Below, piece after piece: positions 1 through 64,000 of a DNA stretch of 64,000 bases. Source of the stretch: an uncultured Candidatus Saccharibacteria bacterium (lineage in GTDB: Bacteria > Patescibacteriota > Minisyncoccia > Phycocordibacterales > UBA918); contig CAZRNZ010000001.1 in the NCBI GenBank assembly GCA_964601615.1, positions 185,968 through 249,967 on the forward strand, given 5' to 3'. The translations under genes were made by a program, and so were the position numbers. Within the stretch, counting starts at the first letter, position 1; the number at the start of each line of letters is the position of its first letter. Below the pieces are notes generated by a model, which searched no databases, had not been told where the DNA came from, and was given only the letters and a program-made list of their open reading frames with translations.

Positions 1-792
1 TTTCATTTTAGCCTTTTTGGCGGCCATGTGTAAAGAAAGTAATTTCTTACCAACTGCTTCACGATAAGGACAGTGTTCGCAGTTATTTCCTATGGGTGGA
101 ATTTCATTCGACTCTAGATTTACTTTAATATCAGCGAGGGTTTTTTCAATCCAACCTGTGTCAGTCGGGCAATCTACTAAAGTTGTTTCAAAAGTAAGCT
201 TGTCATCAAAAGCATCTTCTTCTTTTGAAGCATTTGCATAAACAAGATAGCCTATATCCTGAACTTCGAAACCGTTTTTCTCTAAAAGCCAACGATAAAC
301 ACCAAGTTGTCTTTGGTATTGCTTTTCCCAAGGAGAATCACCAAGTTTTTCAATTTTTCCAGCTTTAGAAGTTGCTTTGTAATCGATAACAATTATTTTT
401 CCGTCTTCAGTTTGCCAGAGATCGTCAACTCCACCCGAGACAACAAGGTCTGTTCCAGGATGTCGGTACTCAATTCCAACAAAAGGATCGCGCCAAGTGT
501 CCATATTTGGATGATTAAACGGAACTGCTTTAATGCCGTATTTGGTCATTATTGGATGCGCAGTTGCATTCTTGCGGTGAATATCAAACTCCTTCTTGAA
601 AAGCTCATCTACAGCGATATTTAGATTAAAAGAAGGCATGGAAGGTCTCTTGGTGCCTAGTTTGTTATCAACATAAAAACAGCGCGGACACTCGATAAAC
701 AAATCTATTTTCGAGCGTGACAAACGCCATTTTGCGCCTCCATAATTCCAGTCAGCAGATCTATCTGGATTGTATTTCTTGATATATTCCAT
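1..792 (-). CDS. PD-(D/E)XK (RecB/Cas4-like) nuclease family protein; C-terminal part runs off the window start
   Basis: Hand translation from ATG at 792 shows no stop to position 1: MEYIKKYNPDRSADWNYGGAKWRLSRSKIDLFIECPRCFY...IVIDYKAT...EKQYQRQLGVY...VDCPTDTG...NNCEHCPY. D-x-K and QxxxY motifs match the RecB-nuclease fold. Cys pairs (CxxC N-terminal, C...CxxC C-terminal) resemble an Fe-S cluster. Confidence 0.6.
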   Translation of the reverse strand, partial: MEYIKKYNPDRSADWNYGGAKWRLSRSKIDLFIECPRCFYVDNKLGTKRPSMPSFNLNIAVDELFKKEFDIHRKNATAHPIMTKYGIKAVPFNHPNMDTWRDPFVGIEYRHPGTDLVVSGGVDDLWQTEDGKIIVIDYKATSKAGKIEKLGDSPWEKQYQRQLGVYRWLLEKNGFEVQDIGYLVYANASKEEDAFDDKLTFETTLVDCPTDTGWIEKTLADIKVNLESNEIPPIGNNCEHCPYREAVGKKLLSLHMAAKKAKMK

Positions 793-809
793 TATAAGGT
801 AATTATAAC

Positions 810-834
810 AAAAGCGCGCGCCTTCGGCGCGCGC
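810..834 (-). terminator. intrinsic terminator hairpin (GCGCGCGCC-ttcg-GCGCGCGC) with flanking A/T runs
   Basis: Perfect GC stem 814-834, A-run on + strand before it gives a T-run on minus; sits after the 854..1426 minus-strand gene. Confidence 0.6.
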
Positions 835-853
835 TTTGTCCTCTTAAATTAAT

Positions 854-1426
854 TTACTTAACCAAGAAAGTTTCAATAGCACTGTCCATCTGAGCATCAT
901 TAGCTAGATTGAACTCCTTATCACCATTGTCATGATAAAAAACAACAGCGTAAGTCTTTCCAGCTTCTGTACCACGAATCAACTTAATAGATTCAGGAAG
1001 AAGACCTTCATTGCTGTCAAAGCGAGAAACTCCAAGAAGACCAGTTAGTTGTCCATTTTCGTAATCACGGACACCAATCCATCCTGCGTCAGCTGGGAAG
1101 GTTACTGCTGATAGAGTGACTAAATCACCAGCCTCTTGCTCCTCAACAGAGATAATACCCTCTCTTTTAATAACAGAAGAAGATGCTGGTGTTGATGAAA
1201 CATCATTTTTAATTGTTACAGAGCTAGTAGCTTCAGAAACCTCATCCTCTACTTCATTATTCTCAACCTCTTCAACATCTGCATCACCATTAACCTCGGC
1301 TTTTTTTGTCTCATCTGCTCCAGGAAGAGCAAACATATAAACCAACAATCCTCCAACGATTAAACCTGATACGAAAGACATTACAGTCTTCTTGTTCTCT
1401 TCAGTGAAATTTGTTTGTTCTGACAT
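854..1426 (-). CDS. hypothetical membrane-anchored acidic secreted protein
   Basis: 190-aa ORF. N-terminal hydrophobic helix (VMSFVSGLIVGGLLVYMFAL), then a D/E-rich linker and a Ser/Thr-rich domain. No recognisable enzyme motifs. Confidence 0.55.
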   Translation of the reverse strand: MSEQTNFTEENKKTVMSFVSGLIVGGLLVYMFALPGADETKKAEVNGDADVEEVENNEVEDEVSEATSSVTIKNDVSSTPASSSVIKREGIISVEEQEAGDLVTLSAVTFPADAGWIGVRDYENGQLTGLLGVSRFDSNEGLLPESIKLIRGTEAGKTYAVVFYHDNGDKEFNLANDAQMDSAIETFLVK

Positions 1427-1482
1427 AAATCCAAAATTGTAACCTTACGGTAATTTTTAATACCAATAATTATACCTTTATT

Positions 1483-2307
1483 TTATGACGGTGAAAGTTG
1501 ACGAGCCTCAGAAAGTAATGCTTCTATTTTACTCGCAGAAAGGCCTAATTCGGCTATTTTATTGGGTTTTTTGATAACATCCTCACAAACAACAATCCCT
1601 TTTTCTATTAAAGCTGTTTTTTGGGCAGAATTTATACTTTGTAAAACAGTTACTGGATATAGTTTTTTGCTCTCAATTAGTGAGTAGAGATTTTCTTCCT
1701 TTGGATAATCCCAGCTAAGTAAATCTACTCCGACACAATTTGCATACTTAATAGCTGCTGTCGTAAATTTTGTGTTAGTAATTATCTTAAAATCTTTTAC
1801 TCCACAAATATCTTCTGCACAAATTTTCATCTCTGATAAATCAAGCAAGCGTGCATAAGAATACATTGCAACTTGTAAGTCAGATTTTAAACCTGGTCTA
1901 GCATGAAATTTCGCTTCGGCAACAAAAGAATGATCTTGTTTATAGGCTGCTATATCAATTTCATGTGTTGCACACTTTCCTTTTATGATTAAACCCGTTC
2001 TGGTGTTGTAACCCTGACTCTGAAAAAGCCGAGAAAGAAAAGTTTCAAATGGAAAACCGGTTGGGCCCAAATCAAACAAAGCGCGTCGTAAGGCATATCT
2101 TGCGACTACAGATTCTTGTGTTGCTTTCAGTAAAGCAAAAGCTTTTTTATAAATATCCTGAGTAGTAATTCCATCATGTGCAACACTCTCAATTTCAGCT
2201 ACGATGTGTTCAATTTCTTTATCAGGAGTACCAGCTCTTTCTAGCGATCGACGAAGTTTATCTGCGTCAAAATTTTCTATCGTTCCATCTGCTTTTGTAA
2301 CTAACAT
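1483..2307 (-). CDS. ATP-cone domain fused to Mrr-like (PD-(D/E)XK) restriction endonuclease domain protein
   Basis: N-terminus VTKADGTIENFDADKLRRSL resembles the NrdR/ATP-cone consensus. Middle FETFLSRLFQSQGY...THEIDIAAYKQ...AEAKF fits the Mrr catalytic core (E/D...E-x-K). Confidence 0.65.
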   Translation of the reverse strand: MLVTKADGTIENFDADKLRRSLERAGTPDKEIEHIVAEIESVAHDGITTQDIYKKAFALLKATQESVVARYALRRALFDLGPTGFPFETFLSRLFQSQGYNTRTGLIIKGKCATHEIDIAAYKQDHSFVAEAKFHARPGLKSDLQVAMYSYARLLDLSEMKICAEDICGVKDFKIITNTKFTTAAIKYANCVGVDLLSWDYPKEENLYSLIESKKLYPVTVLQSINSAQKTALIEKGIVVCEDVIKKPNKIAELGLSASKIEALLSEARQLSPS

Positions 2308-2339
2308 AAAGAATATCGGTAATTAAAGTAATTTGTCCA

Positions 2340-3329
2340 TTACATTATAAATAATGAAAACAAGAATAAGAAATAAAGAATTATCAAAACAACACTCTCT
2401 CGCCAAGTTATAGCCTTTTTTACCTGAGAAGTATAAAGAAGGAATAAAGCTATTACTATCAAAAACACTCTGTTTATTAATGGAAATGTAGTGATGTCGT
2501 TTTGGATTGGATGTATAACAGCAGTTAAGCCAAGCACCAGAGTTGCAGGAATAATCACTGCACCAAGAAGTCCTCCGACAATAAGGTTTGTTTCACCCTT
2601 TATAGAAGAAATAATTGAAAAATAAATCTCAGGCAATGCTCCTCCAAAAGCCAAAATAACGGCACCTACTATTACTAGAGGAATATTTAAATCTTCTGCA
2701 AAAATAGAAGAACCATAAACCACTCCTTGAGCAGACAGCGCGACTAAGACAATACTAATAACGACTTTTACAATATCAGTTAAAACAACTGATCGTGGAA
2801 TATTTTCTTCTTCATCCTGGAATACTTTAGAAAAACGATTCTGCCTTACTAAAAGCCAGTAAACATAACCAATAAAAAGAAGTATTAAAACTAAACCATC
2901 ACTACGAGATAGAAAACCATCAGAAATTAAGATTAGTGGCAGAATAGCAGAAATTGAGGTCAAAAAAGCTGTGTCTTTGACCATATCACCTTCGATAGGA
3001 AGTTCTTTCTTTGCAGCAAAAAATACACTTAATGAAACAGCTAGTGTCATTACAATTATATTACTTCCCATTATTTCACCAAAAGAAAGTTCAGGTATTC
3101 CCTGAAATGCAGAAGTTATACCAATAAAAAAGTTTGGTAAAGTAGCGGCAAAAGCCAAAATAAAGAAAGCAACAACAAACTCTGTTATTTTAAAGTAACG
3201 AGATAATCTTGTTAAACCTCCTATCAAAAAGTTACCCGCAACGTACAACAAAACGCACGAGACAAAAATGGCAATAAGCCCATATAACCATGTCATTAAG
3301 CTTATGATATCACGGCTCCACCAAGACAA
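2340..3329 (-). CDS. Na+/Ca2+ exchanger family (CaCA, YrbG-like) membrane protein
   Basis: Multi-pass membrane protein with two internal alpha-repeat motifs (GSNIIVMTL...; GALPEIYFSIISSIKGETNLIVGGLLGA). Real start may be the internal Met at 3296, which would leave a 7-nt overlap with mnmA. Confidence 0.7.
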   Translation of the reverse strand: MSWWSRDIISLMTWLYGLIAIFVSCVLLYVAGNFLIGGLTRLSRYFKITEFVVAFFILAFAATLPNFFIGITSAFQGIPELSFGEIMGSNIIVMTLAVSLSVFFAAKKELPIEGDMVKDTAFLTSISAILPLILISDGFLSRSDGLVLILLFIGYVYWLLVRQNRFSKVFQDEEENIPRSVVLTDIVKVVISIVLVALSAQGVVYGSSIFAEDLNIPLVIVGAVILAFGGALPEIYFSIISSIKGETNLIVGGLLGAVIIPATLVLGLTAVIHPIQNDITTFPLINRVFLIVIALFLLYTSQVKKAITWRESVVLIILYFLFLFSLFIM

Positions 3330-4372
3330 ACCTCACCTCTGTAGAAAACAACCGACTGTCCCGCAGCTGGCTTTTCAATATTTTCTTTAGCTGAAATATA
3401 AAGACCATCTTTATCAGACAAAACATTAACCAAATCTGTTTTTCCCCGATAACGAAATACAGCTTCTGTTTCTGGTTCGTCAATTCTGTCTAGAATAATA
3501 TTTTCATTATTTATTCTAATTTTAGTTTCGCTACCAATTTCTGGCGGCTTTATATCAACAATAATGGAGTTTGTTGTAACATCTTTGGCAACAACAAAAT
3601 GTGGTTTGCGTGCTTTTTCGCCAAAAATAGTAAATCCATGTCTTTGTCCTAATGTATAGATAAGTGCCCCTGTATGTTCACCAATTATTCCACCACGTAC
3701 ATCATGTACAGCCCCTTTTTTTAATGTAGTAAAGTGACCAATAAATTCTGGTATATCAACGTGACCAAGAAAACAAACTCCTTGACTATCTTTCTTTACA
3801 GCAGTTGGAATACCGGCGTCTTTGGCCTCTTTTCTAATATCTATCTTTTCTGTATCTCCTACTGGGAATAACGTATGTGCGAGATCTTCTTGTGTCAGAG
3901 TCCACAAAAAATATGATTGATCTTTTGATGTATCCAAGCCTTTTAAAAGCTGATAAGAATCACCCTCCTTTTTTACTTGAGCATAATGTCCGGTAGCAAT
4001 AAAATCAGCACCATGTTTTTTGGCAAACTCCCAAAAAGCACCAAACTTTACGTGGCGATTACACATTACGTCTGGGTTTGGTGTGCGTCCAGCAATATAT
4101 TCTGAAATAAAATAATCACCCACACCTTTCTTGTATTCTTCTTCTGCATCACAAGTCAGGAAAGGAATTTTTAGGTGCGCAGCAACTCTCATTGCATCAA
4201 GTCGTTCTTCCTCCCAATTACAAACCAAAAAATCTGGGTGCCAAACTTTAATAAAAACCCCAACTACGTTGTAGCCTTCTTTTATTAAACGCAAAGCAGC
4301 GACCGAGGAATCTACTCCGCCCGACAACCCCACAAATACAGTCTTATCTTTGTTTTTATATCTTTCAAACAT
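3302..4372 (-). CDS. mnmA: tRNA-specific 2-thiouridylase MnmA
   Basis: PP-loop VGLSGGVDSSVAA, catalytic Cys region, conserved C-terminal barrel. 356 aa. Confidence 0.9.
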   Translation of the reverse strand: MFERYKNKDKTVFVGLSGGVDSSVAALRLIKEGYNVVGVFIKVWHPDFLVCNWEEERLDAMRVAAHLKIPFLTCDAEEEYKKGVGDYFISEYIAGRTPNPDVMCNRHVKFGAFWEFAKKHGADFIATGHYAQVKKEGDSYQLLKGLDTSKDQSYFLWTLTQEDLAHTLFPVGDTEKIDIRKEAKDAGIPTAVKKDSQGVCFLGHVDIPEFIGHFTTLKKGAVHDVRGGIIGEHTGALIYTLGQRHGFTIFGEKARKPHFVVAKDVTTNSIIVDIKPPEIGSETKIRINNENIILDRIDEPETEAVFRYRGKTDLVNVLSDKDGLYISAKENIEKPAAGQSVVFYRGEVCLGGAVIS

Positions 4373-5353
4373 TTATCTTAAGTACTTTGCAACATTTGCC
4401 CTATGTTCGTCAAATGTTTTTGCGTAATAGAAATTTCCATCGTCACCAGTGATGTAATAAAAATAATCACTTTTTATTGGATTTAACACAGCATTTATAG
4501 CTTGAAGTCCAGGATTTCCAATTGGAGTTGGTGGCAATCCATCATAAAGATAGGTATTGTATGGCGTATCTTTTTCTAAATCTTCTGGGGTTAAGGTATT
4601 TAGTGGACGATTGAGTACGTATTCAATCGATGCATCTACTTGAAGTCTCATTCCATCCTCAAGGCGATTTTGTAGAATACCTGAAACCATCTTCATTGAA
4701 TCTTCTGTATTAGCTTCACGTTCTAGAATAGAGGCTAATACAATCACACCTTCACCTAAAGGATGTAATCTAATTTCTTCTTGCAACAAAAGGGTCTTCT
4801 CTTCATAAGTTGCTATTAAAAGTTCAGCTAGCTCCAATGCTGCAAAATCAGCCGGAATAAAATATGTATCTGGAAAAAGATATCCCTCTTTACCTTTAAC
4901 TAGGTTTAAAAATTCTACTGAATCAAAATCGGGTAAAATTTGTTCTGCAATACGGGCGTATTCAGTAGCTGTATATCCCTCAGGAAGAGTTAGTGATAGA
5001 AGATTTTCACCAGCTGAGCCTTGAGTAATTTTTTTAGCAACTTCGAAGACGTCAATTGGTTCTGAGAAAAAATATGTACCTGCCTGAATTGAAGCTGGAT
5101 CATATTTACTAACCAATAATACATATAAAAATGCTGCGGACTTAACTACACCCTCATCGCGTAATAAATCTGAAATAGCAGAAGCAGAAAGTCCTCTTGG
5201 AATTGTTACTACCTGTTCTTCTGGAAAATCTTTTGGTGCTTTTGATTGACTCCAAACAAATAGACTAGTGGAAATAATTAATAAAATAAAAGCAGTGAAC
5301 ACATAAATCCACAGTGACCTCTGGGGTCTTTTTGTATTATAGGTTTCAATCAT
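4373..5353 (-). CDS. mltG: endolytic murein transglycosylase MltG (YceG-like)
   Basis: N-terminal TM anchor, YceG-like domain ending ...YFYYITGDDGNFYYAKTFDEHRANV. Abuts mnmA start. Confidence 0.85.
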   Translation of the reverse strand: MIETYNTKRPQRSLWIYVFTAFILLIISTSLFVWSQSKAPKDFPEEQVVTIPRGLSASAISDLLRDEGVVKSAAFLYVLLVSKYDPASIQAGTYFFSEPIDVFEVAKKITQGSAGENLLSLTLPEGYTATEYARIAEQILPDFDSVEFLNLVKGKEGYLFPDTYFIPADFAALELAELLIATYEEKTLLLQEEIRLHPLGEGVIVLASILEREANTEDSMKMVSGILQNRLEDGMRLQVDASIEYVLNRPLNTLTPEDLEKDTPYNTYLYDGLPPTPIGNPGLQAINAVLNPIKSDYFYYITGDDGNFYYAKTFDEHRANVAKYLR

Positions 5354-5358
5354 TTTGT

Positions 5359-6816
5359 TTATTCAGGTAAATCTCCAATTGGAAGATTATTCGGAGCTTC
5401 AGCACGTGTAGAAGAAATACGGTCTAATGTTGGGGTCATAGCCACACTACCCGGCAAGTGGAACATAGTCGCCAATTCTTCTGTAGTAAATATCTTTGGT
5501 TCATCAGCGCCACTCTTAGGAGCATAGGCACGCTTTCTATATTCTTTAAGCTCTTGAGTTTTCAAGTCTTTCAACGCCTTCTTTTTGCCGCCAGGAATTA
5601 AGCTCTTATAATCAAAGTCAGTTCGCCAGCGCACACCAACAGCATTTCTACCAATCAAGTCATACTGACTAAAAGATCGTATCATAGGACTGATTACATC
5701 ACCATTAAACTTACCTTTCTTGGTAATATACATCCATCGAATAGCAGTTTTATAAGCATACTTTGACATATTTCTTTCGATAGCAGAAATAGTGTCACGC
5801 TCACCAGTAGTTAACATTGCCATTTGACCCCCTTCGTCTAAATCCTTGGCTCCGAGTGGAGTTTTCTTCTTCGGATCACGGTTCATAATCGTATTTATTT
5901 GTTTTTCAGCACCCTTTGTCCAATCTTCACTTTCGCCCATCATTAATTGACCGTTTTTAAAACTACTAGTTCGAAAAGGTGTTGCAAGAAACTGCACAAA
6001 AATTCTTTCATAAGGTTTTATCGTACTTAAAACCTCAAGCATTGGAGTAATTGGGTCAATCTTTTCTTCTTCTTTAGGAAGTTTATCTAAACCATAATCA
6101 ACATAAGTTTTGATTGGCAAGGCAGCGTCCTTTTTCTTTCCCATATGAAAAGACATCAGCTCGAAGTCATGCGCTTCAAAATCTACTGGAATTTCGGCAG
6201 CATAATCTACCGGATCTTCTACAACTTCAACACCTGGATACTGAGCATATAAGTTTGATTCAATAGCATCACGAGTTTTCTTGGTTGGAACGTTTACATA
6301 AAAACGCACCTCTCCTCCAATAGACACAATCTCAAATGAGTATGGTAAAGGCTTTTTACCATCAAGATAAGTCTGCATTAAGTTATCTGGGCTTGCAGTA
6401 TTATGAATCTGAGAAATTACAGTTTCCATTGCCTCTGGGGACTTTAAAACTTCTTGTGGCAGACGGATACGTAGTGTCGAACGACCCTGAGAAAGATAAA
6501 AGGCAGTACCTACCATATCCATCCATTTAGAATGAAAAACAGTAATCAAAACTAGCGGCAACCAAATCGGTATTAAAGCAAAAAAGACTGCCAGAACTTG
6601 TCCGAGAGATAAACCTAAAATAGCCACTGCAATAATAAGAAGCAAAAATGAAGTTAGTGCAGCAAGTGGACCATAATCCATTCCGCCAGCAGATACCCAT
6701 CCAAATATATTACCTATAACAAAAACTTTCTTTTTACTAGCCTTGTCTTCAAAATTTCCAGACAACAAAAGACTAATTGATGAAGGTTTTTGTTTGCTCT
6801 TGGAGACATCAGACAT
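5359..6816 (-). CDS. hypothetical membrane protein with large soluble domain
   Basis: 485-aa ORF. N-terminal TM helices (residues ~45-95), no Walker motifs or other recognisable catalytic signatures. Confidence 0.55.
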   Translation of the reverse strand: MSDVSKSKQKPSSISLLLSGNFEDKASKKKVFVIGNIFGWVSAGGMDYGPLAALTSFLLLIIAVAILGLSLGQVLAVFFALIPIWLPLVLITVFHSKWMDMVGTAFYLSQGRSTLRIRLPQEVLKSPEAMETVISQIHNTASPDNLMQTYLDGKKPLPYSFEIVSIGGEVRFYVNVPTKKTRDAIESNLYAQYPGVEVVEDPVDYAAEIPVDFEAHDFELMSFHMGKKKDAALPIKTYVDYGLDKLPKEEEKIDPITPMLEVLSTIKPYERIFVQFLATPFRTSSFKNGQLMMGESEDWTKGAEKQINTIMNRDPKKKTPLGAKDLDEGGQMAMLTTGERDTISAIERNMSKYAYKTAIRWMYITKKGKFNGDVISPMIRSFSQYDLIGRNAVGVRWRTDFDYKSLIPGGKKKALKDLKTQELKEYRKRAYAPKSGADEPKIFTTEELATMFHLPGSVAMTPTLDRISSTRAEAPNNLPIGDLPE

Positions 6817-6898
6817 AATTTATTCTATTATACAATCATTACAATAAAATAACGAAAAGCTGTGTGTAAAAATACACACAGCTTTTCGTTATTTTAGA

Positions 6899-7927
6899 TT
6901 AATCGGCAACTAGAGTGTAAGCACCATTTGATAATCTTTTGAAAATATTTGTATCTTGGAGATTTACAACGATTGTGTTGTCCTTCACATATCGCTCTTT
7001 GCGAACCTTATCTATGATTTCTTCGCGAGTTAGTGGACCGTATTTTTCGAGAATGTCTCGCAAAACATCTTTTACCACACCAGCTGAGTAACCCCATTCT
7101 GACAGAGCATATAATCCGCGTCCTACCAAAACAAATCTTTTATCTTTTATCAGCTCATTATGAGTTGTGGCAATATGAGCTTTGCGGCCAAACAATTCCT
7201 CAATTGCTTTTGCTACTTCACGGAAATGCATTGGAGAACCATGACGCTTTACAACAAGGTAAGCATAATCACGAACTCCTTTAACCTTCACATTTGGACT
7301 TGAAGTGTGTCCCCATTCACCAAGTGGATTTCGAGAAATGTCCTTTGAGATAAGTAGCCAACGCTTCAAAACCTCATCATCGTATTTGTCAGCAATGTCG
7401 ATAAGTTGTTCACGAAAACGTGACAAAACATCATCTTCGGTTACCAGCTGATCACGCTCCATTGATTGATGTACGTTTTTGAGCGCCTTTTCAACCATTT
7501 CAGCAATTTTCTTTTCTGTAAACCAACGGTGTTGGTAAGAAGTATTTTCCTTTGAACGATAAAATGGATTTCCAACAATGAGTAAGAAATACAAGTGATT
7601 TCTAGTAACTTGGTCGGAAGATAGAGAATTTAGAAGATGATCTTCTGCAATAACTCCACCACCGATTTGATTTATTACACCTTGGAGTTCTTCAAAAATA
7701 AATTTGAATTCATCATAAGCCTCAGACTTCTGAATAGAGCTGATAGCATAACCTTCAATCTGACGGACACGCTCACGCGTAATACCGTAAATTTGACCAA
7801 TGGCCTCAAGGGTATAGGACTCTGGGTCAGAACCAATGCCATAACGCTTTTCCAGAACATCACGAGCACGCTCTGGAAGAGTGGACAATAACTTTTTGGT
7901 AATCTGCTTTGGTTTAAAAGTGATCAT
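6899..7927 (-). CDS. sigma-70 region-4-like HTH plus C-terminal HARE-HTH (winged helix) domain protein
   Basis: N-terminus LPERARDVLEKRYGI...TLEAIGQIYGITRERVRQIEGYAI matches the sigma70 region 4 pattern. C-terminus MHFREVAKAIEELFG...FVLVGRGLYALSEWG matches HARE-HTH (RpoE delta-like). Confidence 0.6.
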   Translation of the reverse strand: MITFKPKQITKKLLSTLPERARDVLEKRYGIGSDPESYTLEAIGQIYGITRERVRQIEGYAISSIQKSEAYDEFKFIFEELQGVINQIGGGVIAEDHLLNSLSSDQVTRNHLYFLLIVGNPFYRSKENTSYQHRWFTEKKIAEMVEKALKNVHQSMERDQLVTEDDVLSRFREQLIDIADKYDDEVLKRWLLISKDISRNPLGEWGHTSSPNVKVKGVRDYAYLVVKRHGSPMHFREVAKAIEELFGRKAHIATTHNELIKDKRFVLVGRGLYALSEWGYSAGVVKDVLRDILEKYGPLTREEIIDKVRKERYVKDNTIVVNLQDTNIFKRLSNGAYTLVAD

Positions 7928-8028
7928 AGATTTGATTTATCCTCCAAAATTCAGGAACTGGCGGTGATTTTGCCATAGACTTTATTGGATGTCCAGCATA
8001 CTACCACCTCCTTTGACATACGTCAACT

Positions 8029-10851
8029 TCATTGTGAAATAATAAAATTGAGAATTTTTCCTGGTACGTAAACCACTTTTTTAATTTCTACTCCCTCTAA
8101 ATACTTAGCAACACCCACTTGTTCTTTTGCCAATAAAATTGCTTCATCTTCTGTTGTATTAGAGACCAAAGTTATATCTCCCCTCACCTTCCCATTCACT
8201 TGAACACCGATTTTTATAACCTCATTCTCTAACAAACCTTCGTCAGCTGTTGGAAAATCTGTTGCATGAATAGTAAATTCATTTCCAAGACTACTCCAAA
8301 GCTCTTCTGTTAGGTGAGGGGCAAAAGGTGCGAGGATTTTTAAGAATTTTTCGTAGGAGTCTTTGGATAGACCTGTTTTCTCAACAGCATTTACATAAAT
8401 CATCATTGCACTAACAGCTGTATTGAACTTAAATCCTTCAATATCTTCTGTTACTTTTTGAATAGTCTTATGTAATAGTCTAGTAGATTCTTCTGGCTCA
8501 CTTTCTACAATATGCTCACTAAGGCCATTTACTCTTTCTATGAACCTTTGAGCACCTACCAAACCATTTGTGCTCCAGGCTACTGTATTTTCAAATGGTC
8601 CCATGAACATTTCGTAAATTCTCATGGAATCAGCGCCATTTTGCTTCACAATATCATCAGGATTAATTACATTCCCCCATCTTTTAGACATCTTTCTTCC
8701 ATCTTCTGCCAAAATGAAGCCCAAGAACTCAAGTCTAGTAAAAGGCTCAATATAATTTACAGCACCTATATCATAAAGGAATTTATGCCAAAATCGTGCG
8801 TAAATTAAGTGCCTAACAGCATGGTCTCCTCCCACATAAACATCAACTGGCGACCATTTTTTATCTTTGTCTTTATTAATCAGAACGTCATTGTTTTTTG
8901 GATCAACAAAGCGAAGATAATACCAAGAAGAACCTGCCCATTGCGGCATGGTATTTGTCTCACGCTTGGCTGGTTTAGCACATTTTGAACAATCGACATT
9001 TACCCAATCATCAATAGCCGCCAATGGTGATTCTCCTGTACCTGTCGGTTCGTAATTTTCTACTTCGGGCAAAGTAACCGGAAGTTGTTCAAAAGGAACT
9101 GGTACAACACCACAATCTGCACAATGAATCACTGGAATTGGTTCACCCCAATATCTTTGTCTAGAAAACACCCAATCACGAATTTTATAAGTATTAGTAA
9201 GTCTTCCACCTACTTTTTCAGTAATAGTTTTTTTAGCTTCTTCACTATTTAATCCATCAAATTCCCCAGAGTTTACCAAACTTCCGACACCAGTCCATGA
9301 ACAGCCATTTAGAAAATCACTCCATATATCAAAATGTGCTTCCCAAGTAATTTTTTTACCAACTTCTTCTTTATCAACCCATTCAACAGTATGTCTACCC
9401 TCATCTATTTCTGAAGAAACTTGAGTCAAACTCTTAAGCTTAATATGATAACCAAAACTTTTAGTCTTTTGGTTCTTATCTTTTGTATGACGATAAACCA
9501 GTGCCGTATGAATACTCACTGGACCACTCACAATTTCATAATCAGTAAAACCAGTCTCCTCAATCAACTCTCTCCCAATCGCAACTTCGTGTTTTTCACA
9601 ATCTGTGCCACCACCTACAAAATGTATATGATCGGGACTGCTTCCATCAGTCTCTCTTTGTAGTAAAAAGGTGCCGTCTGTTGGATGCTCAATAATCAAA
9701 TCTATCACATCACCACGATCCAATGTCTCTACACCTTCTTTAGTTTTTAAATCAAAGTGTCGAGCAATGACTTGCGTGATAGGTAAGTTAAATTTTTTAG
9801 CAAAAGCAGCATCACGTTCATCATGTGCTGGTACTGCCATAATTGCACCAGTACCGTAGTTTGCCAGTACATAATCAGCAATAAATACTGGAATTTCCTC
9901 ACCATTTGCTGGATTTACAGCAGTAACACCCTCAAGCTTTACACCCGTCTTTTCTTTATCGTTGTTTGTACGATCTATTTCACTCTTTAGTTTTGATTCT
10001 TTTATATACATCAAAACCTCATCTTTATTTTGAATCGGTAACTTATTCACCAGTTCATTCTCTGGTGCTAAAACTAAGTAAGTTACGCCAAACAAAGTAT
10101 CTGGACGAGTGGTAAAGACTGTCACTTTTTCACCATTAGATAAAGTAAAATCGACTTCCGCTCCTTCACTTTTACCAATCCAATTTCTTTGTGCTTCTTT
10201 AATATGTTCTGGCCAATCAAGTGTGTCCAAATCAGCTAACATACGGTCAGCATAATCAGTAATTTTTAAAACCCACTGACGCATTGGTTTTTTTTCTACA
10301 ATACTGCCACAACGCTCACAAGTACCATCACTTTCAAGATCTTCATTAGCTAATCCTGTCTGACATCCTGGACACCAATTAATTGGCTCGTAAGACTGAA
10401 AAGCTAAACCCTTTTCAAGCATTTTCAAGAAAGCCCATTGAGTCCATTTATAGAATTCAGGATCAGTTGTGTTTATTTCTTTGCTCCAGTCATAGTTAAA
10501 GCCAAGATGAGCTAATTGTTGTTTAAAGTTAGCAATATTTTTTTCCACTGCAGCGCGGGGGTGTACCTTGTTTTTAATCGCAAAGTTTTCTGCTGGTAGA
10601 CCAAAAGCATCCCAACCCATTGGATGAAGTACTTCAAAGCCAGACATTTTTTTGAAGCGAGAATAGATATCAGTAGCAATATAGCCTTTTGGATGCCCTA
10701 CATGAAGGCCTTCTCCAGAAGGATAAGGAAACATATCGAGTACATAAACTTTTTCTTTATCAGAATCTGTATTTGTCTGATAAATATTGGCCTCTTCCCA
10801 TTTTTTCTGCCATTTTTTCTCTATGGCGCTGTGATCAAACTTTTTATGCAT
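8029..10851 (-). CDS. leuS: leucyl-tRNA synthetase with embedded Nudix hydrolase domain
   Basis: Class I aaRS motifs (HVGH, editing TTRPDT, ...KMSKRWGNVI KMSKS-like). Start taken at MHKKFDHSAIEKKWQ (10851); the upstream Met at 10902 adds a non-conserved Cys-rich leader. An extra ~157-aa segment (~aa 381-540) contains a full Nudix box GGGTDCEKHEVAIGRELIEETGF. Confidence 0.9.
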   Translation of the reverse strand: MHKKFDHSAIEKKWQKKWEEANIYQTNTDSDKEKVYVLDMFPYPSGEGLHVGHPKGYIATDIYSRFKKMSGFEVLHPMGWDAFGLPAENFAIKNKVHPRAAVEKNIANFKQQLAHLGFNYDWSKEINTTDPEFYKWTQWAFLKMLEKGLAFQSYEPINWCPGCQTGLANEDLESDGTCERCGSIVEKKPMRQWVLKITDYADRMLADLDTLDWPEHIKEAQRNWIGKSEGAEVDFTLSNGEKVTVFTTRPDTLFGVTYLVLAPENELVNKLPIQNKDEVLMYIKESKLKSEIDRTNNDKEKTGVKLEGVTAVNPANGEEIPVFIADYVLANYGTGAIMAVPAHDERDAAFAKKFNLPITQVIARHFDLKTKEGVETLDRGDVIDLIIEHPTDGTFLLQRETDGSSPDHIHFVGGGTDCEKHEVAIGRELIEETGFTDYEIVSGPVSIHTALVYRHTKDKNQKTKSFGYHIKLKSLTQVSSEIDEGRHTVEWVDKEEVGKKITWEAHFDIWSDFLNGCSWTGVGSLVNSGEFDGLNSEEAKKTITEKVGGRLTNTYKIRDWVFSRQRYWGEPIPVIHCADCGVVPVPFEQLPVTLPEVENYEPTGTGESPLAAIDDWVNVDCSKCAKPAKRETNTMPQWAGSSWYYLRFVDPKNNDVLINKDKDKKWSPVDVYVGGDHAVRHLIYARFWHKFLYDIGAVNYIEPFTRLEFLGFILAEDGRKMSKRWGNVINPDDIVKQNGADSMRIYEMFMGPFENTVAWSTNGLVGAQRFIERVNGLSEHIVESEPEESTRLLHKTIQKVTEDIEGFKFNTAVSAMMIYVNAVEKTGLSKDSYEKFLKILAPFAPHLTEELWSSLGNEFTIHATDFPTADEGLLENEVIKIGVQVNGKVRGDITLVSNTTEDEAILLAKEQVGVAKYLEGVEIKKVVYVPGKILNFIISQ

Positions 10852-10932
10852 AACTTGAAATAAACAAAATGACTCCCGCTTTATACAGGAGTCATTATGC
10901 AATCTAAAACAAGATTGTTCAACCTTTCAGGA

Positions 10933-11841
10933 TTACTGGTTAAGAGTTTTAACTTCTTCAGGAAAAACTACACGATCGAAACACTTTTGACCTTCACCAT
11001 GATCCCAAATATTATTTTTACTGTATTTATCTATCTCATAGTAATACTGGCCACTATTTCTTTCTGACTCAGGTGTTGCACGAGAAAAAGTGGCACAAAG
11101 TTGATAAGTCTCGGCCCCAGTAAGATTATATTCATACTGAGCGCGACCCTCTGTGGCAATAGGTGCTGGAAAATCTGGATAAGCTTGATCAATACTATCT
11201 GGTAAAACACCATTTGTTTGATAGAATCCTTGAATTTTCCAATGGATATTTTGTAAATCTGATACTTGCTGTTGATCAATCTTTATTTCACGAGTTTGTG
11301 ATGGAGAATCAATTTGCATGTAACCAATAACAGCAAAAACAATTACAACAACAGAAACTACTGCTCCGATAATTTTTGAAACAGTTTCTTTCTTGTTCCA
11401 ATAATCTTTGGCATCCAATAGATAATAGTAGAAAGCACCTCCGATTATTAACAGCATTGCTAATGCTTTCAAAATAAATCGAATTGTAATTTCTCCATTA
11501 AGGAAATAGAAAACTACCGTAGCTAAATCTCCCAACATCACCATTCCAGCAATTAGAAGTGCTATGTAGATAAACCACTTAGTTAATTTGTGATAAAGCT
11601 CCCCTTCGTCACGACGTCCGTTATTTACCTTTCTTGTGATAAAAATATATGCAGGGAAAAATACTGCCAGAACTGCGATTGTGTAACGAATGCTACTTTG
11701 AGCACTTTCAATTCTCCAATAACTTTCAGCCGCATCTGGAAAAGCCAGGTTGATAATCGAGAATACCAGCAAAATAAATGCCGGCAATGACACGAACAAT
11801 GTTGCCAATGAAGCTAATTGCAATACAAAACTTTTTGCCAT
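10933..11841 (-). CDS. hypothetical polytopic membrane protein
   Basis: 302 aa. 5-6 TM helices in the N-terminal two thirds, soluble C-terminal domain with a conserved-looking Cys pair. Confidence 0.55.
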   Translation of the reverse strand: MAKSFVLQLASLATLFVSLPAFILLVFSIINLAFPDAAESYWRIESAQSSIRYTIAVLAVFFPAYIFITRKVNNGRRDEGELYHKLTKWFIYIALLIAGMVMLGDLATVVFYFLNGEITIRFILKALAMLLIIGGAFYYYLLDAKDYWNKKETVSKIIGAVVSVVVIVFAVIGYMQIDSPSQTREIKIDQQQVSDLQNIHWKIQGFYQTNGVLPDSIDQAYPDFPAPIATEGRAQYEYNLTGAETYQLCATFSRATPESERNSGQYYYEIDKYSKNNIWDHGEGQKCFDRVVFPEEVKTLNQ

Positions 11842-11898
11842 AATTAAAGATAGTTATTAAACACTACTTTTTGATTATATCACTTAAATTATATTAAA

Positions 11899-11932
11899 CC
11901 CCAGACTTTCTTTGAAAGTCTGGGGTTTTATT
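11899..11932. terminator. hairpin CCCCAGACTTT-ctttg-AAAGTCTGGGG followed by TTTTATT
   Basis: Perfect 11-bp stem between ychF and the downstream membrane-protein gene. Could act on either strand. Confidence 0.5.
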
Positions 11933-12090
11933 ACAGCTTTATGAAAGATTGTAAGAATCCTAGAAGCTTTACATGAAATACATCAATATTGAATATCAAT
12001 ACAAGAAGAAAAAATACGATAACTATCAGCAACGTGGCTGATAAAGATTTTTTATTCACTTCACTTGAAAACATTTCCTCCTCCAGTTTT

Positions 12091-13191
12091 CTAGCTATGC
12101 ATGAATTCCATCACATCACCATCCTCAACGATATACTCCTTTCCCTCAGTACGCAACTTACCAGCTTCACGCGCTTTTGCTAATGAACCCGCTTCTACTA
12201 AATCGCTAAAAGAAACAACCTGAGCGCGAATATACTTACTCTGGAAATCAGTATGGATTGCCGCACCAGCTTCTGGACCTGTTGATCCACGCTCAATTGT
12301 CCAAGCACGAGTTTCTTTTTCACCAGTTGTAAAGTATGACATTAAACCAAGTAGACGGTAACACGCTCTAATTAAGCTTTCTACCCCACTATCTTGTGAA
12401 CCATATTCGCGGCGAAATTCTATTTTTTCGTCTTCTTCTAAATCTTTTAGTTCATGTTCCATTCCGGCATCAACAACCACATATTCTGAGCCAGATTCTT
12501 CAAAAAATTCCACCAAACGCTGCCATCTTTCGTCATTTTGTTCATCCAAGTTATATGAGCCTTGCTTACGATTACAAACATACAGAAATGGCTTCATAGT
12601 AAGAAGATGTAAGCCTTTAATCAGCTTCTTTTGCTCATCAGTGAAAGCAAAAGAGTTAGCTAACTTACCATCTTGCAAGTGAGTAATAAGTTCTGAAAGA
12701 ACTTCTTGCTCTGCTACAGCAGACTTATCGCCACGTTTAGCATCTCTTTCTACGCTATTTAAACGCTTTGAAACTGTCTCAGCATCAGACATCATTAACT
12801 CAAGATTAATGACCTCAATATCACTCATTGGATCAACTAAGCCAGACACATGGTGCACATCACTATCTTCAAAAATACGTACAACCTCAGCAATCATTGA
12901 AACCTCACGGATATTTGAAAGAAATTTGTTACCCAGACCTTCTCCTGAAGCCGCACCCTTAACTAATCCAGCAATATCCACAAACTCCACAATTGCAGGA
13001 ATAACTTTGGCAGTATTAGAAATCTTTGCCAATGTTTCCAATCTTGGATCAGGCACAGCAACTACACCAACAGAGGGGTCAATTGTACAAAATGGGTAAT
13101 TTTCTGCCGGCACACTACTGCGAGTAAGCGCATTAAAAAGTGTCGATTTTCCGACATTTGGTAGTCCTACGATTCCTACTGATAATTGCAT
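12091..13191 (-). CDS. ychF: ribosome-binding ATPase YchF (Obg-like GTPase family)
   Basis: G1 VGIVGLPNVGKSTLFNALT, TGS-like C-terminal ...IVEDGDVMEF. 366 aa. Confidence 0.9.
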   Translation of the reverse strand: MQLSVGIVGLPNVGKSTLFNALTRSSVPAENYPFCTIDPSVGVVAVPDPRLETLAKISNTAKVIPAIVEFVDIAGLVKGAASGEGLGNKFLSNIREVSMIAEVVRIFEDSDVHHVSGLVDPMSDIEVINLELMMSDAETVSKRLNSVERDAKRGDKSAVAEQEVLSELITHLQDGKLANSFAFTDEQKKLIKGLHLLTMKPFLYVCNRKQGSYNLDEQNDERWQRLVEFFEESGSEYVVVDAGMEHELKDLEEDEKIEFRREYGSQDSGVESLIRACYRLLGLMSYFTTGEKETRAWTIERGSTGPEAGAAIHTDFQSKYIRAQVVSFSDLVEAGSLAKAREAGKLRTEGKEYIVEDGDVMEFMHS

Positions 13192-13230
13192 AATGGAGTT
13201 AGATTAACAAAATAAAACAAAAAGACAAAA

Positions 13231-13256
13231 GTAAAGGTCGCGCTTCGCGCGACCTA
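13231..13256 (-). terminator. GC hairpin GGTCGCGC-ttcg-GCGCGACC with T-rich tail on minus strand
   Basis: Lies just after the stop of the 13262..13600 gene. Confidence 0.6.
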
Positions 13257-13261
13257 AAAAA

Positions 13262-13600
13262 TTATTGAACGATTTCCCAAACAGGAACTTCAGCATTGCG
13301 CCACCCGAGAGAACTTTCCATAGTTATTGGAACAGCTTCGTAGAGATGACAACCAGAGCCGATACTGGGAGTCGGTTTCACCAGAAAAATTGGCTTGTCG
13401 GGTTCCTCGTATTTGGCAAGAAATACTCCATCAAGCACAACGCCGTCGCGGCCGCGTAAATCCTTGTATTTGGCCTCAAGAGCAACGACACCCTTTGAGC
13501 CACAGCTCTCCATCAGGTTTGCCACCTGCATGGAATGAATGAAACGACGCATTCCTTCCTGGTTTGCCACTTCTGCTGGAATAAGAACATTAAAAGCCAC
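13262..13600 (-). CDS. hypothetical 112-aa protein, compositionally atypical (GC ~50%)
   Basis: GTG start at 13600 is preceded by a strong SD (GGAGG, 5-nt spacer) and followed by an uninterrupted 112 codons with protein-like composition. No family recognised. Confidence 0.55.
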   Translation of the reverse strand: MAFNVLIPAEVANQEGMRRFIHSMQVANLMESCGSKGVVALEAKYKDLRGRDGVVLDGVFLAKYEEPDKPIFLVKPTPSIGSGCHLYEAVPITMESSLGWRNAEVPVWEIVQ

Positions 13601-13675
13601 CTCTGCCTCCTATAGGGCTCTGAAAAACAAGCCGTAATATACCACAGAATTTTAAAAAGGAAAGTTATTAGAGGA

Positions 13676-13725
13676 AAATAAAAAGACCACCCTGTTTGCC
13701 TCCTTGGTCAAACCGTGGGTGGTCG
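13676..13725 (-). terminator. intrinsic terminator GACCACCC...GGGTGGTC followed by TTTTTATTTT (minus strand)
   Basis: 8-bp GC stem, 22-nt loop, U-tract. Lies in the 270-nt spacer between the NAD(P)H dehydrogenase gene and the GC-rich ORF. Confidence 0.6.
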
Positions 13726-13860
13726 TGTGTTCAGCTTAGTTGCTGACACTTGTCGCAACAGTGGGTTGTCGCTCGGGTTTTATCCCATTGCTCCGGCCTG
13801 ATCAGGAAGCGACGAAAGAAACGAACTTACTCATCGTAAGCATTCTCCTCACAAGTTGAA
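13726..13860 (-). ncRNA. possible structured leader or small RNA (GC-rich, hairpin-rich), unclassified
   Basis: ~50% GC versus the ~39% background. Nested complementary segments (GUCGCU...AGCGAC; palindrome CCUGAUCAGG; GGG-uuuuau-CCC). A TATAAT -10 with TTGCAT -35 lies at ~13866-13900 on the minus strand. The segment ends in the terminator above. Confidence 0.3.
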
Positions 13861-13870
13861 CACTCTTTTA

Positions 13871-14449
13871 TTATATACCTTTTTTCGCCATAGATGCAAT
13901 GTCACCCAGCCAATTATCACGACAAACATTATCCACCTTGTCACAAGGACCGAAGGCGGTAACCTTGGTCTTAAGTCCGGCAAATTCTAAGATCCCGTAC
14001 TGAATTTCATTTGTATAATCACCAAATTGCCACCAAGTCTGGAATGGACTATGCGTACCAGCAACGATAATAACTCGTGCAGTTTTTCCTGTAAGTCGTT
14101 TTACTAATTTTTTAGTTTCTTTATCAAAATTAAAAGCAAAACCTGGTAACCAAACTCGGTCAAACAAACCCTTAAGTAAAGCTGGCATAGTACACCACCA
14201 GTTTGGATAAATAATTACCACATGATCAACTGCACGAATTGTTTCTTGTAATGAAATTAAGTCTGGTTCTAAAACCTGAATTTCCTTGTATCCTTTATGG
14301 AGAATTGGATCAAAGTTTAATTCACCTAGATTTACTCGATAAACATCGTGCCCAGCTTCACGCGCTGAAGATTCGTAGCGATCAGCTATTTGTCCTGAAT
14401 AAGTCTCTTTGTCTGGATGACCAAGTAATACCAGTATCTTTTTTTGCAT
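13871..14449 (-). CDS. flavodoxin-like fold NAD(P)H dehydrogenase (quinone) family protein
   Basis: MQKKILVLLGHPDKETYSG...VIIYPNWWCTMPALLKGLFDRV matches the Flavodoxin_2/NQO-like signature. Confidence 0.8.
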   Translation of the reverse strand: MQKKILVLLGHPDKETYSGQIADRYESSAREAGHDVYRVNLGELNFDPILHKGYKEIQVLEPDLISLQETIRAVDHVVIIYPNWWCTMPALLKGLFDRVWLPGFAFNFDKETKKLVKRLTGKTARVIIVAGTHSPFQTWWQFGDYTNEIQYGILEFAGLKTKVTAFGPCDKVDNVCRDNWLGDIASMAKKGI

Positions 14450-14460
14450 ATTACTTTATA

Positions 14461-14495
14461 TGATAACAAAGACGCGGCGCCTTCGGCGCCGCGTC
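14461..14495 (-). terminator. GACGCGGCGCC-ttcg-GCGCCGCGTC hairpin with T-tail on minus
   Basis: Perfect 11-bp GC stem directly after the stop of 14508..14822. Confidence 0.65.
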
Positions 14496-14507
14496 ATGTT
14501 GATACCT

Positions 14508-14822
14508 CTATCTTCTTATAGAACCATCTGGATTAAAACGTCCAGCTGCACCACCTTGCATATTAGCAAGTTTTTCTCGCATTTCTGGAGACATAGCAGA
14601 CATAATCTCTGTCTGATATTTTGGAAGAACCTTCATAGCAGCTGCCATTTGATTATTACCATTCTTCTTTAGTTCTTCCTGCATTTCTTTAGCAATCTTT
14701 TCAAATAACTGTGGATTCTTCTCCAAAAGAGCCATAATCATCTCACGTTGCTCTGGAGGAGCGTCTTTAAGCTGTTTATCTAGCAATTTCTTAATCGCAA
14801 AATTCTTCAAATTTCCAAACAT
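14508..14822 (-). CDS. hypothetical small helical protein
   Basis: 104-aa ORF, K/E/Q-rich helical composition. No motif recognised. Confidence 0.5.
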   Translation of the reverse strand: MFGNLKNFAIKKLLDKQLKDAPPEQREMIMALLEKNPQLFEKIAKEMQEELKKNGNNQMAAAMKVLPKYQTEIMSAMSPEMREKLANMQGGAAGRFNPDGSIRR

Positions 14823-14887
14823 ATATCAAAATAATACCATATAGTAAAAATTCCTCATTATTGAAAAATAGGCAAAAGTATTGACTT

Positions 14888-15340
14888 TTGTTAAATAAAT
14901 TGCTAAGCTATTTAGCTAAATTTCTTATGAATCGGGAAAAATATATATCAAACTTCTTAAAATCTCTCAAAGAATGTGATCGAGGGACTTGGGGAAAAAT
15001 ATCAAAGATACCAATAGCTAAGCTTACAGCTTCTCAATGGGGTGTTCTCTCGCTCATAGAAAGCGGTGGAAAATCAGTCAAACAGATTGCTGAAATAATG
15101 CTCATTACAGGAAGCGCTGTAACTCAAATAGCTAACGATTTAGCAAGCAAGGATTTACTTAAAAAAGTTGTTGATAAAAATGATAAAAGAGTAATAAATC
15201 TCACTCCTACATCTAAAGCCAAAAAACTCTTACAAGAAATGGATGAATGGCAAGCAACAGAGTTAAAAACGATGTTTTCAAAATTAACCGATAAAGAACT
15301 AAAAACACTAGTTGAACTACACGAAAAAATAATCAAATAA
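14888..15340 (+). CDS. MarR-family transcriptional regulator
   Basis: Winged HTH LTASQWGVLSLIESGGKSVKQIAEIMLITGSAVTQIANDLASKDLLKK...DKRVINLTPT. Start uncertain: 14888 or the Met at 14927. Confidence 0.75.
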   Translation: MLNKLLSYLAKFLMNREKYISNFLKSLKECDRGTWGKISKIPIAKLTASQWGVLSLIESGGKSVKQIAEIMLITGSAVTQIANDLASKDLLKKVVDKNDKRVINLTPTSKAKKLLQEMDEWQATELKTMFSKLTDKELKTLVELHEKIIK

Positions 15341-15347
15341 CAATTAT

Positions 15348-16682
15348 ATGAAAATCAAAAATATTTTAAAAAACACAAAAAACAATATTCAAAAGCATCC
15401 GATTATTTCTGGAGTAATCTTTTTGATTATTATAGCGGGGACCATAACATCTTTCTTCACAAGCAAAGAAGTTAAGGATGAAGAAGCTAATGATAATCCT
15501 AGAACAGTAGAGATTATTGAGGTGAGTGATTTTCGCAGCGGAGCACTTGGAATTTCTTCTCCGATAGCTGGTGGTGACTCTTTTGTAATTCGAGCTGAAA
15601 GTAGCGGCAAAATCACAAAGGTGGCAAATTTGACTGAAGTTTCTCAAGGAACAATTATTGCAGAAATAGAAAACTCAGCACAAAGAGCAGCCCTTTTGCA
15701 GGCACAAGGTGCTTACGAAGGAACATTGGCTATGGCTGAACAAAGTAATATTGGAGCTGTTGATGCAAACACAGCACTAACAGCAGCCAAAAACGAAGCA
15801 GTTAACACAAACAAATCTGCTTTAACAGCTTGGACATCAACCATGTACAACGTAGTTGATCAAGTTTTTAATAAGCCATTAGAAAAATTTCCAGGAGTAG
15901 AAATTGATGCATTTGGAGAAGCACCACAAATCAGTCGCGAACGCGGCTCGTTAAACGAGACTTTAAAAAACTGGAATCAAGATGCACAAAGACTTAATGC
16001 AGGAATGACCACAGCTGAAATAATTATTGGAATCGATTCTGCTATCACAAACACAAATAGACTTTCTACATTAGTAAATCAATTTGTTCTTCTTCTACCA
16101 AGACAGAAGGTAGACAACCCTTTACCACAAGAATACATAACCGCTTTACAAAATAGTTTTGCTAGCGCACAGGCAACTCTAGATGCTCAGAAATCAGCTC
16201 TTGAAAGAGCTAAAACTGGACTACAAAGAGCTGAAGAGGGACTTAAAAGTGCAGAGATAAGTGGCACAAGTGGAACTATTTCTTCTGCCAATGCACAAAC
16301 AAAACAAGCTCTTGGTTCTTATCAGGCAGCTCGCTCAGCTTACGAGAAGACAATTGTTCGCGCGCCTTTTGCTGGAAAAATTTCTTCGGTAAACGTAAAT
16401 ATGGGCGACATAGTAAATTATGGTTCTGATGTAGCCATTATTACCCCAAATGAAGGAGAGAGTACTGAAGTTTCATTTTTGTTGCCACTTTCAGCGGTTA
16501 AATACACACCAGATGGCGCTACTGTATTTGTCATAAACCAAGAAGGTAATCTGGAAACAATACAGGTTGAAACTGGTCTTGTAACTGCTTCTTCTATCAA
16601 AATTACTGGACTTACTGGTGAAGAAAAAATTGTAAAAGACATTAGAGGTCTACGTGCTGGTGATAAGGTAGAAGTTAATTAA
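15348..16682 (+). CDS. efflux RND periplasmic adaptor (membrane fusion protein, HlyD-like)
   Basis: N-terminal TM, biotin-lipoyl-like segment, long coiled-coil Ala/Gln-rich hairpin, C-terminal beta-barrel. Sits 7 nt upstream of the RND permease. Confidence 0.75.
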   Translation: MKIKNILKNTKNNIQKHPIISGVIFLIIIAGTITSFFTSKEVKDEEANDNPRTVEIIEVSDFRSGALGISSPIAGGDSFVIRAESSGKITKVANLTEVSQGTIIAEIENSAQRAALLQAQGAYEGTLAMAEQSNIGAVDANTALTAAKNEAVNTNKSALTAWTSTMYNVVDQVFNKPLEKFPGVEIDAFGEAPQISRERGSLNETLKNWNQDAQRLNAGMTTAEIIIGIDSAITNTNRLSTLVNQFVLLLPRQKVDNPLPQEYITALQNSFASAQATLDAQKSALERAKTGLQRAEEGLKSAEISGTSGTISSANAQTKQALGSYQAARSAYEKTIVRAPFAGKISSVNVNMGDIVNYGSDVAIITPNEGESTEVSFLLPLSAVKYTPDGATVFVINQEGNLETIQVETGLVTASSIKITGLTGEEKIVKDIRGLRAGDKVEVN

Positions 16683-16691
16683 AATAATTAT

Positions 16692-19600
16692 ATGTTCCCT
16701 ATTTGGAATTTTTTACTTGAACGAAAGGCGTTCACCATACTAGTAATGTTTGCTTTGATACTTTCTGGTATCGTAGCAATCAATACTATTCCTAAAGAAG
16801 CAATGCCTGAGGTTGTGCTACCGATGGGTGTTGTTAGTGCATCACTTCCTGGTGCAACAGCTTCTGACATGGAGAGATTAGTGACCGACAAGCTTGAGCC
16901 TGCAATTACAAATCTACCGAATATCGACAAGGTTACTTCTAGCTCTCGCCAAGGAGTAACAATGATAACCGCACAATTTATTGCTAGTGCTGATATTGAG
17001 ACATCTATTCAAGACCTTCGTAATGCAGTAGAGCAAGCTAAGGGCAACTTACCCTCTGATGTAAATGGTCCTGTAGTATCTAAGGTTGATTTTCAAAATC
17101 AACCAGTCATGATGATTGGTGTCTCTAGTGAACTTACACCAGAAGCTTTATACGATTTAGGTAATAAGTTAGAGGAAAATCTTTTAACTATTTCTGGAGT
17201 ATCTAAAGTTGATATTTCTGGTATTAGAGCACGAGAAGTCTCTATAATTGTAAACAGTAACTCTTTAACAACTTATGGAATTGCTCCTGGACAAGTAATT
17301 GGAGCCTTGCAAAGCGCCAATGCTTCCATCCCAGCCGGTTCAATAACTATAGATAATATTGACTATCCAGTACAATTCAACGGAAATATTGAACAAGTTA
17401 GCGACCTAGCAAATATCCCTATTGCAACTCAAACTGGAGAAATCCGCTTATCTGATGTAGCAAATATTGTAGACGGTTTCCAAAAAGCTAGCAGTATTTC
17501 TAGACTTTCAGAATCTGGCAGCGAAATATCTTACGCAATGACTTTAAATGTTTATAAGTCTAGTGGTGGAAATATTCTTACTGTTACTGACAAGGTTGAA
17601 GAAAAACTAAAAGATCTTGAGTCATCAGTTTTACTTGGCTCTAACTATGTAGTTATCTACGATGCAGGAGATGAAATTAAAAAAAGTATCGGTGAATTAA
17701 CTGGAGCAGGTCGTGACACAATCATACTGGTTGTACTAGTACTTCTTATTGCTGTAGGTTTTCGTGAAGCAATAGTTTCTGCATTATCTATTCCATTTTC
17801 ATTTATGATTGCCTTTTTGGGTATGTGGATGAGTGGAAATACCATTAACTTCATTTCCCTATTTTCTCTAGTTATTGCTATTGGTATTTTAGTGGACTCA
17901 GGGATTGTAATTGTTGAAGGGATTTACAGCAATCGAAAGAAAGGAATGGACAAAATCTCAGCAGCTAGAGAAACGATCCGCCAGTATTCATGGCCTTTAA
18001 TTGCTGGGACAGTTACTACAGTGGCAATATTTGTACCCCTACTATTCCTTTCTGGAATTATGGGTAAGTTCCTATTTTCTATTCCATTTACTATTATTAT
18101 TGTTCTTCTTTCCTCTATTGTTGTTGCTCTGGGAATCGTCCCACTTTTGGCAACAAAAATTTTGAGTGACAAAGAAAGTAAGTACAACAAATATCGTGAC
18201 GCATTCTGGAACTCATTGAATGATTGGTATCAAGAAAAACTCACTATTTTGCTGAACAATAGAAAGGCACAGAAGATATTTTATGGAATATTAACAGTAT
18301 TATTTATTGTATCTATCGCCCTACCTGTATCTGGTCTTTTGAAAGCAACAATGTTTCCACCAGAAGACATGGACTTGTTCTATGTGGAAGTAGAGCTACC
18401 GCAAGCATCTACCTTAGCTTCGACTGATACTGTTACTCGTGAAGTTGAAAAGAAAGTCGCTGAAATGAATGAAGTCTCTTCTTTTATGACCACAATTGGT
18501 TCTGGAAGTGCTTTTAATTACGAAGCTGGTTCTGGTAGTAAAATAGCCAATATTACAGTTAACCTGGAAAAGGATAGAGATCATACTTCAATTGAAATAA
18601 CTTCAAAACTACGAAGTGAACTTTCGTCACTACAGGGAATGAATGGTGCTAAAATCACTGTCACAGAAGTATCTAGCGGTCCTCCAGCCGGAGCACCTGT
18701 GGTAATTAAGATCTGGAGTGACAGTACCGAAAATCTGGCCAAAGCAACAGCACAAGTTGAAAGTATCATAATGGAAACTGAAGGTACTCGTGACACATCC
18801 TCATCACTTTCTAATGATGGAACAGAACTACTAATTAATATTAATCGTGAACGTGCAGCAGAATACGGCCTTTCTGCTTCTGACGTGGCGATGGCGCTTC
18901 GTACAGCTATCAGTGGTGTTGAGGCAACGAAGCTTCGAGTTGACGGTGAGGACTTACCTGTTGTATTTAAGATTGCTCTTAATCAAAATTACGAAGTTCC
19001 GGAAGAAATCACTATTGTTAATGCAGACGCTATTGCTAGTACTCCAATTCTGACACAGCGTGGAAACATTCCACTTGGTTCACTGATTTCTATTTCTGCT
19101 AACAGAACTAGCACATCAATCAATCATGAAAATGGTAAAAGAATTGGTACTGTCGGTGCATTTTTGGAAGTCGGTGCTAATCCAATTGAAGTTACAAACA
19201 ATATAAGAACAGCGATTGATTCTGCAGAAACACCAGCTGGAGTAACATTTACCTACGGTGGTGATGATGAAGAGATCACTCGAACATTTACAGAAATGAT
19301 GTTTGCCATGATTGCCGGACTTGTACTTATGTTTGCTGTATTGGTAATTGAATTCAATGCATTCCGTACAACCCTTAGACTTCTTATTGCGATTCCATTA
19401 TCACTAACAGGAGTTCTGATTGGATTGTTTGTTATGGGACAAGCCCTTTCATTAACAGCCTTCTTGGGAATAATTGCGCTTAGTGGCGTGATTATTAACC
19501 ACGGAATTCTCTTGCTCGATATCTTAAACAAGATAAAGGAAGATGGTGAAATAACTGATCCTAAAGAACAAATTCTAAAAGCAACGACTAGTCGTATGCG

Positions 19601-19781
19601 ACCAATCCTTCTTACGACAATCACAACTGTTGTGGGAATGATTCCATTGATGTTCGTTTCTGAAATGTGGGCTCCTCTTGCTTACACAATGGCATTTGGA
19701 CTACTTTATGGAACTGTTTTGACATTAATACTTATTCCTCTTCTTTCGTACAACTATCTACTTAAGCAAAGTAAGAAATAA
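16692..19781 (+). CDS. RND efflux transporter permease (AcrB/HAE1-like)
   Basis: 1029 aa with 12-TM architecture and two large periplasmic loops; sequence is consistent with the HAE-RND family. Confidence 0.85.
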   Translation: MFPIWNFLLERKAFTILVMFALILSGIVAINTIPKEAMPEVVLPMGVVSASLPGATASDMERLVTDKLEPAITNLPNIDKVTSSSRQGVTMITAQFIASADIETSIQDLRNAVEQAKGNLPSDVNGPVVSKVDFQNQPVMMIGVSSELTPEALYDLGNKLEENLLTISGVSKVDISGIRAREVSIIVNSNSLTTYGIAPGQVIGALQSANASIPAGSITIDNIDYPVQFNGNIEQVSDLANIPIATQTGEIRLSDVANIVDGFQKASSISRLSESGSEISYAMTLNVYKSSGGNILTVTDKVEEKLKDLESSVLLGSNYVVIYDAGDEIKKSIGELTGAGRDTIILVVLVLLIAVGFREAIVSALSIPFSFMIAFLGMWMSGNTINFISLFSLVIAIGILVDSGIVIVEGIYSNRKKGMDKISAARETIRQYSWPLIAGTVTTVAIFVPLLFLSGIMGKFLFSIPFTIIIVLLSSIVVALGIVPLLATKILSDKESKYNKYRDAFWNSLNDWYQEKLTILLNNRKAQKIFYGILTVLFIVSIALPVSGLLKATMFPPEDMDLFYVEVELPQASTLASTDTVTREVEKKVAEMNEVSSFMTTIGSGSAFNYEAGSGSKIANITVNLEKDRDHTSIEITSKLRSELSSLQGMNGAKITVTEVSSGPPAGAPVVIKIWSDSTENLAKATAQVESIIMETEGTRDTSSSLSNDGTELLININRERAAEYGLSASDVAMALRTAISGVEATKLRVDGEDLPVVFKIALNQNYEVPEEITIVNADAIASTPILTQRGNIPLGSLISISANRTSTSINHENGKRIGTVGAFLEVGANPIEVTNNIRTAIDSAETPAGVTFTYGGDDEEITRTFTEMMFAMIAGLVLMFAVLVIEFNAFRTTLRLLIAIPLSLTGVLIGLFVMGQALSLTAFLGIIALSGVIINHGILLLDILNKIKEDGEITDPKEQILKATTSRMRPILLTTITTVVGMIPLMFVSEMWAPLAYTMAFGLLYGTVLTLILIPLLSYNYLLKQSKK

Positions 19782-19800
19782 TTGTAACTAGATAAATAAA

Positions 19801-19832
19801 AAGCGCCGCCCGAAGGGCGGCGCTTTTGTATT
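19801..19832 (+). terminator. AAGCGCCGCCC-gaa-GGGCGGCGCTT hairpin plus TTTTGTATT
   Basis: Immediately after the RND permease stop. Confidence 0.7.
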
Positions 19833-19842
19833 AAATTACAGA

Positions 19843-20343
19843 TTAACGTCTTTGCATATTCATCACAATGTTAACTATGGCAATTGCTAGAACCAACAGT
19901 CCTGCATATACTAGAAAAAACTGCACATAAGTAAAGGATGTCAGACCTAATGACACAAGCGAAATAAGAAAACCAAGAGAATACCAACTTCCAGCCTGAA
20001 TTCCTGGTCCAAAGGTTGAGGGAATCCATCGCTTTGTCATACCAATAGCGTTTAAGAAAAGTACCAATATTATTGTCCATGTTCCGATAATAAAGGGGTT
20101 TATAAAAGCGCTTCCAATAAACTTATACATTACCCCTGCAACAACAGCTGTACTCAATAAAATTAGAACCATAGCAATTCGAAGAACCAAGTATGTTACA
20201 CCCATTATCTTTCGTTCTGAATCTTCTATCTTCCCATCTTTAATAGCGGTAAAAAATTGTAAAACAGCGATTGTTGATCCACCGACTCCGAGTGATATAG
20301 CCATTGACTGAATAATAATGGCCGAGATATAGATTATTTCCAT
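19843..20343 (-). CDS. hypothetical membrane protein (4-5 TM)
   Basis: 166-aa hydrophobic ORF. Confidence 0.5.
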   Translation of the reverse strand: MEIIYISAIIIQSMAISLGVGGSTIAVLQFFTAIKDGKIEDSERKIMGVTYLVLRIAMVLILLSTAVVAGVMYKFIGSAFINPFIIGTWTIILVLFLNAIGMTKRWIPSTFGPGIQAGSWYSLGFLISLVSLGLTSFTYVQFFLVYAGLLVLAIAIVNIVMNMQRR

Positions 20344-20420
20344 ACAGATAATTTTAGCAAGTAAATAACGGTCTTCGACTAGCTCTTGTTGATAATCACT
20401 ACAAGCTTGAACTTTGTAAA

Positions 20421-20458
20421 ATAAAACAAAACCGCCGGAGACGAAGTCTCTGGCGGTT
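20421..20458 (-). terminator. AACCGCCGGAGAC-gaa-GTCTCTGGCGGTT hairpin with T-run on minus
   Basis: Directly after the atpC stop. Confidence 0.7.
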
Positions 20459-20464
20459 TATAAG

Positions 20465-20707
20465 TTAAATCAATACTGTCGCAATATTTCCACTCATCTC
20501 AAGAGTCCCAGCTTCTATAGAGACACTTTCATCTTCTCCATCAGCTCTTTTGACAGAAATCGTTCCGGCTTTTAGGGGCGAAATAATTGCAGCATGTCCT
20601 GCCAATAAAGTCATTTCTCCAGCTACGCCAGGCAGAGTAGCAGAAAGTACTTCGCCGTCAAAAACCGGCATATCTACTCTGGAAATTGTTAGTTGAAAAG
20701 TTTTCAT
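20465..20707 (-). CDS. atpC: F1 ATP synthase epsilon subunit (N-terminal beta-sandwich only)
   Basis: 80 aa, aligns with the epsilon N-domain and lacks the C-terminal helical hairpin. Last gene of the atp operon. Confidence 0.8.
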   Translation of the reverse strand: MKTFQLTISRVDMPVFDGEVLSATLPGVAGEMTLLAGHAAIISPLKAGTISVKRADGEDESVSIEAGTLEMSGNIATVLI

Positions 20708-20828
20708 AAGTTATTTTTATTTGATGAATTTAGATGACCTTAGATGCAAGGCGTGCAAGAAAATAATATGAGTGGGACGAAATTGTCCAGTGAGTATTAT
20801 TTTTCGAAGCACAACGCTGCAGATAAGG

Positions 20829-22262
<1,434 letters not shown>

Positions 22263-22297
22263 TTAATAAATCAAATTGACCAATTTCAGCCTTCAAA

Positions 22298-23197
22298 TTA
22301 TTTGAGGGCTTCAACACCAGCTGTAATCTCCGACACTTCTGCTGTAATTGCTGCCTGGCGAGCTTTATTAAATTTAATTGTTAAAGCTTTTACCATATCC
22401 CTAGCCTTATCGGTCGCACTTTTCATCGCTACCATACGAGCAGAATGCTCTGAAGCTTTAGTTTCAATTAATGCGTGGTAAATCATAATTTCTACCAATC
22501 GAGGAATCAAAGAATCCAAAACTGCTTTAGGTGAAGGCTCAATCAAGTAATCGATAGAAGAATCGCCTTCTTCCGTCTCGCTGAATTTGCCAGTCTTAGA
22601 ACGAATTCCTTGCAAAATGAAATGAATCTCAGCAGGATCAATTGGCAAAACTTTTCGATAAGTTGGCTCCTGCTCAAAAGTTGAAAGGAAGTTTTGGTAA
22701 ACAACTTCTACTGAAGCATATTCTCTTGAATCAAAACCAGTAAAAATAGTTTGAGAAATTTCTGAAATATCAGCAATTGAAACATCGTCAGAAACGTTTA
22801 CATAAGAACCAACCAATTTTAATTCCGAACGATTGGCATACTCAACAGCTTTACGGCCAATTGCAATCACATCAACATTCCTGTCTTGCAGAAGAAGGTT
22901 ATCAACCATCTTCAAAACTGCACTGTTCACACTTCCAGCCAAACCTTTATCACTTGTTACAACAACCAAAAGCTTGCGTCCAGAATCTCTCCTAGTTACA
23001 AAAGGATGACTTAGACCCTCTTCAGAACGAGACAACTTGGCCAAAATACGCAAAGCAGAACGTACATAAGGACGTCCCTGCATTGCTTTCTCCTGACTCT
23101 TGCGCATTTTTACTGCCGAAACAGCCTCCATCGCCTTAGTCACCTGACCAGTTTTCTTGGTAGCAATTATTTTGTTTTTTACTTGCTTAAGCGCCAT
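22298..23197 (-). CDS. atpG: F1 ATP synthase gamma subunit
   Basis: 299 aa; conserved N- and C-terminal coiled-coil helices (ends ...[16 protein letters not shown]). Confidence 0.9.
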
Positions 23198-24752
23198 AGA
23201 ATTGAGTGTTTGTGTCCTTAAAGTCTTGCATTGACTTAGTTATTTTCTCAATTGTTTCATCTGATAAATCACGAGAAGCTTCAATTTCAGTAAAGATACT
23301 TCCCTGATCGCGTTCAATAAATGAAAGGAATGCTGATTCAATTTCACGAACCTTGTCCGGAGTTGTTCCTTCGTATAAACCTTGGTTAGCAGCATAAATA
23401 GAAACTACCTGCTTATAGAAAGGCATTGGGTTATTCTGATCTTGCTTTAGAAGCTCAACGTACTTTCGTCCGCTATCAATACGCTGTTTTGTTTCAGCAT
23501 CCAAATCTGACGAGAACTGCATAAAAGCTTCAAGCTCACGGAACTGGGCCAACTCAAGACGAATCTTACCAGCCACTTTCTTCATAGCTTTAGTTTGAGC
23601 AGAGGAACCTACACGAGATACAGAAATACCAACGTTTAGTGCTGGACGAATTCCCTTGTTAAACAAGTCACCCTCAAGGAAAATCTGTCCGTCAGTAATT
23701 GAAATTACGTTAGTTGGAATATATGCGGAAACGTCACCTTCTTGTGTCTCAATAATTGGCAAAGCAGTAATTGATCCACCACCAAGTTCTTTAGAAAGCT
23801 TAGCAGAACGCTCAAGCAAACGTGAGTGTAGGTAAAAAATATCTCCAGGATAAGCTTCACGTCCTGGTGGACGGCGAAGTAGCAGTGACATTTGACGATA
23901 AGCCACCGCATGCTTTGAAAGGTCATCAAATACCACCAAAACATCGCGACCTTGTTGCATAAAATATTCACCAATCGCAACTCCAGCAAATGGAGCCAAG
24001 AAAAGTAGCGGAGATGATTCTGAGGCAGAGGTCGCCACAATAGTTGTGTACTCCATTGCTCCAGCCGCTTCTAGTTTAGCCATCAAACCAGCGGTCTTAG
24101 AACGCTTTTGACCAATTGCTACATAAATACAGATTGGGCGCTTTTCCTTTGGCTCGTTCTTTTGGTTGATGATGGTGTCGATAGCAATAGTAGTTTTTCC
24201 AGTACCACGATCCCCAATGATAAGCTCGCGTTGTCCACGGCCAATCGGAATCATCGCATCAATAGCTTTAACACCAGTATGAACTGGTTCGTTTACACTA
24301 GAACGATCCATCACACCATAAGCTACTCGTTCAATTGGCATTTCTTTGTCGGTCTTGATAGCACCCATTCCATCAATAGGATTTCCCAGAGCATCAACCA
24401 CACGGCCAACGATACTATCGCCAACAGGAACAGAAAGTAGGCGCTTGGTACGACGCACCACCATTCCCTCCTTGATAAGTTCAGTCTTACCAAGTACTAC
24501 CACCTTCACCTTGTCTTCCTCAAGGTTCAAAACCAAACCAAAGACATCATCGCTGTTTTGCATTGAGTCTTTGAGAGATTTCTCTTCGTTTTGATCGAAG
24601 GTAACCATCTCCATCATCTGAACTCCTTCAAGTCCAGAAACTTCGGCGATTCCGTCAGCCACCTCAGTCACAGTTCCAATTTCTTCAGTAGAAACTGTTG
24701 CATCTAGATTCGCTATCTCCTTCTTTAGTTTTTCTATGATAGTAATACTCAT
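23187..24752 (-). CDS. atpA: F1 ATP synthase alpha subunit
   Basis: Walker [14 protein letters not shown]. 521 aa. Confidence 0.95.
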
Positions 24753-24761
24753 AATTCTTAA

Positions 24762-25127
24762 TTAACTTTTAATGGCGCTTTTGTACCAATTTAATAAACG
24801 AGTTTTGTAGCTTTGGTCGGTATAAGTATTAGCTTGTTGCAAAATATATCCACCAATGATGTTTGGATTTATTTTTACAACAGCCGTATCTGCTATATCA
24901 GAATGATTTTTTAAATCTCCTTCTTTAGCTAAAGTCAGTTGAGGCTTTAAAACCTCTTCTTTCTGTGCGAGCTTTGTTTCTAGTAAATTCAAGACGGCAC
25001 CAAACAACTTCTCATGACCACGTTTTTGCATGACCTCTCTGAGACCTTTAATTACCACATCAAAATCAGAACCACTATTGAGAAGTTCTAATGATGCAGT
25101 AACGTACCGTTGTTTGATGTTACTCAT
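24762..25127 (-). CDS. atpH: F1 ATP synthase delta (OSCP) subunit, short form
   Basis: 121 aa, position between atpF and atpA, OSCP-like N-terminal helical bundle. Confidence 0.7.
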   Translation of the reverse strand: MSNIKQRYVTASLELLNSGSDFDVVIKGLREVMQKRGHEKLFGAVLNLLETKLAQKEEVLKPQLTLAKEGDLKNHSDIADTAVVKINPNIIGGYILQQANTYTDQSYKTRLLNWYKSAIKS

Positions 25128-25133
25128 AAAATA

Positions 25134-25583
25134 CTAAGAGTTTTTTGTGTTTAAAACTTTTTCAGCTGCCAAAACAGCAATTTTGGCAATTTCTTGCTCA
25201 CTCTTACGCTCAGCTTCTTCAAGCAAAGCGGCAGAACGAGTTTCTGCCAGTTTTAGCTTATTAGCAGCTTCTTTTTCGGCAGTAACTTTGATTTCTTCTG
25301 CCTTTGCTTTAGCAAACTCCTCTGAACGCTGGCTTATAGCACCAGCTTCCACGTGGGCTGCTTTTACAATTCCCTTTCGATCTTCTTCAGCATTTTCTTT
25401 TGCTTTAGCAGCTGCCTCAGCATCACTTAAACCCTGCTTAATTTTTTCTTCTCTTTCTTTAAGAATCTTCAATACCGGCTTGTACAGAAGATAAGTCAAA
25501 ACTACCGCCAAAACGGTAAAGTTTATTACCTGAATGATTATCAGGCGAATATCTACGCCAAAGGTTTCGATAAGGGATTCCAT
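25134..25583 (-). CDS. atpF: Fo ATP synthase subunit b
   Basis: Single N-terminal TM, then a long A/E/K-rich helix. Confidence 0.85.
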   Translation of the reverse strand: MESLIETFGVDIRLIIIQVINFTVLAVVLTYLLYKPVLKILKEREEKIKQGLSDAEAAAKAKENAEEDRKGIVKAAHVEAGAISQRSEEFAKAKAEEIKVTAEKEAANKLKLAETRSAALLEEAERKSEQEIAKIAVLAAEKVLNTKNS

Positions 25584-25747
25584 AGATTAGAGATTAAGTA
25601 ATAAGTGAGAAAACTCTGAAAATAAAAACATTTAAATTAGATGAAATGCGACGGTTTGAAAGAAATTTTTCGAGAGAAATGTATTTAATATACATTGACT
25701 GAGAAAAATTTCAGAAAACCTAGCAGTTCACTAATTTGGTGTTTTTA

Positions 25748-25987
<240 letters not shown>

Positions 25988-26066
25988 TTAAAACTTTTAA
26001 ATTTCTGCTCGCAAGCAGACGGGAATTTGTTTTTTGAATAAAAACAAATTCCCGTCCATTAACGAA

Positions 26067-26909
26067 CTAATGAGGCTCTTCAATTGCCAACTTAATAAAG
26101 TAGAGAGTCAAAATAGCAAAAACAAAAGCCTGAACAAATCCTACAAAAACCTCGTAAGCAATTAAGGGAACAGGCAAAACATAAGGAGTTGCTAAAAACA
26201 TGACTACCATCAATAGGGTTTTTCCAGCAAAAATATTTCCAAAAAGACGGAAAGAGAATGAGATTAATCTAGCAACTTCACTAATTAGTTCAATAATACC
26301 AATTGCAAAACCTAGCGGAGAACGGAAGTTGATGAATTTTCCAGCATATTTAAAGAATCCAAGCATTGCCACACCAGAAAACCAAATAGATACAACAGCC
26401 ACAATAGCAAAACCGATAGTGATATTAATATCAGTTGCTGCCGGATGGAAGAACGGAATAAGCTTAGAAGTTACCTCACCGTGAGATTCTACTTCTTTAA
26501 ACATTCCAATAGAATCAACTCCAGGAAGTAATCCAATCCAGTTCATAGTCAAAATGAACAAGAAAATAGTCATCACCAACGGAAAAAATTTCTTAGTAAC
26601 AGTTTCATTTTCTAATACACTGTTCATGTAATCAAAAACCCCACCAATAATCATCTCGATAGTACTTTGAAATTTGCTTGGAATTAGCGTCAAACCACCA
26701 CGAACAAAAAGTGCCACCACAATTAAAACACCCATTGTTAGCCATACAGTAAGCATTGTTGGGGTAATTGGTATACCAAATACAGTAGTTATTACATCAG
26801 GAGCCAGATGGATAGAAAGACCATCAGATGAAGCGGCGTAAGCTGTAGGTATAAGTGTCATAACAACAATAAAAAGACAAAAACTTCTGTTTCGGCGGTA
26901 TTCTAGCAC
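26067..26909 (-). CDS. atpB: Fo ATP synthase subunit a
   Basis: Conserved essential Arg in RLFGNIFAG, 5-6 TM helices. Confidence 0.9.
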   Translation of the reverse strand: MLEYRRNRSFCLFIVVMTLIPTAYAASSDGLSIHLAPDVITTVFGIPITPTMLTVWLTMGVLIVVALFVRGGLTLIPSKFQSTIEMIIGGVFDYMNSVLENETVTKKFFPLVMTIFLFILTMNWIGLLPGVDSIGMFKEVESHGEVTSKLIPFFHPAATDINITIGFAIVAVVSIWFSGVAMLGFFKYAGKFINFRSPLGFAIGIIELISEVARLISFSFRLFGNIFAGKTLLMVVMFLATPYVLPVPLIAYEVFVGFVQAFVFAILTLYFIKLAIEEPH

Positions 26910-26986
26910 AGAATCTATCTAATTAAAATGTGGATATTAAACAAAAAACCACCTATTTATTAGGTGGTTTTTTGCAATATGTTTAT

Positions 26987-27694
26987 TTATTCGGCAGTAT
27001 TTGGAGTAAATGTTGAATCTACAACAACATTTCCGCCCTTCGAATCCTTGTACATAAGATACATATATCCAACCATTATCGGAGCGACAAGCATACTAAT
27101 AGCTGTAGCAGTGATATTTATAGTCATTTCACCACCAGGAAGAATTGCAGCAATTCCCATAACAACAATCATTAACAAGAAAATTATAACTGAGCCAGCA
27201 ATAGAACGACCAAAGACTCCCCACCACTTTCCTTTTACATATTCACGAGAGCGACGCATTGAATCAATAATTGGAGTATTTTCCAAAATCAAAACAAAAG
27301 CAGCAAACAAAAACCAAACTGAAAGTATGATTCCTGGAATAATCAAAAGAAGATAAGCAATTGTAAGAACAACGGTCATCAAAATTGATAGGCCAATGTA
27401 ACGCCAAAAAAATCCTTTTGCCTTACCGTAAGCTGAAGAAATTGTCAGATTTGGGTTATCTATTGCCAAAACAAGAGCAGCGCCCATAAATATATTCACG
27501 ACTGATGTTACCAACATTAATAGACCAAACAACATCCAATCAAAAACGCTGACAACAGCCGTATCCTGGATCGGTTCAAACAAAGTTGCAATAACTGATA
27601 AAATCATTGGGACAGCAACTATACCGATAAACAAAAAGGGATTACCAAAAAAGATATTTGATGAATCCTTTAAGAGTTGTATTGGATTACGCAT
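26987..27694 (-). CDS. hypothetical polytopic membrane protein upstream of atpB (AtpI/AtpZ position)
   Basis: 235 aa with ~6 TM helices. Assignment by position only. Confidence 0.45.
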   Translation of the reverse strand: MRNPIQLLKDSSNIFFGNPFLFIGIVAVPMILSVIATLFEPIQDTAVVSVFDWMLFGLLMLVTSVVNIFMGAALVLAIDNPNLTISSAYGKAKGFFWRYIGLSILMTVVLTIAYLLLIIPGIILSVWFLFAAFVLILENTPIIDSMRRSREYVKGKWWGVFGRSIAGSVIIFLLMIVVMGIAAILPGGEMTINITATAISMLVAPIMVGYMYLMYKDSKGGNVVVDSTFTPNTAE

Positions 27695-27775
27695 AAATTT
27701 ATTTTATTTTTTAATTAAAGTAATTATATCACCAAAAACTAACACAAAGAACGATATAGTAGAATATATCAGAAG

Positions 27776-28141
27776 ATGAAAAATCTAATAATTCTTTACC
27801 AAGATTCCTGTGGAGTATGTCGAAAATATATCGATTTTGTCTCAATAAATACTAAAAGTGGTAAAAATATTGAATTTATTGATATCAGCAACAATGAAGC
27901 CTTGTCTTTGTCTAATAATTTTTTTTTAAATATTAACTTTAAAAATCCAGAATCTATGATTGTTATTTCTGATAGAAAAATTTATACAAAATGGCAAGCA
28001 ATTACCGAGATTGGGAAAAATATGAAATCTCCTTGGCTACAAATTGCTTACCTCAGTAATTTAGTACCTAAAAGAATTGGTGATATTTTATATGATTTCC
28101 TTTCTAAAAATCGTTTTAAAATTAGTAAGTACTTGAAATAG
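27776..28141 (+). CDS. thiol-disulfide oxidoreductase DCC family (DUF393) protein
   Basis: N-terminal LYQDSCGVCRKYIDF matches the fYDGdCxlC signature. 121 aa. Low-GC gene. Confidence 0.7.
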   Translation: MKNLIILYQDSCGVCRKYIDFVSINTKSGKNIEFIDISNNEALSLSNNFFLNINFKNPESMIVISDRKIYTKWQAITEIGKNMKSPWLQIAYLSNLVPKRIGDILYDFLSKNRFKISKYLK

Positions 28142-28604
28142 AAATTATTTTTTCAGGAAAAATTTTATCACAAACATTCATTGTGTATTTTATCTCATTA
28201 CTTGAAGGCCAGGAAATAGCTATTCTTGTTCTTAATTTTTTACCTGGCTTTTCGGTAAATACAGGTGAATGAATCAACAAATCAAAATCTTTATCAATCA
28301 AAAATGGATTGTCTTTAATTAGACGTCTTATTGATTTTTCAGAAGGTTTTTTGCAATAAAAATTAAAGTCGAAATTTTCTTTAATAAAACCACCTGAATG
28401 TACAAAACCTTTGTAAATATAATCATTATTATTTTTAGAAACAATTTCGACAGTAACTATTCTTTTGGGTTCTACATACATAGAATATCCTCCGAGTTTC
28501 CAAGGGTTTAAAAGATCGTTGTAATTCAAAAACATATGAACCGCTAACCAAACAGCTTGTATTAGAAATATTACTATCAGAATTTGTTTATTAGTAATTT
28601 TCAT
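28122..28604 (-). CDS. hypothetical membrane-anchored protein
   Basis: 160 aa with N-terminal TM. Low GC. Overlaps the 3' end of the DCC gene convergently by ~20 nt. Confidence 0.5.
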   Translation of the reverse strand: MKITNKQILIVIFLIQAVWLAVHMFLNYNDLLNPWKLGGYSMYVEPKRIVTVEIVSKNNNDYIYKGFVHSGGFIKENFDFNFYCKKPSEKSIRRLIKDNPFLIDKDFDLLIHSPVFTEKPGKKLRTRIAISWPSSNEIKYTMNVCDKIFPEKIISISSTY

Positions 28605-28609
28605 AAAGT

Positions 28610-29407
28610 TTAAAAAAGATAATCAATTATTCTACTTATGGAAAAAAGATCTAATATAAGTAAGCTTATACAGATAAGTACCATCCAATATTTCATACCA
28701 AATCTAAAAGCCATACATAGAAGGGCTATATTTAATACCTGAAAATTCATTTCGTCTGCATAAAAACCAACAAATAGTAGGAAGCTGAATTCTAAAAATA
28801 AAACAAACCAATTCTTCCAACCAAACAATAAAAAAACACCCACAATAAATTGCCATAAAATAGCTGCCCAAGCTAATAAGACATACCAATAACATATTTC
28901 ATTTGGCTGACAAAGAAAGTTAAATACCCTTTCAGTAGAAGAACCGTTATTGCTCAACCAACTAATATATAAACCATCATGAAATGTCCCTGAAATTACT
29001 TTTTGTAATGCAGCAACAATCATTACCATAGCAATAGTTAGTCTGATGTAAGTTGTATAAACAACATCTTTCCACCAATTACTTGAAAAAATTACAGGAA
29101 CTAAAGCCCAAACAGCTAAGTATGTATGATTTGCGGCTGAATACCAACTAAAGATAAAACTTATTAAAAGACCAAACGAGAAAATATAGATGCTTATCTT
29201 CCTATCTTTTTGAAACCAAAATAAAGTAACGCCAATCAGCATCACTATTGCAGAATAAAAAGCTGGAGCGTCATGAAATTTAAAATAATCTAAACTTTGC
29301 TGAAAGACAACAGAAATCATAGCTATCCAAAGCGCTGAATCCATCATCAACTTATTTCCTATTGTTATTTCTTTCTGAAGTTTCTGAAGTAAAGGTATAT
29401 CCTTCAT
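28610..29407 (-). CDS. multi-pass membrane protein, possibly HTTM-like
   Basis: 265 aa with >=6 hydrophobic helices. DCC/DUF393 proteins are frequently associated with HTTM-domain proteins, so the HTTM label is tentative. Confidence 0.5.
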   Translation of the reverse strand: MKDIPLLQKLQKEITIGNKLMMDSALWIAMISVVFQQSLDYFKFHDAPAFYSAIVMLIGVTLFWFQKDRKISIYIFSFGLLISFIFSWYSAANHTYLAVWALVPVIFSSNWWKDVVYTTYIRLTIAMVMIVAALQKVISGTFHDGLYISWLSNNGSSTERVFNFLCQPNEICYWYVLLAWAAILWQFIVGVFLLFGWKNWFVLFLEFSFLLFVGFYADEMNFQVLNIALLCMAFRFGMKYWMVLICISLLILDLFSISRIIDYLF

Positions 29408-29447
29408 TACCCAATAATAACATGCGTATATCTGGACATATTTTAAA

Positions 29448-29483
29448 ATAACAACCTCTGACTTAAAGTCAGAGGTTGTTATT
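29448..29483. terminator. perfect 16-bp hairpin AATAACAACCTCTGAC-ttaaa-GTCAGAGGTTGTTATT flanked by A/T runs
   Basis: Sits between the tRNA-Ala 3' end and the upstream gene. Likely terminates the tRNA transcript on the minus strand. Confidence 0.6.
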
Positions 29484-29489
29484 TTACTG

Positions 29490-29562
29490 TGGACCCGACA
29501 GGACTCGAACCCGCCACCTCCTCAGTGCAAGTGAGGCGCTCTACCAGATGAGCTACGGGCCC
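29490..29562 (-). tRNA. tRNA-Ala (anticodon UGC)
   Basis: Reverse complement folds as a canonical cloverleaf: acceptor GGGCCCG/CGGGUCC with a G3:U70 pair (Ala identity), anticodon loop CUUGCAC, T-loop GGUUCGAGUCC. CCA is not encoded. Confidence 0.9.
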
Positions 29563-29622
29563 ATGTAAGATTACTTGAAAGTAACCCGACTATATTACTG
29601 ATTTATTATACTAAAGTCAATC

Positions 29623-30171
29623 TCATTTCCAGTTATTAGCTGCACTGACTTCATGACCTGAAATAGATAAAGTATTAGAAGACAACCAAAAAACATTCTG
29701 ATTGGTGTCTGAACTAACAGACAAATCCTGATCAAATGAGAGTTTAAAAACCTTATCTTCAGCTACAGAATATATAAAATTTACACAACTGTTATCTCCC
29801 TCATCCATTTCAGCACAGTAATGAACATATAAACCATCTGGTGAAATGTTAGTTGATGCAATTCCTGTATGGAAACCGTCTTCTGTAGAAACACCCAAAA
29901 CCTTACCGCTCAAAATTCTTTCTTCGCCATCCTTTGACACAAATAACCCTTCTTCGTTATTTAAGATGCTAACAGAGGAAGCTTGAGCAACATTAGCAAC
30001 CCTCTTAACATCAACAGCTTCAACAAAGTTAATATGTTCTTTCTTGTTATCTAAAGAAAAAGCTATAAATGCCGTAGTGAAACCAATCACATAAGCCAAA
30101 ACAACTAAAATTATTTGTTCATTTTTCATTAGGTTAATTATGTACATCAGAAGATAATCTGTCCATAACAA
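29623..30171 (-). CDS. hypothetical membrane-anchored secreted protein
   Basis: TM near the N-terminus (IILVVLAYVIGFTTAFIAF), then a Ser-rich soluble domain. Start may be the internal Met (~30129). Confidence 0.5.
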   Translation of the reverse strand: MLWTDYLLMYIINLMKNEQIILVVLAYVIGFTTAFIAFSLDNKKEHINFVEAVDVKRVANVAQASSVSILNNEEGLFVSKDGEERILSGKVLGVSTEDGFHTGIASTNISPDGLYVHYCAEMDEGDNSCVNFIYSVAEDKVFKLSFDQDLSVSSDTNQNVFWLSSNTLSISGHEVSAANNWK

Positions 30172-30183
30172 AACTGTGAATTA

Positions 30184-31149
30184 CTAACACTTAGCAGTTT
30201 CAATTAAGTGGACAATAAAATCATCATAACTATGACCAATCGCAGAAAGTGCTTTAGGTACCAAAGATTGTTCTGTTAATCCTGGTAACGTATTTGTTTC
30301 AAGGAAATAAATTCCTTTATTATTTACAATAAAATCACTTCTGGAATACTGCCTTAATCCTAAAATATTATGAGCCTTAAGAGCAGCATTTGCTAAGGAC
30401 TCTTTTTCTTCTCTAGAAAACCTACCTGGACAAATCTCTTCGGTCTGACCATTATATTTTACGTCGTAATCAAAAAAACCATACTCAGCCGGCGGAATTA
30501 TTTCTATACAAGGTAAGCTGTAATATTTTTCACCCCGCAGTCCTTCAACAATTCCTACAGTAGCTTCTTTACCAAGGATTAGTTCTTCCACCAAAACTTC
30601 TTCATTATTTTTCAGAGAATCTGTTAAGGCACGGACTAATTCATGTACTCCATTTGCCCGATACGTATCAATAGACGAGCCACCATTAACTGGCTTTACA
30701 ATATAAGAAGGACCAAACAAAGACTCAATTGAAGTTGCTACACGTCTAATATCTGTACTAGCCCGACTAACTCGTAGATGTGCTGGCATTTTTATTCCAG
30801 CTGACCTGAGAGATTCTTTCGTCAAGATCTTATTCATTGCAATTGCTGATGGATATGACTGACTCCCTGTATATGGAACACCAACCCAATCAAGAATTCT
30901 TTGCACAGTTCCATCTTCTCCATAAGTACCATGGAGAGCGATAAAAACAACATCAACACCCACAACTGCTTCGGCTGGTTTTCTTACAAATCCATTTATT
31001 AACCATTCTCCCTGACGATTAACCAAAATATCCACAGTGGAAATTCCTTGCCTAGCAAGAGAATCTAAAACTCCACGACCAGTCTTGAGCGAAACTTCAT
31101 ACTCACTACTTGGCCCACCTCTTAAGACTGCAACCCTTAGGTTTCTCAT
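30184..31149 (-). CDS. ddl: D-alanine--D-alanine ligase
   Basis: ATP-grasp fold; N-domain HGTYGEDGTVQ, C-terminal ...ETNTLPGLT motif. Confidence 0.85.
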   Translation of the reverse strand: MRNLRVAVLRGGPSSEYEVSLKTGRGVLDSLARQGISTVDILVNRQGEWLINGFVRKPAEAVVGVDVVFIALHGTYGEDGTVQRILDWVGVPYTGSQSYPSAIAMNKILTKESLRSAGIKMPAHLRVSRASTDIRRVATSIESLFGPSYIVKPVNGGSSIDTYRANGVHELVRALTDSLKNNEEVLVEELILGKEATVGIVEGLRGEKYYSLPCIEIIPPAEYGFFDYDVKYNGQTEEICPGRFSREEKESLANAALKAHNILGLRQYSRSDFIVNNKGIYFLETNTLPGLTEQSLVPKALSAIGHSYDDFIVHLIETAKC

Positions 31150-31166
31150 TAATTGATTATAACACC

Positions 31167-32405
31167 CTATTTAAATTTAGAGTTGCGTTTTTGACGATGA
31201 TATCCGATAGAAAAACGGTGAGCTTCTGCGTTGGCAAGCAAAATAGCGTCATGATGTTTTTTTAAAATAGTTTGTGGGCCTATGATACGGACTGGTCGGT
31301 GGCGGTCGTCTTTGACGACCGCTACAACTGGAATAACTAATTCCCTCTTTCGTAAAATCCTTTCAGCTACATTTTTCTGAATAGTATTTCCGTCCACAGC
31401 AATAATTTGTGGCATAGGCCATTCATCATGATGCAACCTCCTTTCCAGAACTTCTCGCAATGCAGCAGGATCGTTTGCTCCAGTAACACTCTGAATTTTG
31501 AACTTTCTATATTCTGAACGTTTTATTTCCCCACCTTCAACAACAGTCATCACACCAACCATATCGTCCCCTTGTAAATGAGCGACATCATAAGCCTCAA
31601 TTCTTACGGAATTTTCATCACGATAAATTCTTGAATCATCTTTAATAAGTGCAATGTCCTGAATATGTTGAAGTGCAAATATCTTCTTTTTTACAACACC
31701 CGCTTCTTCAAACCTCTCGGTTTTAGCAAGTTTTTGCATTTCTTTTTCTAACTCCTTGATTATTTGACCTTTTTTTCCTTCAAAAAAAAGACGAATATGT
31801 CGAATAGCGAGAAGGTAATCTTCTTTGTTTTGTTCGGTTGGATATAAACCAATCTGGCGATTAAAGTCTATTTTACCTTTCTCTAATTTAGATTTCTCTT
31901 CGCCCACAGGTCTCTTCATGTCATAAAACTGAAATAGACGACGAACGATTTTTAAAGCTTCACGAAAAAGCATTCCACTAGGAAATGGACCAAAATGGTA
32001 ACTGGCGTCATAATCATCTAAATCCTTACCGCGAACCACTAAAACTCTTGGCCACTCTTCATTGGTAACAATAAGATGGTTGTAGCTCTTATCATCTTTG
32101 GAGATTGTATTGTATTTTGGCTTATGGGTTCTGATGAGATTAGTCTCCAAAATCATTGCCTCAAGCACAGAATCAGTCACCGTCCACTCGACAGTCTTGG
32201 CTTCTTCTACCATTTTTTCTATTAATACTGAACGCTTTTCTCTGATATCAGAACCAAAATAACTTCCGACTCGACTCTTGAGCGAAGTAGCTTTTCCAAT
32301 ATATAAAATATCTTTTCTGGTACCAAGAAAAAAGTACACTCCGGGTGAACTGGGGATATTTTTCTTTTTTAAATCTTCTTTAGTCATGACAGAAAGGTGG
32401 CGCAA
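31167..32405 (-). CDS. uvrC: excinuclease ABC subunit C, short form
   Basis: N-terminal GIY-YIG (PGVYFFLGTRKDILYIGKATSLKSRVGSYF), C-terminal RNase H-like endonuclease region (EAHRFSIGYHRQKR). Only 412 aa, with no C-terminal (HhH)2 domain. 22 nt upstream of uvrA. Confidence 0.8.
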   Translation of the reverse strand: MRHLSVMTKEDLKKKNIPSSPGVYFFLGTRKDILYIGKATSLKSRVGSYFGSDIREKRSVLIEKMVEEAKTVEWTVTDSVLEAMILETNLIRTHKPKYNTISKDDKSYNHLIVTNEEWPRVLVVRGKDLDDYDASYHFGPFPSGMLFREALKIVRRLFQFYDMKRPVGEEKSKLEKGKIDFNRQIGLYPTEQNKEDYLLAIRHIRLFFEGKKGQIIKELEKEMQKLAKTERFEEAGVVKKKIFALQHIQDIALIKDDSRIYRDENSVRIEAYDVAHLQGDDMVGVMTVVEGGEIKRSEYRKFKIQSVTGANDPAALREVLERRLHHDEWPMPQIIAVDGNTIQKNVAERILRKRELVIPVVAVVKDDRHRPVRIIGPQTILKKHHDAILLANAEAHRFSIGYHRQKRNSKFK

Positions 32406-32429
32406 GCTTCGCTAGCGCCACCTTTAATA

Positions 32430-35063
32430 TTACTTCTTTAACATCTTTTTCAAATACCTGCCTGTGTGTGACTTTTCATTTTTCGCCACATCTTCGGGAG
32501 AACCTTTGGCAATCAATTGTCCACCACCTTGTCCACCTTCTGGTCCGATATCAATCAAATAATCAGCACACTTAATCAAATCAAGATTATGTTCAATCAC
32601 CATCACAGTATTTCCACGATTTACCAATTCTTGCAGAATCTCAATCAACTTTCGAACATCCTCATAATGGAGACCAATCGTAGGTTCGTCCAAAAGATAA
32701 ATAGTCTTTTGGGTGTGTGGACGATAAAGTTCCGAAGCAATTTTTACTCGTTGTGCTTCTCCACCAGAAAGGGTTGTAGCGCTTTGTCCAAGTTCCAAGT
32801 AACCTAATCCAACATTAAGCAAACTAAATAAACGCTCAGAAATAGCTGGCACATCGATGAAAAATTCGTGAGCCTCTTCAATTGTCATATGTAAGACTTC
32901 ATGAATATTTTTCCCACGGTAAGTTACCTCCAAAGTTTCTTTAGTAAATCTTTTTCCGTCACAGACATCACAAGTTACATAAACTGTCGGTAAGAAATGC
33001 ATTTCTACCGCAATTTCTCCATTTCCCTGACAAGCCTCACAGCGACCACCTTTCACATTGAAAGAAAATCTCCCAGGCTTCCAACCACGTGCTCTAGCTT
33101 CGCTTGTAGCAGCAAACATATCTCGAATGTGTGTAAATGCTCCAGTATAAGTAGCAGGGTTTGACCTTGGCGTACGACCAATTGGCGATTGGTCAATCAA
33201 AACAGAACGACCAAGATACTCAGTACCCGTAATTGAAGAAACGTTATAAGTTTTTGCAGTACGATATTTTCTCTCTAACCTTGCTTGAAGATTCTTATAA
33301 AGAATTTCATACATGAAAGTAGACTTTCCACTACCAGATACTCCTGTTATAGCAATGAGTCTTCCTAGAGGAATATCCACATTCATATTTTTGATATTAA
33401 ATGCTTTACCACCCTTTATTTGTATCTTTCCTTTCTCTCCGTCACGACGTTTTGGTACTTCAATTTTTTTATCACCACGAAGATAATCCAAAGTTACTGA
33501 ACCAGATTCATTTTCTTTGTCTGACAAAAGTTTACCGAGATAGTCTGCAACAACTACATTTCCACCATGGATACCAGCACCAGGCCCAATATCTATCAAG
33601 TAATCTGCTGCATAAATAGTATCCTCGTCATGTTCTACAACAATAATTGTATTTCCAAGATCTCGTAGTGAAGTTAATGTAGCAATTAACTTATCGTTAT
33701 CTCTTTGATGTAAACCAATAGTCGGTTCATCAAGCACGTAAAGTGCACCTACAAGTCCAGAACCAAGCTGTGAAGCTAATCGAATACGCTGCGCTTCTCC
33801 ACCAGAAAGAGTGTTGGCTCGGCGACCCAGAGTTAAGTACTCAATACCCACGTTTTGCATAAACTCCAAACGCTCAATAATTTCACGCAGAGCCGGCCAA
33901 GCAATATCTTGCTGTTTCTTAGAAAGTTTCAAGCTAGCAATAAAATCACTCGCTTCATTAACTGTCATTGAAGTAAAGTCAACGATATTTTTTCCAGTTT
34001 TTGGATCACCACCTAAATACACACGCAATGCCTCAGGACGCAAACGCTCACCCTTACAAGAAGGACATTCATCATTTTGGAAGATTCCCACCACTCCCAA
34101 ACCGTTACATTCTGGACAAGCACCATAAGGAGAGTTGAAAGAGAAAAGCCTTGGCTCAACTTCAGGAAAAGAAGAACCGTCAACTGGGCAAATAAATTTA
34201 GCAGACAAAATACGTTCAGTTCCATCTGGACTCTCAATCTTCACCAAACCATTAGATTCTTTAAGTGCCAATTCAACCGCTTCACTCAAACGCTCTCGAG
34301 AACTCTTTGGATCATCGGTAAATTCACTAACATAAATTCCATCCACCAATACATCAATATCGTGACGTGCAGTTTTTTTCAACTCAATTCTTTCACGTAG
34401 CTGTTTGATTTCTCCATCGATCTTTACAGTTTCGTAACCTTTATTCAACAAGTCATAAAGCAATTGATAGTACTCACCTTTACGACCAACAACCAGTGGC
34501 GCAAAGATTCCAACCTTTCCTTTTGATACTTCAATACCAAGCACCTTTTCTTTTTTTGCCTCTTTTACTTCCTTTTCTTCCACTGACTTAAGAATGATAT
34601 TCAAAATTTCATCCTGTGAAAGTTTTTCGATTGCCACATCTTCATTGAGACAATAAGGTTGACCAACACGTGAGTAAAGAATACGTAGATAGTCGTAAAT
34701 TTCCGTAATAGTTGCCACTGTTGAACGAGGATTTCGACTAGCTGACTTTTGGTCAATAGAAATAGCCGGCGACAAACCACTTATTTCATCAACATCTGGC
34801 TTTTGAAGTTTATTAAGAAATTGGCGAGCATAGGCAGAAAGTGATTCAACATATCGTCTTTGCCCTTCGGCAAAAATTGTGTCGAATGCTAACGAGGACT
34901 TACCACTCCCTGAAGGGCCTGTAATAGCAATCATTTTGCCACGCGGCATTTCTACCGATATATTTTTCAGGTTATGGGTACGCGCGCCACGCACTACGAT
35001 TTTATTATCGCTTTCTCCTTTACCTTTTACTTCCCAAGTAGTTTTTGTCTTTTTTGTCGCCAT
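32430..35063 (-). CDS. uvrA: excinuclease ABC subunit A
   Basis: Two ABC modules ([15 protein letters not shown]; [15 protein letters not shown]), zinc-finger Cys clusters, signature LSGGE twice. 877 aa. Confidence 0.95.
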
Positions 35064-35160
35064 ATTTATAAATATTTAACCAAACAACGCGCTTACCTCC
35101 GGTTGGTGCCGAAGGTTTTATATAGTGTTTATAGAATACAATAGCATCTATAAAAAAGAT

Positions 35161-35184
35161 AGGGTGCACCATGGGTGCACCCTT
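35161..35184. promoter_or_regulatory. perfect palindrome GGGTGCACC-atg-GGTGCACCC upstream of uvrA
   Basis: 9-bp inverted repeat ~100 nt upstream of the uvrA start; candidate operator. Confidence 0.35.
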
Positions 35185-35351
35185 AAGTTAAATCACTCTA
35201 TCGGAAGAATGATATATCAGACTATTTCTAGTCAGTTGTCCGTGATCAATCGGAATAGATCGGGTTTTCTCCTTAAACAAACAACCTGAGGCGGGACTCT
35301 TTCAAGCAATTGGTTGTTGCGCTCTTTTGAGCAAGGAGCAATTAGGATATT

Positions 35352-35385
35352 AACATAAAACAAAGGCGGGCGCGAAGCACCCGCC
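35352..35385 (-). terminator. GGCGGGCG-cgaag-CACCCGCC hairpin plus T-rich tail on minus
   Basis: ~100 nt downstream of the stop of 35481..36533. Confidence 0.5.
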
Positions 35386-35480
35386 TACTCTCATCTACCC
35401 ATCTTTATATTATAGCACATTTTTAACGTTTTATCAACCAAAAAACCACAGAACAATCTGTGGCTTTTTGATCTTAATGA

Positions 35481-36533
35481 TTAAGTCTCTTGGAATTCTG
35501 GTAAGACCTTTACCTTAGCTGAAGCAGGGTTACCTGGACAGTCTAAGAGGTAATCGATTTCACCTCTTTGTAATAAGTCTCTGTATGTACCAGTTTGTTG
35601 TAGGTTGTCTAGAATAACTATACTACCTTTCTTTAGTGTACAAGTGTGAGCTAAGCTAGTACCAATGTCGTAGGTTAATGTAACTGTATCACCAGGTCGG
35701 ACAACTTCTCTGTCAACAGTCAGTGTTGCTCCTACTCCGTATTCAATTACCACATTAGTACTTGCACTAGCACTACCACCTTCTCCGCTACAAGATATTC
35801 TGTATGGTGAGTATCCTAGGGTTGATCTAATGTCTGTTCTTAACTCAGAGCCGCCAGAAGCTGACTTACTACCGCTCCAGTCACCTGTTCCTAGACAGCT
35901 ATTTGCTCTAGATACAGACCAACTAATAACTGAGTTGCCTCCATAGATGATTCTGTTTGGGTTAGCACTGATGCTAACTGAAGGAGGTGGGGGTGGGTAA
36001 TAACAACTACTTCCACTCCATGAACCACCACTCCTTTGACAGTCACCTACTGGGTCGTAGTAGACAGGTGGTTGGGTTGGTCCGCCGCCTCCAGGACCTG
36101 GAGGCTGAGGTCTTCCGTCACAGTTACCTATACAAACATTTGGTGGCTGAGGGCAGGTGCCGAATGCCCAACAGGGGTCAGAAATAATAGGAGGGCAAGT
36201 ACCTAATTGTTCACAAGTAGGTGGTGGTTCTGGTGGTGGAATTTCAATTACCACTGGACAGTTGCCGTAATATTCACAAGGGCAAGTGCCGAAAGTCCAA
36301 CAACCAGAATTATTACTATTATCATCATCACTACCACTAGTACCGCCGCCGCCGTTACTCAGAGCATTAGAACAACCACCTTCAGACACCCATCTATCTT
36401 CCCAGTCACTAAGACTTATAGCACAAGAAACATCAGCTGGTATTAAAGTATAGGTAAAAACTAATACCATAAAAGCTAATACAGCATAAAAAAATGATGA
36501 ATTAGCAAATGTACTTCTTAAATAATTTATCAT
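35481..36533 (-). CDS. Cys/Pro/Gly-rich secreted repeat protein with C-terminal beta-rich domain
   Basis: N-terminal TM/signal, then repeated W(T/A)FGTCP.../EQLGTCPP motifs, PPPEPPP and GPGGGGP tracts, 20+ Cys. C-terminal ~150 aa is Ig-like (Thr/Val/Gly-rich). Confidence 0.6.
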   Translation of the reverse strand: MINYLRSTFANSSFFYAVLAFMVLVFTYTLIPADVSCAISLSDWEDRWVSEGGCSNALSNGGGGTSGSDDDNSNNSGCWTFGTCPCEYYGNCPVVIEIPPPEPPPTCEQLGTCPPIISDPCWAFGTCPQPPNVCIGNCDGRPQPPGPGGGGPTQPPVYYDPVGDCQRSGGSWSGSSCYYPPPPPSVSISANPNRIIYGGNSVISWSVSRANSCLGTGDWSGSKSASGGSELRTDIRSTLGYSPYRISCSGEGGSASASTNVVIEYGVGATLTVDREVVRPGDTVTLTYDIGTSLAHTCTLKKGSIVILDNLQQTGTYRDLLQRGEIDYLLDCPGNPASAKVKVLPEFQET

Positions 36534-36542
36534 ATATATAAT

Positions 36543-37718
36543 TTATTCTACCCAATCACTAACAAAGACATGATCCTGTCGGAAACTTCTCAAATCAATA
36601 GAGTATTGAACCTTACTCAAATCATCTAAGCGCCAGATGCTTAAGGATGGTTTTGGATCACCTATTACTACCATTTGGGATGAAAAAGCATTCCAATCAA
36701 CTTCTTGCAGGGCAATGAATTTATTATCTGGTGAAAATACTGGCCAAAAACCAGTGGCATCGAAGTCTACTCTAGGATTAATAATACTAATTGGACTAGT
36801 TATATCAATATCAAATATATGTAGTCTCTTAGCATCAGGGATTGATACAGCTAAGAGTTTGCCGTCTTTGGATACACCCATCTTAGAGTTGATTTGGATA
36901 GAGATATTACTATTGTACGGAATAAGCATTTGCTCTAAACCAGTGCTGAGGACTTTATAATAAACACCATCATTTTTAAAATAAACAATCAAGTCATTGG
37001 TAATCCATTTTGGATAAGTACCATTGCCAATTACTGTTTCACCCATAGTAGAGATTAATCTAATGGTATATTCCTCTGCTGGTCTAATGTGATTTTGATC
37101 ACCAGGGTAGTTATCGAGAGAATGCATTAGTATTTCTCCATTGTTGTTAACACCAGTTAATGTTTTTGCTTTACCTGAAACAAAAGATACTCTTTTAGCG
37201 TTGTCTTTGATTTCTTGGAATTTATCTTTGTCACTAGCAGAACCATTTGTTTTTACTGGGGATAGGTACATCTGAAAACCAGTTAGAGAATTTGGATCAA
37301 AATTTCCTATTTTTGTATCAGATGCTGTGACCCCATAAAAAGCCGCCCACTTCCCATCAGGTGAGAATATAACATCTCTGGCAAGGCCATAACCATTATC
37401 CCCATAATAGTCTAATTCAGTGTATACAATCCTTTCTCTTTCAAAATCAAACACGAAAGGCACTGTAGTAATTTTCTCAGTAATATTTGGTGCCAACGAA
37501 AGGAATAACTTACCAGATAATTCAGCATCTTTATCACCACTAACATATTGCTGATTTGCTTTTAGTTCAGGATCACTATCTAGAGTACTCCAAATAATAC
37601 CCTCTCCTGCTTTGTAGTTTGTGTATGCATTGAAAGAAATAAAAGCAATTGCAATAACAGCCACAATAGCTAAGGTAATGTAAATAACTTTTGTTATTAG
37701 GCTTAGGCTTATTTTCAT
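36543..37718 (-). CDS. secreted beta-propeller (TolB/PD40-like repeat) protein
   Basis: N-terminal TM, then repeated SPDGK/SPDNK-type blade motifs (VIFSPDGKWAAFYG; VFSPDNKFIALQ). Confidence 0.55.
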   Translation of the reverse strand: MKISLSLITKVIYITLAIVAVIAIAFISFNAYTNYKAGEGIIWSTLDSDPELKANQQYVSGDKDAELSGKLFLSLAPNITEKITTVPFVFDFERERIVYTELDYYGDNGYGLARDVIFSPDGKWAAFYGVTASDTKIGNFDPNSLTGFQMYLSPVKTNGSASDKDKFQEIKDNAKRVSFVSGKAKTLTGVNNNGEILMHSLDNYPGDQNHIRPAEEYTIRLISTMGETVIGNGTYPKWITNDLIVYFKNDGVYYKVLSTGLEQMLIPYNSNISIQINSKMGVSKDGKLLAVSIPDAKRLHIFDIDITSPISIINPRVDFDATGFWPVFSPDNKFIALQEVDWNAFSSQMVVIGDPKPSLSIWRLDDLSKVQYSIDLRSFRQDHVFVSDWVE

Positions 37719-37895
37719 ATTAGGTGAATTATATAAGCTTAATAAACTATTTGATATATCTACAATGTGGACAGTGGGTTGTTTTAGAATATAAATTGAC
37801 AGAGCTAATTTTAATAGATAGTGTTCCCTTGTCGCCCTCTAGGCAGGGTCTCACTCAAACCATAGCCGGCAGATGTCGAGCCATTGGAGGAAAAG

Positions 37896-38513
37896 ATGAG
37901 CAGTACTTTAAATACCAAAACTGAACAGGTCCTATCTGACGAAAAGTTCCTTAAAGAACTTGAGACCAGAATTGGAATCCGCTTAATAATTTTTAAAGAT
38001 AAATATAATAGACCTAGATGTAACGTGTTTTTGTTTGGATTCACTGATTCAACAAGAACAAATTTCTACTGGCTTGAAACTGGAATATCAGTAGTTAGTC
38101 TCGGAAAAATTAAATTCGAGGTTTGGAGAAAAGATATAGCAGGTAATTTTCGAACAACCCTTCTAAGTTGGGAAGAACGTCATGCCTATTTATATCCTCT
38201 ATCTAATAAAAATGGCCTAACATGGTGGGACAAACTTGTAACAAACGAGCTGTTTACTTGTATAAGTGTATTTTCACCAGATGTTGTATTTGAGAAAATT
38301 TCATTTATTTCACCAGATGATAACCGGTTACAAATATTTTATGGTTTGCTTTCTGCTAATATAGCAAACTACGCGCATGATATAGCGATAGCTGCCCACA
38401 AACACTCGAGTATTCGAGATATTGCAGAAGCTTTAGGAGTTGTATCGAAGAGACTTAATGGCTTTGTCTCTGAAAATTATTTTGATGGTTTTGGTATTCC
38501 AGATGATGTCTGA
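37896..38513 (+). CDS. hypothetical soluble protein (orphan, own promoter and terminator)
   Basis: ATG at 37896 with GGAGG 5 nt upstream (the ORF track's 37884 start is a TTG). 205 aa, aromatic-rich, no motif recognised. Confidence 0.55.
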   Translation: MSSTLNTKTEQVLSDEKFLKELETRIGIRLIIFKDKYNRPRCNVFLFGFTDSTRTNFYWLETGISVVSLGKIKFEVWRKDIAGNFRTTLLSWEERHAYLYPLSNKNGLTWWDKLVTNELFTCISVFSPDVVFEKISFISPDDNRLQIFYGLLSANIANYAHDIAIAAHKHSSIRDIAEALGVVSKRLNGFVSENYFDGFGIPDDV

Positions 38514-38523
38514 AATATAAATT

Positions 38524-38553
38524 AAGGCGGTCGCTATGCGACCGCCTTTTTCT
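38524..38553 (+). terminator. AAGGCGGTCGC-tat-GCGACCGCCTT hairpin plus TTTTTC
   Basis: Textbook intrinsic terminator 10 nt after the stop. Confidence 0.75.
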
Positions 38554-38776
38554 ATCCCCTATTTTTCAATTTATAAGAAACTAAAACAAGTACAATTCCA
38601 ACACAGAATAACAAAGCCATCATTAACAACTGCAAAGACATACCACCCAAATAACTAAATGGAAAAGCGCCATTTATAATCCAGAGATATCTATCATAAT
38701 CTCCGTGAATAAACTGATATAAAAATAAGGGACTTATCATAAATATCAATCCAGTGATTTTTAAAAATGTTTTCAT
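38552..38776 (-). CDS. hypothetical small two-TM membrane protein
   Basis: 74-aa ORF, two hydrophobic helices. Low GC. Confidence 0.35.
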   Translation of the reverse strand: MKTFLKITGLIFMISPLFLYQFIHGDYDRYLWIINGAFPFSYLGGMSLQLLMMALLFCVGIVLVLVSYKLKNRG

Positions 38777-38921
38777 ATATAAATCTTATTTAAATTTGGG
38801 GTCTATTTTTAATATATAAAATTATTGAATTATTTGGAAAATTAAATTTAACAAATATCTTTAGAAAATATCCAAATTAAAACAAAAATTAAAATTATAA
38901 ATAAATCAAAATCTAAAACCA

Positions 38922-40961
38922 TTATTTCTTCTTCCCTTTCTTATTTGCAAATTCCTCCATGATTTTTATCTCATCACGAATAATTGCAGCAGTTTCAAAA
39001 TCTAATATTGCTACGGCCTCTTCCATTTGTTGGCGTTTTTCTTTCAATACTTTCTTTGGATTCTTTTTGAAAAGATCCATATCTACCGCCAGCAAAGTAT
39101 TGATAGTCTCTTCATGATCGGTACGAAGCTGGTCAGCGATAGACTTAATTTCTTTCTTAATAGTCTGAGGTGTAATACCATTCTTTTTGTTGTATTCAAG
39201 CTGTAGTTCGCGACGACGATTTGTCTCACTTATTGCGTACTGCAAAGCTGGCGTAATTTCGTCAGCATAAAGCACTACACGACCATTTACATTACGTGCC
39301 GCACGGCCAATAGTTTGAATAAGTGCTGTCTCACTACGCAAGAAACCAGATTTATCAGCATCAAGAATTGCTACTAACTCAACCTCAGGCAAGTCCAAAC
39401 CTTCACGAAGAAGGTTCACTCCCACAAGACAATCAAACTCTCCTTTTCTGAAACCAGTCAAAATCTCAATACGCTCCAACGTCTCTACATCAGAGTGAAT
39501 ATACTTTGTCTTAATTCCTTTATCTTCCAGGAAGTCAGCTAAATCTTCAGCCATCTGTTTAGTAAGTACTGTAGTCAAAACACGAGCTCCGCGAGCAATT
39601 ATTTTCTCAGCCTCAGCAATAAAATCTTTTACCTGGCCAGGGAAATCCCCCTTCTCTACAATAGGTCTAAGGTCTATTTCTGGATCAATCAAACCTGTCG
39701 GACGAATAATTTGCTCCACCATAGGGAATCCAGTAGTTTCGGCTTTTTCATATTCATATTTTCCAGGTGTAGCTGAAGTATAGATTCTTTGCCCTACTCT
39801 TTTTTCAAACTCATCAAACTTTAAAGGTCGGTTATCTTTAGCGCTTGGCAAACGGAAACCAAAGTCCACTAATGTTTCTTTTCTGGCACGGTCTCCTGCA
39901 TACATTCCACCAATTTGTGGAATGGTTACGTGAGATTCATCGATAATAGTCAAAAAGTCTGCTGTGCCATCTTCTTTTTTTGGAAAGTAATCAAGCAAAG
40001 TATATGGAGCTTCACCAATCAGACGTCCATCAAAATGTCTTGAATAGTTCTCAATACCATTGGCATAACCAACCTCACGAATCATAGCTAAGTCATACTC
40101 AGTACGACGTTTCAATCTTTCATACTCAAGCTGCTTCCCTTCTTTTTTAAATACTTTCAACTGTTCTTCAAGTTCAAGTTTAATCTCAGCAACCGCTCTG
40201 TCGCGTTCAGTTTCAGAAGTAACAAAGTGTTTGGCAGGAAAAAGGAAAAATGCCTCAGGTTCTTCAATAATCGCTCTAGAAGTTGCATCAATCTTGGTGA
40301 TATTAGATACAGAATCACCAGTAAAACTTAATCTGAAGATAACTTTCTCGTTAGTCGGCATTATTTCCACAGTGTTTCCTACTGCGCGAAATGTTCCAGG
40401 ATTTAAGTCAGCAGTCGTGCGTTCAAAGTACATTGAAACCAAAAGGCGTAACATATCAGCACGATTGATTGCAAAACCGCGTTCAATTTTTTTGTGAATC
40501 TTTTCGTATTCTGCTGGAGAACCCAAACCATAAATACAAGAAACTGAAGCTACTATAATCACATCATTACGAGTCAAAAGAGCTTGAGTAGAAGCGTGTC
40601 TCAGTCTATCAATTTCCTTATTTATCTGTGCTTCTTTCTCGATGTAAGTGTCAGAAATTGGCATATATGCCTCTGGCTGATAATAGTCATAGTAAGAAAC
40701 AAAGTAATGTACTGCATTATTCGGGAAAAAGTCTTTATATTCCTGAGCTAACTGTGCTGCCAAAGTCTTATTGTGAGCAATGACCAAAGTTGGTTTTTGC
40801 ATCTCTGCAATCAAATTTGCCGCAGTGAAGGTCTTACCAGAACCAGTTACGCCCAAAAGAGTCTGATGCTGGGCACCAGCCTTCAGTCCTTTTACAAGTT
40901 TTTCTATTGCCTTAGGTTGATCGCCAGCCGGCTTTTTGTCTGTAGCTAATTGAAACTTCAT
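38922..40961 (-). CDS. uvrB: excinuclease ABC subunit B
   Basis: Helicase motifs GVTGSGKTFT and DESH, UvrB interaction domain, C-terminal UVR motif. 679 aa. Confidence 0.95.
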   Translation of the reverse strand: MKFQLATDKKPAGDQPKAIEKLVKGLKAGAQHQTLLGVTGSGKTFTAANLIAEMQKPTLVIAHNKTLAAQLAQEYKDFFPNNAVHYFVSYYDYYQPEAYMPISDTYIEKEAQINKEIDRLRHASTQALLTRNDVIIVASVSCIYGLGSPAEYEKIHKKIERGFAINRADMLRLLVSMYFERTTADLNPGTFRAVGNTVEIMPTNEKVIFRLSFTGDSVSNITKIDATSRAIIEEPEAFFLFPAKHFVTSETERDRAVAEIKLELEEQLKVFKKEGKQLEYERLKRRTEYDLAMIREVGYANGIENYSRHFDGRLIGEAPYTLLDYFPKKEDGTADFLTIIDESHVTIPQIGGMYAGDRARKETLVDFGFRLPSAKDNRPLKFDEFEKRVGQRIYTSATPGKYEYEKAETTGFPMVEQIIRPTGLIDPEIDLRPIVEKGDFPGQVKDFIAEAEKIIARGARVLTTVLTKQMAEDLADFLEDKGIKTKYIHSDVETLERIEILTGFRKGEFDCLVGVNLLREGLDLPEVELVAILDADKSGFLRSETALIQTIGRAARNVNGRVVLYADEITPALQYAISETNRRRELQLEYNKKNGITPQTIKKEIKSIADQLRTDHEETINTLLAVDMDLFKKNPKKVLKEKRQQMEEAVAILDFETAAIIRDEIKIMEEFANKKGKKK

Positions 40962-40989
40962 TTCCTACAGTGTAGCTGAATAATGAAAA

Positions 40990-41017
40990 TAAAAAAAGCG
41001 CAACCGAAGGTCGCGCT
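40990..41017 (-). terminator. AGCGCAACC-gaag-GTCGCGCT hairpin preceded by A7 (T7 on minus)
   Basis: After the stop of the HD-domain gene. Confidence 0.6.
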
Positions 41018-41029
41018 TTGATTCTTTAA

Positions 41030-41662
41030 TCAATGTTGCCCATTTCCATTCTTGAGCTCATCAATTGCTGCTTCTATTTCGTGAATAAGAATATCTTCAC
41101 GCACAGCCAGAGGTAGGTAAAAATCTTCTGTCTCAGCAATCTTGCGTTGCCGCTTATCTCCCGAAACATCCCACATCGTCAACAGATTATGAAGTCGATC
41201 TGGTAACTTCACAATAAGCACTTCTCGTGGTGCTCGAAACAAAAGCTGATGATGGTAAAAGCGATCACGTTCAACCTTACTTTTAAACTCACTCAACTTA
41301 GGCTTTGATAACCACCAGACATAACCAGAGACTGTCTCATTAAATTCTTTAATTAGACGATCGTAATTCCACTCATCAGAAACATCTTCCACGATATCAT
41401 GAAGCAATCCTGTAATAATCAGATTATGGTCAAAAACCCTCAGGTGTTCAATCATAATCAAAGCAACTGCACGCAGGTGCTCAAAATACTGATCACCACC
41501 TTCACGATACTTATCGTGAAAAGCATCTTTAGCAATATGGTATGCCCGCATGATGTCTTTGTATCTGACATCAGTAGTTGGATAATACCTCCCAATAAGC
41601 TTAGCAAAGCTCTCGCGGCTATGCTCTCGCTCTAGGAGAGTACGTACTGCTTCTAATGGCAT
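41030..41662 (-). CDS. HD-domain (p)ppGpp hydrolase-like protein (SpoT/Mesh1-type small alarmone hydrolase)
   Basis: HLRAVALIMIEH...LLHDIVEDV matches the RelA/SpoT HD motif. 210 aa, no synthetase domain. Confidence 0.75.
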   Translation of the reverse strand: MPLEAVRTLLEREHSRESFAKLIGRYYPTTDVRYKDIMRAYHIAKDAFHDKYREGGDQYFEHLRAVALIMIEHLRVFDHNLIITGLLHDIVEDVSDEWNYDRLIKEFNETVSGYVWWLSKPKLSEFKSKVERDRFYHHQLLFRAPREVLIVKLPDRLHNLLTMWDVSGDKRQRKIAETEDFYLPLAVREDILIHEIEAAIDELKNGNGQH

Positions 41663-41769
41663 TATTCATCTCCTTCCCTGTAAAAGAACTTGGCAAGAAT
41701 ACTGCCTTATTATTGGACTTTTGTCAAAGATGTAGTATAGTTTCCACTAGAATCAAGAGGAGTACCTAA

Positions 41770-42021
41770 ATGTCTAGTATTCATCTAGGAAATAATACTA
41801 AACAAGAGTCCATCGACACTCAATGCCGCTATCGCAACCCTCGTACAGAAGAGCGTTGCTGTTTGCCGGCAAAGCAAGGCAAAGACGGCCAGATAAAAGC
41901 CTACTGCGACCATCACGATGGTCATACACCCACAGTCGGACTTTCTTCTAGCAGCATTTCCGGATCATACCATCCGTCAGGAACCAAAGTTTCTCACCAT
42001 GGTGGAAATGGTCATTTCTAG
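41770..42021 (+). CDS. small Cys/His-rich protein (possible metal-binding peptide)
   Basis: 83 aa with 4 Cys (incl. CC) and 8 His (CDHHDGH; HHGGNGH). AGGAG RBS 8 nt upstream. TTGGAC-17-TATAGT promoter at ~41717-41745. GC ~47%. Confidence 0.5.
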   Translation: MSSIHLGNNTKQESIDTQCRYRNPRTEERCCLPAKQGKDGQIKAYCDHHDGHTPTVGLSSSSISGSYHPSGTKVSHHGGNGHF

Positions 42022-42059
42022 AACAAAAATCAAAAGAGCCATCAAAGATGGCTCTTTAT

Positions 42060-43286
42060 TTATTTTTGCATCAAAATCTGTTCCCGCAGTTTCTTGGTAA
42101 AGTTTACTATTGTATAGAGGTTATGAATTGAAGCTAGATGTCCTGCTAACATTTCTCCTGAACGAAAAAGGTGTGCCAAATAAGCTTTAGTGTAATTCTG
42201 ACAAACATAACATTCACACCCCTCATCAACTCGTGAAAAATCTCGCTGATATTCTGATCTTTTTAAATTAATTTTCTTCAAACCAGTTTCTGGGTGACCG
42301 TCCTTTGAATGAATATAAATTGTGCCATTACGAGCAATACGAGTTGGCGCAACACAATCAAAAGTATCACAACCAAGTCTCACACCTTCAATCAAATCTT
42401 CAGGCTCACCAATTCCGAGCAAGTGTCTAGGTCTATCCTCTGGCAAGTTTTCATTTACAACTCGGAGCGATTCACCCAAGTCTTCTTTGGAAAAACTGCC
42501 ACCAATACCAAAGCCATCGAAGTCCATCGAGGCAAGGTGGCGGGCACTTTCTGATCGAAGATCAAGAAAGCGCCCGCCCTGTACAACACCATAAAGACCC
42601 TGCTTTTTCAAAGCATCATAATTTTGTTTATGAGCCATGATAGAACGCTTTGCCCAGCGATGAGTTCTATCCATAGCTTCTTTTTGATATTCAAAATCTG
42701 CAGAAGGACTAGTACACTCATCAAAAGCTACGATAATATCAGCTCCGATTGAATGCTGAATTTCAATTGAGCGCTCTGCAGTGAAACGATGCATTGAACC
42801 ATCTAAATGAGAGGTAAAAGTCACACCTTCTTCGTCAATTACACAAAGCTTACCGTGACTTTGTGCCAATTCTTGTGAATAAATATTAATTCCATGTGGG
42901 CTAATTTTTTCACCTTCTTCGGCTTCGCCTTTAGCAAACTTTGTTACTCCTTTTCCAAAAGCAGCGCCAAGAGAAAAAACCTGAAAACCACCAGAGTCAG
43001 TCATTGTTGGCATTTCCCAATTAGCAAACTTATGCAAACCACCACCTTCTTTTATGGTCTCGTGTCCAGGCTGCAAATAAAGATGATAAGTATTTGCTAA
43101 AGCAACTTGTGCTCCAACCAAATCTTTCAAATCTTCTGGCTTTAAGCTCTTTACAGTTCCCTTTGTTCCAACAGTTACAAAAGCAGGAGTTTGAATATCT
43201 CCATGCGGTGTATGTATCACACCAGCGCGCGCCATCCCAGATGGCGCGCGTTTTACAATCTCAAACTTAATCGGCGAATCACTCAC
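42060..43286 (-). CDS. tgt: queuine tRNA-ribosyltransferase
   Basis: TIM-barrel Tgt signature, zinc site CxCxxC...H (CECYVCQNYTKAYLAHL). Confidence 0.9.
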   Translation of the reverse strand: MSDSPIKFEIVKRAPSGMARAGVIHTPHGDIQTPAFVTVGTKGTVKSLKPEDLKDLVGAQVALANTYHLYLQPGHETIKEGGGLHKFANWEMPTMTDSGGFQVFSLGAAFGKGVTKFAKGEAEEGEKISPHGINIYSQELAQSHGKLCVIDEEGVTFTSHLDGSMHRFTAERSIEIQHSIGADIIVAFDECTSPSADFEYQKEAMDRTHRWAKRSIMAHKQNYDALKKQGLYGVVQGGRFLDLRSESARHLASMDFDGFGIGGSFSKEDLGESLRVVNENLPEDRPRHLLGIGEPEDLIEGVRLGCDTFDCVAPTRIARNGTIYIHSKDGHPETGLKKINLKRSEYQRDFSRVDEGCECYVCQNYTKAYLAHLFRSGEMLAGHLASIHNLYTIVNFTKKLREQILMQK

Positions 43287-43294
43287 AACTAAAA

Positions 43295-43822
43295 CTATTT
43301 AACTTCAACTAACTCAACCGCATAAACAACAGTAGCGTTCTTTGGTACTGGTCCATATCCATTAGCACCAAAAGCCCTGTCTGAAGGAATAACAAGGATT
43401 CTCTGTCCGCCATTTTTCATACCCAAGACTCCTTCATTTAAACCAGAAATAACTTTACTATCACCAACTTTAAAAGAAAAAGCTGAACCTTTTTTGTATG
43501 TGTTATCAAACTCCTGACCATTCTGTAGAGTTGCAATATAATTTATTCTTACACTATCACCCTGAGAAACCTCTTTCCCGTTACCTATCACAACATCTGT
43601 TGCCACAATACTGTTCACTTTATTTCCACTCATAGCCGAAGAAAGCGCACTACCAATCCCATCAGTACCGTCAGCCATAATAAGAGAAGCCATTTGCTGT
43701 TGCCCACCTTGTTTTGGAGCGTTTCCAAAGGTGTTATTAAACTGCATTACAAACAATGCCAAAGACATTGCACAAACAGAAAATCCTATCCCAAAAGCTT
43801 CATACTTATTAATTGTTATCAT
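43295..43822 (-). CDS. FKBP-type peptidyl-prolyl cis-trans isomerase, membrane-anchored
   Basis: C-terminal FKBP domain (...VISGLNEGVLGMKNGGQRILVIPSDRAFG...). N-terminal TM. Confidence 0.85.
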   Translation of the reverse strand: MITINKYEAFGIGFSVCAMSLALFVMQFNNTFGNAPKQGGQQQMASLIMADGTDGIGSALSSAMSGNKVNSIVATDVVIGNGKEVSQGDSVRINYIATLQNGQEFDNTYKKGSAFSFKVGDSKVISGLNEGVLGMKNGGQRILVIPSDRAFGANGYGPVPKNATVVYAVELVEVK

Positions 43823-43845
43823 AACGTCAGCATAGAATAGCTAGC

Positions 43846-44913
43846 TTAAAATTGCAACGATATTTGACCAGCTTCTATATCATTTTTGAGTGAAATATCG
43901 CTTCTTTTGGCCAAATCTTTCAAAAAATTAGACTTGGTTTCTCCAGTCATAAATTGTGGCTGTAGCCGAACAGAAGCGCTCTCTACTGGCAAAATATCAA
44001 TAATCCAACCATTTTCATTTTCTTGAAGTTCCAAAGCAAGTCCAGTCAAAACAGACTCCTCCCAATATTGATCAAATAAGAAATTTCCTAAAGAGTAAAA
44101 AATAATTCCATTATTGTATTTCTGAATACCCTGTACGACATGCGGGTGGTGACCAACAATAATATCAACACCAGAATCAATCAGCTCCTTTGCTAATTTT
44201 TCTTGTGAGACACTGTGAATCAACTCATATTCTTCTCCCCAGTGGATATAAACTATTTGAATATCACTTTTTGACTCAGCCTCTTTAAATATTTCATCCC
44301 AAGATTTTTTATTTATAGCTGTATAGAGATTAGATAATCCAATAATTGCTACCGTTTTATTTCCATTATCTATATAAGTTACGGAATCACTATTAATTGC
44401 TGAAGGATGCCCAAAGGCCTTTATAGTATAATCAGAAATTGATTTAAAAGTATTTTGGTAACCAGCTGCACCAAAGTCAAAAGAATGATTATTTGCTAAT
44501 GATAGTTGGGTAAACCCTGCTAATACAAGATCATTTAAACTAGCAACAGGAACAGAAAATTTAAAAGCAAAATTTGGTGTCGGTTCATGAATTTGTGGAA
44601 TTGAAGCCTCGAAATTTCCTACCACAAATTTATTGGCAAAATAATCTTTTACTCCAGCAAAAACATATTCACCACCAAGATAAGCCAATCTTCTTTCTAC
44701 ATCTCGAGCCATCATAATATCTCCCACAAAAACAATACTTTTTTGTTCCTTTGCTTCAGATATTTCAATAACTTTGGAAGAATCAGTAAAAGCGAAACCT
44801 GAAGAAATCTCCCTTTCAGCAAGTAAAATAAGGGTCTTATAGATAAGTAGACCTAAAATGGTTAAACTAACTGCCAAGATTCCTATCCAGACAATTCTGT
44901 TATTTATCCTCAT
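43846..44913 (-). CDS. CapA/PgsA-family metallophosphatase-like protein
   Basis: N-terminal TM. Calcineurin-like core GDIMMARDVE...GHHPHVVQG... typical of CapA. Confidence 0.7.
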   Translation of the reverse strand: MRINNRIVWIGILAVSLTILGLLIYKTLILLAEREISSGFAFTDSSKVIEISEAKEQKSIVFVGDIMMARDVERRLAYLGGEYVFAGVKDYFANKFVVGNFEASIPQIHEPTPNFAFKFSVPVASLNDLVLAGFTQLSLANNHSFDFGAAGYQNTFKSISDYTIKAFGHPSAINSDSVTYIDNGNKTVAIIGLSNLYTAINKKSWDEIFKEAESKSDIQIVYIHWGEEYELIHSVSQEKLAKELIDSGVDIIVGHHPHVVQGIQKYNNGIIFYSLGNFLFDQYWEESVLTGLALELQENENGWIIDILPVESASVRLQPQFMTGETKSNFLKDLAKRSDISLKNDIEAGQISLQF

Positions 44914-44922
44914 AAAACTACT

Positions 44923-45333
44923 CTACATTGAAGGATGGAAGAAGCCAACTTTTTGGCTATACATCATAAACACAATCAAGATTGCTGCTGTAGCAACAGC
45001 AATCATAAAGATAGAAATAATCTGCCACATATACAGATTTTGACGGCTTTGACGAAGTGTTTCCAGTTCAGAAACACCAAGCTCAACGTCAATCCCAAGC
45101 AAAGAACGAATAGCTTCTGGACTTAACCTATTGTCAGTCAAGAAAACATCATGGAGTGTATCAACACGGCTAGTACGAGTGTTTACGTTTTCACGCAAAA
45201 CTGTAATAGCAGTTTCCACATCTTCCTTATGCCAACGAGCAGAAATAAGAACAGATCGAATCTCTTCATCAGCAGCAGTTGGTTGAAGTCCATTTAAGCG
45301 AAGAATTTGCTCAATATGAGTACGATCTATCAT
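44923..45333 (-). CDS. hypothetical protein with C-terminal TM anchor
   Basis: 136-aa ORF, tail-anchored (ISIFMIAVATAAILIVFMMY). Confidence 0.5.
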   Translation of the reverse strand: MIDRTHIEQILRLNGLQPTAADEEIRSVLISARWHKEDVETAITVLRENVNTRTSRVDTLHDVFLTDNRLSPEAIRSLLGIDVELGVSELETLRQSRQNLYMWQIISIFMIAVATAAILIVFMMYSQKVGFFHPSM

Positions 45334-45345
45334 AAGTAAATATTA

Positions 45346-46398
45346 TTATACATCACCATTCTTTCTATCTGGTGCTATCTGCTGGGCATAAATCTCTAAC
45401 AAAACAATAAATACACTAGTGATAACTGGACCAACTATAAATCCAATCGGACCAAACAAAATGATTCCACCAAGCACTGAAAGAAGTACCAAGAAAGGGT
45501 GCATTGGATGTGCACGACTCATTAGGTATGGGCCTAAGATATTATCCACTAGTGACACAGCAACCAGCCACCAGATTACCAATCCTAGTGCTGGCAAATA
45601 TTCTCCAATAAACATTAAGTAACCAGCAGCTGGCACAAACACAACCGCAGGACCAATTCCTGGAACAAGCGCAGTTAAAGCCACAACAGTTCCAAGTAAA
45701 ACTGCACGTTCAAAACCAAAAATAACTAATCCGACCGCCGCTGAAACACCTTGAATAATTGCTACTAAAACAGTACCTGTAGCTACTCCACGAACAGCCA
45801 AAGACATACGACGTAAAATCAAAGTGTCTTCAATATCAGAAAGTGGGCTAATACGAATCAAGGTCTTGGTAAATCTTCGTCCATCCCTAAAGAAATAGAA
45901 ACAACCAATAATTGCAATAAAGAAAGCAAATACCGTAGAAGCAGTTCCAGCAAAAACAGCACCTAGATTGCCAGCAGCCCATTTAGCACCCTGCTCCAAA
46001 TGATCAGATAAATCTAATTGAATACCAGGAATTACAGAAGCAGAAAATTCTTCAATGTTGTAAATGGTTTCCGCTAAAGAATACTGACCGTTATTTATAA
46101 TTCGATAAATAGAAACAGCTTCACTAACTAAAAGTGAAGTTAACCAAATAATTGGTAAAACTACCATTACTAGAACCAAAAAAGTAGTCAATAGTGCAGC
46201 TACTGATTCAATACGCCTTGGAATTACTGATAAAACCTTCTGGTATAAAGGATAACAAATAGTCACAATTACAGCTGACAAAGCTAGAGCTGTAATAAAA
46301 GGTGCAAACATTAACCACAATAAGTAGCCAACAATCCCCATTAGGCCAAAAAAGAAAACGTATTCAATCACTCTATCCAAAGTAAACATATTGGCCAA
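45346..46398 (-). CDS. AI-2E family transporter (PerM/YhhT-like)
   Basis: 8-TM topology and length (350 aa) match the family. Confidence 0.75.
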   Translation of the reverse strand: MANMFTLDRVIEYVFFFGLMGIVGYLLWLMFAPFITALALSAVIVTICYPLYQKVLSVIPRRIESVAALLTTFLVLVMVVLPIIWLTSLLVSEAVSIYRIINNGQYSLAETIYNIEEFSASVIPGIQLDLSDHLEQGAKWAAGNLGAVFAGTASTVFAFFIAIIGCFYFFRDGRRFTKTLIRISPLSDIEDTLILRRMSLAVRGVATGTVLVAIIQGVSAAVGLVIFGFERAVLLGTVVALTALVPGIGPAVVFVPAAGYLMFIGEYLPALGLVIWWLVAVSLVDNILGPYLMSRAHPMHPFLVLLSVLGGIILFGPIGFIVGPVITSVFIVLLEIYAQQIAPDRKNGDV

Positions 46399-46415
46399 AT
46401 TGTAACGATATTAGG

Positions 46416-47444
46416 TTAATCTAGCAATCTTTTGACGTCTTTTATCTCTCTTTCTATTAATGACTCTGAAACAGACAGCGCTTTATTTAGATTATCTACC
46501 ACCTCTTTTTCCTTCTTGGTTAAACGAGCTTTTTTAGCCAAACTACCAATTTGAGTATAAATTTCTTCACGTAAAGCAGAAAAAATACGTAGAGATTGCT
46601 CGTGAATTTCACCTGTCTCACGACGTAAATCAGACAGAGCCTCCGCATAACGCTGTCTTTCATAGACCATATAACCAAACATCAAAAGCATCATACCTGC
46701 CAAAACAGACACGAGTAATGGGGCTGGATTATCAATTAAAGCACTCTCACTCGCATGAGTATTTACTGGAGAAGAAACTACTCCAAGAACAAAAACTGAT
46801 TCTTCTCTCGTATTACCAGCCTTATCAAAAGCAGTTACAGAAATATTATAACGATTCGAAGCATCTAACTGTAAAAATTGTCCGCGCTTGGCATCCTCTG
46901 ACATAACAGTCATTTTTTGACCACCATTTACTGACAATTCATAATGAGATATTCCAGAAAGTGCATCTTTTGCTTCAAAAGAAACAACGATATCATTACT
47001 TACAACTGCTCCTTCATTTGTAAAAGGTTCAGCTTTAATAGAAAAAGATTCTGGGGCAACTGAGTCAACATTGATAACTTTTTCGGAGTACATTCCCCAC
47101 TTTTCACTATTTCTAAACTGCACAGTGAGATATTGGGTTCCTTCGGTCAAATCATCCGCATTCAAAGTAACAGAAGAAACAGGTGGACGATAAGTTGTCA
47201 TTGGCTCAGTACCAGTGGCTAAAGTCACATCTGCCGCAACAGCTGTCACTCCGCTACTTAATTGCCAATTAAAAGTTAAATCTTGCAACTGATACCAATC
47301 ACCAGTATTTCCACCACTGTAATTTATGACTGGTGCAGATGGACCGCCAGCGTAAAGTTCTTCAAGTGAAATATCACTTGATTGTGCAAGAGTAATAACT
47401 GGTAATAAGAACAAAAAAACAAAAGTAAAAGTACGCATAACCAT
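46416..47444 (-). CDS. secreted Ig-like/fibronectin-like domain protein with C-terminal TM and coiled coil
   Basis: Signal peptide, beta-rich repeats, TM near residue 245, charged helical tail. Confidence 0.55.
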   Translation of the reverse strand: MVMRTFTFVFLFLLPVITLAQSSDISLEELYAGGPSAPVINYSGGNTGDWYQLQDLTFNWQLSSGVTAVAADVTLATGTEPMTTYRPPVSSVTLNADDLTEGTQYLTVQFRNSEKWGMYSEKVINVDSVAPESFSIKAEPFTNEGAVVSNDIVVSFEAKDALSGISHYELSVNGGQKMTVMSEDAKRGQFLQLDASNRYNISVTAFDKAGNTREESVFVLGVVSSPVNTHASESALIDNPAPLLVSVLAGMMLLMFGYMVYERQRYAEALSDLRRETGEIHEQSLRIFSALREEIYTQIGSLAKKARLTKKEKEVVDNLNKALSVSESLIEREIKDVKRLLD

Positions 47445-47544
47445 TTACAATTATTATCGCATGAGAAACAAAACAAATAGCTAAAATAGCAGTGGATAAT
47501 TATTAAACATTACTTAATAAAATAAATTGTGCACAAAATTCTTT

Positions 47545-47598
47545 GACAGTTAAAAAAGTAGGAGTATTATTTCTACCCGTTGATGTTGGAAACATCAA
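47545..47598 (+). promoter_or_regulatory. promoter TTGACA-16-TATTAT followed by inverted repeat GTTGATGTT-gga-AACATCAAC
   Basis: Consensus -35/-10 with a palindrome at the expected +1 to +25. A second palindrome TTGTGCACAA lies at 47527-47536. Confidence 0.5.
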
Positions 47599-47620
47599 CA
47601 AACAACTCAAGGAGATGTAA

Positions 47621-48271
47621 GTGACAGAAAATAGGTTCTTTGTACTAGTTGGCGCAACAGGTTCTGGAAAGAACACAATGCTGGGCAAACTGGAAGATCA
47701 TTTCACAAACGATTCAAATGCCGTTCCTTGCGACTCGACAACTGTCGATCGAGTCACAACGAGTTTCATTCGAATTGATACAACTTGCGGGAGAAAATAT
47801 CCGCTTTCTAAATTGCTGAAAATCTGGTCAAGAATCAGCGAACAAATCGAGGGACAGGTTAAGCCTGCTCTTTTGCGTGGCGACCGCGTTATCATGAACG
47901 CGTTTGGCGGCACAGCTTTTGCTGAGGCTATGGTTCATGCTTCTTCAGACAACGAAAGTAAATCTATTCTCGAGATGCATAAGGCAATTATTCCCCACTG
48001 CGTTATCGGAATTGGAGTCAGACCTCCCATTTATATCTGGCTCAAAGTAAGTCCTGAAGTCGCTCTTTTGCGACGTCGGGCAGACAAAACCCTCCCAAAA
48101 AATATCACTGATCCTCTCGGTTATATTGAAAATTTGAATAAGCAGTTTGAATTCTATGGCAGTCTCCCAGGACAAACTGTTATTCCGGTTGATGCAAATC
48201 AACCAATCGAAATGGTCTTTCGTGACATATTAAACATCATCGATCCACAGGACGTGGCCGAAGCTGCTTAA
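47621..48271 (+). CDS. thymidylate kinase-like P-loop nucleotide kinase
   Basis: GTG start after an AAGGAG RBS. P-loop VLVGATGSGKNT, DRx-like GDRVIMNAFGGTAFAEA, lid LLRRRADKT. GC ~45%, above background. Confidence 0.6.
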   Translation: MTENRFFVLVGATGSGKNTMLGKLEDHFTNDSNAVPCDSTTVDRVTTSFIRIDTTCGRKYPLSKLLKIWSRISEQIEGQVKPALLRGDRVIMNAFGGTAFAEAMVHASSDNESKSILEMHKAIIPHCVIGIGVRPPIYIWLKVSPEVALLRRRADKTLPKNITDPLGYIENLNKQFEFYGSLPGQTVIPVDANQPIEMVFRDILNIIDPQDVAEAA

Positions 48272-48285
48272 TTGTCCTTGATAAA

Positions 48286-48319
48286 AGTCCCTCGTATGCT
48301 TATATGCACTCGAGGGACT
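48286..48319 (+). terminator. AGTCCCTCG-15 nt loop-CGAGGGACT hairpin (no clear U-tract)
   Basis: Perfect 9-bp inverted repeat 15 nt after the stop. Could be a terminator or an operator. Confidence 0.35.
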
Positions 48320-48342
48320 ACTATTAATAATTAATTAAATTT

Positions 48343-50034
48343 ATGAAAAATATTTCCACTAGTGACATAACAAGATTAGTAAAAGAAAACTGGCAAGCTG
48401 GGCTAACTGTAGCAATGATTTCTATTCCGCTTTCTATTGCTCTTTCTATTGCTTCTGGCGCTGGTCCACTCCCAGGAATTATTACAGGAATTGTTGCTAC
48501 ATTGGTAGCAGGAATTTTTGGTGGAAATCATTTTAATATCGTGGGTGCAGCCGGCGCTTTAGCGACCATTCTTTTTGCTGCTACACTTGCTGCACCAGGA
48601 GGATTAGGTGCTTCTGTCTTACCTTTTATTGCGTTAGTAACTGGTTTTATTATTTTGGCAGTCTGGTTCTTTAAGCTAGACAGATTTCTTTATTATATTC
48701 CATCTAGTGTGATGTATGGCTTCGCTGCCGGTGTTGCTCTACTTATTGCTGCCTCACAACTTTTTGATGCTACTGGACTTTCACACCTTACTCGTACAGG
48801 ACATTTAACTGGTGATATTGAAAAATTTATTGAAAATATTGGTGAAGTTCACCTTGCTTCAGTGTTAGTTTTTGCGATTTTCCTTGGTTTAATTTTACTT
48901 TTTAAGAAGTTCGTTAAAAAAATTCCAGCTGTTATTCCAGCTGCCATCTTTGGTATTATCTTCGGTTATTTAACTTCAGGTACTGACTTGGGAATTACAA
49001 CTCTGGCAGACAAATTTGGCACATTTACTGCCACACTTATCTTACCCGTATCTTGGGAAGCCTTAGCTTTGTTTAAAGATTCTTCTGCTTTGATTTGGAT
49101 TCTACAAGTTTCTGGAGTTGTGGCTTTGGTAGCAATTTTGGAAACACTTATTACCGCAAAATTGGCTGACAAACTAACTCGACGTGACTCATCTTCTTCT
49201 CGCGAACTTCTTGGTCTTTCTCTAGCCAATATGGCCAGTGGTTTGGCTGGTGGACTACCTGCAACTGGTGTATTTATCAGAACAGGTGCAAACATCAAAG
49301 CAGGAGCAACTCACCGCACTAGTGCCATTTTAACGGCTGTTTTCACTGCTTTAATTGCTCTTTTGGTATTACCTTTATTTACCTATCTACCAATGGCAGT
49401 TATTGCAGCTATATTGGTAAACACTGCTTTAGGACTGCTCGAAATTCATAAGTTTAAAGAGTTTTTCGCTCGCGAAAAAGAAAGTTTCTTTATCGCTATT
49501 TTAGTAGCAATCATTACAATCTTCCACGATGCTGGGCTAGGAGTAACTATTGGAGCGGTTGTAGCACTAATACTATTCGCACAAAAGATTTCTCGTGGAC
49601 GTTTTGATGTTATTTGGAATTTCACCGATGGAAAAAAAGAAGATGTACGTGGTGAAAGACATATTTCCTTACCTGAGGAAAAGAAAGTTAAGGTTGCTAC
49701 TTATTCTGTCGCTGGAAATATGGGTTACATTGACGCCGAAAGACATCGTCTAAACCTAAAGAAAATGGCAAACTCTGACCAAATTGAAAATGTAATTATT
49801 CGTCTGCGCGACTTATTCTCTATCGATATTGAAGGAGTGGACGCTCTAGATGAAGCTGTACAAGAATTGAAAAAGAAAGGTAAAGGTGTTTACTTCTCTT
49901 CAGTTTCTAAAAGTATTCTTGATGAACTATTAATCGTTCCAACATTCATTGAATTGAGTGAGAAACATCGCTTTAATCGTAAGACTGTAGATATTTTGAA
50001 AGAGCTTGGAGTGGAAGCAAACAACGCACAGTAA
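48343..50034 (+). CDS. SulP-family anion permease with C-terminal STAS domain
   Basis: ~11 TM helices, STAS domain at the C-terminus. Confidence 0.8.
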   Translation: MKNISTSDITRLVKENWQAGLTVAMISIPLSIALSIASGAGPLPGIITGIVATLVAGIFGGNHFNIVGAAGALATILFAATLAAPGGLGASVLPFIALVTGFIILAVWFFKLDRFLYYIPSSVMYGFAAGVALLIAASQLFDATGLSHLTRTGHLTGDIEKFIENIGEVHLASVLVFAIFLGLILLFKKFVKKIPAVIPAAIFGIIFGYLTSGTDLGITTLADKFGTFTATLILPVSWEALALFKDSSALIWILQVSGVVALVAILETLITAKLADKLTRRDSSSSRELLGLSLANMASGLAGGLPATGVFIRTGANIKAGATHRTSAILTAVFTALIALLVLPLFTYLPMAVIAAILVNTALGLLEIHKFKEFFAREKESFFIAILVAIITIFHDAGLGVTIGAVVALILFAQKISRGRFDVIWNFTDGKKEDVRGERHISLPEEKKVKVATYSVAGNMGYIDAERHRLNLKKMANSDQIENVIIRLRDLFSIDIEGVDALDEAVQELKKKGKGVYFSSVSKSILDELLIVPTFIELSEKHRFNRKTVDILKELGVEANNAQ

Positions 50035-50056
50035 ATAGTTGTTGAGCTAAAGATTT

Positions 50057-50089
50057 AAATAGCGCGCCAGCGAAGCCGGCGCGCTATTT
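50057..50089. terminator. bidirectional hairpin AATAGCGCGCC...GGCGCGCTATT between convergent genes
   Basis: Between the SulP stop (50034) and the umuC stop (50088). Confidence 0.6.
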
Positions 50090-51350
50090 ATCTTCCACCA
50101 ACCTTCGGCAATTCACTCCAACTACTTACATAATTAGGCGACTTAAAGTCCCTTCTATTACTCCAGCCTGATTTATATTTTAACCTACCAATTGTTACCG
50201 CATCAATTCCAATCTTAGAATTCAAACTATCAATTACCTTCATTAGAGAATTTTTAGATTCCACTTCTGTTGGCTCAGATTCAAATATCATCAATTGTTT
50301 AAACTCATTAGACTTTATATCAGACACCACCACACCGATTTTCTTGTATGGCACTTCTGACTCATAAATCTCCTTCGCTAATTTCCTAGCGTTATCAAGC
50401 AATACTCTTGTATCATCAGTCCAATTTGGCAACAAACACTTATTACTTCCACCACGCAATAACCAATCACCATGACGATTTGTAGTAATTGTCACAGATA
50501 ACATTCGGGCCATCAGATTATTTTTTCGTAGATCCTCCGCCACTTTGGAAACATGAAAAGCAATAGCTTCTTCAATCACAGAAAAAAATTTTGTTTCCTT
50601 AGCCAATGAGCGCGAACTCATAATACTTTTAGGTAATTCGCTACCAAACTGAAACTTCTTAGAAGGAATTCCAGAAAGTTCATCCCATAATCTACTACCA
50701 TTTAAACCAAAATTTTTATCAATCAAGGCTTTATCCTTACTCAAAAAATCAGACACAGTACTGATATTATTTGCCTTCATTTTATCCGCGGTAGACCTTC
50801 CCACTCCCCACAATTCCCCAATGGAAATATCGTGATTTATTCCCTGCCAAATTTCATTGGTAATGACACAAACTCCAGCACCACGCTTTTCTTTCTTACT
50901 GGCGTATTTTGCCATTGTCATAGTTGGTGCCAAACCAAAAGACATTGGTATTCCAACATGTTTCTGCACCAACTTCTTTAATCTCATTAGTTCCACCTCC
51001 GCAGTTTCTATATCAGAAAACTCCATTTCAAAAAATACTTCATCGATTGAGTATTGATAGACATGTCCCAATTCTCTTTCTAAAGTTTCAAATACTCTAT
51101 TTGATATTTCATGATACAAATCAAAGTTAGAAGAAAATACCGCTACTTTGTTTTCCTGCAAAATATCTTTCACTTTGAAGTACGGCACACCCATTGATAT
51201 ACCCAAAGCTTTTACCTCTTCCGAGCGAGCCACAACGTTGCCATCATTACTAGAAAGCACCACCACTGGCTTACCACTTAAATCAGGCCGAAAAAGCCTC
51301 TCACAAGAAGCGAAGAAGTTATTACAGTCAGCTAAGCCAATATATTTCAC
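50088..51350 (-). CDS. umuC: Y-family translesion DNA polymerase (UmuC/DinB-like)
   Basis: N-terminus LADCNNFFASCERLFRPDL...VVVLSSNDG is the hallmark Y-family motif I. 420 aa. Confidence 0.85.
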   Translation of the reverse strand: MKYIGLADCNNFFASCERLFRPDLSGKPVVVLSSNDGNVVARSEEVKALGISMGVPYFKVKDILQENKVAVFSSNFDLYHEISNRVFETLERELGHVYQYSIDEVFFEMEFSDIETAEVELMRLKKLVQKHVGIPMSFGLAPTMTMAKYASKKEKRGAGVCVITNEIWQGINHDISIGELWGVGRSTADKMKANNISTVSDFLSKDKALIDKNFGLNGSRLWDELSGIPSKKFQFGSELPKSIMSSRSLAKETKFFSVIEEAIAFHVSKVAEDLRKNNLMARMLSVTITTNRHGDWLLRGGSNKCLLPNWTDDTRVLLDNARKLAKEIYESEVPYKKIGVVVSDIKSNEFKQLMIFESEPTEVESKNSLMKVIDSLNSKIGIDAVTIGRLKYKSGWSNRRDFKSPNYVSSWSELPKVGGR

Positions 51351-51357
51351 TATTTAA

Positions 51358-51657
51358 TTATAACTTCCGCAAAAGACCTACCACAACTCCCCATAAAACA
51401 GATTCTTCTTTGATATCTTGCTTAATTATTTCTAGTTTCAATTCTCCCTCGACAGTCACGACCGCCAAATCATTTACTTTTGCCGTCAAAGACCTATCTA
51501 CTACCAAGACATCTTGCGCTTTTACATCACTACCAAGCGGACCATCTGACTCCATCTCCATGTAGAAAGTAGCTGAAGGATTCTTCACCAAAAAATTATT
51601 TATATCTAGAGAAAGATGATCTTTCTCATAATCACTTGTACTAAATATTTTGGCCAT
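51358..51657 (-). CDS. UmuD'-like S24-fold protein (catalytic dyad apparently absent)
   Basis: By-eye alignment to UmuD: [29 protein letters not shown] vs NPSATFYMEMESDGPLGSDVKAQDVLVVD. The Ser of GDSM aligns to Gly. No Cys-Gly/Ala-Gly cleavage site in the N-terminus. Confidence 0.6.
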   Translation of the reverse strand: MAKIFSTSDYEKDHLSLDINNFLVKNPSATFYMEMESDGPLGSDVKAQDVLVVDRSLTAKVNDLAVVTVEGELKLEIIKQDIKEESVLWGVVVGLLRKL

Positions 51658-51660
51658 AGA

Positions 51661-52689
51661 CTAAGCAATTACTACACCTCCAGCTACTACAGAATGAAGC
51701 ACAAAAAGCAAAGCCATTACAACAAAAAGTCCAGCACTATATGCTACCTGAACTGAATGTTGTTTACGCCACTCAATAAACATTGAAGACAGAAGAAGTC
51801 CAAATATTATCAAAGCAATTCCTGCATAAACCATTTGTAACAACAATCTAGGTGAAGTTGCAATTTTACCGATAAACGAAGTAGGTTCTTGCTTTATAAC
51901 TTCTCCACCAGAAACTTCTGCCAAAACTGCTCCCTCTACTGAAGTTTCAGCGTAACTTTCATAAACCACAGTTCCTTCATCCGTAACATTTACACTTGTA
52001 TCAACTCCAGCTACCTCACCCTCTACTGGATCAACTACAGTTTCTTCAGGAATAACTAATTCCACTGGTGAAATAGCTGCTGCAATTGGTTCAGCTACGG
52101 CTGGCGTACCAAACATCTGTACCACAAAAACTGTATCGTACCCTTCATAAGTCCCTTTAGCAGTACCAATACCAATCTCACGATAGTTTCCATTCATGAT
52201 ATTAGCTCTGTGGGTAGGAGAATTAAGCCAAGCATCAACTACAGCAGTAGAATCAGTAAAATGCACCGCTAAGTTTTCGCCAGCATGAGCATAAGTGTAT
52301 TTAGCCTGACCAAACCAATACCAAGGAGAAGTTCCATCTGGACTCCAGTGAGCAAAGTATCCTTTTGCCGCCATATCATCAGCCTTAAGCTGTGCTGCCA
52401 CATCTAGCGATGAATTTCTGATCAATGGAGGTAGTGACTCACTAGCGCGAGCTTTGTTGGTAGCATCAGTCACGACTGCCGGTAAAATAGTAGAAACAAG
52501 CCAATCTGAACTAATCCAAACAATTGATTGCAAATTTGCTAGAGCGAAAGAAAGTAGAACCATCATCAACATCAAAACCATAGCGAAGCTTTGCAAACGA
52601 TTTGGCTTCAAACCACCATCTTCTTCTAAAGTATTATCCTCCTTAATTTCATCTGTCATGCCATAAATAATATCATCCTTTCTGACCAA
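51661..52689 (-). CDS. membrane-anchored CAP/SCP (YkwD-like) domain protein
   Basis: TM then GYFAHWSPDGTSPWYW...HAGENLA...GNYREIGIG, typical of the CAP superfamily. Followed 3 nt later by umuD'-like. Confidence 0.7.
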   Translation of the reverse strand: MVRKDDIIYGMTDEIKEDNTLEEDGGLKPNRLQSFAMVLMLMMVLLSFALANLQSIVWISSDWLVSTILPAVVTDATNKARASESLPPLIRNSSLDVAAQLKADDMAAKGYFAHWSPDGTSPWYWFGQAKYTYAHAGENLAVHFTDSTAVVDAWLNSPTHRANIMNGNYREIGIGTAKGTYEGYDTVFVVQMFGTPAVAEPIAAAISPVELVIPEETVVDPVEGEVAGVDTSVNVTDEGTVVYESYAETSVEGAVLAEVSGGEVIKQEPTSFIGKIATSPRLLLQMVYAGIALIIFGLLLSSMFIEWRKQHSVQVAYSAGLFVVMALLFVLHSVVAGGVVIA

Positions 52690-52703
52690 ATATGAAAGAA
52701 AAA

Positions 52704-52732
52704 TGAAAAAGGCCGGAGCTTCGCTCCGGCCT
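52704..52732 (-). terminator. AAGGCCGGAGC-ttcg-GCTCCGGCCTT hairpin flanked by A5/T4
   Basis: Directly after the stop of the 52747..55143 gene. Confidence 0.65.
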
Positions 52733-52746
52733 TTTCCGCCAACAAA

Positions 52747-55143
52747 TTAAGAAATGCTACGCTTTCTCCAGATTACATATCCTGCAATCAAGACAGCTAG
52801 CAAGATAAACCACCAAATCAGATTAAACCAAGAAAATGTATCTTCTTCCTCATCATCACTTTCTTCTTGATTTATAACCAAATCTTCATCCTCAACGATA
52901 ATTTCCTCTTCTTCAATCACCCCCTCAAGAGTAGAAGTAGATGCACTATTATCAGTTGCTTGTGCATTAGCAGTATCAGCAATTCCAAGAACATTACCAG
53001 CCTGATTTTGAGCTGCAATTACTGAAAGTTCTATCAAACGCTGCTTAATAGCCTCAAGTAGTTGATATAGCTCCTCATCTGTGGAAGCGCCTAATACCTG
53101 TGGTATCGGGCCAGTATTTGTGTCACTATCTCTACGACCACCACCACTCGTTCCACCTCCAGTAGAAGGATTAGTTTGTTCTGGTTCAGCAGTAAACGCT
53201 ACAGCCACCCTATATGGCCAATCATTATCTATATTAAAGCCACGTAAACGACCACTATAAGTTGAATCCCAAAATAGTTGATTGTCTATTACATCATTAC
53301 CTATGTAAGGGGCCAAAGCGACATCAGTGTTTAACCCAACATTTAAAGAGTTATACGGTCCATCAACACCAATTGGTGAGTCACCATAGCTTTGCGTATT
53401 GAACTTAACTCCATAAACAATACTATCTGGTACTGTAATTCCTGTTAAATCAAAGACTACAACATGATTATATCCGCTATAACAATTTCCCTCAGTGTCT
53501 TTCCATTGGTTTGTATCGGTACAAATTGGATTAGCTGATGGTCTAAACGGAATATTGAATGTTTGAGTTTTTGAGGTAATTAAATTACCTGCTGTACCAT
53601 CATCCGCCACTTCATAGATATTCAAAGTAATAGGATGAGAGAAAGTCGCACCAGGAGTAGTTTCACAAAGACCAGAATTCCAGGTATTTGACTCACAGGC
53701 CCAACTAGTTAGAGTAATAGCGCCACTCAAGAGATTGCGATTAGTCCCAGCAAAAGTTAATAAATCTCCTACCTCGTAAGTCTGTGTAGCCTGAAATGAG
53801 AGACTTGGATAACTAGGCGGAAGTATTGGAGATATAGCATCGTATATTACATCACCACTTAATGATGGCTTTGTCGGAGAAAGTACTGGATCTGGTACAG
53901 ATAAGACATCAAATCTAACCCAATCAAAGTCCCAATCACGCTCTCCCCCAAGTGCCAGGCGCACTTCTACAGTACTGTCAGCTGAATAAGTCAAAATCCG
54001 AGGCCCTGCACCAAGAGCACATTCTGCTGGTTTTGGCACAGTACGTCCATCTACACATGGTCCAGGATGAATAACATCACCTGTAACGACCGGATGCGCA
54101 GTGCTTCCCACAGAAACTCCATCAATCCGAATTTCGAATCTAGCCAAAGAGTTAGTAGTATTAACAAACTCCAGAGTAATGTCCTCAGTACCTGTAGTTA
54201 GAAGATTAACGTGAGGGCGTTTATCTGTACGATTAGTATCATTTGTACTCGGAAATACATAAGGTAATAGAGGAAGAATATCTGCAACATCCCAACCATT
54301 AGGTTCTACCAAGTTACTATTCTCAACCAAATAATCTGCAGAAGTATTACCATTACTGTAAGTAACAATAATAGCTACCTTAGTAGGAACGTCGTCAGAA
54401 GTCCAAGTGTGAGAACCAAGATTCCAGTATGTTTCTGTATAAGTACCATTTTTAATAATAAATGGAGTACTTAAGGAAGTCTCTCCATTATTTATCAAAT
54501 CAAGTAGAGCTTGATTGTGATTATTTTCTACAATCAAATCACCTCCCTTATAGAGCTGGACCTTGACCGCACTAACAGTGCCAAATTCCTTCTCTAGAGT
54601 AAAACCTACATTTATACCCTCGTAATCATCACCTACATGGGTATTAAAGTTTGTGGCAGTAACCACATGAGATATCACTGGTTCAGTGACTGTCACAACC
54701 ATTGTTGCAGGAAGACCTCTATCAACCCCACCTACCTGAGCCTGTACCGATATGGTATAGGTGCCAGCTAAAGCATTTTTGTAACAGAAATTTTCATTCT
54801 TATTTTTATCTGAAACAGTTCTTGTCTGTAGACTTGTACCAAGATCAGTTGTACATTCTGAAGCATTAGCATTAGTAAATACTCCTCCTTTATTGTCATC
54901 GGTCAGTATTAATTCAGTCTGCTCATTGGTTTCATTAACCATATCATCAGTTAGCTGAGCCTGTAAACGTATCGGCACATTAACTTCAGCGGTTACTCCT
55001 GCATGAGCAGAAACACCTACACCCGTACGTGCTGCAAAAGCAGTCAGTGCTCCAAACGGCAAAGAAGTTGCCAGAAGTGCAGCAATACCCAATAAAGATA
55101 CTGTCTTTCGCACTGAATCTGGAAAATTAAATATATAATTCAT
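52747..55143 (-). CDS. large cell-surface protein with C-terminal acidic region and TM anchor
   Basis: Start taken at the signal-peptide Met (MNYIFNFPDSVRKTVSLLGIAALLATSLP), not the upstream Met at 55263. ~800 aa beta-rich, Thr/Asn/Gly-rich. C-terminus is a DEEEE acidic tract, then a TM and KRSIS. Confidence 0.6.
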   Translation of the reverse strand: MNYIFNFPDSVRKTVSLLGIAALLATSLPFGALTAFAARTGVGVSAHAGVTAEVNVPIRLQAQLTDDMVNETNEQTELILTDDNKGGVFTNANASECTTDLGTSLQTRTVSDKNKNENFCYKNALAGTYTISVQAQVGGVDRGLPATMVVTVTEPVISHVVTATNFNTHVGDDYEGINVGFTLEKEFGTVSAVKVQLYKGGDLIVENNHNQALLDLINNGETSLSTPFIIKNGTYTETYWNLGSHTWTSDDVPTKVAIIVTYSNGNTSADYLVENSNLVEPNGWDVADILPLLPYVFPSTNDTNRTDKRPHVNLLTTGTEDITLEFVNTTNSLARFEIRIDGVSVGSTAHPVVTGDVIHPGPCVDGRTVPKPAECALGAGPRILTYSADSTVEVRLALGGERDWDFDWVRFDVLSVPDPVLSPTKPSLSGDVIYDAISPILPPSYPSLSFQATQTYEVGDLLTFAGTNRNLLSGAITLTSWACESNTWNSGLCETTPGATFSHPITLNIYEVADDGTAGNLITSKTQTFNIPFRPSANPICTDTNQWKDTEGNCYSGYNHVVVFDLTGITVPDSIVYGVKFNTQSYGDSPIGVDGPYNSLNVGLNTDVALAPYIGNDVIDNQLFWDSTYSGRLRGFNIDNDWPYRVAVAFTAEPEQTNPSTGGGTSGGGRRDSDTNTGPIPQVLGASTDEELYQLLEAIKQRLIELSVIAAQNQAGNVLGIADTANAQATDNSASTSTLEGVIEEEEIIVEDEDLVINQEESDDEEEDTFSWFNLIWWFILLAVLIAGYVIWRKRSIS

Positions 55144-55386
55144 AAAGATTTCTAAAATTCTGAATAAAACCAAGTAATCTTTGCTAAAAGGAATCTTGTA
55201 TATAAATAAACCGCACGCACAAACTAGTGCATGCGGTCTAGGCCGTCCAATATCTATATCCAAGAATTTTCCATTCAGCGTTCATGGTTAACCTCATTAT
55301 ATCACCTATTTTTATAGTCAACCATAGTGTGTGGAAAACAAAAAACCGTGCAAATGCACGGTTTTTGTTGAGAAACTTAGTAAAAA

Positions 55387-57156
55387 CTAGTTTGTTTGTC
55401 CAAGCAACTCTTGTAGACGCTTGATAGCAGCCTCAAGAAGTGCGCGTAGAGCAGCTTCGTCTGTAGTTGAAATTACAGTTTCAGCATTCATAGCGGCACG
55501 AGTAAGTGGACCGAAAAATCCAGTTGCACTAATACCCTTAGAAGTCTGATATGTACGCACAGCAGCTTCAGTCATAGTGCCAAAATAACCTGTTGGAGCT
55601 TCGATATTTAGAAGACCCTTAGCAATAAGAACCTTCTGTAACTCAACCACATCAGAGTGAGTAGAACCAACACCTAGATCAACATTGAATTTGAATGAAG
55701 ATACAGCAGATGTAGCCTCTCCCAGAACCTGTCCTTCAGGAATAGTTGTAGTTTCTACTGTTGTAGCACGACTACCTCCACGAGAACCGCCTGTTGAACC
55801 ACCACCATTATTAACTGGAGCTGGTTTAAGATTATATTCAAAACCTGCACCAACTTCAGTTTTATTGTACTGAGAATTAGTATCTACAACAAACACGTCA
55901 GTCTTAGCTTTATCGTCAATCCAAATAGCTGGCTTCCCCTCAGCATCAGAGTGGGTGCTTTTACCGTTAATAGTTAATTTAGCCTCGGTTTCAACATTAA
56001 CACCACGGTCAACGTTTACACCATTCCAACCATTGTTCTTAGTAGTCAAATTATTAACAGTTACAGTTGAACCATTAACAAGAAGACCTGACTTGCCGTT
56101 ATTCTGTACAGTTACGTCATTAAGAGTAACACCTGTAGCCTTCCAAACTTGGATACCATGCTTATCAGCATTACCTCCAACAACTAGGTTATTTAGAGCA
56201 ACATCAGAAGCAGTTATAAGAACGTAGCCCTTAATTTCTGAAGAATTACCAGTGATTGTTACTGACTTGTTGATTGTGATATCTCCAACGAATTCTCCTT
56301 TTGAAAGTTTTACAACTTCATCAACACCAGCATTCTCTATAGCAGAAGCAATAGAAGGATAGATCGTGATTGTATCACCTCTTACAATGTAAGCATTATT
56401 TACCAAATCTCGATCAGTCCAAATCTTCTTTGAAGAAGACTGAGCAAATACTACATATTCATTAAAACCTGAAGCATCAACAATTCCATAACCATTTTTG
56501 CCATCAGACCAAATTTGATTAGTCTCTGAAAGAGAGCCATTGACTAGGGTAAATTCAGCCCCAGTAACATCAACGTTTACAGCACCCCAAGCATTACCTG
56601 AAGTAGTTAAACCATCAACATTAACACTAGACTTGTTAACAGTAAGACCAGACTGATTGTTATTAACTATATTGACATTAGTCAAAGAAACATTTGATGA
56701 GTTAAAAATATTTACACCATGCTGTTTGGTTTTTTTGTTTATACCATTAACAGTAATATCTTTAATTGAGACATTTTGTGTATCAATTACACCAATTATA
56801 GAATTATCAATACCATTTTCAGTCCACTCATAATTATGTGTCAAAGTGAAACCAGCACCATCAAGATTAATAGATTTCTTAATAGTAACTTGCTTATCAA
56901 GTTCAATGTCAGTTAGTAGAACCACTGTATTACCCTCAGTTGCAGCAGAAATTGCAGCATGAATTGTTTCATATTCAGTACCATTAACTTCAGCTACTTT
57001 TACAACTTCTTGCACCTCAGGATCTTGAGATGCAGGTTCAACTCCATCTTCAGCTCCAGCAAAAAATGGAGCTGATAAAAATGCCACTGCAAGCATTAGA
57101 GTACCTGCAACTAAGCGTGTCTCGAAGGACATCTTACTAATTGAATTAGTAAACAT
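55387..57156 (-). CDS. secreted right-handed beta-helix (pectin-lyase-like) protein with C-terminal peptidoglycan-binding domain
   Basis: Signal peptide, repeated NxxG/VNG beta-helix turns, Gly-rich linker. C-terminal PG_binding_1-like VVELQKVLIAKGLL...TGYFGTMTEAAVRTYQ...GISATGFFGPLTRAAM. Confidence 0.65.
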   Translation of the reverse strand: MFTNSISKMSFETRLVAGTLMLAVAFLSAPFFAGAEDGVEPASQDPEVQEVVKVAEVNGTEYETIHAAISAATEGNTVVLLTDIELDKQVTIKKSINLDGAGFTLTHNYEWTENGIDNSIIGVIDTQNVSIKDITVNGINKKTKQHGVNIFNSSNVSLTNVNIVNNNQSGLTVNKSSVNVDGLTTSGNAWGAVNVDVTGAEFTLVNGSLSETNQIWSDGKNGYGIVDASGFNEYVVFAQSSSKKIWTDRDLVNNAYIVRGDTITIYPSIASAIENAGVDEVVKLSKGEFVGDITINKSVTITGNSSEIKGYVLITASDVALNNLVVGGNADKHGIQVWKATGVTLNDVTVQNNGKSGLLVNGSTVTVNNLTTKNNGWNGVNVDRGVNVETEAKLTINGKSTHSDAEGKPAIWIDDKAKTDVFVVDTNSQYNKTEVGAGFEYNLKPAPVNNGGGSTGGSRGGSRATTVETTTIPEGQVLGEATSAVSSFKFNVDLGVGSTHSDVVELQKVLIAKGLLNIEAPTGYFGTMTEAAVRTYQTSKGISATGFFGPLTRAAMNAETVISTTDEAALRALLEAAIKRLQELLGQTN

Positions 57157-57542
57157 AAATAAATTAAACTTTTAATTATTAAACCCCTTCCTTCGAAACG
57201 AACGAATTGACGAAATACTACCTTGATAAGATTGTATTTCAATGCAACCCAAACTATACACAATATATAGTCAATTTGTCAATAGATAATATTTCATTGA
57301 GTTTTCAGCAAAATATATTGTCACATTAATTTAATTCCCAATAACACAGACTAGGCTTTAGCTATACATAAAAATAAACCCCACACGAACTTAATCGCGT
57401 GCGGTTCATAGACCATCTCTTTGATTCAATATATGTACAGTTACTCGCCAGTAGTGAGTGTTGATTGTTAAGAAATATTATAACTTATATATTTTTGTAT
57501 ACAAATTAAAATAAGTTATCCTCACTTATTTTAAAAAAGATA

Positions 57543-58271
57543 ATGCTACAATTAGCAGAATATATGGAGGTTCGTTTGAATAAATATTTAGCTGATAGAA
57601 AGCTAGCTAGTCGTCGTGAGGCTGATGTTCTTATTGCTGAAGGAAAAGTGTTGGTTAATGGTAAGAAAGCAGTTATTGGCCAAAAAGTATCAGAAGATGA
57701 TCTGATAAAGCTCGCCCCAAACGCTACTAAAGCTAAATTATATCTAGCCTACTACAAAGGAGCTGGTATCATCACCCACTCACCCAATAAAGAAAAGGGA
57801 GAAACTGATATCGTTACCCGAGTCAAAAAAGACTACGGAATTAAGGATATTTTTCCAGTTGGACGACTTGATAAAGCTTCTGAAGGTCTAATAATCCTCA
57901 CTAATGACGGACTAATTACTGGTGCACTACTTGAACCAGGTAATGAAAACGAAAAGGAATACGAGGTTATTGTTGATAAACCAATTACTGGTAGATTTTT
58001 GAAGAAATTAGCAGAAGGAGTTGATATTGAAGGTTATCAAACCAAACCAACTCTAACTTCAAAGAAAAACGACAAAGTCTTTCGTATTGTATTAACTGAA
58101 GGCAAGAAGCACCAGATTCGTCGTATGTGTGCAGCCTTAGGATATCAAGTACAAAACCTAAAACGTGTTCGTATCTTAAATATTAAACTGGAGAAGCTAA
58201 AGCCAAATCAGTATCGAAAGATTACTGGAAAAGAATTGACTGACTTTTTGAAAGAATTGGGGTTGGGGTAA
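57543..58271 (+). CDS. rRNA pseudouridine synthase (RsuA/RluB family)
   Basis: S4 domain RLNKYLADRKLASRREAD..., catalytic Asp in PVGRLDKASEGLIILTNDG. Confidence 0.85.
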   Translation: MLQLAEYMEVRLNKYLADRKLASRREADVLIAEGKVLVNGKKAVIGQKVSEDDLIKLAPNATKAKLYLAYYKGAGIITHSPNKEKGETDIVTRVKKDYGIKDIFPVGRLDKASEGLIILTNDGLITGALLEPGNENEKEYEVIVDKPITGRFLKKLAEGVDIEGYQTKPTLTSKKNDKVFRIVLTEGKKHQIRRMCAALGYQVQNLKRVRILNIKLEKLKPNQYRKITGKELTDFLKELGLG

Positions 58272-58274
58272 CAA

Positions 58275-58306
58275 AAGAGGGGCGCCTACGGCGCCCCTCT
58301 TTTAAC
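58275..58306. terminator. bidirectional hairpin AAGAGGGGCGCC-tac-GGCGCCCCTCTT flanked by A/T runs
   Basis: Between convergent rsuA-like and typA. Confidence 0.7.
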
Positions 58307-58321
58307 ATCTTAACCCCTCTA

Positions 58322-60115
58322 TTACCCTACTTTATTTCCCCTCTTTCTATCACTTTCTTTCAAAAGTGCTTTACGCAAACGCACGTTTTCTGGCGTAACT
58401 TCTAGGTATTCGTCATCAGCCATGATTTCTAGGCCAACTTCAATTGAAAGTGGGCGAAATGGTACCAAATCTATAGCTTCATCTGAGCCAGAAGCACGTA
58501 CGTTAGAGAGCTGCTTACCCTTGGTTGGGTTTACTACCATCTCTTCACCCTTTGAGGTGTTACCAATAACCATCCCTTCGTAAACCTCAGTAGCTGGACC
58601 TATGTATAGCTGTCCACGATCTTGCAGATTCCAAAGTGAGAATCCAAGAGCCTTTCCAGTCGCCATAGAAATCATACTTCCTACCTGACGCTTCTTGATT
58701 TCACCAGCATAAGGTTCAAAACCAACAAACTGTGAAGCAAGAATTCCCTCACCCTTAGTATCGATGATGAATTGGTTTTTATAACCAAGCAAACCACGAG
58801 TTGGCCCCATAAATGTTAAGCGAACCTGATTATCATTGGGAACCATGTTTTGCATGATAAATCCACGGTTTGAAAGCTTTTCGATAATAGCTCCTTGGAA
58901 CTCTGACGGTATATCAGCAATAACTTCCTCAAACGGCTCCATCTTTACACCATTTTCTTCCTTGATGATTACCTGCGGCTGAGATACTGCAAGTTCATAA
59001 CCTTCACGACGCATGTTTTCAAGCAAAATAGAAATATGCATTTCTCCACGACCAAATACTTCAAAAGAATCACCCTTTGAGAAATCTACCTTAAGACCTA
59101 CGTTAATTTCAAGCTCTTTTTCGAGACGCTCTTTAATCTGACGGCTTGTCACAAACTTACCTTCGCGACCAGCAAAAGGTGAAGCGTTGGGCATAAAACG
59201 AAGACCAATAGTTGGTTCATCTACCTTAATTGCAGTAAGTTCCTCAGTAGATTCGTTATCTGTCAGCGTCACTCCGATATCAATGTCAGCAAAACCAGCA
59301 ATCAAAACAATATCTCCTGCGTATACAGTTTCAGCTTCAATCTGGTTTGTTCCCTTAAAGGTAGAAAGTTTAACTACGCGCCCCTGCTTAGTTTCTTCAC
59401 CTTCATGTTTTATAAAAATGTTTTGTCCCTTAGAAATTTTTCCAGAGTAAACACGTGCTACAGCCAAACGTCCAAGGAAGTTGTCATAACCAAGGTTGAA
59501 GACTTGTGCTGCCAAAGCATCACCTTCTTTATATATAGGAGCAGCAGGAACCTGCTCAAGAATTACATCAAGTAGTGGAGAAAGGTCTTTAAACTCATCA
59601 GACATGCTGCGCTTTGCTACAGCATCACGGCCAATAGCGTAAACAGTAGTAAAGTTTGATTGCTCGTCAGTTGCACCAAGCTCCAGGAAAAGCTCCAATA
59701 CTTGTTCTTCTGCGCGATCAGGATTCGCTGCAGGCTTGTCTACTTTGTTGATAACAACAATAGGCTTAAGACCAAGCTCAAGTGACTTCTTAAGTACGAA
59801 ACGAGTTTGTGGCATTGGACCTTCTTGAGCGTCCACCACCAACAATACTGAGTCAATAGAACGAAGTACACGTTCCACTTCAGAACCGAAGTCGGCGTGA
59901 CCTGGAGTGTCCACAATGTTTATCTTTGTATCCTTATACTCGATAGAAGTATTTTTGGCATAAATAGTAATACCACGCTCCTTTTCGATAGAGTTTGAGT
60001 CCATTGACTGACCCTCTTCACGAGCGCCAGTAAACTCCATAAGAGCATCTGTTAGTGTGGTTTTGCCGTGGTCCACGTGAGCAATGATGGCAATATTTCT
60101 GATTTCCTGAGACAT
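58322..60115 (-). CDS. typA: translational GTPase TypA/BipA
   Basis: IRNIAIIAHVDHGKTTLTDALM and MDSNSIEKERGITI match BipA rather than LepA. 597 aa. Confidence 0.9.
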   Translation of the reverse strand: MSQEIRNIAIIAHVDHGKTTLTDALMEFTGAREEGQSMDSNSIEKERGITIYAKNTSIEYKDTKINIVDTPGHADFGSEVERVLRSIDSVLLVVDAQEGPMPQTRFVLKKSLELGLKPIVVINKVDKPAANPDRAEEQVLELFLELGATDEQSNFTTVYAIGRDAVAKRSMSDEFKDLSPLLDVILEQVPAAPIYKEGDALAAQVFNLGYDNFLGRLAVARVYSGKISKGQNIFIKHEGEETKQGRVVKLSTFKGTNQIEAETVYAGDIVLIAGFADIDIGVTLTDNESTEELTAIKVDEPTIGLRFMPNASPFAGREGKFVTSRQIKERLEKELEINVGLKVDFSKGDSFEVFGRGEMHISILLENMRREGYELAVSQPQVIIKEENGVKMEPFEEVIADIPSEFQGAIIEKLSNRGFIMQNMVPNDNQVRLTFMGPTRGLLGYKNQFIIDTKGEGILASQFVGFEPYAGEIKKRQVGSMISMATGKALGFSLWNLQDRGQLYIGPATEVYEGMVIGNTSKGEEMVVNPTKGKQLSNVRASGSDEAIDLVPFRPLSIEVGLEIMADDEYLEVTPENVRLRKALLKESDRKRGNKVG

Positions 60116-60213
60116 ATTTTTTAATAGAAAGAGAAAAAGCGCCCGAAGGGCACTTAATCCAAGTTAATTGAGTGCACGAAATAGTAACCCAATATTGTGC
60201 TTTTGTCCAGATA

Positions 60214-60804
60214 CTAGTTGTTTACACCAAGATTCGTTCTAATCCAAGCCTGAAGAAACTCTGAAACACTGCCATATGAAGCTCTACTTGTGCTATTACC
60301 AGCCATTTCACTCCAAACCTTCTGTAATAAGACTGCAACCTCTGTATTGTATGAAAGTGGCGTATAACAGCTATCCATTACGTAAGTAATATTATTTATG
60401 ATTACATCATATTCATAGTCGAAACCATTTACATCACCGCCACAATAGTCTACATCCATGAAAGGAGTATATGTCTCTATAATTGCATCTTTTGCTCGAA
60501 GTTCTCGCATTAAAGCAGATGACAACTTCCCTGTTTTTTGTTCCAGAGCACCTTCACCGACTCCACCTGCAATATATGTATAGCTTCCATCACCAAGTAA
60601 ACGAAATGAAGGGTGTACAGTTCTACTGTTGTCACCTTCGATTCTTTTTTTACCAATCATACTCCACTCACTTGCACCTGATTCTGTGGCATTAATTGTT
60701 TCTGGTACATAAGTTGGTTTAAAAACTGTCACATAAACATACATACCGATTGCTAGACCAGTAAGAAAAGTAAGTGACAAGATCATCCAATCATCTCTTT
60801 GCAT
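60214..60804 (-). CDS. hypothetical membrane-anchored protein
   Basis: Start set at the internal Met (60804), since the ORF-track start at 60915 would overlap tRNA-Ser. TM then soluble domain. Confidence 0.5.
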   Translation of the reverse strand: MQRDDWMILSLTFLTGLAIGMYVYVTVFKPTYVPETINATESGASEWSMIGKKRIEGDNSRTVHPSFRLLGDGSYTYIAGGVGEGALEQKTGKLSSALMRELRAKDAIIETYTPFMDVDYCGGDVNGFDYEYDVIINNITYVMDSCYTPLSYNTEVAVLLQKVWSEMAGNSTSRASYGSVSEFLQAWIRTNLGVNN

Positions 60805-60902
60805 AAGTGTGTTTATTATAGCAGGGGCGCAGCGAAGCTGCGCCCCTAATAAGTTGGTAAACCCTCCCCTTTGCGTTATCATAATGACCCAAAGCAATAC
60901 AC

Positions 60903-60989
60903 GGAAACGTCGCATAGTGGCCTAGTGCGCTCGCTTGGAAAGCGAGTAGGGTGTCAAAACCCTCGAGAGTTCGAATCTCTCCGTTTCCG
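60903..60989 (+). tRNA. tRNA-Ser (anticodon GGA)
   Basis: Acceptor GGAAACG/CGUUUCC with G discriminator, anticodon stem CUCGC/GCGAG with loop UUGGAAA, long variable arm (GGGU...ACCC), T-arm GAGAG-UUCGAAU-CUCUC. Upstream TTGGTA-17-TATCAT promoter. Confidence 0.9.
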
Positions 60990-61049
60990 CTAAGATTAAG
61001 CGAAGCGAAAGCTTAGCGGAAACGAGCAAGCAAACTACTTTGCTTGCAT
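60972..61049 (+). repeat. inverted repeat of the tRNA-Ser 3' end (CGTTTCCGCTAAG...CTTAGCGGAAACG) plus a second hairpin GCAAGCAAA-ctac-TTTGCTTGC
   Basis: The tRNA acceptor/T-arm 3' strand is repeated in inverse 17 nt downstream. Confidence 0.55.
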
Positions 61050-61155
61050 GAGATATTCGAAAGACATTTTCTTATTTTCTCTCATTCCTGGTGAGAAAAA
61101 TGAAAATGTCCGGGCAGGAGATACTTATGAGCGTCAGCGAATTTGTATCTGACGC

Positions 61156-61168
61156 CGAATCTCTCTGT
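61156..61168 (+). repeat. partial direct repeat of tRNA-Ser 3' end (CGAATCTCTCtGT vs CGAATCTCTCcGT at 60972-60984)
   Basis: 12/13 identity; preceded by hairpin GCGTCAG-11nt-CTGACGC. Possible att-site remnant. Confidence 0.4.
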
Positions 61169-61207
61169 CCCATAAAATTATTTTACTTTATGAACTATAA
61201 TTAAAAT

Positions 61208-61627
61208 ATGAAAACTATTGTTTTTATTTCTTGCTCCAGCAAGAAATTGCCACACAAAGCAAAAGCAAAAGATTTATATATCAGTCCTTTATTTCAAAAA
61301 AGTTTAGAGTTTGCATACTCTTTAAACCCAGACAATATTTTTATACTTTCTGCAAAACACGGTTTAGTTTCACTTGAACAGAAACTTGAGCCGTACAACG
61401 AAACATTAAATAAAATGACTACGTTAGAAAACAAAAAATGGGCTAAGGTTGTAGAGAAACAACTGAGAGGAGAAGTAAATTCTTCAGACAAAGTTATTTT
61501 TCTTGCAGGTAAAAAATACAGACGACACTTTGAGAAATTATTTAAAAAATTAGAAGTTCCAATGGAAGGCTTATCTATTGGAAAACAACTTCAATATCTA
61601 AACAATAAAATTGGTTATGCAAAATGA
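61208..61627 (+). CDS. hypothetical small alpha/beta (Rossmann-like) protein, first gene of low-GC two-gene module
   Basis: 139 aa. N-terminal beta-strand plus CSSKK loop (TIVFISCSSKKL), later SAKHG and FLAGKKYR repeats suggest a phosphate/nucleotide-binding fold. GC ~30%. Confidence 0.55.
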   Translation: MKTIVFISCSSKKLPHKAKAKDLYISPLFQKSLEFAYSLNPDNIFILSAKHGLVSLEQKLEPYNETLNKMTTLENKKWAKVVEKQLRGEVNSSDKVIFLAGKKYRRHFEKLFKKLEVPMEGLSIGKQLQYLNNKIGYAK

Positions 61628-62252
61628 GTGCGAAAAATTACATAAGTTTGTAAATAATTTAAAGATATTTACTTTCCCTTTTGATATTAAGGAAATTCCA
61701 CTTAATGGTGTTTACATAGTTTTTGAAAGAGATGAATTTGCGCATAGTGGCAGAAGAATTGTTCGAGTAGGTACACATACTGGAGACAATCAACTAATAT
61801 CAAGAATAAATCAACATTTTATAAATGAAAATAAAGACAGAAGTATTTTTAGAAAGAACATTGGCCGAGCAATTTTAAATAAAAGAAATGATTCTTTTTT
61901 AGAACAGTGGGAATTAGATTTAACTACCCAAAAAGCGAAAGCCAAGTATTCAGAATCTATTGATTTTAATAAACAAAATTCTGTCGAGAAAGAAGTCACT
62001 GAATATATTCAAAGAAATCTTAGTTTTGTTGTTTTAGATATTAAAAATAAAGAAGACCGTCTTTCTTTTGAATCAAAAATTATTTCTACAGTTTCTTTAT
62101 GTAAAGAATGCCAGCCTTCAAAACACTGGCTAGGCTCTTTTTCGCCTAAAGATAAAATAAGAGATAGTGGTTTATGGTTAGTGAACGAATTATATAAACA
62201 ACCACTTTCTCACGAAGAGATCTTAGTCCTAGAAAATTTTGGTATCAAATAA
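61611..62252 (+). CDS. GIY-YIG / T5orf172-like nuclease domain protein
   Basis: NGVYIVFERDEF...RIVRVGTHTG...LISRINQHF fits the GIY-x10-YIG...R...H pattern; downstream ...EQWELDL; C-terminal CKEC. Overlaps the previous gene by 17 nt. GC ~30%. Confidence 0.55.
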   Translation: MVMQNECEKLHKFVNNLKIFTFPFDIKEIPLNGVYIVFERDEFAHSGRRIVRVGTHTGDNQLISRINQHFINENKDRSIFRKNIGRAILNKRNDSFLEQWELDLTTQKAKAKYSESIDFNKQNSVEKEVTEYIQRNLSFVVLDIKNKEDRLSFESKIISTVSLCKECQPSKHWLGSFSPKDKIRDSGLWLVNELYKQPLSHEEILVLENFGIK

Positions 62253-62347
62253 TTTTAAACTTATACACACACTCCTCTACCTCTCTCAAAGTACACAGCT
62301 ACAATTACTTATAGATCGTGTTTATTCAAAATAAGTAAGTAGCTACT

Positions 62348-62731
62348 ATGGAGACAACAATATTTTTAGCGAGTTTGTGGGGACCAGTAATGTTTGTAGC
62401 GGGTTTAGGTTTAATAATTAGTCGCAGATATTATTTAACTGTTTATAAGAATGCCAACCGTGACAGAATGGCGGTTGTGGCAATTTCTATTATTGCTATG
62501 ACTACTGGTCTGGCACAGGTGCAATTTCATAATGTTTGGGAAAGTTTGCCGCAAATAATCATTAGTTTGCTTGGCTGGGCAATGCTGATTGAAGGAGCTT
62601 TATATACACTCAAACCAAAGATTGCAGAAAAACTCTCTGCATTGATTGTGGAGGAGAAAATGATGGTTGCTTCAGGAGTTATTTGCTTGATTTTGGGCGG
62701 ATATCTTTCTTGGGTAGCGTTTATGGTTTAA
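62348..62731 (+). CDS. hypothetical 4-TM membrane protein
   Basis: 127-aa hydrophobic ORF followed by a strong terminator. Confidence 0.5.
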   Translation: METTIFLASLWGPVMFVAGLGLIISRRYYLTVYKNANRDRMAVVAISIIAMTTGLAQVQFHNVWESLPQIIISLLGWAMLIEGALYTLKPKIAEKLSALIVEEKMMVASGVICLILGGYLSWVAFMV

Positions 62732-62750
62732 GAGTTTGAATGAGAGGAGA

Positions 62751-62783
62751 AAGTGGGCGAGCCTTTGGCTCGCCCACTTTTTC
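62751..62783 (+). terminator. AAGTGGGCGAGCC-tttg-GCTCGCCCACTT hairpin plus TTTTTC
   Basis: Perfect 13-bp stem 20 nt after the stop. Confidence 0.75.
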
Positions 62784-62966
62784 ATTGACATTATATAAAA
62801 ATATGTTACTTTATAGTGCTTTTGAATCTTGTGTGGGGCTCAATCGCTATTGAAACTCAGGTCATATGTCTTGAATTTCGACATTTATAAATCCTGCACC
62901 GCCCCGAATATCCGACAAGATATTCTTCCCTTCCGAGGTCTAACCTTGGAATTAAACTAAATTTTA

Positions 62967-64000
62967 ATGAACAATTTCCAATCACGCGGTCTTCGTAATC
63001 GAAACCGTCGCCCAACCGGTGTATCAAGAGGAGGTAGAAGTAGCCACGGAGGTGGTAGAAGCTTTTCTCGTGGTTCACAAAACAAGCGTAAGCTCCCAAC
63101 TTTTGACCCAACTCAATTTATTAACAAAACTCCAATAGAAACAACTACAGAGCCAGAATATGTGCCAAAGCACACTTTCAATGACTTTGAGATTGATGGT
63201 CGTATTAAGAAGACTCTTGCTAGTTTAGAGCTAACAAAACCATCTCCAATTCAAGACCAGGTAATTCCTGAAATTTTGGCCGGAAAAGATGTTGTTGGTC
63301 TAGCAGAAACTGGTACAGGTAAAACTGCCGCTTTCTTGATTCCTCTTATTGAACTTCGTAAAAAGAAAGTAGGCTCAGCAACTCTAATTCTTACCCCAAC
63401 TCGCGAACTAGCAATTCAGGTTGATAATGAATTTAAGAAGCTTTCCAAGAACTTTACTTTCTTCTCAACAGTTTGTGTTGGTGGAGCACCAATTGGTCCA
63501 CAAATCAGACAGCTTAAGAGAAAGAACCAGTTCATCATTGGAACTCCAGGACGTATAAAAGATTTGATTGAGCGCGGAATTCTTCCAACTCATCTTATTG
63601 ACTCTGTTGTTCTAGACGAAGCTGACAGAATGCTAGACATGGGATTCATTCACGATATGAAGACAATTCTATCTGAAATCACTCCAGAAAAGCAGACCTT
63701 ATTCTTCTCAGCTACAATGGATGACAAAACTAAGTCATTGATTAACGACTTCATGAAAAACCCAGTGGTTATTTCAGTAAAGAAGAAGGATGTAACAACC
63801 AGTATTGAACAAGATGTTATTACTTGTTCAATCGACGGAAAGTACGGCACACTGGTAGATTTGATGAAAGATGAAGAATTCAAGCGAGTTATCATCTTCG
63901 GTGCAATGAAGCACAGTGTAGAAAAACTTTCTATCGACCTTAACAATAGTGGAATTGCTGCTGAATCAATTCACGGTAACAAAAACCACAGTCAAAGACA
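62967..64000 (+). CDS. DEAD-box ATP-dependent RNA helicase (3' end runs off the window)
   Basis: Arg/Gly-rich N-terminal tail, Q-motif (F..F.L...L), motif I AETGTGKTAAF, Ia PTRELA, II DEAD (VLDEADRML), III SAT. No stop before the window end. Confidence 0.9.
   Translation, partial: MNNFQSRGLRNRNRRPTGVSRGGRSSHGGGRSFSRGSQNKRKLPTFDPTQFINKTPIETTTEPEYVPKHTFNDFEIDGRIKKTLASLELTKPSPIQDQVIPEILAGKDVVGLAETGTGKTAAFLIPLIELRKKKVGSATLILTPTRELAIQVDNEFKKLSKNFTFFSTVCVGGAPIGPQIRQLKRKNQFIIGTPGRIKDLIERGILPTHLIDSVVLDEADRMLDMGFIHDMKTILSEITPEKQTLFFSATMDDKTKSLINDFMKNPVVISVKKKDVTTSIEQDVITCSIDGKYGTLVDLMKDEEFKRVIIFGAMKHSVEKLSIDLNNSGIAAESIHGNKNHSQR

Follow-up and report, generated by a model that had tools for sequence, protein, structure and literature searches.

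The canonical bacterial leucyl-tRNA synthetase (LeuRS), as represented by 1h3n/2byt of Thermus thermophilus and by 4aq7 of Escherichia coli, carries the HIGH and KMSKS signatures and a CP1 editing domain with a threonine-rich motif and a catalytic Asp. The LeuRS described here, encoded in the window (the whole stretch of 64,000 nucleotides that was analysed), belongs to the same family and shows the same motifs and domain order; its anticodon-binding and C-terminal domains also align with those of the canonical enzyme. It differs from the Thermus thermophilus LeuRS in two respects. The leucine-specific domain (Thermus residues ~580–638) is missing, and a Nudix domain of 161 residues is found where the Thermus enzyme has a CP1 loop of ~14 residues.

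Accretion of enzymatic domains by aminoacyl-tRNA synthetases (aaRS) is viewed as mainly a eukaryotic theme. NCBIfam NF040702, an isoleucyl-tRNA synthetase with an N-acetyltransferase domain, resembles the present case in having an accessory enzyme domain in an aaRS, but here the domain is of the Nudix type and resides in CP1. Inteins are also patchy in-frame inserts in essential genes; the window insert, in contrast, is not spliced out, has no Hint domain and is of a kind exchanged between alleles. The locus is significant in that a bacterial LeuRS houses a complete second enzyme within its proofreading domain, and in that near-identical essential genes vary in this module or in its absence. 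The explanation that best fits the data, with a probability of roughly 0.55, is that the window LeuRS is the housekeeping LeuRS of a Paceibacteria/Kaiserbacteria-like CPR bacterium and that a surface loop of CP1 carries an independently folding Nudix pyrophosphohydrolase. This would be an accessory in-frame cassette, not integral to the synthetase, that hydrolyses NTP or NpnN compounds.

The leuS gene and its insert

The window holds a single leuS gene, whose open reading frame is uninterrupted on the minus strand from 8029 to 10902 when read from a TTG codon. The gene most likely begins at the ATG at 10851: a terminator-like hairpin (10896–10868) separates this codon from the TTG, and homologues begin with MHKKF or MHRRF. 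The features of the gene are as follows.

8029..10851, minus strand: leuS, bacterial-type leucyl-tRNA synthetase, 940 amino acids plus stop codon (open reading frame; TIGR00396; match to 1h3n)
10693..10704, minus strand: HIGH signature, HVGH, residues 50–53, invariant in a 99-sequence alignment
9763..10188, minus strand: CP1 editing domain, first part, residues 222–363 (PF13603 and motifs)
10096–10113, minus strand: T-rich motif TTRPDT, residues 247–252, within the first part of CP1
9820–9834, minus strand: VPAHD motif, within the first part of CP1
9280..9762, minus strand: inserted Nudix hydrolase cassette, 161 residues, residues 364–524
9547..9615, minus strand: Nudix box GGGTDCEKHEVAIGRELIEETGF, residues 413–435, the sole Nudix box in the 64-kb window
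9145..9279, minus strand: LeuRS resumes, LVNSGEFDGL ... RDWVFSRQRYWG, residues 525–569, right-hand conserved anchor
8680..8694, minus strand: KMSKS signature, KMSKR, residues 720–724

The protein scores 1006 bits against TIGR00396 (leuS_bact), well above the curated cut-off of 548.4, and 744 bits against T. thermophilus LeuRS 1h3n. The CP1 editing domain PF13603 gives 211 bits, with profile positions 1–144 of 185 corresponding to residues 222–366. Residues T247, T248, R249, D251, T252, H343 and D344 are invariant in LeuRS with and without insert in the 99-sequence alignment; the TTRPDT motif and the AHD triplet (residues 342–344) are invariant, and so are the HIGH and KMSKS signatures among relatives. 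Judged by these residues, LeuRS function looks intact whether or not the insert is present.

The insert is bordered by two conserved motifs, LPITQVIA on the left (residues 356–363) and LVNSGEFDGL on the right (residues 525–534). In the right anchor, L525, S528, F531, G533 and the segment D559–G569 are near-invariant in the 99-sequence alignment. A preliminary description of this DNA had placed the insert at the end of CP1, but it lies inside the domain, after position ~144 of the 185 in the PF13603 profile. The same description was right that the segment between the two motifs is longer than in other bacteria. Thermus residues 365–380 of 1h3n align with residues 365–522 here, which gives ~156 residues in place of ~14. 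Likewise, the distance from PAHD to RDWxxSRQR is 216 amino acids in the window LeuRS compared with 67–114 in ordinary LeuRS (80 species genomes). The latter range comes from a single-protein genome scan in which over half of its 80 loci proved to be ordinary LeuRS, drawn in by the universal MAVPAHDE motif; these served as a length control.

The presence of a complete Nudix domain, also put forward in the preliminary description, is borne out. The Pfam NUDIX profile PF00293 scores 32.5 bits on the insert alone and 29.1 bits on the whole protein (gathering score 21.1), and the box agrees with the consensus G-x5-E-x7-R-E-U-x-E-E-x-G-U at all specified positions (G413, E419, R427, E428, L429, E431, E432, G434 and F435). 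The catalytic Glu residues are indeed in place: E428, E431 and E432 are each found in 72 of 72 homologous inserts, and do not vary even between insert subtypes whose overall identity is just 20–30%. Other box positions are somewhat more variable (G414 in 71/72, R427 and E419 in 56/72 each), and in one subtype, which may be inactive, Q replaces the first Glu of the box and A replaces its Arg. A basic hairpin, YRHTKDKNQKTK, comes after the Nudix helix. Among the pairs whose DNA was compared, even the closest do not exceed 60% identity in the insert, so that synonymous sites are expected to be saturated; the case for selective constraint on the insert is made from its invariant catalytic residues and its kept reading frames. 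From its sequence, the Nudix module is probably catalytically active.

It might be asked whether the Nudix fold is non-catalytic and serves LeuRS in a structural, regulatory or ligand-sensing capacity. This appears very improbable given the perfect box consensus in the window and the retention of all three core glutamates in the face of such low overall identity. A structural role is further argued against by near-identical LeuRS genes that dispense with the insert (see below).

Structural prediction supports the autonomy of the domain. The insert is predicted to form an independent Nudix domain with an alpha/beta/alpha sandwich, and in the AlphaFold model a LeuRS strand runs on into the Nudix sheet with high confidence.

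Distribution and turnover of the cassette

Independent assemblies yield no fewer than 72 LeuRS clusters with the Nudix-in-LeuRS architecture; PF00293 is carried by 72 of the best 120 LeuRS clusters from NCBI, JGI, ENA and Logan assemblies. In ~33 species-level genomes, mostly labelled CPR/Patescibacteria, the PAHD–RDW distance is 212–382 amino acids. LeuRS relatives bear the labels Candidatus Kaiserbacteria, Paceibacteria and Parcubacteria. The survey of related lineages extends the architecture well beyond the window. The preliminary description knew of no account of it, and a literature search found no paper that describes a Nudix domain inside LeuRS. The architecture is not unique, however, as it stands unremarked in many database entries titled only leucine--tRNA ligase. 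Some LeuRS relatives are fragmented (L001, P0003 and P0004), and a third homologue search, made with the insert profile, yielded fragments only.

Relatives of the window LeuRS have as many as three Nudix domains, and a second site for these domains is located before CP1. In P0009, two different Nudix subtypes are in tandem. Other enzyme domains are also found inside LeuRS of relatives, namely Ham1-like ITPase, Ser_hydrolase and ANT(2'')-like nucleotidyltransferase domains, and in L037 the nucleotidyltransferase domain occupies the same LeuRS site as the Nudix cassette.

The history of the insert is decoupled from that of the LeuRS backbone, which is a new evolutionary result. No correlation is seen between the identity of backbones and that of their inserts (r = 0.06). 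LeuRS genes that are nearly the same (94–98% nucleotide identity) can have no insert, a Nudix domain of the window type or a non-homologous Nudix type. For example, P0012, which has an insert, and P0051, which has none, share 97.7% backbone identity, and P0018 and P0096, although 98.6% identical in the backbone, are just 27% identical in the insert. The insert-less P0029 and P0051 have a short linker of 4–13 residues where the cassette (residues 364–524) would be. At the nucleotide level, identity is 90–100% throughout, but falls to 37–55% in codons ~361–538. The DNA flanks, including the downstream gene, are 94–98% identical, whereas ~500 bp are missing or non-homologous between near-identical leuS genes. 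Five further pairs show the same breakpoints, for a total of seven independent pairs, and the breakpoints are always at the same two conserved motifs. An insert-less LeuRS sits in the same genomic slot, YchF-DUF5671-LeuRS-sigma-like-DUF8128-YceG-MnmA, which speaks for orthology. As read from these comparisons, the Nudix domain acts like an interchangeable in-frame cassette: it can be acquired, dropped or replaced with no matching change in the essential gene that hosts it.

The turnover is demonstrated in relatives and not in the window lineage itself, because nothing in the window insert looks foreign (its GC, GC3 and codon usage all match the backbone) and because its divergence from its nearest relatives (~70%) is in line with that of the backbone (72–75%). 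A search for mobile-element signatures at the cassette borders in the window gave short chance repeats only, and no boundary repeats.

Patchy occurrence at a site conserved within an essential gene, together with the fragmentation of some relatives, might suggest an artefact or a selfish element, i.e. a frameshift, a chimeric assembly or an intein-like element removed after translation. Such an origin is essentially excluded. The open reading frame is unbroken in the window, as it is in over 70 independent clusters drawn from four data sources, which also removes the concern over a frameshift or assembly error raised in the preliminary description. A chimera would need two exact switches in each of the seven independent pairs. 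Inteins have Cys or Ser at the start, and His-Asn followed by Cys, Ser or Thr at the end; the junctions ..VIA|RHF.. and ..GVGS|LVN.. have neither, and there is no Hint or homing-endonuclease domain among the Pfam matches. The continuity of the LeuRS strand with the Nudix sheet in the AlphaFold model also speaks against such an origin.

Several other origins were considered. Paralogy with gene conversion is rejected, as insert and insert-less alleles share the syntenic slot in different samples. Fusion with a neighbouring gene has too weak a basis: a free-standing Nudix gene near an insert-less leuS is found in one Saccharibacteria lineage only, where it forms part of a NusB-Nudix-RNase III cluster, and a gene on the opposite strand parts this cluster from leuS. 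A viral origin was rejected, with no matches in IMG/VR or INPHARED and only generic Nudix similarity (21 bits) in PHROGs. So was a defence-system component, for which PADLOC gave only a generic 18-bit match to PDC-S07 across the box region.

Possible roles of the Nudix module

By analogy with its structural neighbours, the most likely role of the domain is that of an accessory nucleoside- or dinucleoside-polyphosphate pyrophosphohydrolase housed in a permissive loop. The top neighbour is 2azw, a MutT/Nudix family protein of Enterococcus faecalis that is 20–22% identical to the insert; it is a stand-alone protein, whereas the present domain is embedded in a synthetase. The next solved structures are the Rv2985 diadenosine polyphosphatase, the NudI NTPase, DIPP1 and the Ndx1 Ap6A hydrolase, and further neighbours include the Aquifex Ap4A hydrolase, MutT, NudG and RppH. 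With respect to the small polyphosphate Nudix hydrolases (Rv2985, Ndx1, Aquifex Ap4A hydrolase, NudI, MutT and RppH), the insert reaches no equivalog-level match. Its NCBIfam scores are below cut-off for MutT (PRK10776, 17.7 vs 148; TIGR00586, 14.1 vs 97.9) and for RppH (NF001936, 18.4 vs 118). The proposed substrate class leans on generic structural neighbours, and would comprise non-canonical NTPs or Ap4A-like NpnN compounds. With the Nudix family defined and a solved homologue in 2azw, the substrate is worth determining. The module would be produced 1:1 with an essential, constitutively expressed protein, while leucylation and editing would go on without it.

Nudix enzymes cleave diphosphate links, and the one phosphate of an aminoacyl-adenylate sits in an acyl-phosphate link. 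Hydrolysis of the adenylate, and pre-transfer or trans-editing by the Nudix module, which the preliminary description had suggested, are therefore unlikely. Its other suggestion, Ap4A-type hydrolysis, is possible by analogy. A more specific form of it would couple the module to LeuRS: the Nudix domain would degrade Ap4A/Ap3A-type compounds made by the synthetase from Leu-AMP and ATP, and so limit the build-up of alarmones or cap precursors where other such hydrolases are few. Ap4A and Ap6A hydrolases are present among the structural neighbours, although not as the best match. A Tyr ~16–18 residues past the box reportedly marks asymmetric Ap4A hydrolases; in the window, Y453 sits 18 residues past F435 (Y in 55/72 and F in 17/72 inserts), but indels shift the spacing, which differs by up to 9 residues among insert subtypes. 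LeuRS is not known as a major producer of Ap4A. In addition, near-identical LeuRS genes lack the cassette or have very different Nudix types, and LeuRS of relatives embed non-Nudix enzymes, one of them at the cassette site. That the cassette is dispensable and interchangeable, and that unrelated enzymes are embedded in LeuRS of relatives, speaks against a function closely bound up with leucylation. This coupled role is considered unlikely.

The location of the module on CP1 brings up another question, that of an action on tRNA, since CP1 of LeuRS accommodates A76 of the tRNA-Leu CCA end. Perhaps the module is a conflict-related enzyme that clears a diphosphate block from RNA ends, either the 3'-pyrophosphate left by RelA-SpoT-homologue (RSH) toxins or a 5' cap or triphosphate, and its turnover reflects an arms race. 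Conflict loci typically turn over independently of their host gene, the box has basic loops next to it, a nucleotidyltransferase is at the same site in L037, and RNA-acting Nudix enzymes (BdRppH, RppH and the AvrM14 decapping effectors) are among the structural neighbours. As cited in PMC9293644, RSH toxins add a pyrophosphate to the CCA end of tRNA, and alarmones are broken down by Nudix enzymes. Nevertheless, this role is quite improbable. The PADLOC and PHROGs similarities are generic to Nudix and point to no specific defence or phage family, there are no viral homologues in IMG/VR and INPHARED, and the RppH score is far below its cut-off. The leuS neighbours (YchF, DUF5671, a sigma-like protein, YceG and MnmA) form a housekeeping neighbourhood with no defence island. 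A literature search found no report of a Nudix enzyme that removes a tRNA 3'-pyrophosphate, and repair limited to tRNA-Leu would be an odd solution.

The reading of the domain as an accessory cassette raises the question of how cassettes are exchanged. Among relatives they are present, absent, duplicated or exchanged for a Nudix domain ~25% identical, with the LeuRS gene around them almost unaltered, and homologous recombination is the likely route. The homology arms would be the strongly conserved coding motifs on either side, AVPAHDERD..FAxKF to the left and NSGEFDG to the right. A broader and more tentative proposal, rated at somewhat under even odds, is that the permissive loops of CPR/Patescibacteria leuS are in-frame landing pads for interchangeable enzyme cassettes that recombination on ultra-conserved flanking arms moves between lineages. 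The pool would include several Nudix subtypes (single or tandem) and Ham1-like ITPase, serine hydrolase and ANT-like nucleotidyltransferase domains. If true, it would represent an undescribed way to carry and exchange accessory functions in a core translation gene of tiny genomes. Confirmation would offer a natural, evolution-validated permissive site for LeuRS fusion engineering and a view of how ultra-small CPR genomes pack accessory nucleotide-metabolising functions. It would also mean modular exchange inside a core gene, which confounds single-gene phylogenies and length-based annotation of leuS.

Among 1.84 billion representative proteins, the Nudix family of the insert is almost confined to LeuRS. 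This near-exclusive occurrence, along with the recurrence of Nudix domains at no fewer than two sites of LeuRS, hints at some advantage specific to LeuRS, for which the idea of a mere passenger does not account. An exhaustive search of these proteins gave only eight relatives outside LeuRS (P0149, P0155, P0160, P0164, P0167, P0169, P0172 and P0181). These are free-standing Nudix proteins of 160–200 amino acids that share the same N-terminal extension and are 27–33% identical to the insert. They have the '...R..V.VI.KHPT...' strand and the box in common with the insert but, unlike it, are encoded by stand-alone genes.

The leuS gene and its Nudix insert

The leuS gene occupies a single uninterrupted open reading frame on the minus strand (8029–10902). 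Translation probably does not begin at the TTG at 10902, since a hairpin separates this codon from the ATG at 10851; the ATG is favoured because homologues begin with MHKKF or MHRRF. The 940-residue product is a bacterial-type leucyl-tRNA synthetase (LeuRS; TIGR00396, 1006 bits, cut-off 548), matches the T. thermophilus enzyme at 744 bits and retains the AHD aspartate of the editing domain. It differs in lacking the leucine-specific domain: Thermus residues ~580–638 are unmatched in the alignment, with the gap between residues 716 and 721.

Features of leuS and its product
10868–10896, minus strand: terminator-like hairpin, 12 pairs and a T-run, in the interval separating leuS from the DUF5671 gene and within the TTG-started frame as called mechanically
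Residues 50–53: HVGH, the HIGH signature
Residues 247–252: TTRPDT, editing T-rich motif
Residues 356–363: LPITQVIA, left flank of the insert
Residues 413–435 (9547–9615, minus strand): Nudix box GGGTDCEKHEVAIGRELIEETGF, every specified position of the 23-residue signature matched
Residues 525–534: LVNSGEFDGL, right flank of the insert
Residues 720–724: KMSKR, the KMSKS signature

A promoter-like site (10922–10894) overlaps the hairpin. The window (GC 37.7%) shows a strong strand bias, with 34 of 42 stop-to-stop frames of at least 200 residues on the minus strand. No rRNA was detected in the 64 kb, and the only tRNAs detected are tRNA-Ala (29489–29562, minus) and tRNA-Ser (60903–60990, plus).

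The preliminary description placed a Nudix domain between LPITQVIA and LVNSGEFDGL, and this holds: the box is complete, and Pfam NUDIX scores the insert at 32.5 bits alone and 29.1 bits in whole-protein context (gathering score 21.1). In a HMMER alignment, residues 365–522 lie opposite Thermus residues 365–380. The position proposed, at the end of the editing domain (CP1), needs correction. The Pfam editing-domain match is broken after profile position ~144 of 185, and therefore the Nudix domain is inserted within CP1, ~40 residues before its end. AlphaFold2 models the excised domain confidently (pLDDT 93.6, pTM 0.88), as expected of the independent fold envisaged earlier. In the full-length model (pLDDT 86.3) the insert region reaches 92–97, and LeuRS strand 362–368 is predicted to continue into the Nudix sheet. 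A profile built from 35 inserts matches 178 PDB Nudix sequences, but no equivalog-level assignment was obtained (MutT 17.7 vs 148; RppH 18.4 vs 118).

Distribution and conservation

The architecture is neither an artefact nor a one-off. An identical protein is on record from a 310-kb NCBI contig, and the concern over a frameshift or misassembly is answered by the uninterrupted frame and by the same architecture across independent assemblies. Among the 120 best LeuRS clusters, 72, drawn from NCBI, JGI, ENA and Logan assemblies, carry PF00293 (61–75% identical, 923–1107 residues); the other 48 have no PF00293 and are 781–831 residues long. Relatives bearing names are Candidatus Kaiserbacteria, Paceibacteria and Parcubacteria. 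The PAHD-to-RDWxxSRQR distance was taken from 80 species-representative genomes. It is 67–114 residues in ordinary LeuRS of many phyla, which serve as a length control, and 212–382 in ~33 of the 80, nearly all with an intact box. The majority of these ~33 are labelled as Patescibacteria lineages, some needing genetic code 25; a few metagenome-assembled genomes bear other, unconfirmed labels.

The catalytic glutamates noted earlier are invariant: E428, E431 and E432 are kept in all 72 inserts. G414 is found in 71, W491 in 69, and R427 and E419 in 56 each; one subtype (insert types 20–30% identical to one another) has Q for E419 and A for R427. The insert makes no difference to the LeuRS catalytic and editing residues, which are invariant with it and without it.

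Insert-bearing LeuRS at loci L015, L031 and L032 of relatives have an unbroken frame only under genetic code 25, and the homologue P0130 has many W at positions expected to be G; thus UGA-recoding lineages of the Gracilibacteria/Absconditabacteria kind share the architecture. On a 993-kb JGI contig the syntenic LeuRS (L001:5227–8057) falls into five gene calls with the Nudix insert still there, and P0004, from a separate contig, has a local frameshift. Both are probably long-read indel errors, not pseudogenes.

Exchange of the insert between LeuRS backbones

Among relatives the insert is an exchangeable cassette. In a backbone tree with insert columns removed, insert-bearing and insert-less sequences are interleaved, as are Nudix subtypes, and backbone and insert identity are uncorrelated over all insert-bearing pairs (r = 0.06). 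P0012 (942 residues) and P0051 (792 residues) have backbones 97.7% identical, with an insert in P0012 only; P0018 and P0096 share 98.6% of the backbone and 27% of the insert. At the DNA level, L082 and L083 are 94–97% identical on both flanks, downstream sigma-like gene included, and have 521 bp vs 71 bp between. L084 and L085 show 90–100% nucleotide identity per 20-codon block except at codons ~361–538, where it falls to 37–55%, the level of unrelated sequence, before returning to 97–100%. Breakpoints recur at the same two spots in five further pairs, directly after AVPAHDERD..FAxKF and directly before NSGEFDG. P0009 has a tandem of two distinct subtypes, of which the second lies within the LVNSGEFDG motif. 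Alleles with and without the insert share the slot YchF-DUF5671-LeuRS-sigma-like-DUF8128-YceG-MnmA, and therefore are orthologues, not paralogues.

Chimeric assembly was considered and judged very unlikely; seven independent pairs, each from separate samples, would all have to show the same two precise switches.

The window's own insert looks long resident. It matches the backbone in GC, GC3 and codon usage, its divergence from nearest relatives is similar to the backbone's, and no boundary repeats were found at its borders.

L084 (1–3175) and L085 (1–578) are 96–98% identical over leuS and the downstream gene. From ~100 bp ahead of the leuS start and further upstream they share no similarity, so the mosaicism of these genomes reaches beyond the cassette.

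Embedded enzymes and possible function

Other enzymes are embedded in relatives' LeuRS. At L037 (2334–5213, plus), residues 394–474 form an ANT(2'')-like nucleotidyltransferase (PF10706, 28.7 bits, gathering score 21) at exactly the CP1 site of the window's Nudix domain.

Other enzyme domains embedded in LeuRS (residues)
L017 248–320, L036 264–338: Ham1-like ITPase, before CP1
L029 251–344: Ser_hydrolase/alpha-beta-hydrolase, before CP1
L030 593–754: same family, after the RDW..SRQR motif
L002 724–819, L017 805–961: same family, downstream of the Nudix domain

P0159 likewise embeds a Ser_hydrolase/alpha-beta-hydrolase domain. Counted together, the insertions in CPR LeuRS involve no fewer than three sites and four enzyme families. 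Perhaps the leuS loops are landing pads for exchangeable enzyme cassettes, a reading backed, though not proved, by the evidence, to which we give a probability of about 0.4.

LeuRS and Nudix are each known families. The combination, its place inside CP1 and above all the modular exchange appear undescribed, as the preliminary description supposed for the architecture: in the full-text literature, whose coverage leaves out most subscription journals, no LeuRS-Nudix architecture or CPR synthetase domain cassette was found. Public records already hold these sequences, under no other name than leucine--tRNA ligase, or MutT where fragmented.

The LeuRS encoded in the window is intact, and its Nudix domain folds independently, with constraint on the catalytic residues. 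The module would be an active pyrophosphohydrolase of nucleoside or dinucleoside polyphosphates, judging from structural neighbours, the basic hairpin YRHTKDKNQKTK beside the box and co-occurrence with Ham1, the other classic house-cleaning NTPase family. It may be an accessory function expressed along with LeuRS, and leucylation would proceed without it. Hydrolysis of aminoacyl-adenylate, as first proposed, is at odds with Nudix chemistry, since the bond is an acyl-phosphate, not a diphosphate; Ap4A hydrolysis, a more specific version of that by-product idea, is still live. A role at tRNA ends or in conflict is suggested by the site on the CCA-binding domain, by cassette turnover and by the nucleotidyltransferase that takes the Nudix position in L037. 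However, PADLOC and PHROGs matches are generic only, no viral homologues of the insert were found, and the gene neighbourhood is housekeeping; the literature search turned up no Nudix enzyme reported to act on pyrophosphorylated tRNA.

An exhaustive HMMER search of 1.84 billion representatives with the insert returned only 61 proteins at E <= 1e-3. The long ones are nearly all LeuRS; the remainder are a free-standing Nudix family of 160–200 residues with the same N-terminal extension, and one multidomain fusion. A pure passenger model gives no account of this near-exclusive tie to LeuRS. Two or three Nudix domains occur in the LeuRS of P0143, P0145, P0147, P0127, L013 and P0009, and some LeuRS have a second Nudix insertion site before CP1. 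Tandem arrays often include one copy whose box is variant, with Q replacing the first Glu and A replacing Arg; such a copy may be a pseudo-enzyme partner.

Only one multidomain protein other than LeuRS hosts a related Nudix domain, P0156 (1318 residues; GNAT-Nudix-GNAT-peptidase M17). In Saccharibacteria with insert-less LeuRS (L072:6408–8039; also L049 and L073), a free-standing 142-residue Nudix gene is part of a NusB-Nudix-RNase III cluster located ~1.4 kb downstream of leuS; in L072, leuS itself appears frameshifted.

Follow-up and report, generated by a model that had tools for sequence, protein, structure and literature searches.

Among described systems, the type I 3′UTR-derived small RNAs of enterobacteria, such as MicL in cutC and DapZ in dapB, offer the most direct comparison for the RNA considered here. 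As with those RNAs, a promoter-like element lies in or over the 3′ end of the upstream coding sequence, the intrinsic terminator of the upstream mRNA is shared, the size falls within about 100–300 nt and the unit is separate from the next gene. Unlike them, our RNA, which is predicted from sequence, contains a conserved mini-ORF, has no sequence relation to MicL or DapZ and belongs to a CPR bacterium without known RNA chaperone context. Dual-function small RNAs encoding small peptides, such as SgrS/SgrT and RNAIII/hld, share with it the plan of a structured, terminator-ended small RNA containing a translatable short ORF; here, however, the peptide is 10–13 aa long and variable but for its last three residues, and a search of the 64-kb window for complements of the conserved motif found no base-pairing targets. 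ToxIN-type loci have the gene order promoter, structured RNA, terminator and small protein gene. The protein encoded next to our RNA, ORF112, resembles the ORFan small proteins of CPR bacteria in its fast evolution, narrow clade and lack of family or fold match, but differs in being strictly syntenic, under purifying selection and predicted with a confident fold (pLDDT 81). Leader-peptide attenuators, finally, include trpL of Sinorhizobium, with the released rnTrpL and peTrpL (PMC7298713), and bmrB-bmrCD of B. subtilis (PMC4191407). They too have a short, SD-preceded ORF before an intrinsic terminator, and the terminated product here could likewise serve as a peptide-encoding small RNA; in contrast to these attenuators, no alternative between terminator and antiterminator is detectable in our RNA, the downstream genes are self-promoted and not constant, and the ORF has no regulatory codon runs.

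A variable slot upstream of ychF

Our analysis concerns a 64-kb stretch of DNA, the window, and a set of related loci referred to by L numbers. The window comes from the CPR/Paceibacteria genome of an uncultured, Kaiserbacteria/Nomurabacteria-like bacterium with the conserved gene order MarR | 104-aa gene, Flavodoxin_2 gene, gap, ychF, DUF5671 and LeuRS, and the gap before ychF, the gene of a ribosome-associated ATPase, measures about 680 nt in the window versus 77–163 nt in most relatives. The upstream gene encodes a 192-aa Flavodoxin_2/FMN_red protein with its stop TAA at 13873–13871 (minus strand). A sequence-only reading had described the gap as an island of about 50% GC, and this holds: 13865–13725 has 50.5% GC and ORF112 48.1%, compared with 37.7% for the window. 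All the elements that the reading listed were found on the minus strand where it had placed them; what it overlooked are the mini-ORF within the RNA and the place of the RNA body in the 3′UTR of the flavodoxin gene. The features, in the order of predicted transcription, are as follows.

13870–13899, minus strand: promoter-like site TTGCAT (13899–13894), 18 nt, TATAAT (13875–13870); the −10 overlaps the flavodoxin stop TAA
13680–13865, minus strand: structured RNA module, about 185 nt from putative start to U-run end, identified by GC, fold energy and homologous modules in L093 and L099
13727–13863, minus strand: closing helix P0, enclosing the body; 13863–13853 pairs with 13737–13727 (11 nt, 91% complementary)
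13845–13850, minus strand: SD-like GAGGAG of the mini-ORF, 6–10 nt 5′ of the AUG in the window, L093 and L099
13802–13834, minus strand: mini-ORF, AUG to UGA, MSKFVSFVAS, with equivalents in L093 and L099
13800–13813, minus strand: motif GTCGCTTCCTGATC, the last 13 nt invariant in the window, L093 and L099; 5′ strand of helix P2
13739–13759, minus strand: hairpin P3, GUUGC-GACAAGUGUCA-GCAAC, from the alignment of the window, L093 and L099
13680–13724, minus strand: intrinsic terminator 1, outer stem GACCACCC/GGGUGGUC, inner stem GUUUG/CAAAC, apical AAGGAGG, then U5
13636–13644, minus strand: extended −10 of ORF112, TGgTATATT, downstream of terminator 1
13606–13611, minus strand: Shine–Dalgarno AGGAGG, 5 nt before the GTG, kept in L002, L090, L093, L094 and L098
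13262–13600, minus strand: ORF112, 112-aa orphan protein, GTG start, TAA stop, identified by its ORF, homologues and dN/dS
13235–13255, minus strand: intrinsic terminator 2, AGGTCGCGCGAAGCGCGACCT then a T-rich tail, kept after the ORF in L002, L090, L093, L094 and L098
13189–13209, minus strand: extended −10 of ychF, TGTTAATCT (13209–13201), 9 nt before the ATG at 13191, with no SD

Comparison of the loci shows that the RNA and ORF112 are separable modules, each occurring alone in relatives. Both are present in the window and L093, and the RNA stands without ORF112 in L099; L090 has the terminator hairpin and ORF112 with the RNA body nearly absent, L002 and L098 have ORF112 without RNA body or terminator hairpin, and L004, L005 and L086–L088 have neither. 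In the sequences compared, the two are confined to this one slot beside ychF and to a narrow Kaiserbacteria/Nomurabacteria-like clade. We read the gap as a variable slot holding two independent accessory modules. Terminator-like sites are enriched in the region (6 found against 1.7 expected), and a BLAST search with the island as query found no match among phage and plasmid sequences. The contig scan with YchF was dominated by the universally conserved peptide pattern of the protein and returned only relatives of at most 66% identity, in which nhmmer found no RNA module; a DNA pattern of the ychF promoter region retrieved four loci from metagenome contigs, all of the short-gap types or L002. 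An identical contig of 1,163 nt derives from run SRR16798010.

The structured RNA and its mini-ORF

The module follows immediately on the stop codon of the flavodoxin gene and closes with terminator 1, which has the make-up of an intrinsic terminator: an 8-bp GC-rich outer stem, in which GACCACCC (13724–13717) pairs with GGGTGGTC (13692–13685), and a 5-bp inner stem, then T5 (13684–13680) within a U5-A-U4 tract. The strong terminator proposed earlier at 13676–13725 is thus borne out by a stem at 13724–13685 and a U-run to 13680; a simple scan had missed it because the loop is longer than 8 nt. Its outer stem is 100% paired in six loci, three pairs being altered on both sides. From the flavodoxin stop (13871) to 13724 no other terminator-like site was found, so transcripts of the flavodoxin gene must carry the RNA body and the RNA module shares the terminator of the upstream mRNA; on these predicted signals, the body would necessarily be at least the 3′UTR of the flavodoxin-like gene.

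A plain 3′UTR with its terminator, in which the GC-rich body is variable and largely neutral or stabilizing filler with no separate transcript, is an explanation that we consider unlikely yet worth weighing. Besides the inclusion of the body in flavodoxin transcripts, it accounts for the variability of the slot: the bodies of L003 and L097 are entirely different, that of L090 is nearly absent, L004 and L005 have none, and the terminator is the only element common to all the loci that have one. Against it stand the 13-nt motif, SD-like box and in-frame mini-ORF, conserved between lineages that have saturated synonymous sites (pS 0.64–0.77), the compensatory changes in helices P1 and P3, the roughly 50% GC of an intergenic stretch in a 38% GC genome, and the −10 at the stop codon.

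This last element is the downstream half of the site that had been called a consensus-like promoter. The description suits its −10, a perfect TATAAT, and does not suit its −35, TTGCAT, which agrees with TTGACA at 3/6 positions; a consensus promoter scan left the site unreported. The −10 region, GGT-(A/G)TA-TA(A/G), is kept in 7/7 loci with the conserved terminator or ORF112 directly downstream (the window, L093, L090, L003, L097, L099 and L098). Elsewhere the same site reads GGC-GTC-TAA (L004/L088), GGC-GTT-TAG (L005/L086), GGA-GTT-TAG (L087) or GGC-AAG-TAA (L002). As far as these codons tell, the TATAAT at the flavodoxin stop is preserved via synonymous codon choice despite saturated synonymous sites. 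Use of the promoter and the ends of the RNA transcript are predictions: the module would be made as the 3′UTR of the flavodoxin gene and, probably, also as a short transcript from the TATAAT over the stop codon.

The fold energy of the module is low relative to shuffled sequence, z being −4.1 when the terminator is included and −2.45 when the body is taken by itself, and the opposite strand is its equal (z = −4.3); fold energy therefore cannot assign the strand, which is given by the U-run, synteny and the mini-ORF. In the three-way alignment of the window, L093 and L099, the only sequences from which this body type is known and two of them close relatives, double changes occur in 11/42 predicted pairs. 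P3 has two covarying pairs, U-A in the window and C-G in L093 and L099. The closing helix P0 has a counterpart in L099 (GUGUUG/CAACGC, by our own reading of the locus) and none in L093; the unrelated body of L003 is also enclosed by an inverted repeat, of 12 nt. A covariance model built from the L093 and L099 bodies scores the window body at 1 bit and fails to recover it, and we do not claim full-length homology of the body; homology rests on a synteny-anchored 14-mer, the top nhmmer match in the whole window for the body-only profile of L093 and L099 (E = 0.077), on the P3 hairpin and on the terminator.

The 14-mer is identical in the window and L093, and 13 of its nucleotides recur in L099. 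It holds the last three codons of the mini-ORF, the UGA and two further nucleotides, with the invariant end GCU-UCC-UGA-UC. In all three loci with this body type the mini-ORF has 10–12 codons, ends in the invariant UCGCUUCCUGAUC, stops in frame at the UGA within the motif and lies 70–78 nt upstream of the strong terminator. Its equivalents are MGAAPFAPSVAS in L093 and MKENVRTSIAS in L099, and only (V/I)-A-S-UGA is conserved among the peptides; an in-frame alternative AUG at 13843 in the window gives a peptide of 13 aa. The chance of such an AUG ORF in shuffled sequences is 0.026–0.041 per sequence. The mini-ORF, a new observation here, may be translated. We know of no described arrest motif of the form (V/I)-A-S-UGA. 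Read-through of the UGA, or a selenocysteine extension, was set aside after inspection by eye, the extended peptides being without similarity. Kissing of the invariant motif with the terminator apex was likewise dropped: the window gives a marginal signal (p = 0.046), L093 and L099 none. The RNA may act in trans; sites complementary to the motif are at chance level in the 64 kb (13 found versus 11.5 expected, no enrichment) and so lend no support to a trans target.

A leader-peptide attenuator would likewise show a conserved mini-ORF ahead of a terminator, and this counts against the view that we favour. Under such a scheme, stalling or translation on the mini-ORF at its invariant Ala-Ser-UGA end would govern how much transcription passes terminator 1 and reaches the next gene, which is ORF112 in the window and in L093, and ychF in L099. 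The SD, AUG and 10–12-codon ORF before a strong terminator recur in three loci, the ORF is conserved at its 3′ end only, as in arrest-peptide leaders, and since that end supplies a strand of helix P2, translation would remodel the RNA. The terminator, however, forms in every MFE and constrained fold, and it stays intact in all three RNAs when a ribosome footprint is imposed on the stop codon or on the whole mini-ORF: no structure competes with it. Duplex energies between the body and the 5′ half of the terminator are no better than for shuffled sequence. Moreover, ORF112 and ychF each have a conserved promoter of their own after the terminator, the downstream gene varies between loci, and ORF112 is found without the RNA element in L002, L090 and L098. 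We hold attenuation by a leader peptide to be distinctly unlikely.

The sequence-only reading had left two options, a riboswitch or attenuator-type leader controlling the small gene, or an independent RNA of about 170 nt beside a gene with its own promoter. The first fares badly. An Rfam scan, proposed at the time as a check, matched no family: Rfam 15 gave no match at E ≤ 10 in the window region, and eight related loci, scanned at E ≤ 1–5, were equally without a match in their RNA slot. There is, then, no aptamer match, no mutually exclusive terminator/antiterminator pair, the terminator forming in every constrained fold and complementarity to it being at chance level, and no co-occurrence with ORF112; a role as riboswitch for ORF112 is improbable. 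SRP RNA, 6S, T-box and tmRNA were weighed by eye and dropped, as was a likeness of the apical CCGGAAAGGAGCA of L093 and L090 to SRP helix 8, the helix being continuous and the sequence absent from the window. The second option fits the conserved −10 after the terminator and the separability of the modules. Because no antiterminator was found and the modules are separate in relatives, we favour an independent or 3′UTR-type small RNA next to a separately promoted ORF112.

The orphan gene and its neighbors

ORF112 begins at GTG 13600 and, as described earlier, is preceded by an extended −10 and GGAGG (13610–13606) and followed by a second terminator (13255–13235). The extended −10 is clear in L093 and L094 (TGGTATAGT) and in L090 (TGTTATATT) and less clear in L002 (TGTATAT), these being the loci whose upstream DNA was read; in L098 the −10 at the flavodoxin stop takes its place. 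Six homologues are known, five among billions of database proteins and one read from its locus, all in the same slot between the Flavodoxin_2 gene and ychF. Those of L002, L090, L093 and L094 are full length (112–116 aa) and that of L098 is shortened to 73 aa. The sequence-only reading would have been contradicted by an ORF absent or frameshifted in close relatives; the frame is kept in the homologues, with dN/dS of 0.07 (L093 versus L094) and 0.21 (window versus L002), dS being saturated in these comparisons. Judged by these ratios, ORF112 is truly protein coding and under clear purifying selection, a real gene and not an annotation artefact.

As had been suspected, the protein belongs to no recognised family: no match was found in Pfam, NCBIfam, PHROGs or PADLOC, and the AF2 model (pLDDT 80.9) matched no fold in PDB or BFVD. 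Two repeat proteins also gave matches, the TAL-like P0124 and the large P0125, which we judge to be artefacts driven by the repeats. On the model, ORF112 is a fast-evolving, lineage-restricted small α/β protein. Its GC3 of 0.434 exceeds that of the 46 long ORFs of the window (0.264 ± 0.042, maximum 0.396), and its composition had been put down to horizontal acquisition or strong structural constraint. Neither is established. Six related lineages have the gene at this very position, and it is therefore no foreign insertion; mRNA structure was rejected as the cause of the GC-richness (z = +0.89 versus shuffles). Import of the GC-rich tract by recombination from a higher-GC relative is not demonstrated; a GC3 change-point inside the flavodoxin gene has p = 0.07, L002 has the same 3′ rise, the identity of the window to L002 does not drop at the tract, and saturation of synonymous sites extends over all of the sequence compared.

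Beyond the second terminator, ychF has an extended −10 in the same layout with its ATG in L003–L005 and L086–L088, and is probably leaderless and separately transcribed. Taken as a mechanism, terminator 1 would be strong and constitutive and insulate the downstream genes; ORF112 would be transcribed separately from its own extended −10, with its own SD and terminator; and ychF would follow from a third promoter, probably without a leader. Within the RNA, the mini-ORF would offer an SD and ten translatable codons, the last of them and the UGA lying inside the 13-nt invariant motif.

Two further explanations address the origin of the modules. The GC-rich body could be what is left of a small, MITE-like mobile element, bounded by terminal inverted repeats, that inserted beside the terminator. 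An 11-nt inverted repeat closes it, one of 12 nt closes the unrelated body of L003, and the presence of the body is polymorphic; against this, outside the syntenic slot neither the 64-kb window nor the other loci read yielded a second copy of any part, and the internal SD, ORF and motif are conserved. In viral contigs the motif-plus-terminator pattern had a single match, a chance one antisense to a phage-type ORF of 431 aa that we read as terminase-like. We rate such an origin very improbable. Least credible of all is that RNA and ORF112 form one cassette, such as a type III toxin–antitoxin-like or defence pair: the gene order recalls ToxIN-type loci and the slot is a presence/absence hot-spot, but there are no tandem repeats in 13150–14000 and no PADLOC, Pfam or fold match, and the protein without RNA in L002, L090 and L098 and the RNA without protein in L099 largely refute it; a toxin lacking its partner should not persist.

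Meaning of the locus

In sum, and with a confidence modestly above even, we read the locus as two modules, a structured RNA sited in the 3′UTR, probably as its own transcript and with a mini-ORF, and ORF112 as a self-promoted gene. A bolder version, which we offer as a long shot, would make the RNA a CPR-specific, ribosome-engaging small RNA whose function lies in the GCU-UCC-UGA-UC end, as a new sensor of the stop-codon or arrest type or as an RNA/micropeptide with a dual function, with ORF112 as its partner in a turnover hot-spot by ychF. To our knowledge, almost no small RNAs or regulatory leaders have been experimentally described in CPR/Patescibacteria, and our literature search turned up none. 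No established view is overturned and the general interest is modest. Nevertheless, what appeared as a compositional anomaly would resolve into a hitherto unannotated small RNA of conserved structure, with a conserved mini-ORF, and a coding orphan protein family, and the RNA, mini-ORF and ORF112 are concrete candidates for metatranscriptomic validation. For the biology of these reduced genomes, the locus offers a compact illustration of the turnover of accessory modules between conserved genes, every module being equipped with a promoter and a terminator of its own.

Layout of the island and its neighbourhood

The GC-rich island reported from the sequence alone is real, and the elements listed for it were all found on the minus strand when the sequence was read through.

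13899-13894 and 13875-13870, minus: promoter-like site at the end of a 192-aa ORF, TTGCAT, 18-nt spacer, TATAAT
13724-13680, minus: terminator 1, GACCACCC...GGGTGGTC followed by U5
13644-13636, minus: predicted promoter of ORF112, TGgTATATT, from the sequence
13611-13606, minus: Shine-Dalgarno of ORF112, AGGAGG, from the sequence
13600-13262, minus: ORF112, GTG start at 13600, 112 aa, from ORF reading
13255-13235, minus: terminator 2, from a terminator scan

The 192-aa ORF encodes a Flavodoxin_2/FMN_red protein (domain match), and its TAA stop (13873-13871) is overlapped by the TATAAT. Of the promoter proposed there, the TATAAT is present, whereas the -35 agrees with the consensus at only three of six positions and the site is not listed by a consensus scan. 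On the other side lies ychF (12091-13191), whose product has 85-88% identity with proteins that carry the label Candidatus Kaiserbacteria, Nomurabacteria or Paceibacterota; the adjoining DUF5671 gene (domain match) is typical of the same group. Loci for comparison (L numbers), obtained via the YchF relatives, have a common gene order: MarR / 104-aa gene – Flavodoxin_2 – gap – YchF – DUF5671 – LeuRS – sigma-70. The gap varies in length among them, and the island is thus a variable slot between conserved genes.

Gap, measured from flavodoxin stop to ychF start
L004, L005, L086-L088: 77-81 nt
L003: 163 nt
L097: 217 nt
L099: 229 nt
L002: 502 nt
Window: about 680 nt

Since synonymous sites are saturated even between the closest genomes (pS 0.64-0.77 for ychF, the flavodoxin gene and the 104-aa gene), conservation at the nucleotide level within the slot is meaningful.

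The surroundings hold further features. A divergent MarR – membrane-fusion protein – AcrB-type RND efflux cluster (14888-19781, plus) sits between the 166-aa and 104-aa genes in the window, L003-L005 and L090; L002 and L098 lack it and have the ATP synthase operon and a 166/170-aa gene directly before the 104/95-aa gene, a second presence/absence polymorphism near the slot. The conserved 104-aa hypothetical gene is followed by a very strong GC-rich terminator (14471-14495, minus; 11 bp, ten of them G-C), with similar hairpins at the same place in L086-L088; its weak Rfam match to a viral frameshift element was rejected as spurious. LeuRS (8029-10902, minus) is 957 aa long, most relatives having 782-794 aa; following its editing domain it has an inserted NUDIX domain (residues 408-517), and the 941-aa LeuRS of L094 gives the same NUDIX match. 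In L098, a SAICAR synthase gene (3774-4700) is inserted between ychF and DUF5671.

The RNA module and its mini-ORF

The module comprises a body and terminator 1. From about 13865 to 13725 the body has 50.5% GC, compared with 37.7% for the window, and is bounded by an 11-nt inverted repeat (13863-13853 with 13737-13727). Folding energy is low for the 201-nt stretch (z = -4.1) and for the body alone (z = -2.45); as the complementary strand folds equally well (z = -4.3), orientation was taken from the U-run, synteny and coding features, not from energy.

The window, L093, L099, L090, L097 and L003 share an orthologous terminator hairpin (nhmmer and inspection). All 48 cells of the 8-bp outer stem across the six loci are paired, three pairs are changed on both sides (A-U/G-C and twice C-G/U-A), and none of the slid registers tested came close to the pairing of the true one. 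All six hairpins also carry a GGAG in or beside the apical loop (window 13693-13716), in the SD-like variants AAGGAGG, GGAAAGGAG, CAGGAGG or GCGGAG; pairing of the CU-rich invariant motif of the body with this loop was considered and is not conserved.

Upstream of the terminator, the body varies from locus to locus: it is almost absent from L090, and L003 (4838-4925) and L097 (734-826) have GC-rich structured bodies unrelated to that of the window, the former a long hairpin (z = -4.2) closed by a 12-nt inverted repeat (TATAGTGTGGCC/GGCCGCACTATA); the slot seems to collect different structured inserts. The bodies of L093 and L099 are related to the window's, the three having in common, besides the terminator, an SD-like GAGGAG, the 14-mer GTCGCTTCCTGATC (exact in the window and L093, 13 nt of it in L099), a hairpin GYYGC...GCRRC with two compensatory pairs and a linker AAGYUGAA. 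Among 42 pairs, RNAalifold finds 11 with double changes. With a sequence profile of the L093 and L099 bodies, the window's motif is the best match in 64 kb at only E = 0.077, and with their covariance model the window's body scores 1 bit; full-length body homology is therefore not demonstrable, and the conserved parts are those shared elements.

In the same three loci, an AUG lies 6-10 nt past the GAGGAG and opens a frame of 10-12 codons that ends at a UGA within the invariant motif. The peptides are MSKFVSFVAS in the window (13834-13802), MGAAPFAPSVAS in L093 and MKENVRTSIAS in L099. When the segment from SD to motif is shuffled, such an AUG ORF arises in 2.6-4.1% of trials per sequence, giving a joint chance of about 1e-3 to 3e-5, depending on the assumed independence of L093 and L099, whose mini-ORF bodies cannot be aligned, one being a codon longer than the other. 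Conservation is confined to the last three codons and the stop, at the nucleotide level. This putative conserved mini-ORF is a new finding beyond the sequence-only reading.

ORF112 and the GC-rich tract

A HMMER scan of 1.84 billion representative proteins returned ORF112 itself and three real homologues (P0122, P0123 and P0126), and one further homologue, P0127, came from a profile search of 5.8 billion clusters; L098 has a shortened homologue of 73 aa (hhalign probability 90.7%). Two repeat-protein matches in the HMMER scan were regarded as artefacts: P0124, an unusual protein of 624 aa with about ten 33-residue TAL-effector-like repeats (…FTAEQIVQIASHDGGSKNIEAVKSSYHELKGLD…), reaches its weak score through repeat amplification and is unrelated. 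All ORF112 members lie between the Flavodoxin_2 gene and ychF, L094 being seen on the ychF side only (its contig extends beyond the ORF by only about 100 nt on the upstream side). Substitution patterns (L093 against L094, pN 0.18, pS 0.74, dN/dS 0.07; window against L002, dN/dS 0.21) show that the gene is coding. It evolves much faster than its neighbours, with 66% identity where YchF has 96% and 51% where YchF has 88%, and has no match in Pfam, PADLOC, PHROG, NCBIfam or PDB sequences. An AlphaFold2 model from a five-sequence alignment is fairly confident (pLDDT 80.9, pTM 0.74) and predicts three short helices and an antiparallel sheet. The protein record (P0001) comes only from a 1,163-nt Logan contig (SRR16798010), and the YchF record of this genome comes from a 310-kb NCBI contig; ORF112 thus appears to be absent from the gene calls of the deposited annotation.

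The third-position GC of ORF112 (GC3 0.434) is 4 SD above that of the window's genes, and the ORF exceeds its neighbours in 5/5 genomes examined; its mRNA has no unusual structure (z = +0.89). GC3 is also 0.44 in the last ~43 codons of the flavodoxin gene in the window (13871-14000, minus) and L002 (4370-4498), against 0.21 and 0.30, respectively, in the remainder (change-point p = 0.07), so the GC-rich tract begins inside the upstream gene. Relatives have 43-54% GC, and recurrent exchange with those of higher GC is conceivable, though the comparisons did not demonstrate it.

An independent RNA or a leader

The sequence-only reading left two possibilities, a riboswitch or attenuator leader of the small gene and an independent RNA of ~170 nt next to a separately promoted gene; we favour the latter. 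For a promoter of the RNA's own, the evidence is indirect. The last two codons before the flavodoxin stop, Gly and Ile/Val, are GGT-(A/G)TA in 7/7 loci with a downstream module, forming with the stop TATAAT, TATAGT or TATAGA, and a TTG lies 18 nt upstream in all seven; three lineages without a module have GGC/GGA-GTC/GTT, and L002 ends in GGC-AAG-TAA. Retention of these codons despite saturated synonymous sites argues for selection on the -10 box, in lineages that are few and not independent. The flavodoxin-like gene has no terminator ahead of the body, which is thus of necessity its 3'UTR, and the stop-overlapping promoter would probably yield, in addition, an RNA of ~185 nt that carries a translatable mini-ORF and ends at a constitutive terminator. 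The architecture, with its putative promoter and terminator end, is that of type I 3'UTR sRNAs. Within the window, complements of the motif, sought as trans targets, are as frequent as expected by chance.

The mini-ORF keeps a leader-peptide attenuator as the chief alternative, but the module has neither the competing structures nor the constant downstream gene by which such systems are defined. Constrained folding and duplex energies revealed no antiterminator in three RNAs: the terminator stays in the MFE of 3/3 when the stop-codon ribosome footprint or the whole mini-ORF is forced single-stranded, and the best duplexes between body and terminator 5' half are no better than those of shuffled bodies (-15.1 vs -14.4, -13.5 vs -17.1 and -13.1 vs -17.9 kcal/mol). 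Against any leader function for ORF112, a conserved promoter of the ORF's own follows the terminator, the L099 RNA stands directly before the ychF promoter with no ORF, and in L002, L090 and L098 the ORF occurs but the body does not.

On the favoured reading of an independent RNA, ORF112 and ychF would be separate units. Promoter (TG-n-TATAnT), SD and terminator of ORF112 recur in the other ORF-bearing loci, less clearly for the promoter of L002. In L098 (2110-2380), the flavodoxin-stop -10, TATAGT, stands in for the ORF promoter and abuts the leader of the divergent 73-aa version directly, the RNA body and terminator being deleted, an arrangement suggesting that the two -10 boxes both work and that modules are lost by recombination between them. 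A conserved extended -10 (TGTTAATCT) lies 8-9 nt, in the window 9 nt, before the ychF ATG (window 13189-13209, minus; L003-L005, L086-L088) and there is no Shine-Dalgarno, so the ychF mRNA is probably leaderless and on its own promoter.

Overall, within the confidence that few homologues allow, our sequence comparisons point to two unannotated, lineage-restricted elements: a small RNA that carries a mini-ORF, and a small orphan protein.

Follow-up and report, generated by a model that had tools for sequence, protein, structure and literature searches.

A 99-residue protein encoded in a 64-kb stretch of DNA from a Patescibacteria (CPR) bacterium—the whole stretch is called the window here—is probably a genetically pre-processed UmuD', that is, a non-proteolytic accessory subunit for the UmuC polymerase encoded beside it. 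In canonical Pol V, UmuD meets the RecA-ssDNA filament (RecA*) and removes its own N-terminal 24 residues, using Ser60 and Lys97 to cut at a Cys/Ala-Gly site; this cleavage precedes the activation of UmuC by UmuD'2, and serves as a late checkpoint: unless the damage to the DNA persists, mutagenic Pol V stays inactive. The window protein, here called mini-UmuD', has lost the Ser/Lys dyad and has no cleavage site, and would therefore be a constitutively UmuD'-like partner that works without RecA-mediated cleavage. This was proposed in an earlier reading of the DNA letters (the sequence-only reading), and profile, pairwise, and structural comparisons, from which we infer the function, now support it.

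The same reading had recognized the 99-residue protein as a UmuD relative by eye, and the homology to UmuD is indeed genuine and does not come from chance similarity. It matches the NCBIfam UmuD model PRK10276 with E=1.3e-14 and, by phmmer, the UmuD'/UmuD chains of the PDB with E~1e-8; the match to the HumD model NF051876 (E=7e-7) reaches 29.2 bits against a curated cut-off of 120, and Pfam Peptidase_S24 (PF00717, E=1.3e-4) gives 22.1 bits, with the gathering score slightly above at 23.3. Because its scores fall under the curated cut-offs of both Pfam and NCBIfam, the protein can be described as a divergent family member. Its AF2 model is confident and compact (pLDDT 84.9), with a low-pLDDT, flexible-looking N-terminal arm, and the best Foldseek matches of the model are the UmuD' structures 1ay9, 1umu, and 8gmt (TM ~0.67-0.70); in sequence and in fold the protein is thus homologous to the catalytic domain of Peptidase S24. 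The YolD-like family PF08863 gave no match to it at E<=1 in the Pfam search.

The catalytic dyad is gone from this protein. The HMMER alignment, which has no gaps over the catalytic region, pairs G-D-S60-M of UmuD with S-D-G39-P, and T-V-K97 with K-L-E76; the MAFFT columns are identical at both catalytic positions. Gly39 thus occupies the column of the serine nucleophile Ser60, and Glu76 that of the general base Lys97—a column that reads E/Q/T/G/R/C across the clade. Both losses had been suspected by eye, and both are upheld by the profile, pairwise, and structural comparisons. The absence of a visible cleavage site is likewise borne out: there is no Ala-Gly or Cys-Gly dipeptide in the N-terminus (MAKIFSTSDYEKDH...) of the 99-residue protein and no room for a pro-peptide, and a longer form is ruled out because an in-frame TAG lies 2 codons upstream of the mini-umuD' ATG. 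Phe5 corresponds to UmuD Phe26 in an alignment column where Phe is invariant, with the start codon ~4 residues before it; the start of mini-UmuD' coincides with the N-terminus of UmuD' after cleavage and with the start of the gene-encoded HumD of phage P1. The N-terminal arm is of the UmuD' type, running from about Gly25/Phe26 without a pro-peptide.

This UmuD'-like start, and a deletion of ~20 residues, go beyond what had been noticed earlier. The segment matching UmuD 99-126 has 9 residues in mini-UmuD' against 27-28, and the deleted part (UmuD ~100-120) is one that we take, from the structural literature on UmuD and LexA, to be the hairpin flanking the active-site cleft. Its loss might matter for the stability of UmuD'2 or for RecA contact.

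The short dyad-less form is conserved among relatives, whose umuD genes the sequence-only reading had proposed to compare. It is found in nine Patescibacteria loci (the window, L001, and L003-L009), where the ORF is intact at 43-75% identity and the Gly-Pro (G39-P40, in place of Ser-Met), Phe5, and WGV motifs are invariant. Purifying selection on it is strong: dN/dS is 0.044 for the L003/L006 pair, and in the remaining clade pairs pN (0.18-0.37) lies far under a saturated pS. In sister CPR loci a canonical UmuD, with GDSM, VVKRL, and the cleavage site A|GFPAPG, occupies the same position behind a gene for a CAP-domain protein; because this CAP synteny is common to canonical and short forms, the CPR short form appears to have arisen in situ from the canonical CAP-linked UmuD of the sister lineages.

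Short forms are also found elsewhere. A similar dyad-less protein adjoins UmuC in an unrelated high-GC lineage (L002), in a cluster of at least 90% identity that includes a Hydrogenophilus protein annotated as "autoproteolytic subunit" (a Hydrogenophilus representative is WP_459828944.1), and dozens of 50%-identity clusters have the same traits. UmuD-like matches number ~4,800 in all. A single origin of all short forms was considered and rejected—core identity among short forms (43-78%) is about the same as that to canonical forms (44-68%), leaving monophyly unsupported. The '100-aa' Marinomonas matches of the genome scan were discarded as short forms as well; they are canonical UmuDs of 148-152 aa, their apparent length being a tblastn artefact.

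The partner UmuC is intact in sequence. It has the IMS (4.8e-31), IMS_C (2.6e-20), and DUF4113 (2e-14) architecture of UmuC in Pfam, together with the catalytic acidic residues, at Asp8 and in S-I-D-E 101-104. The NCBIfam UmuC match (1.5e-80) is colinear over 3-421/422, and a score of 271 against the subfamily cut-off of 431 marks it as a divergent member. UmuC also contains the sequence QLMIF, which resembles a clamp motif. Its C-terminal tail (SPNYVSSWSELPKV), inside DUF4113, is conserved to the same degree whether the polymerase is paired with a short or a canonical UmuD. A RecA-NT-like pattern (LMKVIDSLNSKIGIDAVTIG), again inside DUF4113, was picked out by eye; its local alignment to the RecA N-terminus is not significant, 27 of 500 shuffles reaching the score.

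Table 1. Genes and candidate signals of the CAP-umuD'-umuC locus (window positions)
Feature	Position	Strand	Basis or remark
CAP/YkwD-like ORF	52689..51661	(-)	First of three ORFs, where the sequence-only reading had placed it
Membrane CAP/SCP (YkwD-like) protein, 332 aa	51661..52659	(-)	ATG 52659 as likelier start; mechanical ORF from TTG 52689
mini-umuD', 99 aa	51657..51358	(-)	S24/UmuD fold, dyad-less
umuC, Y-family DNA polymerase, 420 aa	51350..50088	(-)	Pfam and NCBIfam matches
Intrinsic-terminator-like hairpin	52705..52737	(-)	15 pairs, 9 GC, then T-run
Promoter-like site TTCATA-18-TG-n-TATTAT	52667..52696	(-)	Consensus match
TATAAT box	51357..51362	(-)	Over Leu-stop codons of mini-umuD', 6 nt upstream of umuC GTG

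The features of the locus are collected in Table 1. Spacers are short, with 3 nt between CAP and umuD' and 7 nt between umuD' and umuC. The hairpin probably ends the upstream gene for an 838-aa surface protein, and would form the 5' boundary of the CAP-umuD'-umuC block. In the candidate CAP promoter the -10 box ends 7 nt ahead of the ATG, a leaderless-type layout also present before CAP in L003 and L005. An equivalent of the TATAAT box ahead of umuC is kept in L001, L003-L006, and most CPR loci with umuC split from umuD; to judge by this conservation, the box appears to be a candidate promoter of its own for a leaderless umuC. The earlier description of the three genes as an operon holds in part: they form a tight same-strand row in the window, but umuC has this conserved box, and in many relatives 0.6-3 kb of variable genes part it from umuD. 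Although umuC adjoins or lies near umuD in L001-L008, stoichiometric co-expression of the two is not guaranteed throughout, because in several clade members (L003, L005, L006, and L008) umuC lies 2-3 kb off behind unrelated genes. In the window the CAP TAG and the umuD' ATG share a reading frame, and a CAP-UmuD' read-through fusion was therefore considered; it was rejected on the spacers of relatives, which are out of frame or variable.

An SOS box had been suggested as something to look for upstream. The window was scanned for LexA boxes of the E. coli, Cheo, alpha, and other known types, and none of these lies within 250 nt of any of the three genes; in 8 clade members the scanned types gave no more than scattered matches upstream of CAP, umuD, and umuC. 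The Cheo-box is not enriched across 69 CPR loci (15 observed, ~17 expected), and an unbiased count of upstream palindromes found nothing shared. By tblastn, neither lexA nor recA is present within the 64 kb of the window.

The CAP product, in its 332-aa form, is found exactly in a public protein collection. An N-terminal TM helix is followed by a CAP domain (~75-193 in the numbering of the 342-aa ORF), an acidic linker that varies, and a C-terminal two-TM module (...IEWRKQHSVQVAY...) that is conserved in the family alignment. Membership in the CAP/SCP family is clear (PF00188, E=5e-20, 72.9 bits against a cut-off of 21.1); the match to TIGR02909 (YkwD) has 5e-29 and is under its cut-off. CAP lies directly upstream of umuD in ~27 Patescibacteria genome loci, at 0-20 nt in most, and likewise in 36 of the 61 metagenomic CAP loci whose sequence extends far enough downstream. 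The pairing persists where umuC is 1-3 kb off and the outer flanks differ. Obligate coupling was ruled out by the reverse scan—the other 25 of the 61 have no umuD or umuC, including L083 and L084, whose CAPs are the closest to that of the window—and L007 has a short umuD-umuC pair without CAP. A CAP protein had been called an unusual neighbour for translesion genes; unusual it is, and within one CPR clade the linkage is widespread and conserved, though not obligate in either direction. A functional role of CAP in translesion synthesis is therefore hypothetical.

In the mechanism that we propose, the gene starts at the position of the canonical cut. The dyad, now useless, has been replaced (by Gly-Pro for Ser-Met, and by a variable residue for Lys) and ~20 residues have been lost; still present are the flexible N-terminal arm with its conserved Phe, LDINNFL as a short helix, the beta core, and WGVVxGLLRKL as the C-terminal strand. 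In E. coli UmuD', the arm, helix, core, and strand mediate dimerisation and UmuC contact, and by analogy the retained parts of mini-UmuD' may do the same; mini-UmuD' would dimerise, bind and activate UmuC, and undergo no cleavage at all. The conserved helix and C-terminal strand, and the conserved tail of UmuC, are indirect evidence for dimerisation and binding. In this Patescibacteria lineage a Pol V-like enzyme would then assemble without the RecA*-dependent cleavage checkpoint, and control would fall to transcription, to turnover of the proteins, and possibly to the binding of RecA by UmuC.

Other roles for the protein have to be weighed against this one. Mini-UmuD' might be an inhibitor or 'manager' that binds UmuC (or DinB, or the clamp) and restrains mutagenic synthesis or acts in a checkpoint, like the non-cleavable full-length UmuD S60A of E. 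coli. Its missing dyad fits such a role, catalytically dead UmuD being anti-mutagenic in E. coli (review), and so does the lack of a statistically confirmed RecA-NT motif in UmuC; however, E. coli UmuD inhibits, and acts in a checkpoint, by means of the uncleaved N-terminal 24 residues (PMC5342242). These are missing from mini-UmuD', which begins at the UmuD' start, like the activating HumD, and an inhibitor is unlikely. We consider it quite improbable that the membrane CAP protein tethers or sequesters mini-UmuD' and UmuC in a three-part module, with control in place of RecA*-cleavage. The linkage of CAP to umuD in genome and metagenomic loci, even with umuC 1-3 kb away, speaks for such a module, which would echo the transient membrane sequestration of E. 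coli UmuC (PMC4552617), but the CAP loci without umuD or umuC and the short pair of L007 without CAP speak against it. The CAP domain, moreover, lies between N- and C-terminal TM helices and is probably extracytoplasmic, and the linkage, being found with canonical UmuDs too, is older than the short form; vertical inheritance with dependence of umuD on the CAP promoter would be the simpler account.

A decaying, functionless umuD remnant, drifting in a reduced genome, would also have lost catalytic residues, N-terminus, and an internal segment and would score under curated thresholds, and CPR genomes are generally reductive. The selection analysis largely refutes this reading, which is very unlikely in the face of nine intact ORFs, a low dN/dS, pN values far under pS, invariant motifs, and a confident, compact predicted fold. 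Last, the protein might still be processed, or be a protease, through a shifted nucleophile and base or through trans cleavage by another S24 protein. The sequence-only reading had itself singled out the Ser of ESDG, together with a Lys, as possible catalytic residues: Ser37 and Lys74 lie two residues ahead of the Ser60 and Lys97 equivalents, and Lys74 would face the same strand side. Both are off-column, however, and both vary across the clade (S/T/G/V/E at Ser37, K/R/I/E at Lys74); there is no Ala/Cys-Gly site, and nothing to remove, because only ~4 residues precede the Phe26 equivalent. Continued proteolysis or processing is thus extremely improbable.

If mini-UmuD' is a pre-processed UmuD', a conserved and selected UmuD that is predicted neither to be able to cleave nor to need to would mean that the cleavage checkpoint is missing from the Pol V-like enzyme of some bacteria; damage-triggered cleavage, the normal safety step, is probably bypassed in this CPR bacterium. 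The bearers here are CPR bacteria, ultra-small and probably symbiotic, and cultured Hydrogenophilus has similar proteins; the finding bears on the control of mutation supply in reduced genomes. It also bears on the minimal structure of a UmuD' subunit, about 95 residues without the ~20-residue segment—structural studies of Pol V could use mini-UmuD' as a minimal form provided by nature—and on annotation, where short dyad-less UmuDs are now labelled 'autoproteolytic subunit' or left unnamed. More tentatively, loss of the checkpoint could be a recurrent route, in which Patescibacteria, Hydrogenophilus-like Proteobacteria, and many other lineages each acquired mini dyad-less, 'born-processed' UmuD's of independent origin, alongside intermediates and tandem fusions that have one dead protomer. 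Such proteins would make up a distinct, unrecognised class of Pol V with a pseudo-protease subunit, to which a co-transcribed CAP might add spatial control in the CPR clade.

Among known systems, E. coli UmuD/UmuD' (MEROPS S24; PDB 1umu, 1ay9, 1i4v, 8gmt) has the same fold and 23-30% identity to mini-UmuD', is likewise encoded directly upstream of umuC, and shares the helix, beta core, and C-terminal strand. Unlike E. coli UmuD, mini-UmuD' has no Ser60/Lys97, Cys/Ala-Gly site, 24-residue pro-peptide, or ~20 residues at UmuD ~100-120; because dyad, site, and pro-peptide are absent, autopeptidase activity is excluded and activation through RecA* is not needed. Canonical UmuDs of other Patescibacteria (for example P0006; L040:4875-5312) are 38-54% identical over the core, and are found downstream of the same CAP-family gene and with the same UmuC family; in contrast to mini-UmuD', they have 145-152 aa with GDSM, VVKRL, the A|GFPAPG site, and the 28-residue segment. 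Of the two states, that of the window is derived and reduced.

YolD/YqjX (PF08863) proteins are also small, non-proteolytic accessory proteins encoded beside UmuC-like polymerases. It has been proposed that they take the place of UmuD for the UmuC-like polymerases of Gram-positive bacteria; their beta core is SH3-like, and models place their N-terminal arm in the polymerase. However, they are an evolutionarily distinct family, whereas the sequence of mini-UmuD' clearly shows homology to UmuD. Acinetobacter UmuDAb is another UmuD homologue that has evolved off the standard role, but it is longer, still self-cleaving, and a LexA-like repressor—the opposite direction of change. The HumD protein of P1 (NF051876) is, like mini-UmuD', made already 'cleaved': HumD begins M|GFPSPAADY and the window protein MAKIF, with the Phe aligned. 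HumD is annotated as complementing UmuD', as McLenigan and colleagues reportedly found in 1999 (J Bacteriol 181:7005), and it is a precedent for a functional, gene-encoded UmuD'. Unlike mini-UmuD', HumD keeps the Ser, the Lys, and a full-length C-terminal segment, and by its annotation its gene is preceded by no umuC partner of its own but does carry a LexA box; on our best reading, a dyad-less, pre-processed UmuD' goes beyond HumD, in which the dyad is kept.

The 99-aa protein encoded between the CAP and umuC genes, here called mini-UmuD', is a bona fide UmuD homologue. It matches the NCBIfam models PRK10276 (E=1.3e-14) and HumD (7e-7) and, by phmmer, UmuD'/UmuD entries of the PDB (E~1e-8); its Pfam Peptidase_S24 score of 22.1 bits lies narrowly below the 23.3 threshold. 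An AF2 model built from a 48-sequence alignment (pLDDT 84.9, core >90) displays five strands and a short helix—its top structural matches are UmuD' (1ay9, 1umu) and RecA-bound UmuD (8gmt), with TM ~0.67-0.70, and LexA C-terminal domains rank after these.

The sequence-only reading had proposed that this homologue lacks the self-cleavage dyad (Ser60 and Lys97 in UmuD), and the alignments bear this out. HMMER aligns the catalytic region without gaps, pairing UmuD ASGDS60M with MESDG39P and FTVK97 with LKLE76, and these columns recur in three independent MAFFT alignments; the alternative that the sequence-only reading had raised, a shifted Ser and Lys, can be rejected, as neither Ser37 nor Lys74 is kept among close relatives. 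The claim that no cleavage site exists also stands: Ala-Gly and Cys-Gly are both absent from the sequence, and an in-frame TAG two codons 5' of the ATG rules out a longer precursor. Two further features go beyond the sequence-only reading. The protein starts at very nearly the same point as UmuD' left by RecA-mediated cleavage; in comparison with E. coli UmuD (C24/G25-F26-P-S-P) and phage P1 HumD (M/GFPSPAADY), the start M-A-K-I-F5 aligns Phe5 with Phe26, a column that does not vary. In the model, pLDDT is low over residues 1 to ~18, which is consistent with a flexible N-terminal arm. The equivalent of UmuD ~100-120 is missing, with 9 residues against 27-28 in canonical proteins.

Comparison with relatives reveals the same short, dyad-less state in nine Patescibacteria loci (the window, L001, and L003 to L009). 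An exact copy and a 74%-identical homologue were found on 310-kb and 346-kb contigs, and the nearest relatives in a scan of GTDB species genomes are Patescibacteria MAGs (Kaiserbacteria, Nomurabacteria, UBA6201, UBA918) at 44-50% identity. Counted from M[AG]K[VI]F, a start motif conserved among them, all nine proteins are 95-102 aa long—the lengths of 112 and 113 aa listed for L006 and L008 reflect upstream alternative start codons—and in all nine an invariant Gly-Pro replaces Ser-Met, the Lys column varies (E/Q/T/G/R), and the internal deletion and N-terminus are identical in layout. Between L003 and L006 dN/dS is 0.044, a sign of strong purifying selection, so the gene is no decaying pseudogene; more distant pairs have pN of 0.18-0.37 with saturated synonymous sites. 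On this sequence evidence, dyad-less mini-UmuD' is a conserved, selected state of one Patescibacteria sub-clade.

Other Patescibacteria carry canonical UmuD of 145-152 aa, with GDSM, VVKRL, an A/GFPAPG site, and the 28-residue segment. These occupy the same place, directly 3' of the orthologous CAP gene, in ~20 genome loci and for 37 of 37 complete UmuDs in metagenomic CAP loci. Mini-UmuD' is closer to these proteins (38-54% over the core) than to the short forms of other phyla; the shared position and closer similarity indicate that it arose in situ from canonical Patescibacteria UmuD.

An exhaustive profile search returned 4,845 UmuD-like representatives. Among the 119 best hits of at most 170 aa, a set enriched by the query profile, 50 are short with Ser and/or Lys lost, 8 are short with both kept, 17 are full length without the dyad, and 44 are canonical. 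Some metagenomic short forms may have truncated N-termini; the internal deletion is not explicable that way. Within this set, short UmuDs resemble canonical forms as much as one another, consistent with repeated, stepwise degeneration. One short form, P0008, is encoded directly 5' of umuC on a high-GC contig; it starts MYSQ/GFPSPA and has GERL instead of GDSM and Val at the Lys position. Its cluster at >=90% identity includes a dyad-less 99-aa Hydrogenophilus protein (WP_459828944.1), which is annotated at NCBI as 'translesion error-prone DNA polymerase V autoproteolytic subunit'—a name transferred by family, at odds with the sequence, and probably wrong on autoproteolysis. We also observed tandem two-domain UmuD-like proteins of 220-300 aa (P0015-P0027, P0029, P0034, P0037, P0046, P0052, P0121, P0123); the N-terminal half usually keeps the Phe26 equivalent with Ser and/or Lys gone (AR, FQ, LQ, GG, DA and others), and the C-terminal half usually retains Ser/Lys. 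Their sequences suggest naturally occurring single-chain 'heterodimers' of UmuD in which one protomer is dead.

The partner UmuC is colinear with the NCBIfam UmuC model across 3-421 of 422 positions (E=1.5e-80). Judging from Asp8, S-I-D-E (101-104), QLMIF as a clamp-like motif, and the tail SPNYVSSWSELPKV at the C-terminus, the polymerase is intact. This tail, described in published work on E. coli as the chief UmuD'-binding site, is equally conserved alongside short UmuDs, alongside canonical Patescibacteria UmuDs, and in proteobacterial UmuCs. A RecA-NT-like pattern can be picked out by eye inside DUF4113, but a statistical check did not support it.

Features of the CAP, mini-umuD', and umuC region (window positions unless a locus is named)
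Feature	Position	Strand	Remarks
Very large secreted/surface proteins	52747-55263, 55387-57156	-	Upstream of CAP gene; homologue L003:40-3591
Strong terminator-like hairpin	52737-52705	-	End of upstream 838-aa surface-protein gene; precedes CAP/umuD'/umuC
Membrane CAP/SCP-domain protein	52689..51661	-	Mechanical ORF; Pfam CAP E=5e-20
CAP promoter-like box, TG-n-TATTAT	52667-52672	-	Then 7 nt, then ATG 52659
Mini-UmuD', 99 aa	51657..51358	-	
TATAAT box	51362-51357	-	Overlaps mini-umuD' Leu-stop codons; 6 nt 5' of umuC GTG
UmuC-type Y-family polymerase, 420 aa	51350..50088	-	Pfam IMS, IMS_C, DUF4113
umuD-umuC gaps	L003:5403-7400, L040:5431-7822		Equivalents in L005, L006, L008, L037, L043, L044, L050, L051, L058, L069

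The CAP stop and the umuD' ATG are 3 nt apart, and 7 nt separate the umuD' stop from the umuC GTG. ATG 52659 is the likely CAP start, and the resulting 332-aa product is present verbatim in a public protein collection. The CAP stop TAG (51661-51663) and the mini-umuD' ATG (51655-51657) share a reading frame (TAG-TCT-ATG), and read-through would give a fusion; spacers in relatives are variable and mostly out of frame, so this is probably a coincidence. Convergent on umuC is a SulP/STAS transporter gene, which follows a gene for a 216-aa P-loop protein (47621-48271, +) with a sub-threshold thymidylate-kinase match (24.7 bits, cut-off 27).

The three genes had been read as one operon; this may hold for CAP plus umuD', but a promoter-like box suggests that umuC may lie outside it. 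TATAAT or TATACT lies 6-9 nt 5' of the umuC start (ATG/GTG) in almost all Patescibacteria loci (L001, L003-L006, and ~40 further); it survives a synonymous TTA to CTA change in L001 and is kept even where umuC sits 0.6-3 kb off, behind unrelated genes. No Shine-Dalgarno sequence lies between such boxes and the umuC or CAP starts, which suggests widespread leaderless transcripts in this group and a umuC promoter of its own. No SOS box came to light: known LexA-box types are absent within 250 nt 5' of CAP, umuD', and umuC, Cheo-type boxes occur at background frequency over 69 Patescibacteria CAP-umuD loci, these loci share no palindrome, and neither lexA nor recA is present within the window.

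In many Patescibacteria genomes 0.6-3.1 kb of variable, unrelated genes split umuD from umuC, while the CAP-umuD junction is tight. The gaps hold 368-aa and 165-aa proteins of unknown function and ORFs labelled by eye as cupin-like, Ham1/ITPase-like, and IS200-like transposase-like; the umuD-umuC boundary looks like a hotspot for insertions. Short palindromes (ATACAAATGTAT and CATATAAATATG) occur 35-60 nt 5' of the separated umuC in the closely related L003 (~7395-7420) and L006 (~4350-4375), and could be an operator or mere shared ancestry. In L040, a canonical UmuD locus, GTGAAA/GTGGAA-type hexamers stand in tandem directly 5' of umuC (~7860-7960), adjoining the IS200-like ORF.

The CAP family is uniform: the CAP domain follows an N-terminal TM helix and is joined by a variable linker to a conserved C-terminal module with two TM helices. 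A functional tie between this membrane protein and Pol V, such as membrane control, might be read from the 0-20 nt that separate CAP from umuD in most Patescibacteria loci, and from the umuD found downstream in 36 of the 61 metagenomic CAP loci that have 1.5 kb or more of downstream sequence. We consider such a tie improbable; umuD is missing from the other 25, among them the two CAPs most similar to that of the window, and L007 has a short umuD-umuC pair and no CAP. The linkage is clade-specific and non-obligate, and inherited synteny is the simplest explanation, perhaps strengthened by dependence of umuD on the CAP promoter. The large surface proteins upstream, of 838 and 589 aa in the window, and the homologue in L003 share a C-terminal motif (VLGASTDEELYQLLEAIKQRL). 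The 838-aa protein and the one in L003, the two scanned against Pfam, lack Pfam domains, and each finishes with a TM anchor. Such genes beside CAP are typical of Patescibacteria cell-surface clusters.

The UmuD'-like start, conserved dyad loss, and intact UmuC support the proposal of a constitutive UmuD'-type subunit. Mini-UmuD' would be a non-proteolytic UmuD' whose pre-processing is genetic; since the coding sequence begins at the cleavage point, the pro-peptide, cleavage site, dyad, and a ~20-residue segment—which, from the UmuD/LexA structural literature, would border the active-site cleft—may have become dispensable and then been lost. The N-terminal arm, helix, and C-terminal strand are kept; a published Pol V model has the arm of one UmuD' protomer inserted near the UmuC active site. 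Pol V would then be expected to assemble bypassing the RecA*-cleavage checkpoint.

The literature searched did not yield any account of mini-UmuDs lacking the dyad. Mini-UmuD' is a variant and not a new system. It is of moderate interest to specialists in translesion synthesis and SOS; present annotation could be corrected in its light, and structural studies could use it as a minimal UmuD'. Phage P1 HumD is a precedent for a gene-encoded UmuD'; however, HumD retains Ser, Lys, and the full domain, unlike mini-UmuD', and YolD/YqjX are non-homologous analogues.

Follow-up and report, generated by a model that had tools for sequence, protein, structure and literature searches.

A copy of the phage-defence candidate PDC-M57 beside a tRNA-Ser(GGA) gene in a CPR bacterium: a DUF6884 protein paired with a variant GIY-YIG nuclease

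PDC-M57 is one of the phage-defence candidates in PADLOC. It was defined by Payne, Hughes, Fineran and Jackson as cassette CAS_00183, with 46 copies in RefSeq v209 (bioRxiv 10.1101/2024.01.29.577857). The candidate was nominated by "guilt by embedding," and PDCs are predictions only. Our literature search found no paper on PDC-M57 beyond this candidate list and no report of phage protection for any member, and for neither of its proteins has a structure been solved or an activity assigned. More is known about the relatives of the first protein, which belongs to DUF6884, a family marked by CxxxK and LSAxxG motifs (Pfam paper, PMC11701544). The DUF6884 protein YfjM of B. subtilis was enriched on abasic and ribonucleotide baits, and an AF3 model places a flipped base in the conserved pocket (PMC10220248; PMC11701544). 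YaaA binds DNA (PMC4834066), and YaaA mutants show sensitivity to H2O2, MMC, and UV. DpdC (DUF328) carries out the conversion of dPreQ0 to dADG in DNA, DpdA is the 7-deazaguanine DNA transglycosylase, and 7-deazaguanine bases shield phage DNA against many restriction enzymes (PMC6884629).

We analyzed a stretch of 64,000 nucleotides (here, the window) and found that it carries a horizontally acquired copy of PDC-M57 in a CPR/Paceibacterota-like genome. Gene 1 (61208..61627, + strand), which encodes the 139 aa originally predicted, matched the PADLOC PDC-M57A HMM at 8.3e-55 (residues 1-134 on profile positions 1-135 of 138). Gene 2 (61617..62252, + strand; 211 aa) matched the PDC-M57B HMM at 6e-97 (residues 3-209 on profile positions 1-207 of 211). 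The genes are adjacent and on the same strand, with A before B as in PDC-M57. The original prediction, made from the letters alone, had proposed a defense candidate that was undescribed. The first half of that proposal is borne out by the two PADLOC matches; the second is not, as both proteins already have Pfam entries and PADLOC has listed the two together since Payne et al. 2024. The two genes overlap, as had been noted, but by 11 nt and not by 17. An alternative TTG start at 61611 would give gene 2 the 213 aa first reported, but we prefer the ATG at 61617 based on the database gene call and the N termini of homologues. The 11-nt overlap suggests translational coupling. The low GC content described earlier (∼30% against ∼39% locally) was also recovered: the GC of the pair is 0.291 compared to a window mean of 0.377 (standard deviation, 0.031), which places it within the lowest 1.7% of equal-sized sliding windows.

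Gene 1 had at first not been assigned to a named family. We found that it scores 145.9 bits against Pfam DUF6884 (PF21818), for which the gathering cutoff is 30. The Pfam scan returned DUF6884 and, weakly, YaaA; no methyltransferase or other cofactor-binding family was matched. The protein has the YaaA/DpdC-type DNA-binding fold. Both family motifs, CxxxK (C9 and K13) and LSAxxG (L47, S48, A49, and G52), show no variation across 40 sequences. Y63, W78, D94, and Q127 are also among the invariant residues, and purifying selection is strong on both cassette proteins. AF0587 is probably an ArcS-family protein.

Gene 2 was assigned by HMM match to Pfam GIY_YIG_3, and precomputed Pfam assignments agree for both genes. 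Its product has the GIY-YIG nuclease fold, a three-stranded sheet with helices. This agrees with the GIY-YIG core seen in the original prediction. The T5orf172 label attached to it is not supported, since the Pfam scan gave no match to PF10544 at an E value of ≤1; a weak DUF123 match (0.0098) was returned. The core residues are G31, Y33, R47, G52, R63, H67, and E152. The GIY position is occupied by G31-V32-Y33, with G31 invariant and Y33 at least 90% conserved. At the second position, the tyrosine of YIG is replaced, giving R50-V51-G52, in which G52 never varies and R50 is conserved to at least 90%; the GIY_YIG_3 family is a variant of the GIY-YIG motif. The predicted catalytic Arg-x3-His and Glu are R63 (invariant), H67 (at least 90% conserved), and E152 (present in most sequences), which, by order and spacing, presumably correspond to R27, H31, and E75 of I-TevI. 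The candidate for a conserved asparagine, N190, is N, Q, M, or another residue among homologues. A structural Zn site may be built from C5, H9, C162, and C165. Neither protein's profile gave a significant match when searched against PDB sequences, and the Pfam scan detected no NUMOD/IENR-type DNA-binding domain. Target recognition is probably delegated to the DUF6884 protein.

The cassette follows a tRNA-Ser(GGA) gene (+ strand), which ARAGORN places at 60903..60990 and Rfam RF00005 at 60903-60989 (54.8 bits), the latter being the position predicted at the outset. This tRNA is the left anchor of a variable site: blastn homology ends at its 3′ end, at 60990 with two related loci (L003 and L005) and at 60993 with a third (L007). 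A structured spacer with four stem-loops (60982..61207, + strand) comes next. The 218 nt at 60990-61207 fold at −63.1 kcal/mol (z = −5.8 versus shuffled versions), and single-hairpin fold scores in the spacer were z = −5.3, −4.1, −3.7, and −3.3. Hairpin H1 (60982-61024) corresponds to inverted repeat I4, with 16-nt arms that are 94% complementary (z = −5.3), and uses the 3′ acceptor strand of the tRNA as its 5′ arm. It is followed by H2 (61026-61047), H3 (61063-61110), and H4 (61112-61170). Of the three hairpins first noted, the inverted copy of the tRNA 3′ end is real (H1); the number is not, as four were resolved. A promoter-like site inside the spacer (61149-61178) did not score above chance. 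No Rfam family matched the spacer even at an E value of ≤1, and we rejected a repeated element or MITE, as neither the window nor the fetched loci hold a second copy.

The 3′ arm of H4 is formed by a 12/13 direct copy of the T-arm/acceptor 3′ half of the tRNA (60972-60984, CGAATCTCTCCGT; 61156..61168, + strand, CGAATCTCTCTGT), which lies upstream of both genes. With about 0.02 such matches expected by chance in the 64-kb window, this previously noted repeat is real. Its interpretation as an att-like site did not survive. The copy precedes gene 1 and does not bracket the cargo, and no further copy was found within 3 kb downstream of gene 2. Moreover, L005, which is without the two genes, has an equivalent repeat matching its own tRNA, while two gene-bearing loci (L046 and L049), in which the genes adjoin tRNA-Ser(GGA), have no such repeat. 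In L005, a hairpin spacer is also collinear with the one described here, to which it is weakly similar (local alignment z = 2.7). We regard the structured spacer as a probable older element of the tRNA locus and not as part of the cassette.

On the other side of the cassette, GC climbs from about 62200, and the right junction (62253..62347, unstranded) holds no terminator or tRNA-like repeat that we could find. The border is a core flanking gene outside the cassette (62348..62731, + strand) encoding a 127-aa membrane protein, which has 42% identity (6e-44) to a 127-aa gene at the syntenic position in L005 and is followed by a terminator hairpin (inverted repeat I3, 62747-62783). No integrase or recombinase gene is present between 60990 and 62347.

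We examined the same tRNA-Ser site in the four nearest relatives (L003, L005, L006, and L007), all different species, and the cassette was absent from each. In L003, the site holds a large serine recombinase, a type IV-like restriction helicase, and DNA methyltransferases. These data agree with the earlier view of low-GC accessory DNA at a variable tRNA flank and show that, in Paceibacterota-like CPR bacteria, the tRNA-Ser(GGA) 3′ flank is a hotspot of cargo exchange. No same-species genome with an empty site was found: the closest TypA homologues are 88 to 90% identical and hence not from the same species, the 196-aa left-flank protein had no relatives among species genomes, and the sole match to a tRNA-based DNA pattern in JGI metagenomes was the L003 contig. 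One Logan contig (L002) carries an identical cassette in a 70%-GC context. We rejected this contig as evidence of mobility; the 5′ acceptor strand of its tRNA is unable to pair with the 3′ strand, which identifies it as a chimera produced in assembly, with its join inside the conserved tRNA.

Beyond this site, a protein-cluster search matched gene 2 to 4,550 protein clusters. A genome scan yielded at least 550 cassette loci in genomes representing 185,579 species, or about 0.3% of species genomes, and its best matches were mostly in DPANN archaea. The distribution is patchy across phyla; nonetheless, identities are 58 to 71%. A DUF6884 gene lies directly upstream of gene 2 on the same strand in 72/80 loci from diverse archaea and bacteria. 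Natural fusions join DUF6884 to GIY_YIG_3 with or without DUF7662, and others include a Pif1 helicase, a topoisomerase Zn-ribbon, or TPR repeats. The two genes thus form a functional unit, in line with the two-gene module of the original prediction. GC of the pair was lower than that of its flanks in 58/68 loci (P = 1e-8), and a tRNA was within 500 nt in 10 loci against 2.4 expected (P = 2e-4), a roughly 4-fold excess. We detected no conserved flanking sequences between cassette loci and no conserved third gene or mobility gene near the pair. Neighbors are heterogeneous, with the commonest family occurring only three times among 141 immediate neighbors. About 8 to 10% of 261 neighboring genes match defense HMMs, and most loci are in housekeeping contexts. 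Some loci are embedded in restriction genes, with the orders HsdS-A-B-HsdR (L057), GmrSD-HsdS-A-B (L047), and A-B-RadC-HsdR (L031), and the L046 pair lies directly against a serine-recombinase element that is linked to tRNA-Ser(GGA). Repair genes also recur beside the pair: Pyr_excise (twice), HhH-GPD (twice), NUDIX (five times), a UvrD-type helicase, MutS_V, and Rad51. In L049, a DNA-alkylation-repair (AlkD-type) gene overlaps a fused pair. Carriage of the pair by phages or plasmids was considered and set aside: GIY_YIG_3 (gene 2) was absent from 50,697 phage records, and gene 2 was seen in 10 IMG/VR contigs and in 7 haloarchaeal megaplasmids at about 30% identity.

DUF6884 also occurs in viruses, at roughly 283 loci, and is found there without the nuclease partner. 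In 30 of the 80 best IMG/VR loci, a DpdA-like gene lies within 6 kb of DUF6884, and in about 18 of them it is directly upstream; several phages have DUF6884 without an annotated DpdA. Viral DUF6884 proteins are paralogues, only 34 to 51% identical to gene 1, and presumably take part in making or maturing the modification. Using two viral DpdA queries in tblastn, a search of low sensitivity, we obtained no DpdA match in the 80 cellular cassette loci or the window.

In the explanation we prefer, a base-flipping reader and its nuclease would together restrict foreign DNA that may carry deazaguanine modifications; we regard this proposal as evenly balanced between right and wrong. The DUF6884 module would scan DNA and flip out an abnormal or modified base, and the attached GIY-YIG module would then nick or cleave the flagged DNA. 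Such a pair would work like a modification-dependent (type IV-like) restriction enzyme, and we infer, with moderate confidence, a role in innate immunity against foreign DNA. In the most specific version, the reader would recognize 7-deazaguanine-type bases in phage DNA, an idea that stems from viral DUF6884 adjoining DpdA while the cellular cassettes are without it. DUF6884 would then be a miniature DpdC/YaaA relative that cells recruited to flip dPreQ0-, dADG-, or dG+-type bases, with base flipping licensing the fused or coupled nuclease to cut. As a corollary, viral DUF6884 could be an unrecognized part of the deazaguanine pathway, e.g., a small dPreQ0-to-dADG hydrolase or a DpdA helper. 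We consider it unlikely that PDC-M57 is modification-dependent restriction aimed at 7-deazaguanine-modified phage DNA. Several observations speak against the reader-and-nuclease explanation as a whole: the YIG tyrosine is replaced, there is no integrase and there are no bracketing repeats in the window, and the DpdA link is known from the viral paralogues. Identities of 58 to 71% across domains of life are unusually high for an arms-race gene, which, together with the repair genes beside the pair and the scarcity of defense neighbors, counts against defense more generally.

The main rival to defense is DNA repair. Here, the pair would be a mobile repair cassette in which DUF6884 recognizes a lesion (an abasic site, an embedded ribonucleotide, or an oxidized or alkylated base) and the GIY-YIG nuclease incises beside it, which would amount to a second route of excision (an alternative excision pathway) with a logic like that of UvrC/Cho or UVDE. 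The baits that enriched YfjM (PMC10220248), the sensitivities of YaaA mutants, and the GIY-YIG fold common to UvrC and SLX1 are all consistent with this, as are the recurring repair neighbors, including the AlkD-type gene overlapping the L049 fusion, the fusions with Pif1 helicase and the topoisomerase Zn-ribbon, and the high sequence conservation. Yet a repair pathway fits poorly with so patchy a distribution, with GC below that of the flanks in most hosts, with pairs embedded between HsdS and HsdR or beside GmrSD, and with a position in a tRNA hotspot where L003 has a restriction island; in addition, DpdA, the viral partner of DUF6884, is a DNA-modification enzyme and not a repair enzyme. 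We hold repair to be possible but on the improbable side.

Two further readings are less likely. The pair could be a minimal restriction-modification-like or toxin-antitoxin pair, in which gene 1 guards self DNA through base modification or by neutralizing the nuclease, and gene 2 encodes a toxic nuclease that is set free or acts on unprotected DNA. A small upstream gene translationally coupled to a nuclease would suit this arrangement, the DpdC-like relatives modify DNA, type II restriction enzymes of the GIY-YIG class are known (e.g., Eco29kI), and the cassette spreads without mobility genes, like restriction-modification genes. However, same-order fusions into a single polypeptide are frequent, which argues against an antitoxin-toxin relation; the 139-aa gene 1 product matched no cofactor-binding family; and with no DpdA or preQ0 genes found near cellular pairs, a DpdC-like enzyme would lack its substrate. 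We consider such a pair quite unlikely. A selfish nuclease cassette, i.e., a free-standing homing-endonuclease-like pair of no benefit to the host, would persist by horizontal spread and by cutting sites that lack it. The fold common to I-TevI and T4 EndoII, the very variable context, the low GC, and the dissimilar flanks could be read this way, but homing needs homologous flanks and these differ completely between loci. There is also no NUMOD/IENR-type domain, the family is absent from the isolated phage genomes in which such genes thrive, and both proteins are under strong purifying selection, so we view selfish spread as very improbable.

As an instance, the cassette described here is ordinary, being a further copy of a catalogued candidate from a widespread family. 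What is new is the link of DUF6884 in viruses to DpdA and thus to unusual DNA base modification. We know of no host system that specifically targets 7-deazaguanine bases. If the viral linkage reflects substrate specificity, the cassette would be a countermeasure to these bases and viral DUF6884 a missing piece of the modification pathway. If instead the repair reading is true, minimal-genome organisms would have in this pair a new pathway of lesion-specific incision.

Compared to known systems, the genomic setting resembles that of tRNA-integrated genomic islands in its tRNA 3′ flank, atypical GC, and differing cargo in relatives, and L003 and L046 have serine-recombinase islands at the same tRNA. 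It differs from them in that the window is without an integrase, the lone tRNA-like repeat precedes the cargo, and the cargo is just 1.05 kb. The DUF328 proteins E. coli YaaA (PDB 5caj) and DpdC are about 260 to 310 aa, twice the length of gene 1, which has its own CxxxK motif. In contrast to DpdC, gene 1 is partnered with a nuclease and not with DpdA/DpdB, and no DpdA is close by. The DUF6884 proteins of Fusobacterium phage phiFN37, Halorubrum tailed virus 29, and many IMG/VR contigs keep CxxxK and LSAKxG and the same small size, but they follow DpdA and lack GIY-YIG, whereas gene 1 is tied to its nuclease.

Gene 2 has its catalytic fold in common with R.Eco29kI, PD-T4-3 (PDB 9u75; a 5hmC-specific restriction endonuclease), and T4 EndoII, and its GIY Tyr, Arg-x3-His, and Glu follow one another in an equivalent order, but it has no detectable sequence similarity to any solved chain. 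Unlike these nucleases, it has ∼70 inserted residues separating the Arg helix from strand 3, a C-terminal CxxC...WLG...GLW region that is conserved, and the replaced second motif tyrosine. The type IV enzymes GmrSD, McrBC, and MspJI follow a logic like the one proposed here, a modified-base reader plus a nuclease with no cognate methyltransferase; their folds are unrelated, and the comparison is one of proposed mode of action only. The closest described system is PDC-M57 itself, to which the cassette is equal in order, strand, and overlap, with both HMMs matched nearly end to end. This copy is not embedded in a BREX, DISARM, or type I restriction-modification locus but sits beside a tRNA in a CPR bacterium.

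Profile searches placed both genes of the tRNA-side module in described families. Gene 1 (61208-61627, 139 aa), which the original prediction could not assign to a named family, matched Pfam DUF6884 at 1.1e-42 (145.9 bits; cut-off, 30) and the PADLOC profile PDC-M57A at 8e-55, with weak profile matches to YaaA and DpdC. Across 40 homologues, C9, K13, L47, S48, A49, G52, Y63, W78, D94, and Q127 were invariant, and these residues include the CxxxK and LSAxxG motifs given by the Pfam curators for DUF6884 (PMC11701544). YaaA co-purifies with double-stranded DNA and guards against oxidative and other DNA damage (DNA binding, PMC4834066). DpdC is a DUF328 protein that converts dPreQ0 to dADG within DNA, and pull-downs with abasic and ribonucleotide-containing DNA recovered YfjM, a DUF6884 protein from B. 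subtilis (PMC10220248).

For gene 2, the database gene call and homologue N termini favored an ATG at 61617. The end at 62252 was retained, but the protein is 211 rather than 213 aa and the genes overlap by 11 rather than 17 nt. Gene 2 matched PDC-M57B at 6e-97, and its precomputed Pfam family is PF26468 (GIY_YIG_3). The proposed GIY-YIG core held, with the GIY tyrosine Y33, R63-x3-H67, and E152 conserved and R50-V51-G52 in place of the second motif tyrosine. No solved structure for either family was detectable by sequence. We also observed that C5, H9, C162, and C165 (window 61629-62111) are conserved together, which suggests a structural zinc site that would tie the C-terminal part of the protein to its N-terminal helix. 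The CxxC is missing from six homologues in the alignment, three of which also lack C5.

The system had been put forward as undescribed. However, Payne et al. (bioRxiv 10.1101/2024.01.29.577857) derived 145 “phage defence candidates” (PDCs) from cassettes that lay within BREX, DISARM, type I RM, or Hma loci, and PDC-M57 is their cassette CAS_00183, with 46 copies counted in RefSeq. Later surveys regard PDCs as unvalidated, and no experimental work on the PDC-M57 pair was found in the literature searched. Thus, the module is already catalogued, as a defense candidate, and the window copy is an ordinary new member of that family.

Gene 2 has 4,550 relatives at cluster level (1,272 representatives at 50% identity), and at least 550 loci emerged from a scan in which each species was represented by one genome. 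The best 80 of these, at 58 to 71% identity, come from DPANN archaea, Methanosarcinales, Thermoplasmatota, several CPR lineages, Flavobacteriia, Chloroflexota, Nitrospirota, Gammaproteobacteria, and others. In the proposed neighborhood check, the pairing was kept: in 72 of the 80, the gene just upstream, in the same orientation, encodes a DUF6884 protein. In many proteins both domains are fused in the same order, often with a C-terminal DUF7662, and other fusions carry at the N terminus a Pif1 helicase, a topoisomerase-type zinc ribbon, or long TPR arrays (P0376, P0388, P0389, and P0407 are examples of these architectures). A fused pair of 345 aa in a Saccharibacteria genome (L049, 3337-5881) starts 22 nt after tRNA-Ser(GGA). 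This adjacency and these same-order fusions argue that the two proteins would cooperate on a single substrate and speak against an antitoxin-toxin pair.

Both ARAGORN and Rfam placed tRNA-Ser(GGA) beside the module (60903-60990, + strand). The 218-nt spacer from the tRNA to the next start codon folds at -63.1 kcal/mol (z = -5.8 versus shuffled sequence). Where three hairpins had been described, we resolved four stem-loops: H1 (60982-61024), H2 (61026-61047), H3 (61063-61110), and H4 (61112-61170). The inverted copy of the tRNA 3' end was confirmed in H1, in which the 3' acceptor strand pairs with that copy through 16-nt arms (94% complementary). The 12/13 direct copy of the T-arm/acceptor 3' half (61156-61168) is also real, with 0.02 chance occurrences expected in the window, and forms the 3' arm of H4. 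We rejected this att-like repeat as an insertion mark of the gene pair because it precedes the genes, no second copy was found downstream of gene 2, one relative without the genes (L005) still has a hairpin spacer collinear with this one and, ~139 nt downstream, a repeat like its own tRNA 3' end, and two other loci (L046 and L049) have the pair adjoining a tRNA, yet no such repeat was found. The original prediction was largely right in its structural calls and wrong in its novelty claim and its att argument. The spacer probably represents an older integration scar or a functional structured 3' trailer of the tRNA locus; no Rfam family was found for it. The trailer (60982-61207) and its L005 counterpart (5990-6200, - strand) match in architecture and share little sequence identity; their acceptor stems differ, and each repeat resembles its own tRNA. 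Separately, a perfect GC-rich hairpin, GGGGCGCAGC-GAAG-CTGCGCCCC, at 60826-60848 separates the start of a 196-aa ORF on the minus strand from the promoter region of the tRNA.

The low GC of the pair was borne out as a foreign composition: 29.1% against 37.7% for the window (sd 3.1), within the lowest 1.7% of equal-sized windows. Judging by its TypA relatives, the host is probably a Paceibacterota/Kaiserbacteria-like CPR bacterium, and we compared its four nearest relatives (TypA, 88 to 90% identical). In the three that retain tRNA-Ser(GGA) at this site, homology to the window at the nucleotide level stops at the tRNA 3' end, and each carries different cargo downstream. The nearest relative (L003, 1-6844) has a restriction-type island at this site, comprising a DUF6119 protein, a large serine recombinase, a type IV-like restriction helicase (mREase_IV, 2e-66), and two DNA methyltransferases, one of HTH-N6/N4 type and one of C5 type. 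L005 has a 114-aa ORF followed by a homologue (42% identity) of the window's 127-aa membrane protein, which places the cassette's right border at 62253-62347. The third, L007, has ~5 kb of unrelated genes ahead of a DEAD-box helicase. In the fourth (L006), the tRNA was not found in the 17.8-kb locus around TypA. The pair was absent from all four loci examined, and no same-species empty site was found among the one-per-species genomes or in JGI metagenomes. Among the best 80 loci, pair GC was below flank GC for 58 of 68 (p = 1e-8), and a tRNA lay within 500 nt in 10 (2.4 expected; p = 2e-4), six of these tRNAs preceding the pair on its own strand, as in the window. The pair also sits beside tRNA-Ser(GGA) in two other CPR lineages (L046 and L049), in the former abutting a large serine recombinase of 529 aa that lies between two copies of that tRNA in inverted orientation. 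Taken together, the variable cargo, low GC, and tRNA proximity support the tRNA-adjacent accessory islet originally proposed.

Several side observations were made at these and other loci. In the L046 recombinase unit (4506-6610), full tRNA-Ser(GGA) copies lie at 4509-4598 (+) and 6338-6427 (-), the final ~30 recombinase codons are antisense to the tRNA, and the C-terminal ~75 codons are duplicated with the tRNA in inverted orientation; possibly, this unit inverts or integrates, with tRNA-Ser(GGA) as its target. The PEP-utilising enzyme and DnaG primase of this Patescibacteria locus (349-3981 and 9187-12099) have apparent intein-like insertions, with LAGLIDADG/Hint-like segments in their translations. 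The lowest-GC stretch of the window (27400-29450; 0.25 to 0.28) adjoins the window's other tRNA gene, tRNA-Ala(TGC) (29489-29562, -), and may be a second tRNA-side islet. It holds a DCC1-like thiol-disulfide oxidoreductase (27776-28141, +), an ORF of 160 aa for which no family was found (28122-28604, -), and a membrane protein of 265 aa that weakly matches DoxX (28610-29407, -). Logan contig SRR16797978_230391 (L002), considered as a second context, was rejected as a chimera: ~700 nt of ~70%-GC actinobacterium-like DNA (1-701) is fused inside the tRNA-Ser gene to the low-GC locus (window 60910-62667), likely through k-mers common to tRNA genes. Such joins call for care in context analyses.

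The analysis established the identity, folds, and conserved residues of the two proteins, their coupling and fusion, the foreign composition of the pair, and its variable site beside the tRNA. As for function, we propose that DUF6884 would bind DNA and inspect or flip a non-standard base and that the GIY-YIG module would then cut. A defense role, working like a modification-dependent restriction enzyme, is the favored reading, at about an even prospect. A check for homologous pairs in defense islands had been suggested, and three loci are clear embedded cases, where A is the DUF6884 gene and B the nuclease gene: HsdS-A-B-HsdR (L057), GmrSD-HsdS-A-B (L047), and A-B-RadC-HsdR (L031). The 261 neighboring genes (two per side of the pair) were extremely heterogeneous (top family count, 3), and only ~8 to 10% matched defense HMMs. 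The main rival, a mobile lesion-recognition and incision repair module, is somewhat unlikely. Repair genes that recur beside the pair are Pyr_excise, HhH-GPD, NUDIX, UvrD-type helicase, MutS_V, and Rad51. The strongest single hint of a repair role is L049, where the stop codon of the fused pair overlaps the beginning of an AlkD-type gene for DNA alkylation repair, and a NUDIX hydrolase comes next. Neighbor context by itself does not discriminate defense from repair. Two further readings have a lower probability: self-protection or toxin-antitoxin logic, against which the same-order fusions speak, and a nuclease that is purely selfish.

Viral relatives bear on what base might be recognized. The gene 2 family was absent from 50,697 isolated phage genomes and present on only 10 IMG/VR contigs, and the gene 1 family occurred without gene 2 in 51 phage records and 283 IMG/VR loci. 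The best phage match, from Fusobacterium phage phiFN37 (L101, 3197-4435; 42% identity to gene 1), lies in the order ParB-like protein, queuine tRNA-ribosyltransferase (DpdA-type transglycosylase), DUF6884, and queuosine-precursor transporter. In Halorubrum tailed virus 29 (genus Dpdavirus; L099, 6001-7126), the DUF6884 gene, annotated “YaaA,” overlaps the DpdA start; the paper on this virus treated it as a metabolic gene and made no connection to DpdA. Using tblastn with only these two viral DpdA queries, we found a DpdA-like gene within 6 kb in 30 of the best 80 of the 283 viral loci, immediately upstream on the same strand in ~18 of the 30, and none in the 80 cellular cassette loci or the window. 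No mention of DUF6884 was found in the 7-deazaguanine literature searched. Viral DUF6884 may be an unrecognized component of phage 7-deazaguanine pathways. A more specific form of the defense reading, with a lower probability, is that the cassette would recognize 7-deazaguanines written by phage DpdA pathways. The family merits experimental work, for which the linkage of DpdA and DUF6884 in viruses sets a concrete course. ArcS, which acts on preQ0 in tRNA, carries a PCX3KPY motif within a Rossmann-like insertion (PMC5699537), and the DUF6884 CxxxK appears to resemble it at the motif level.
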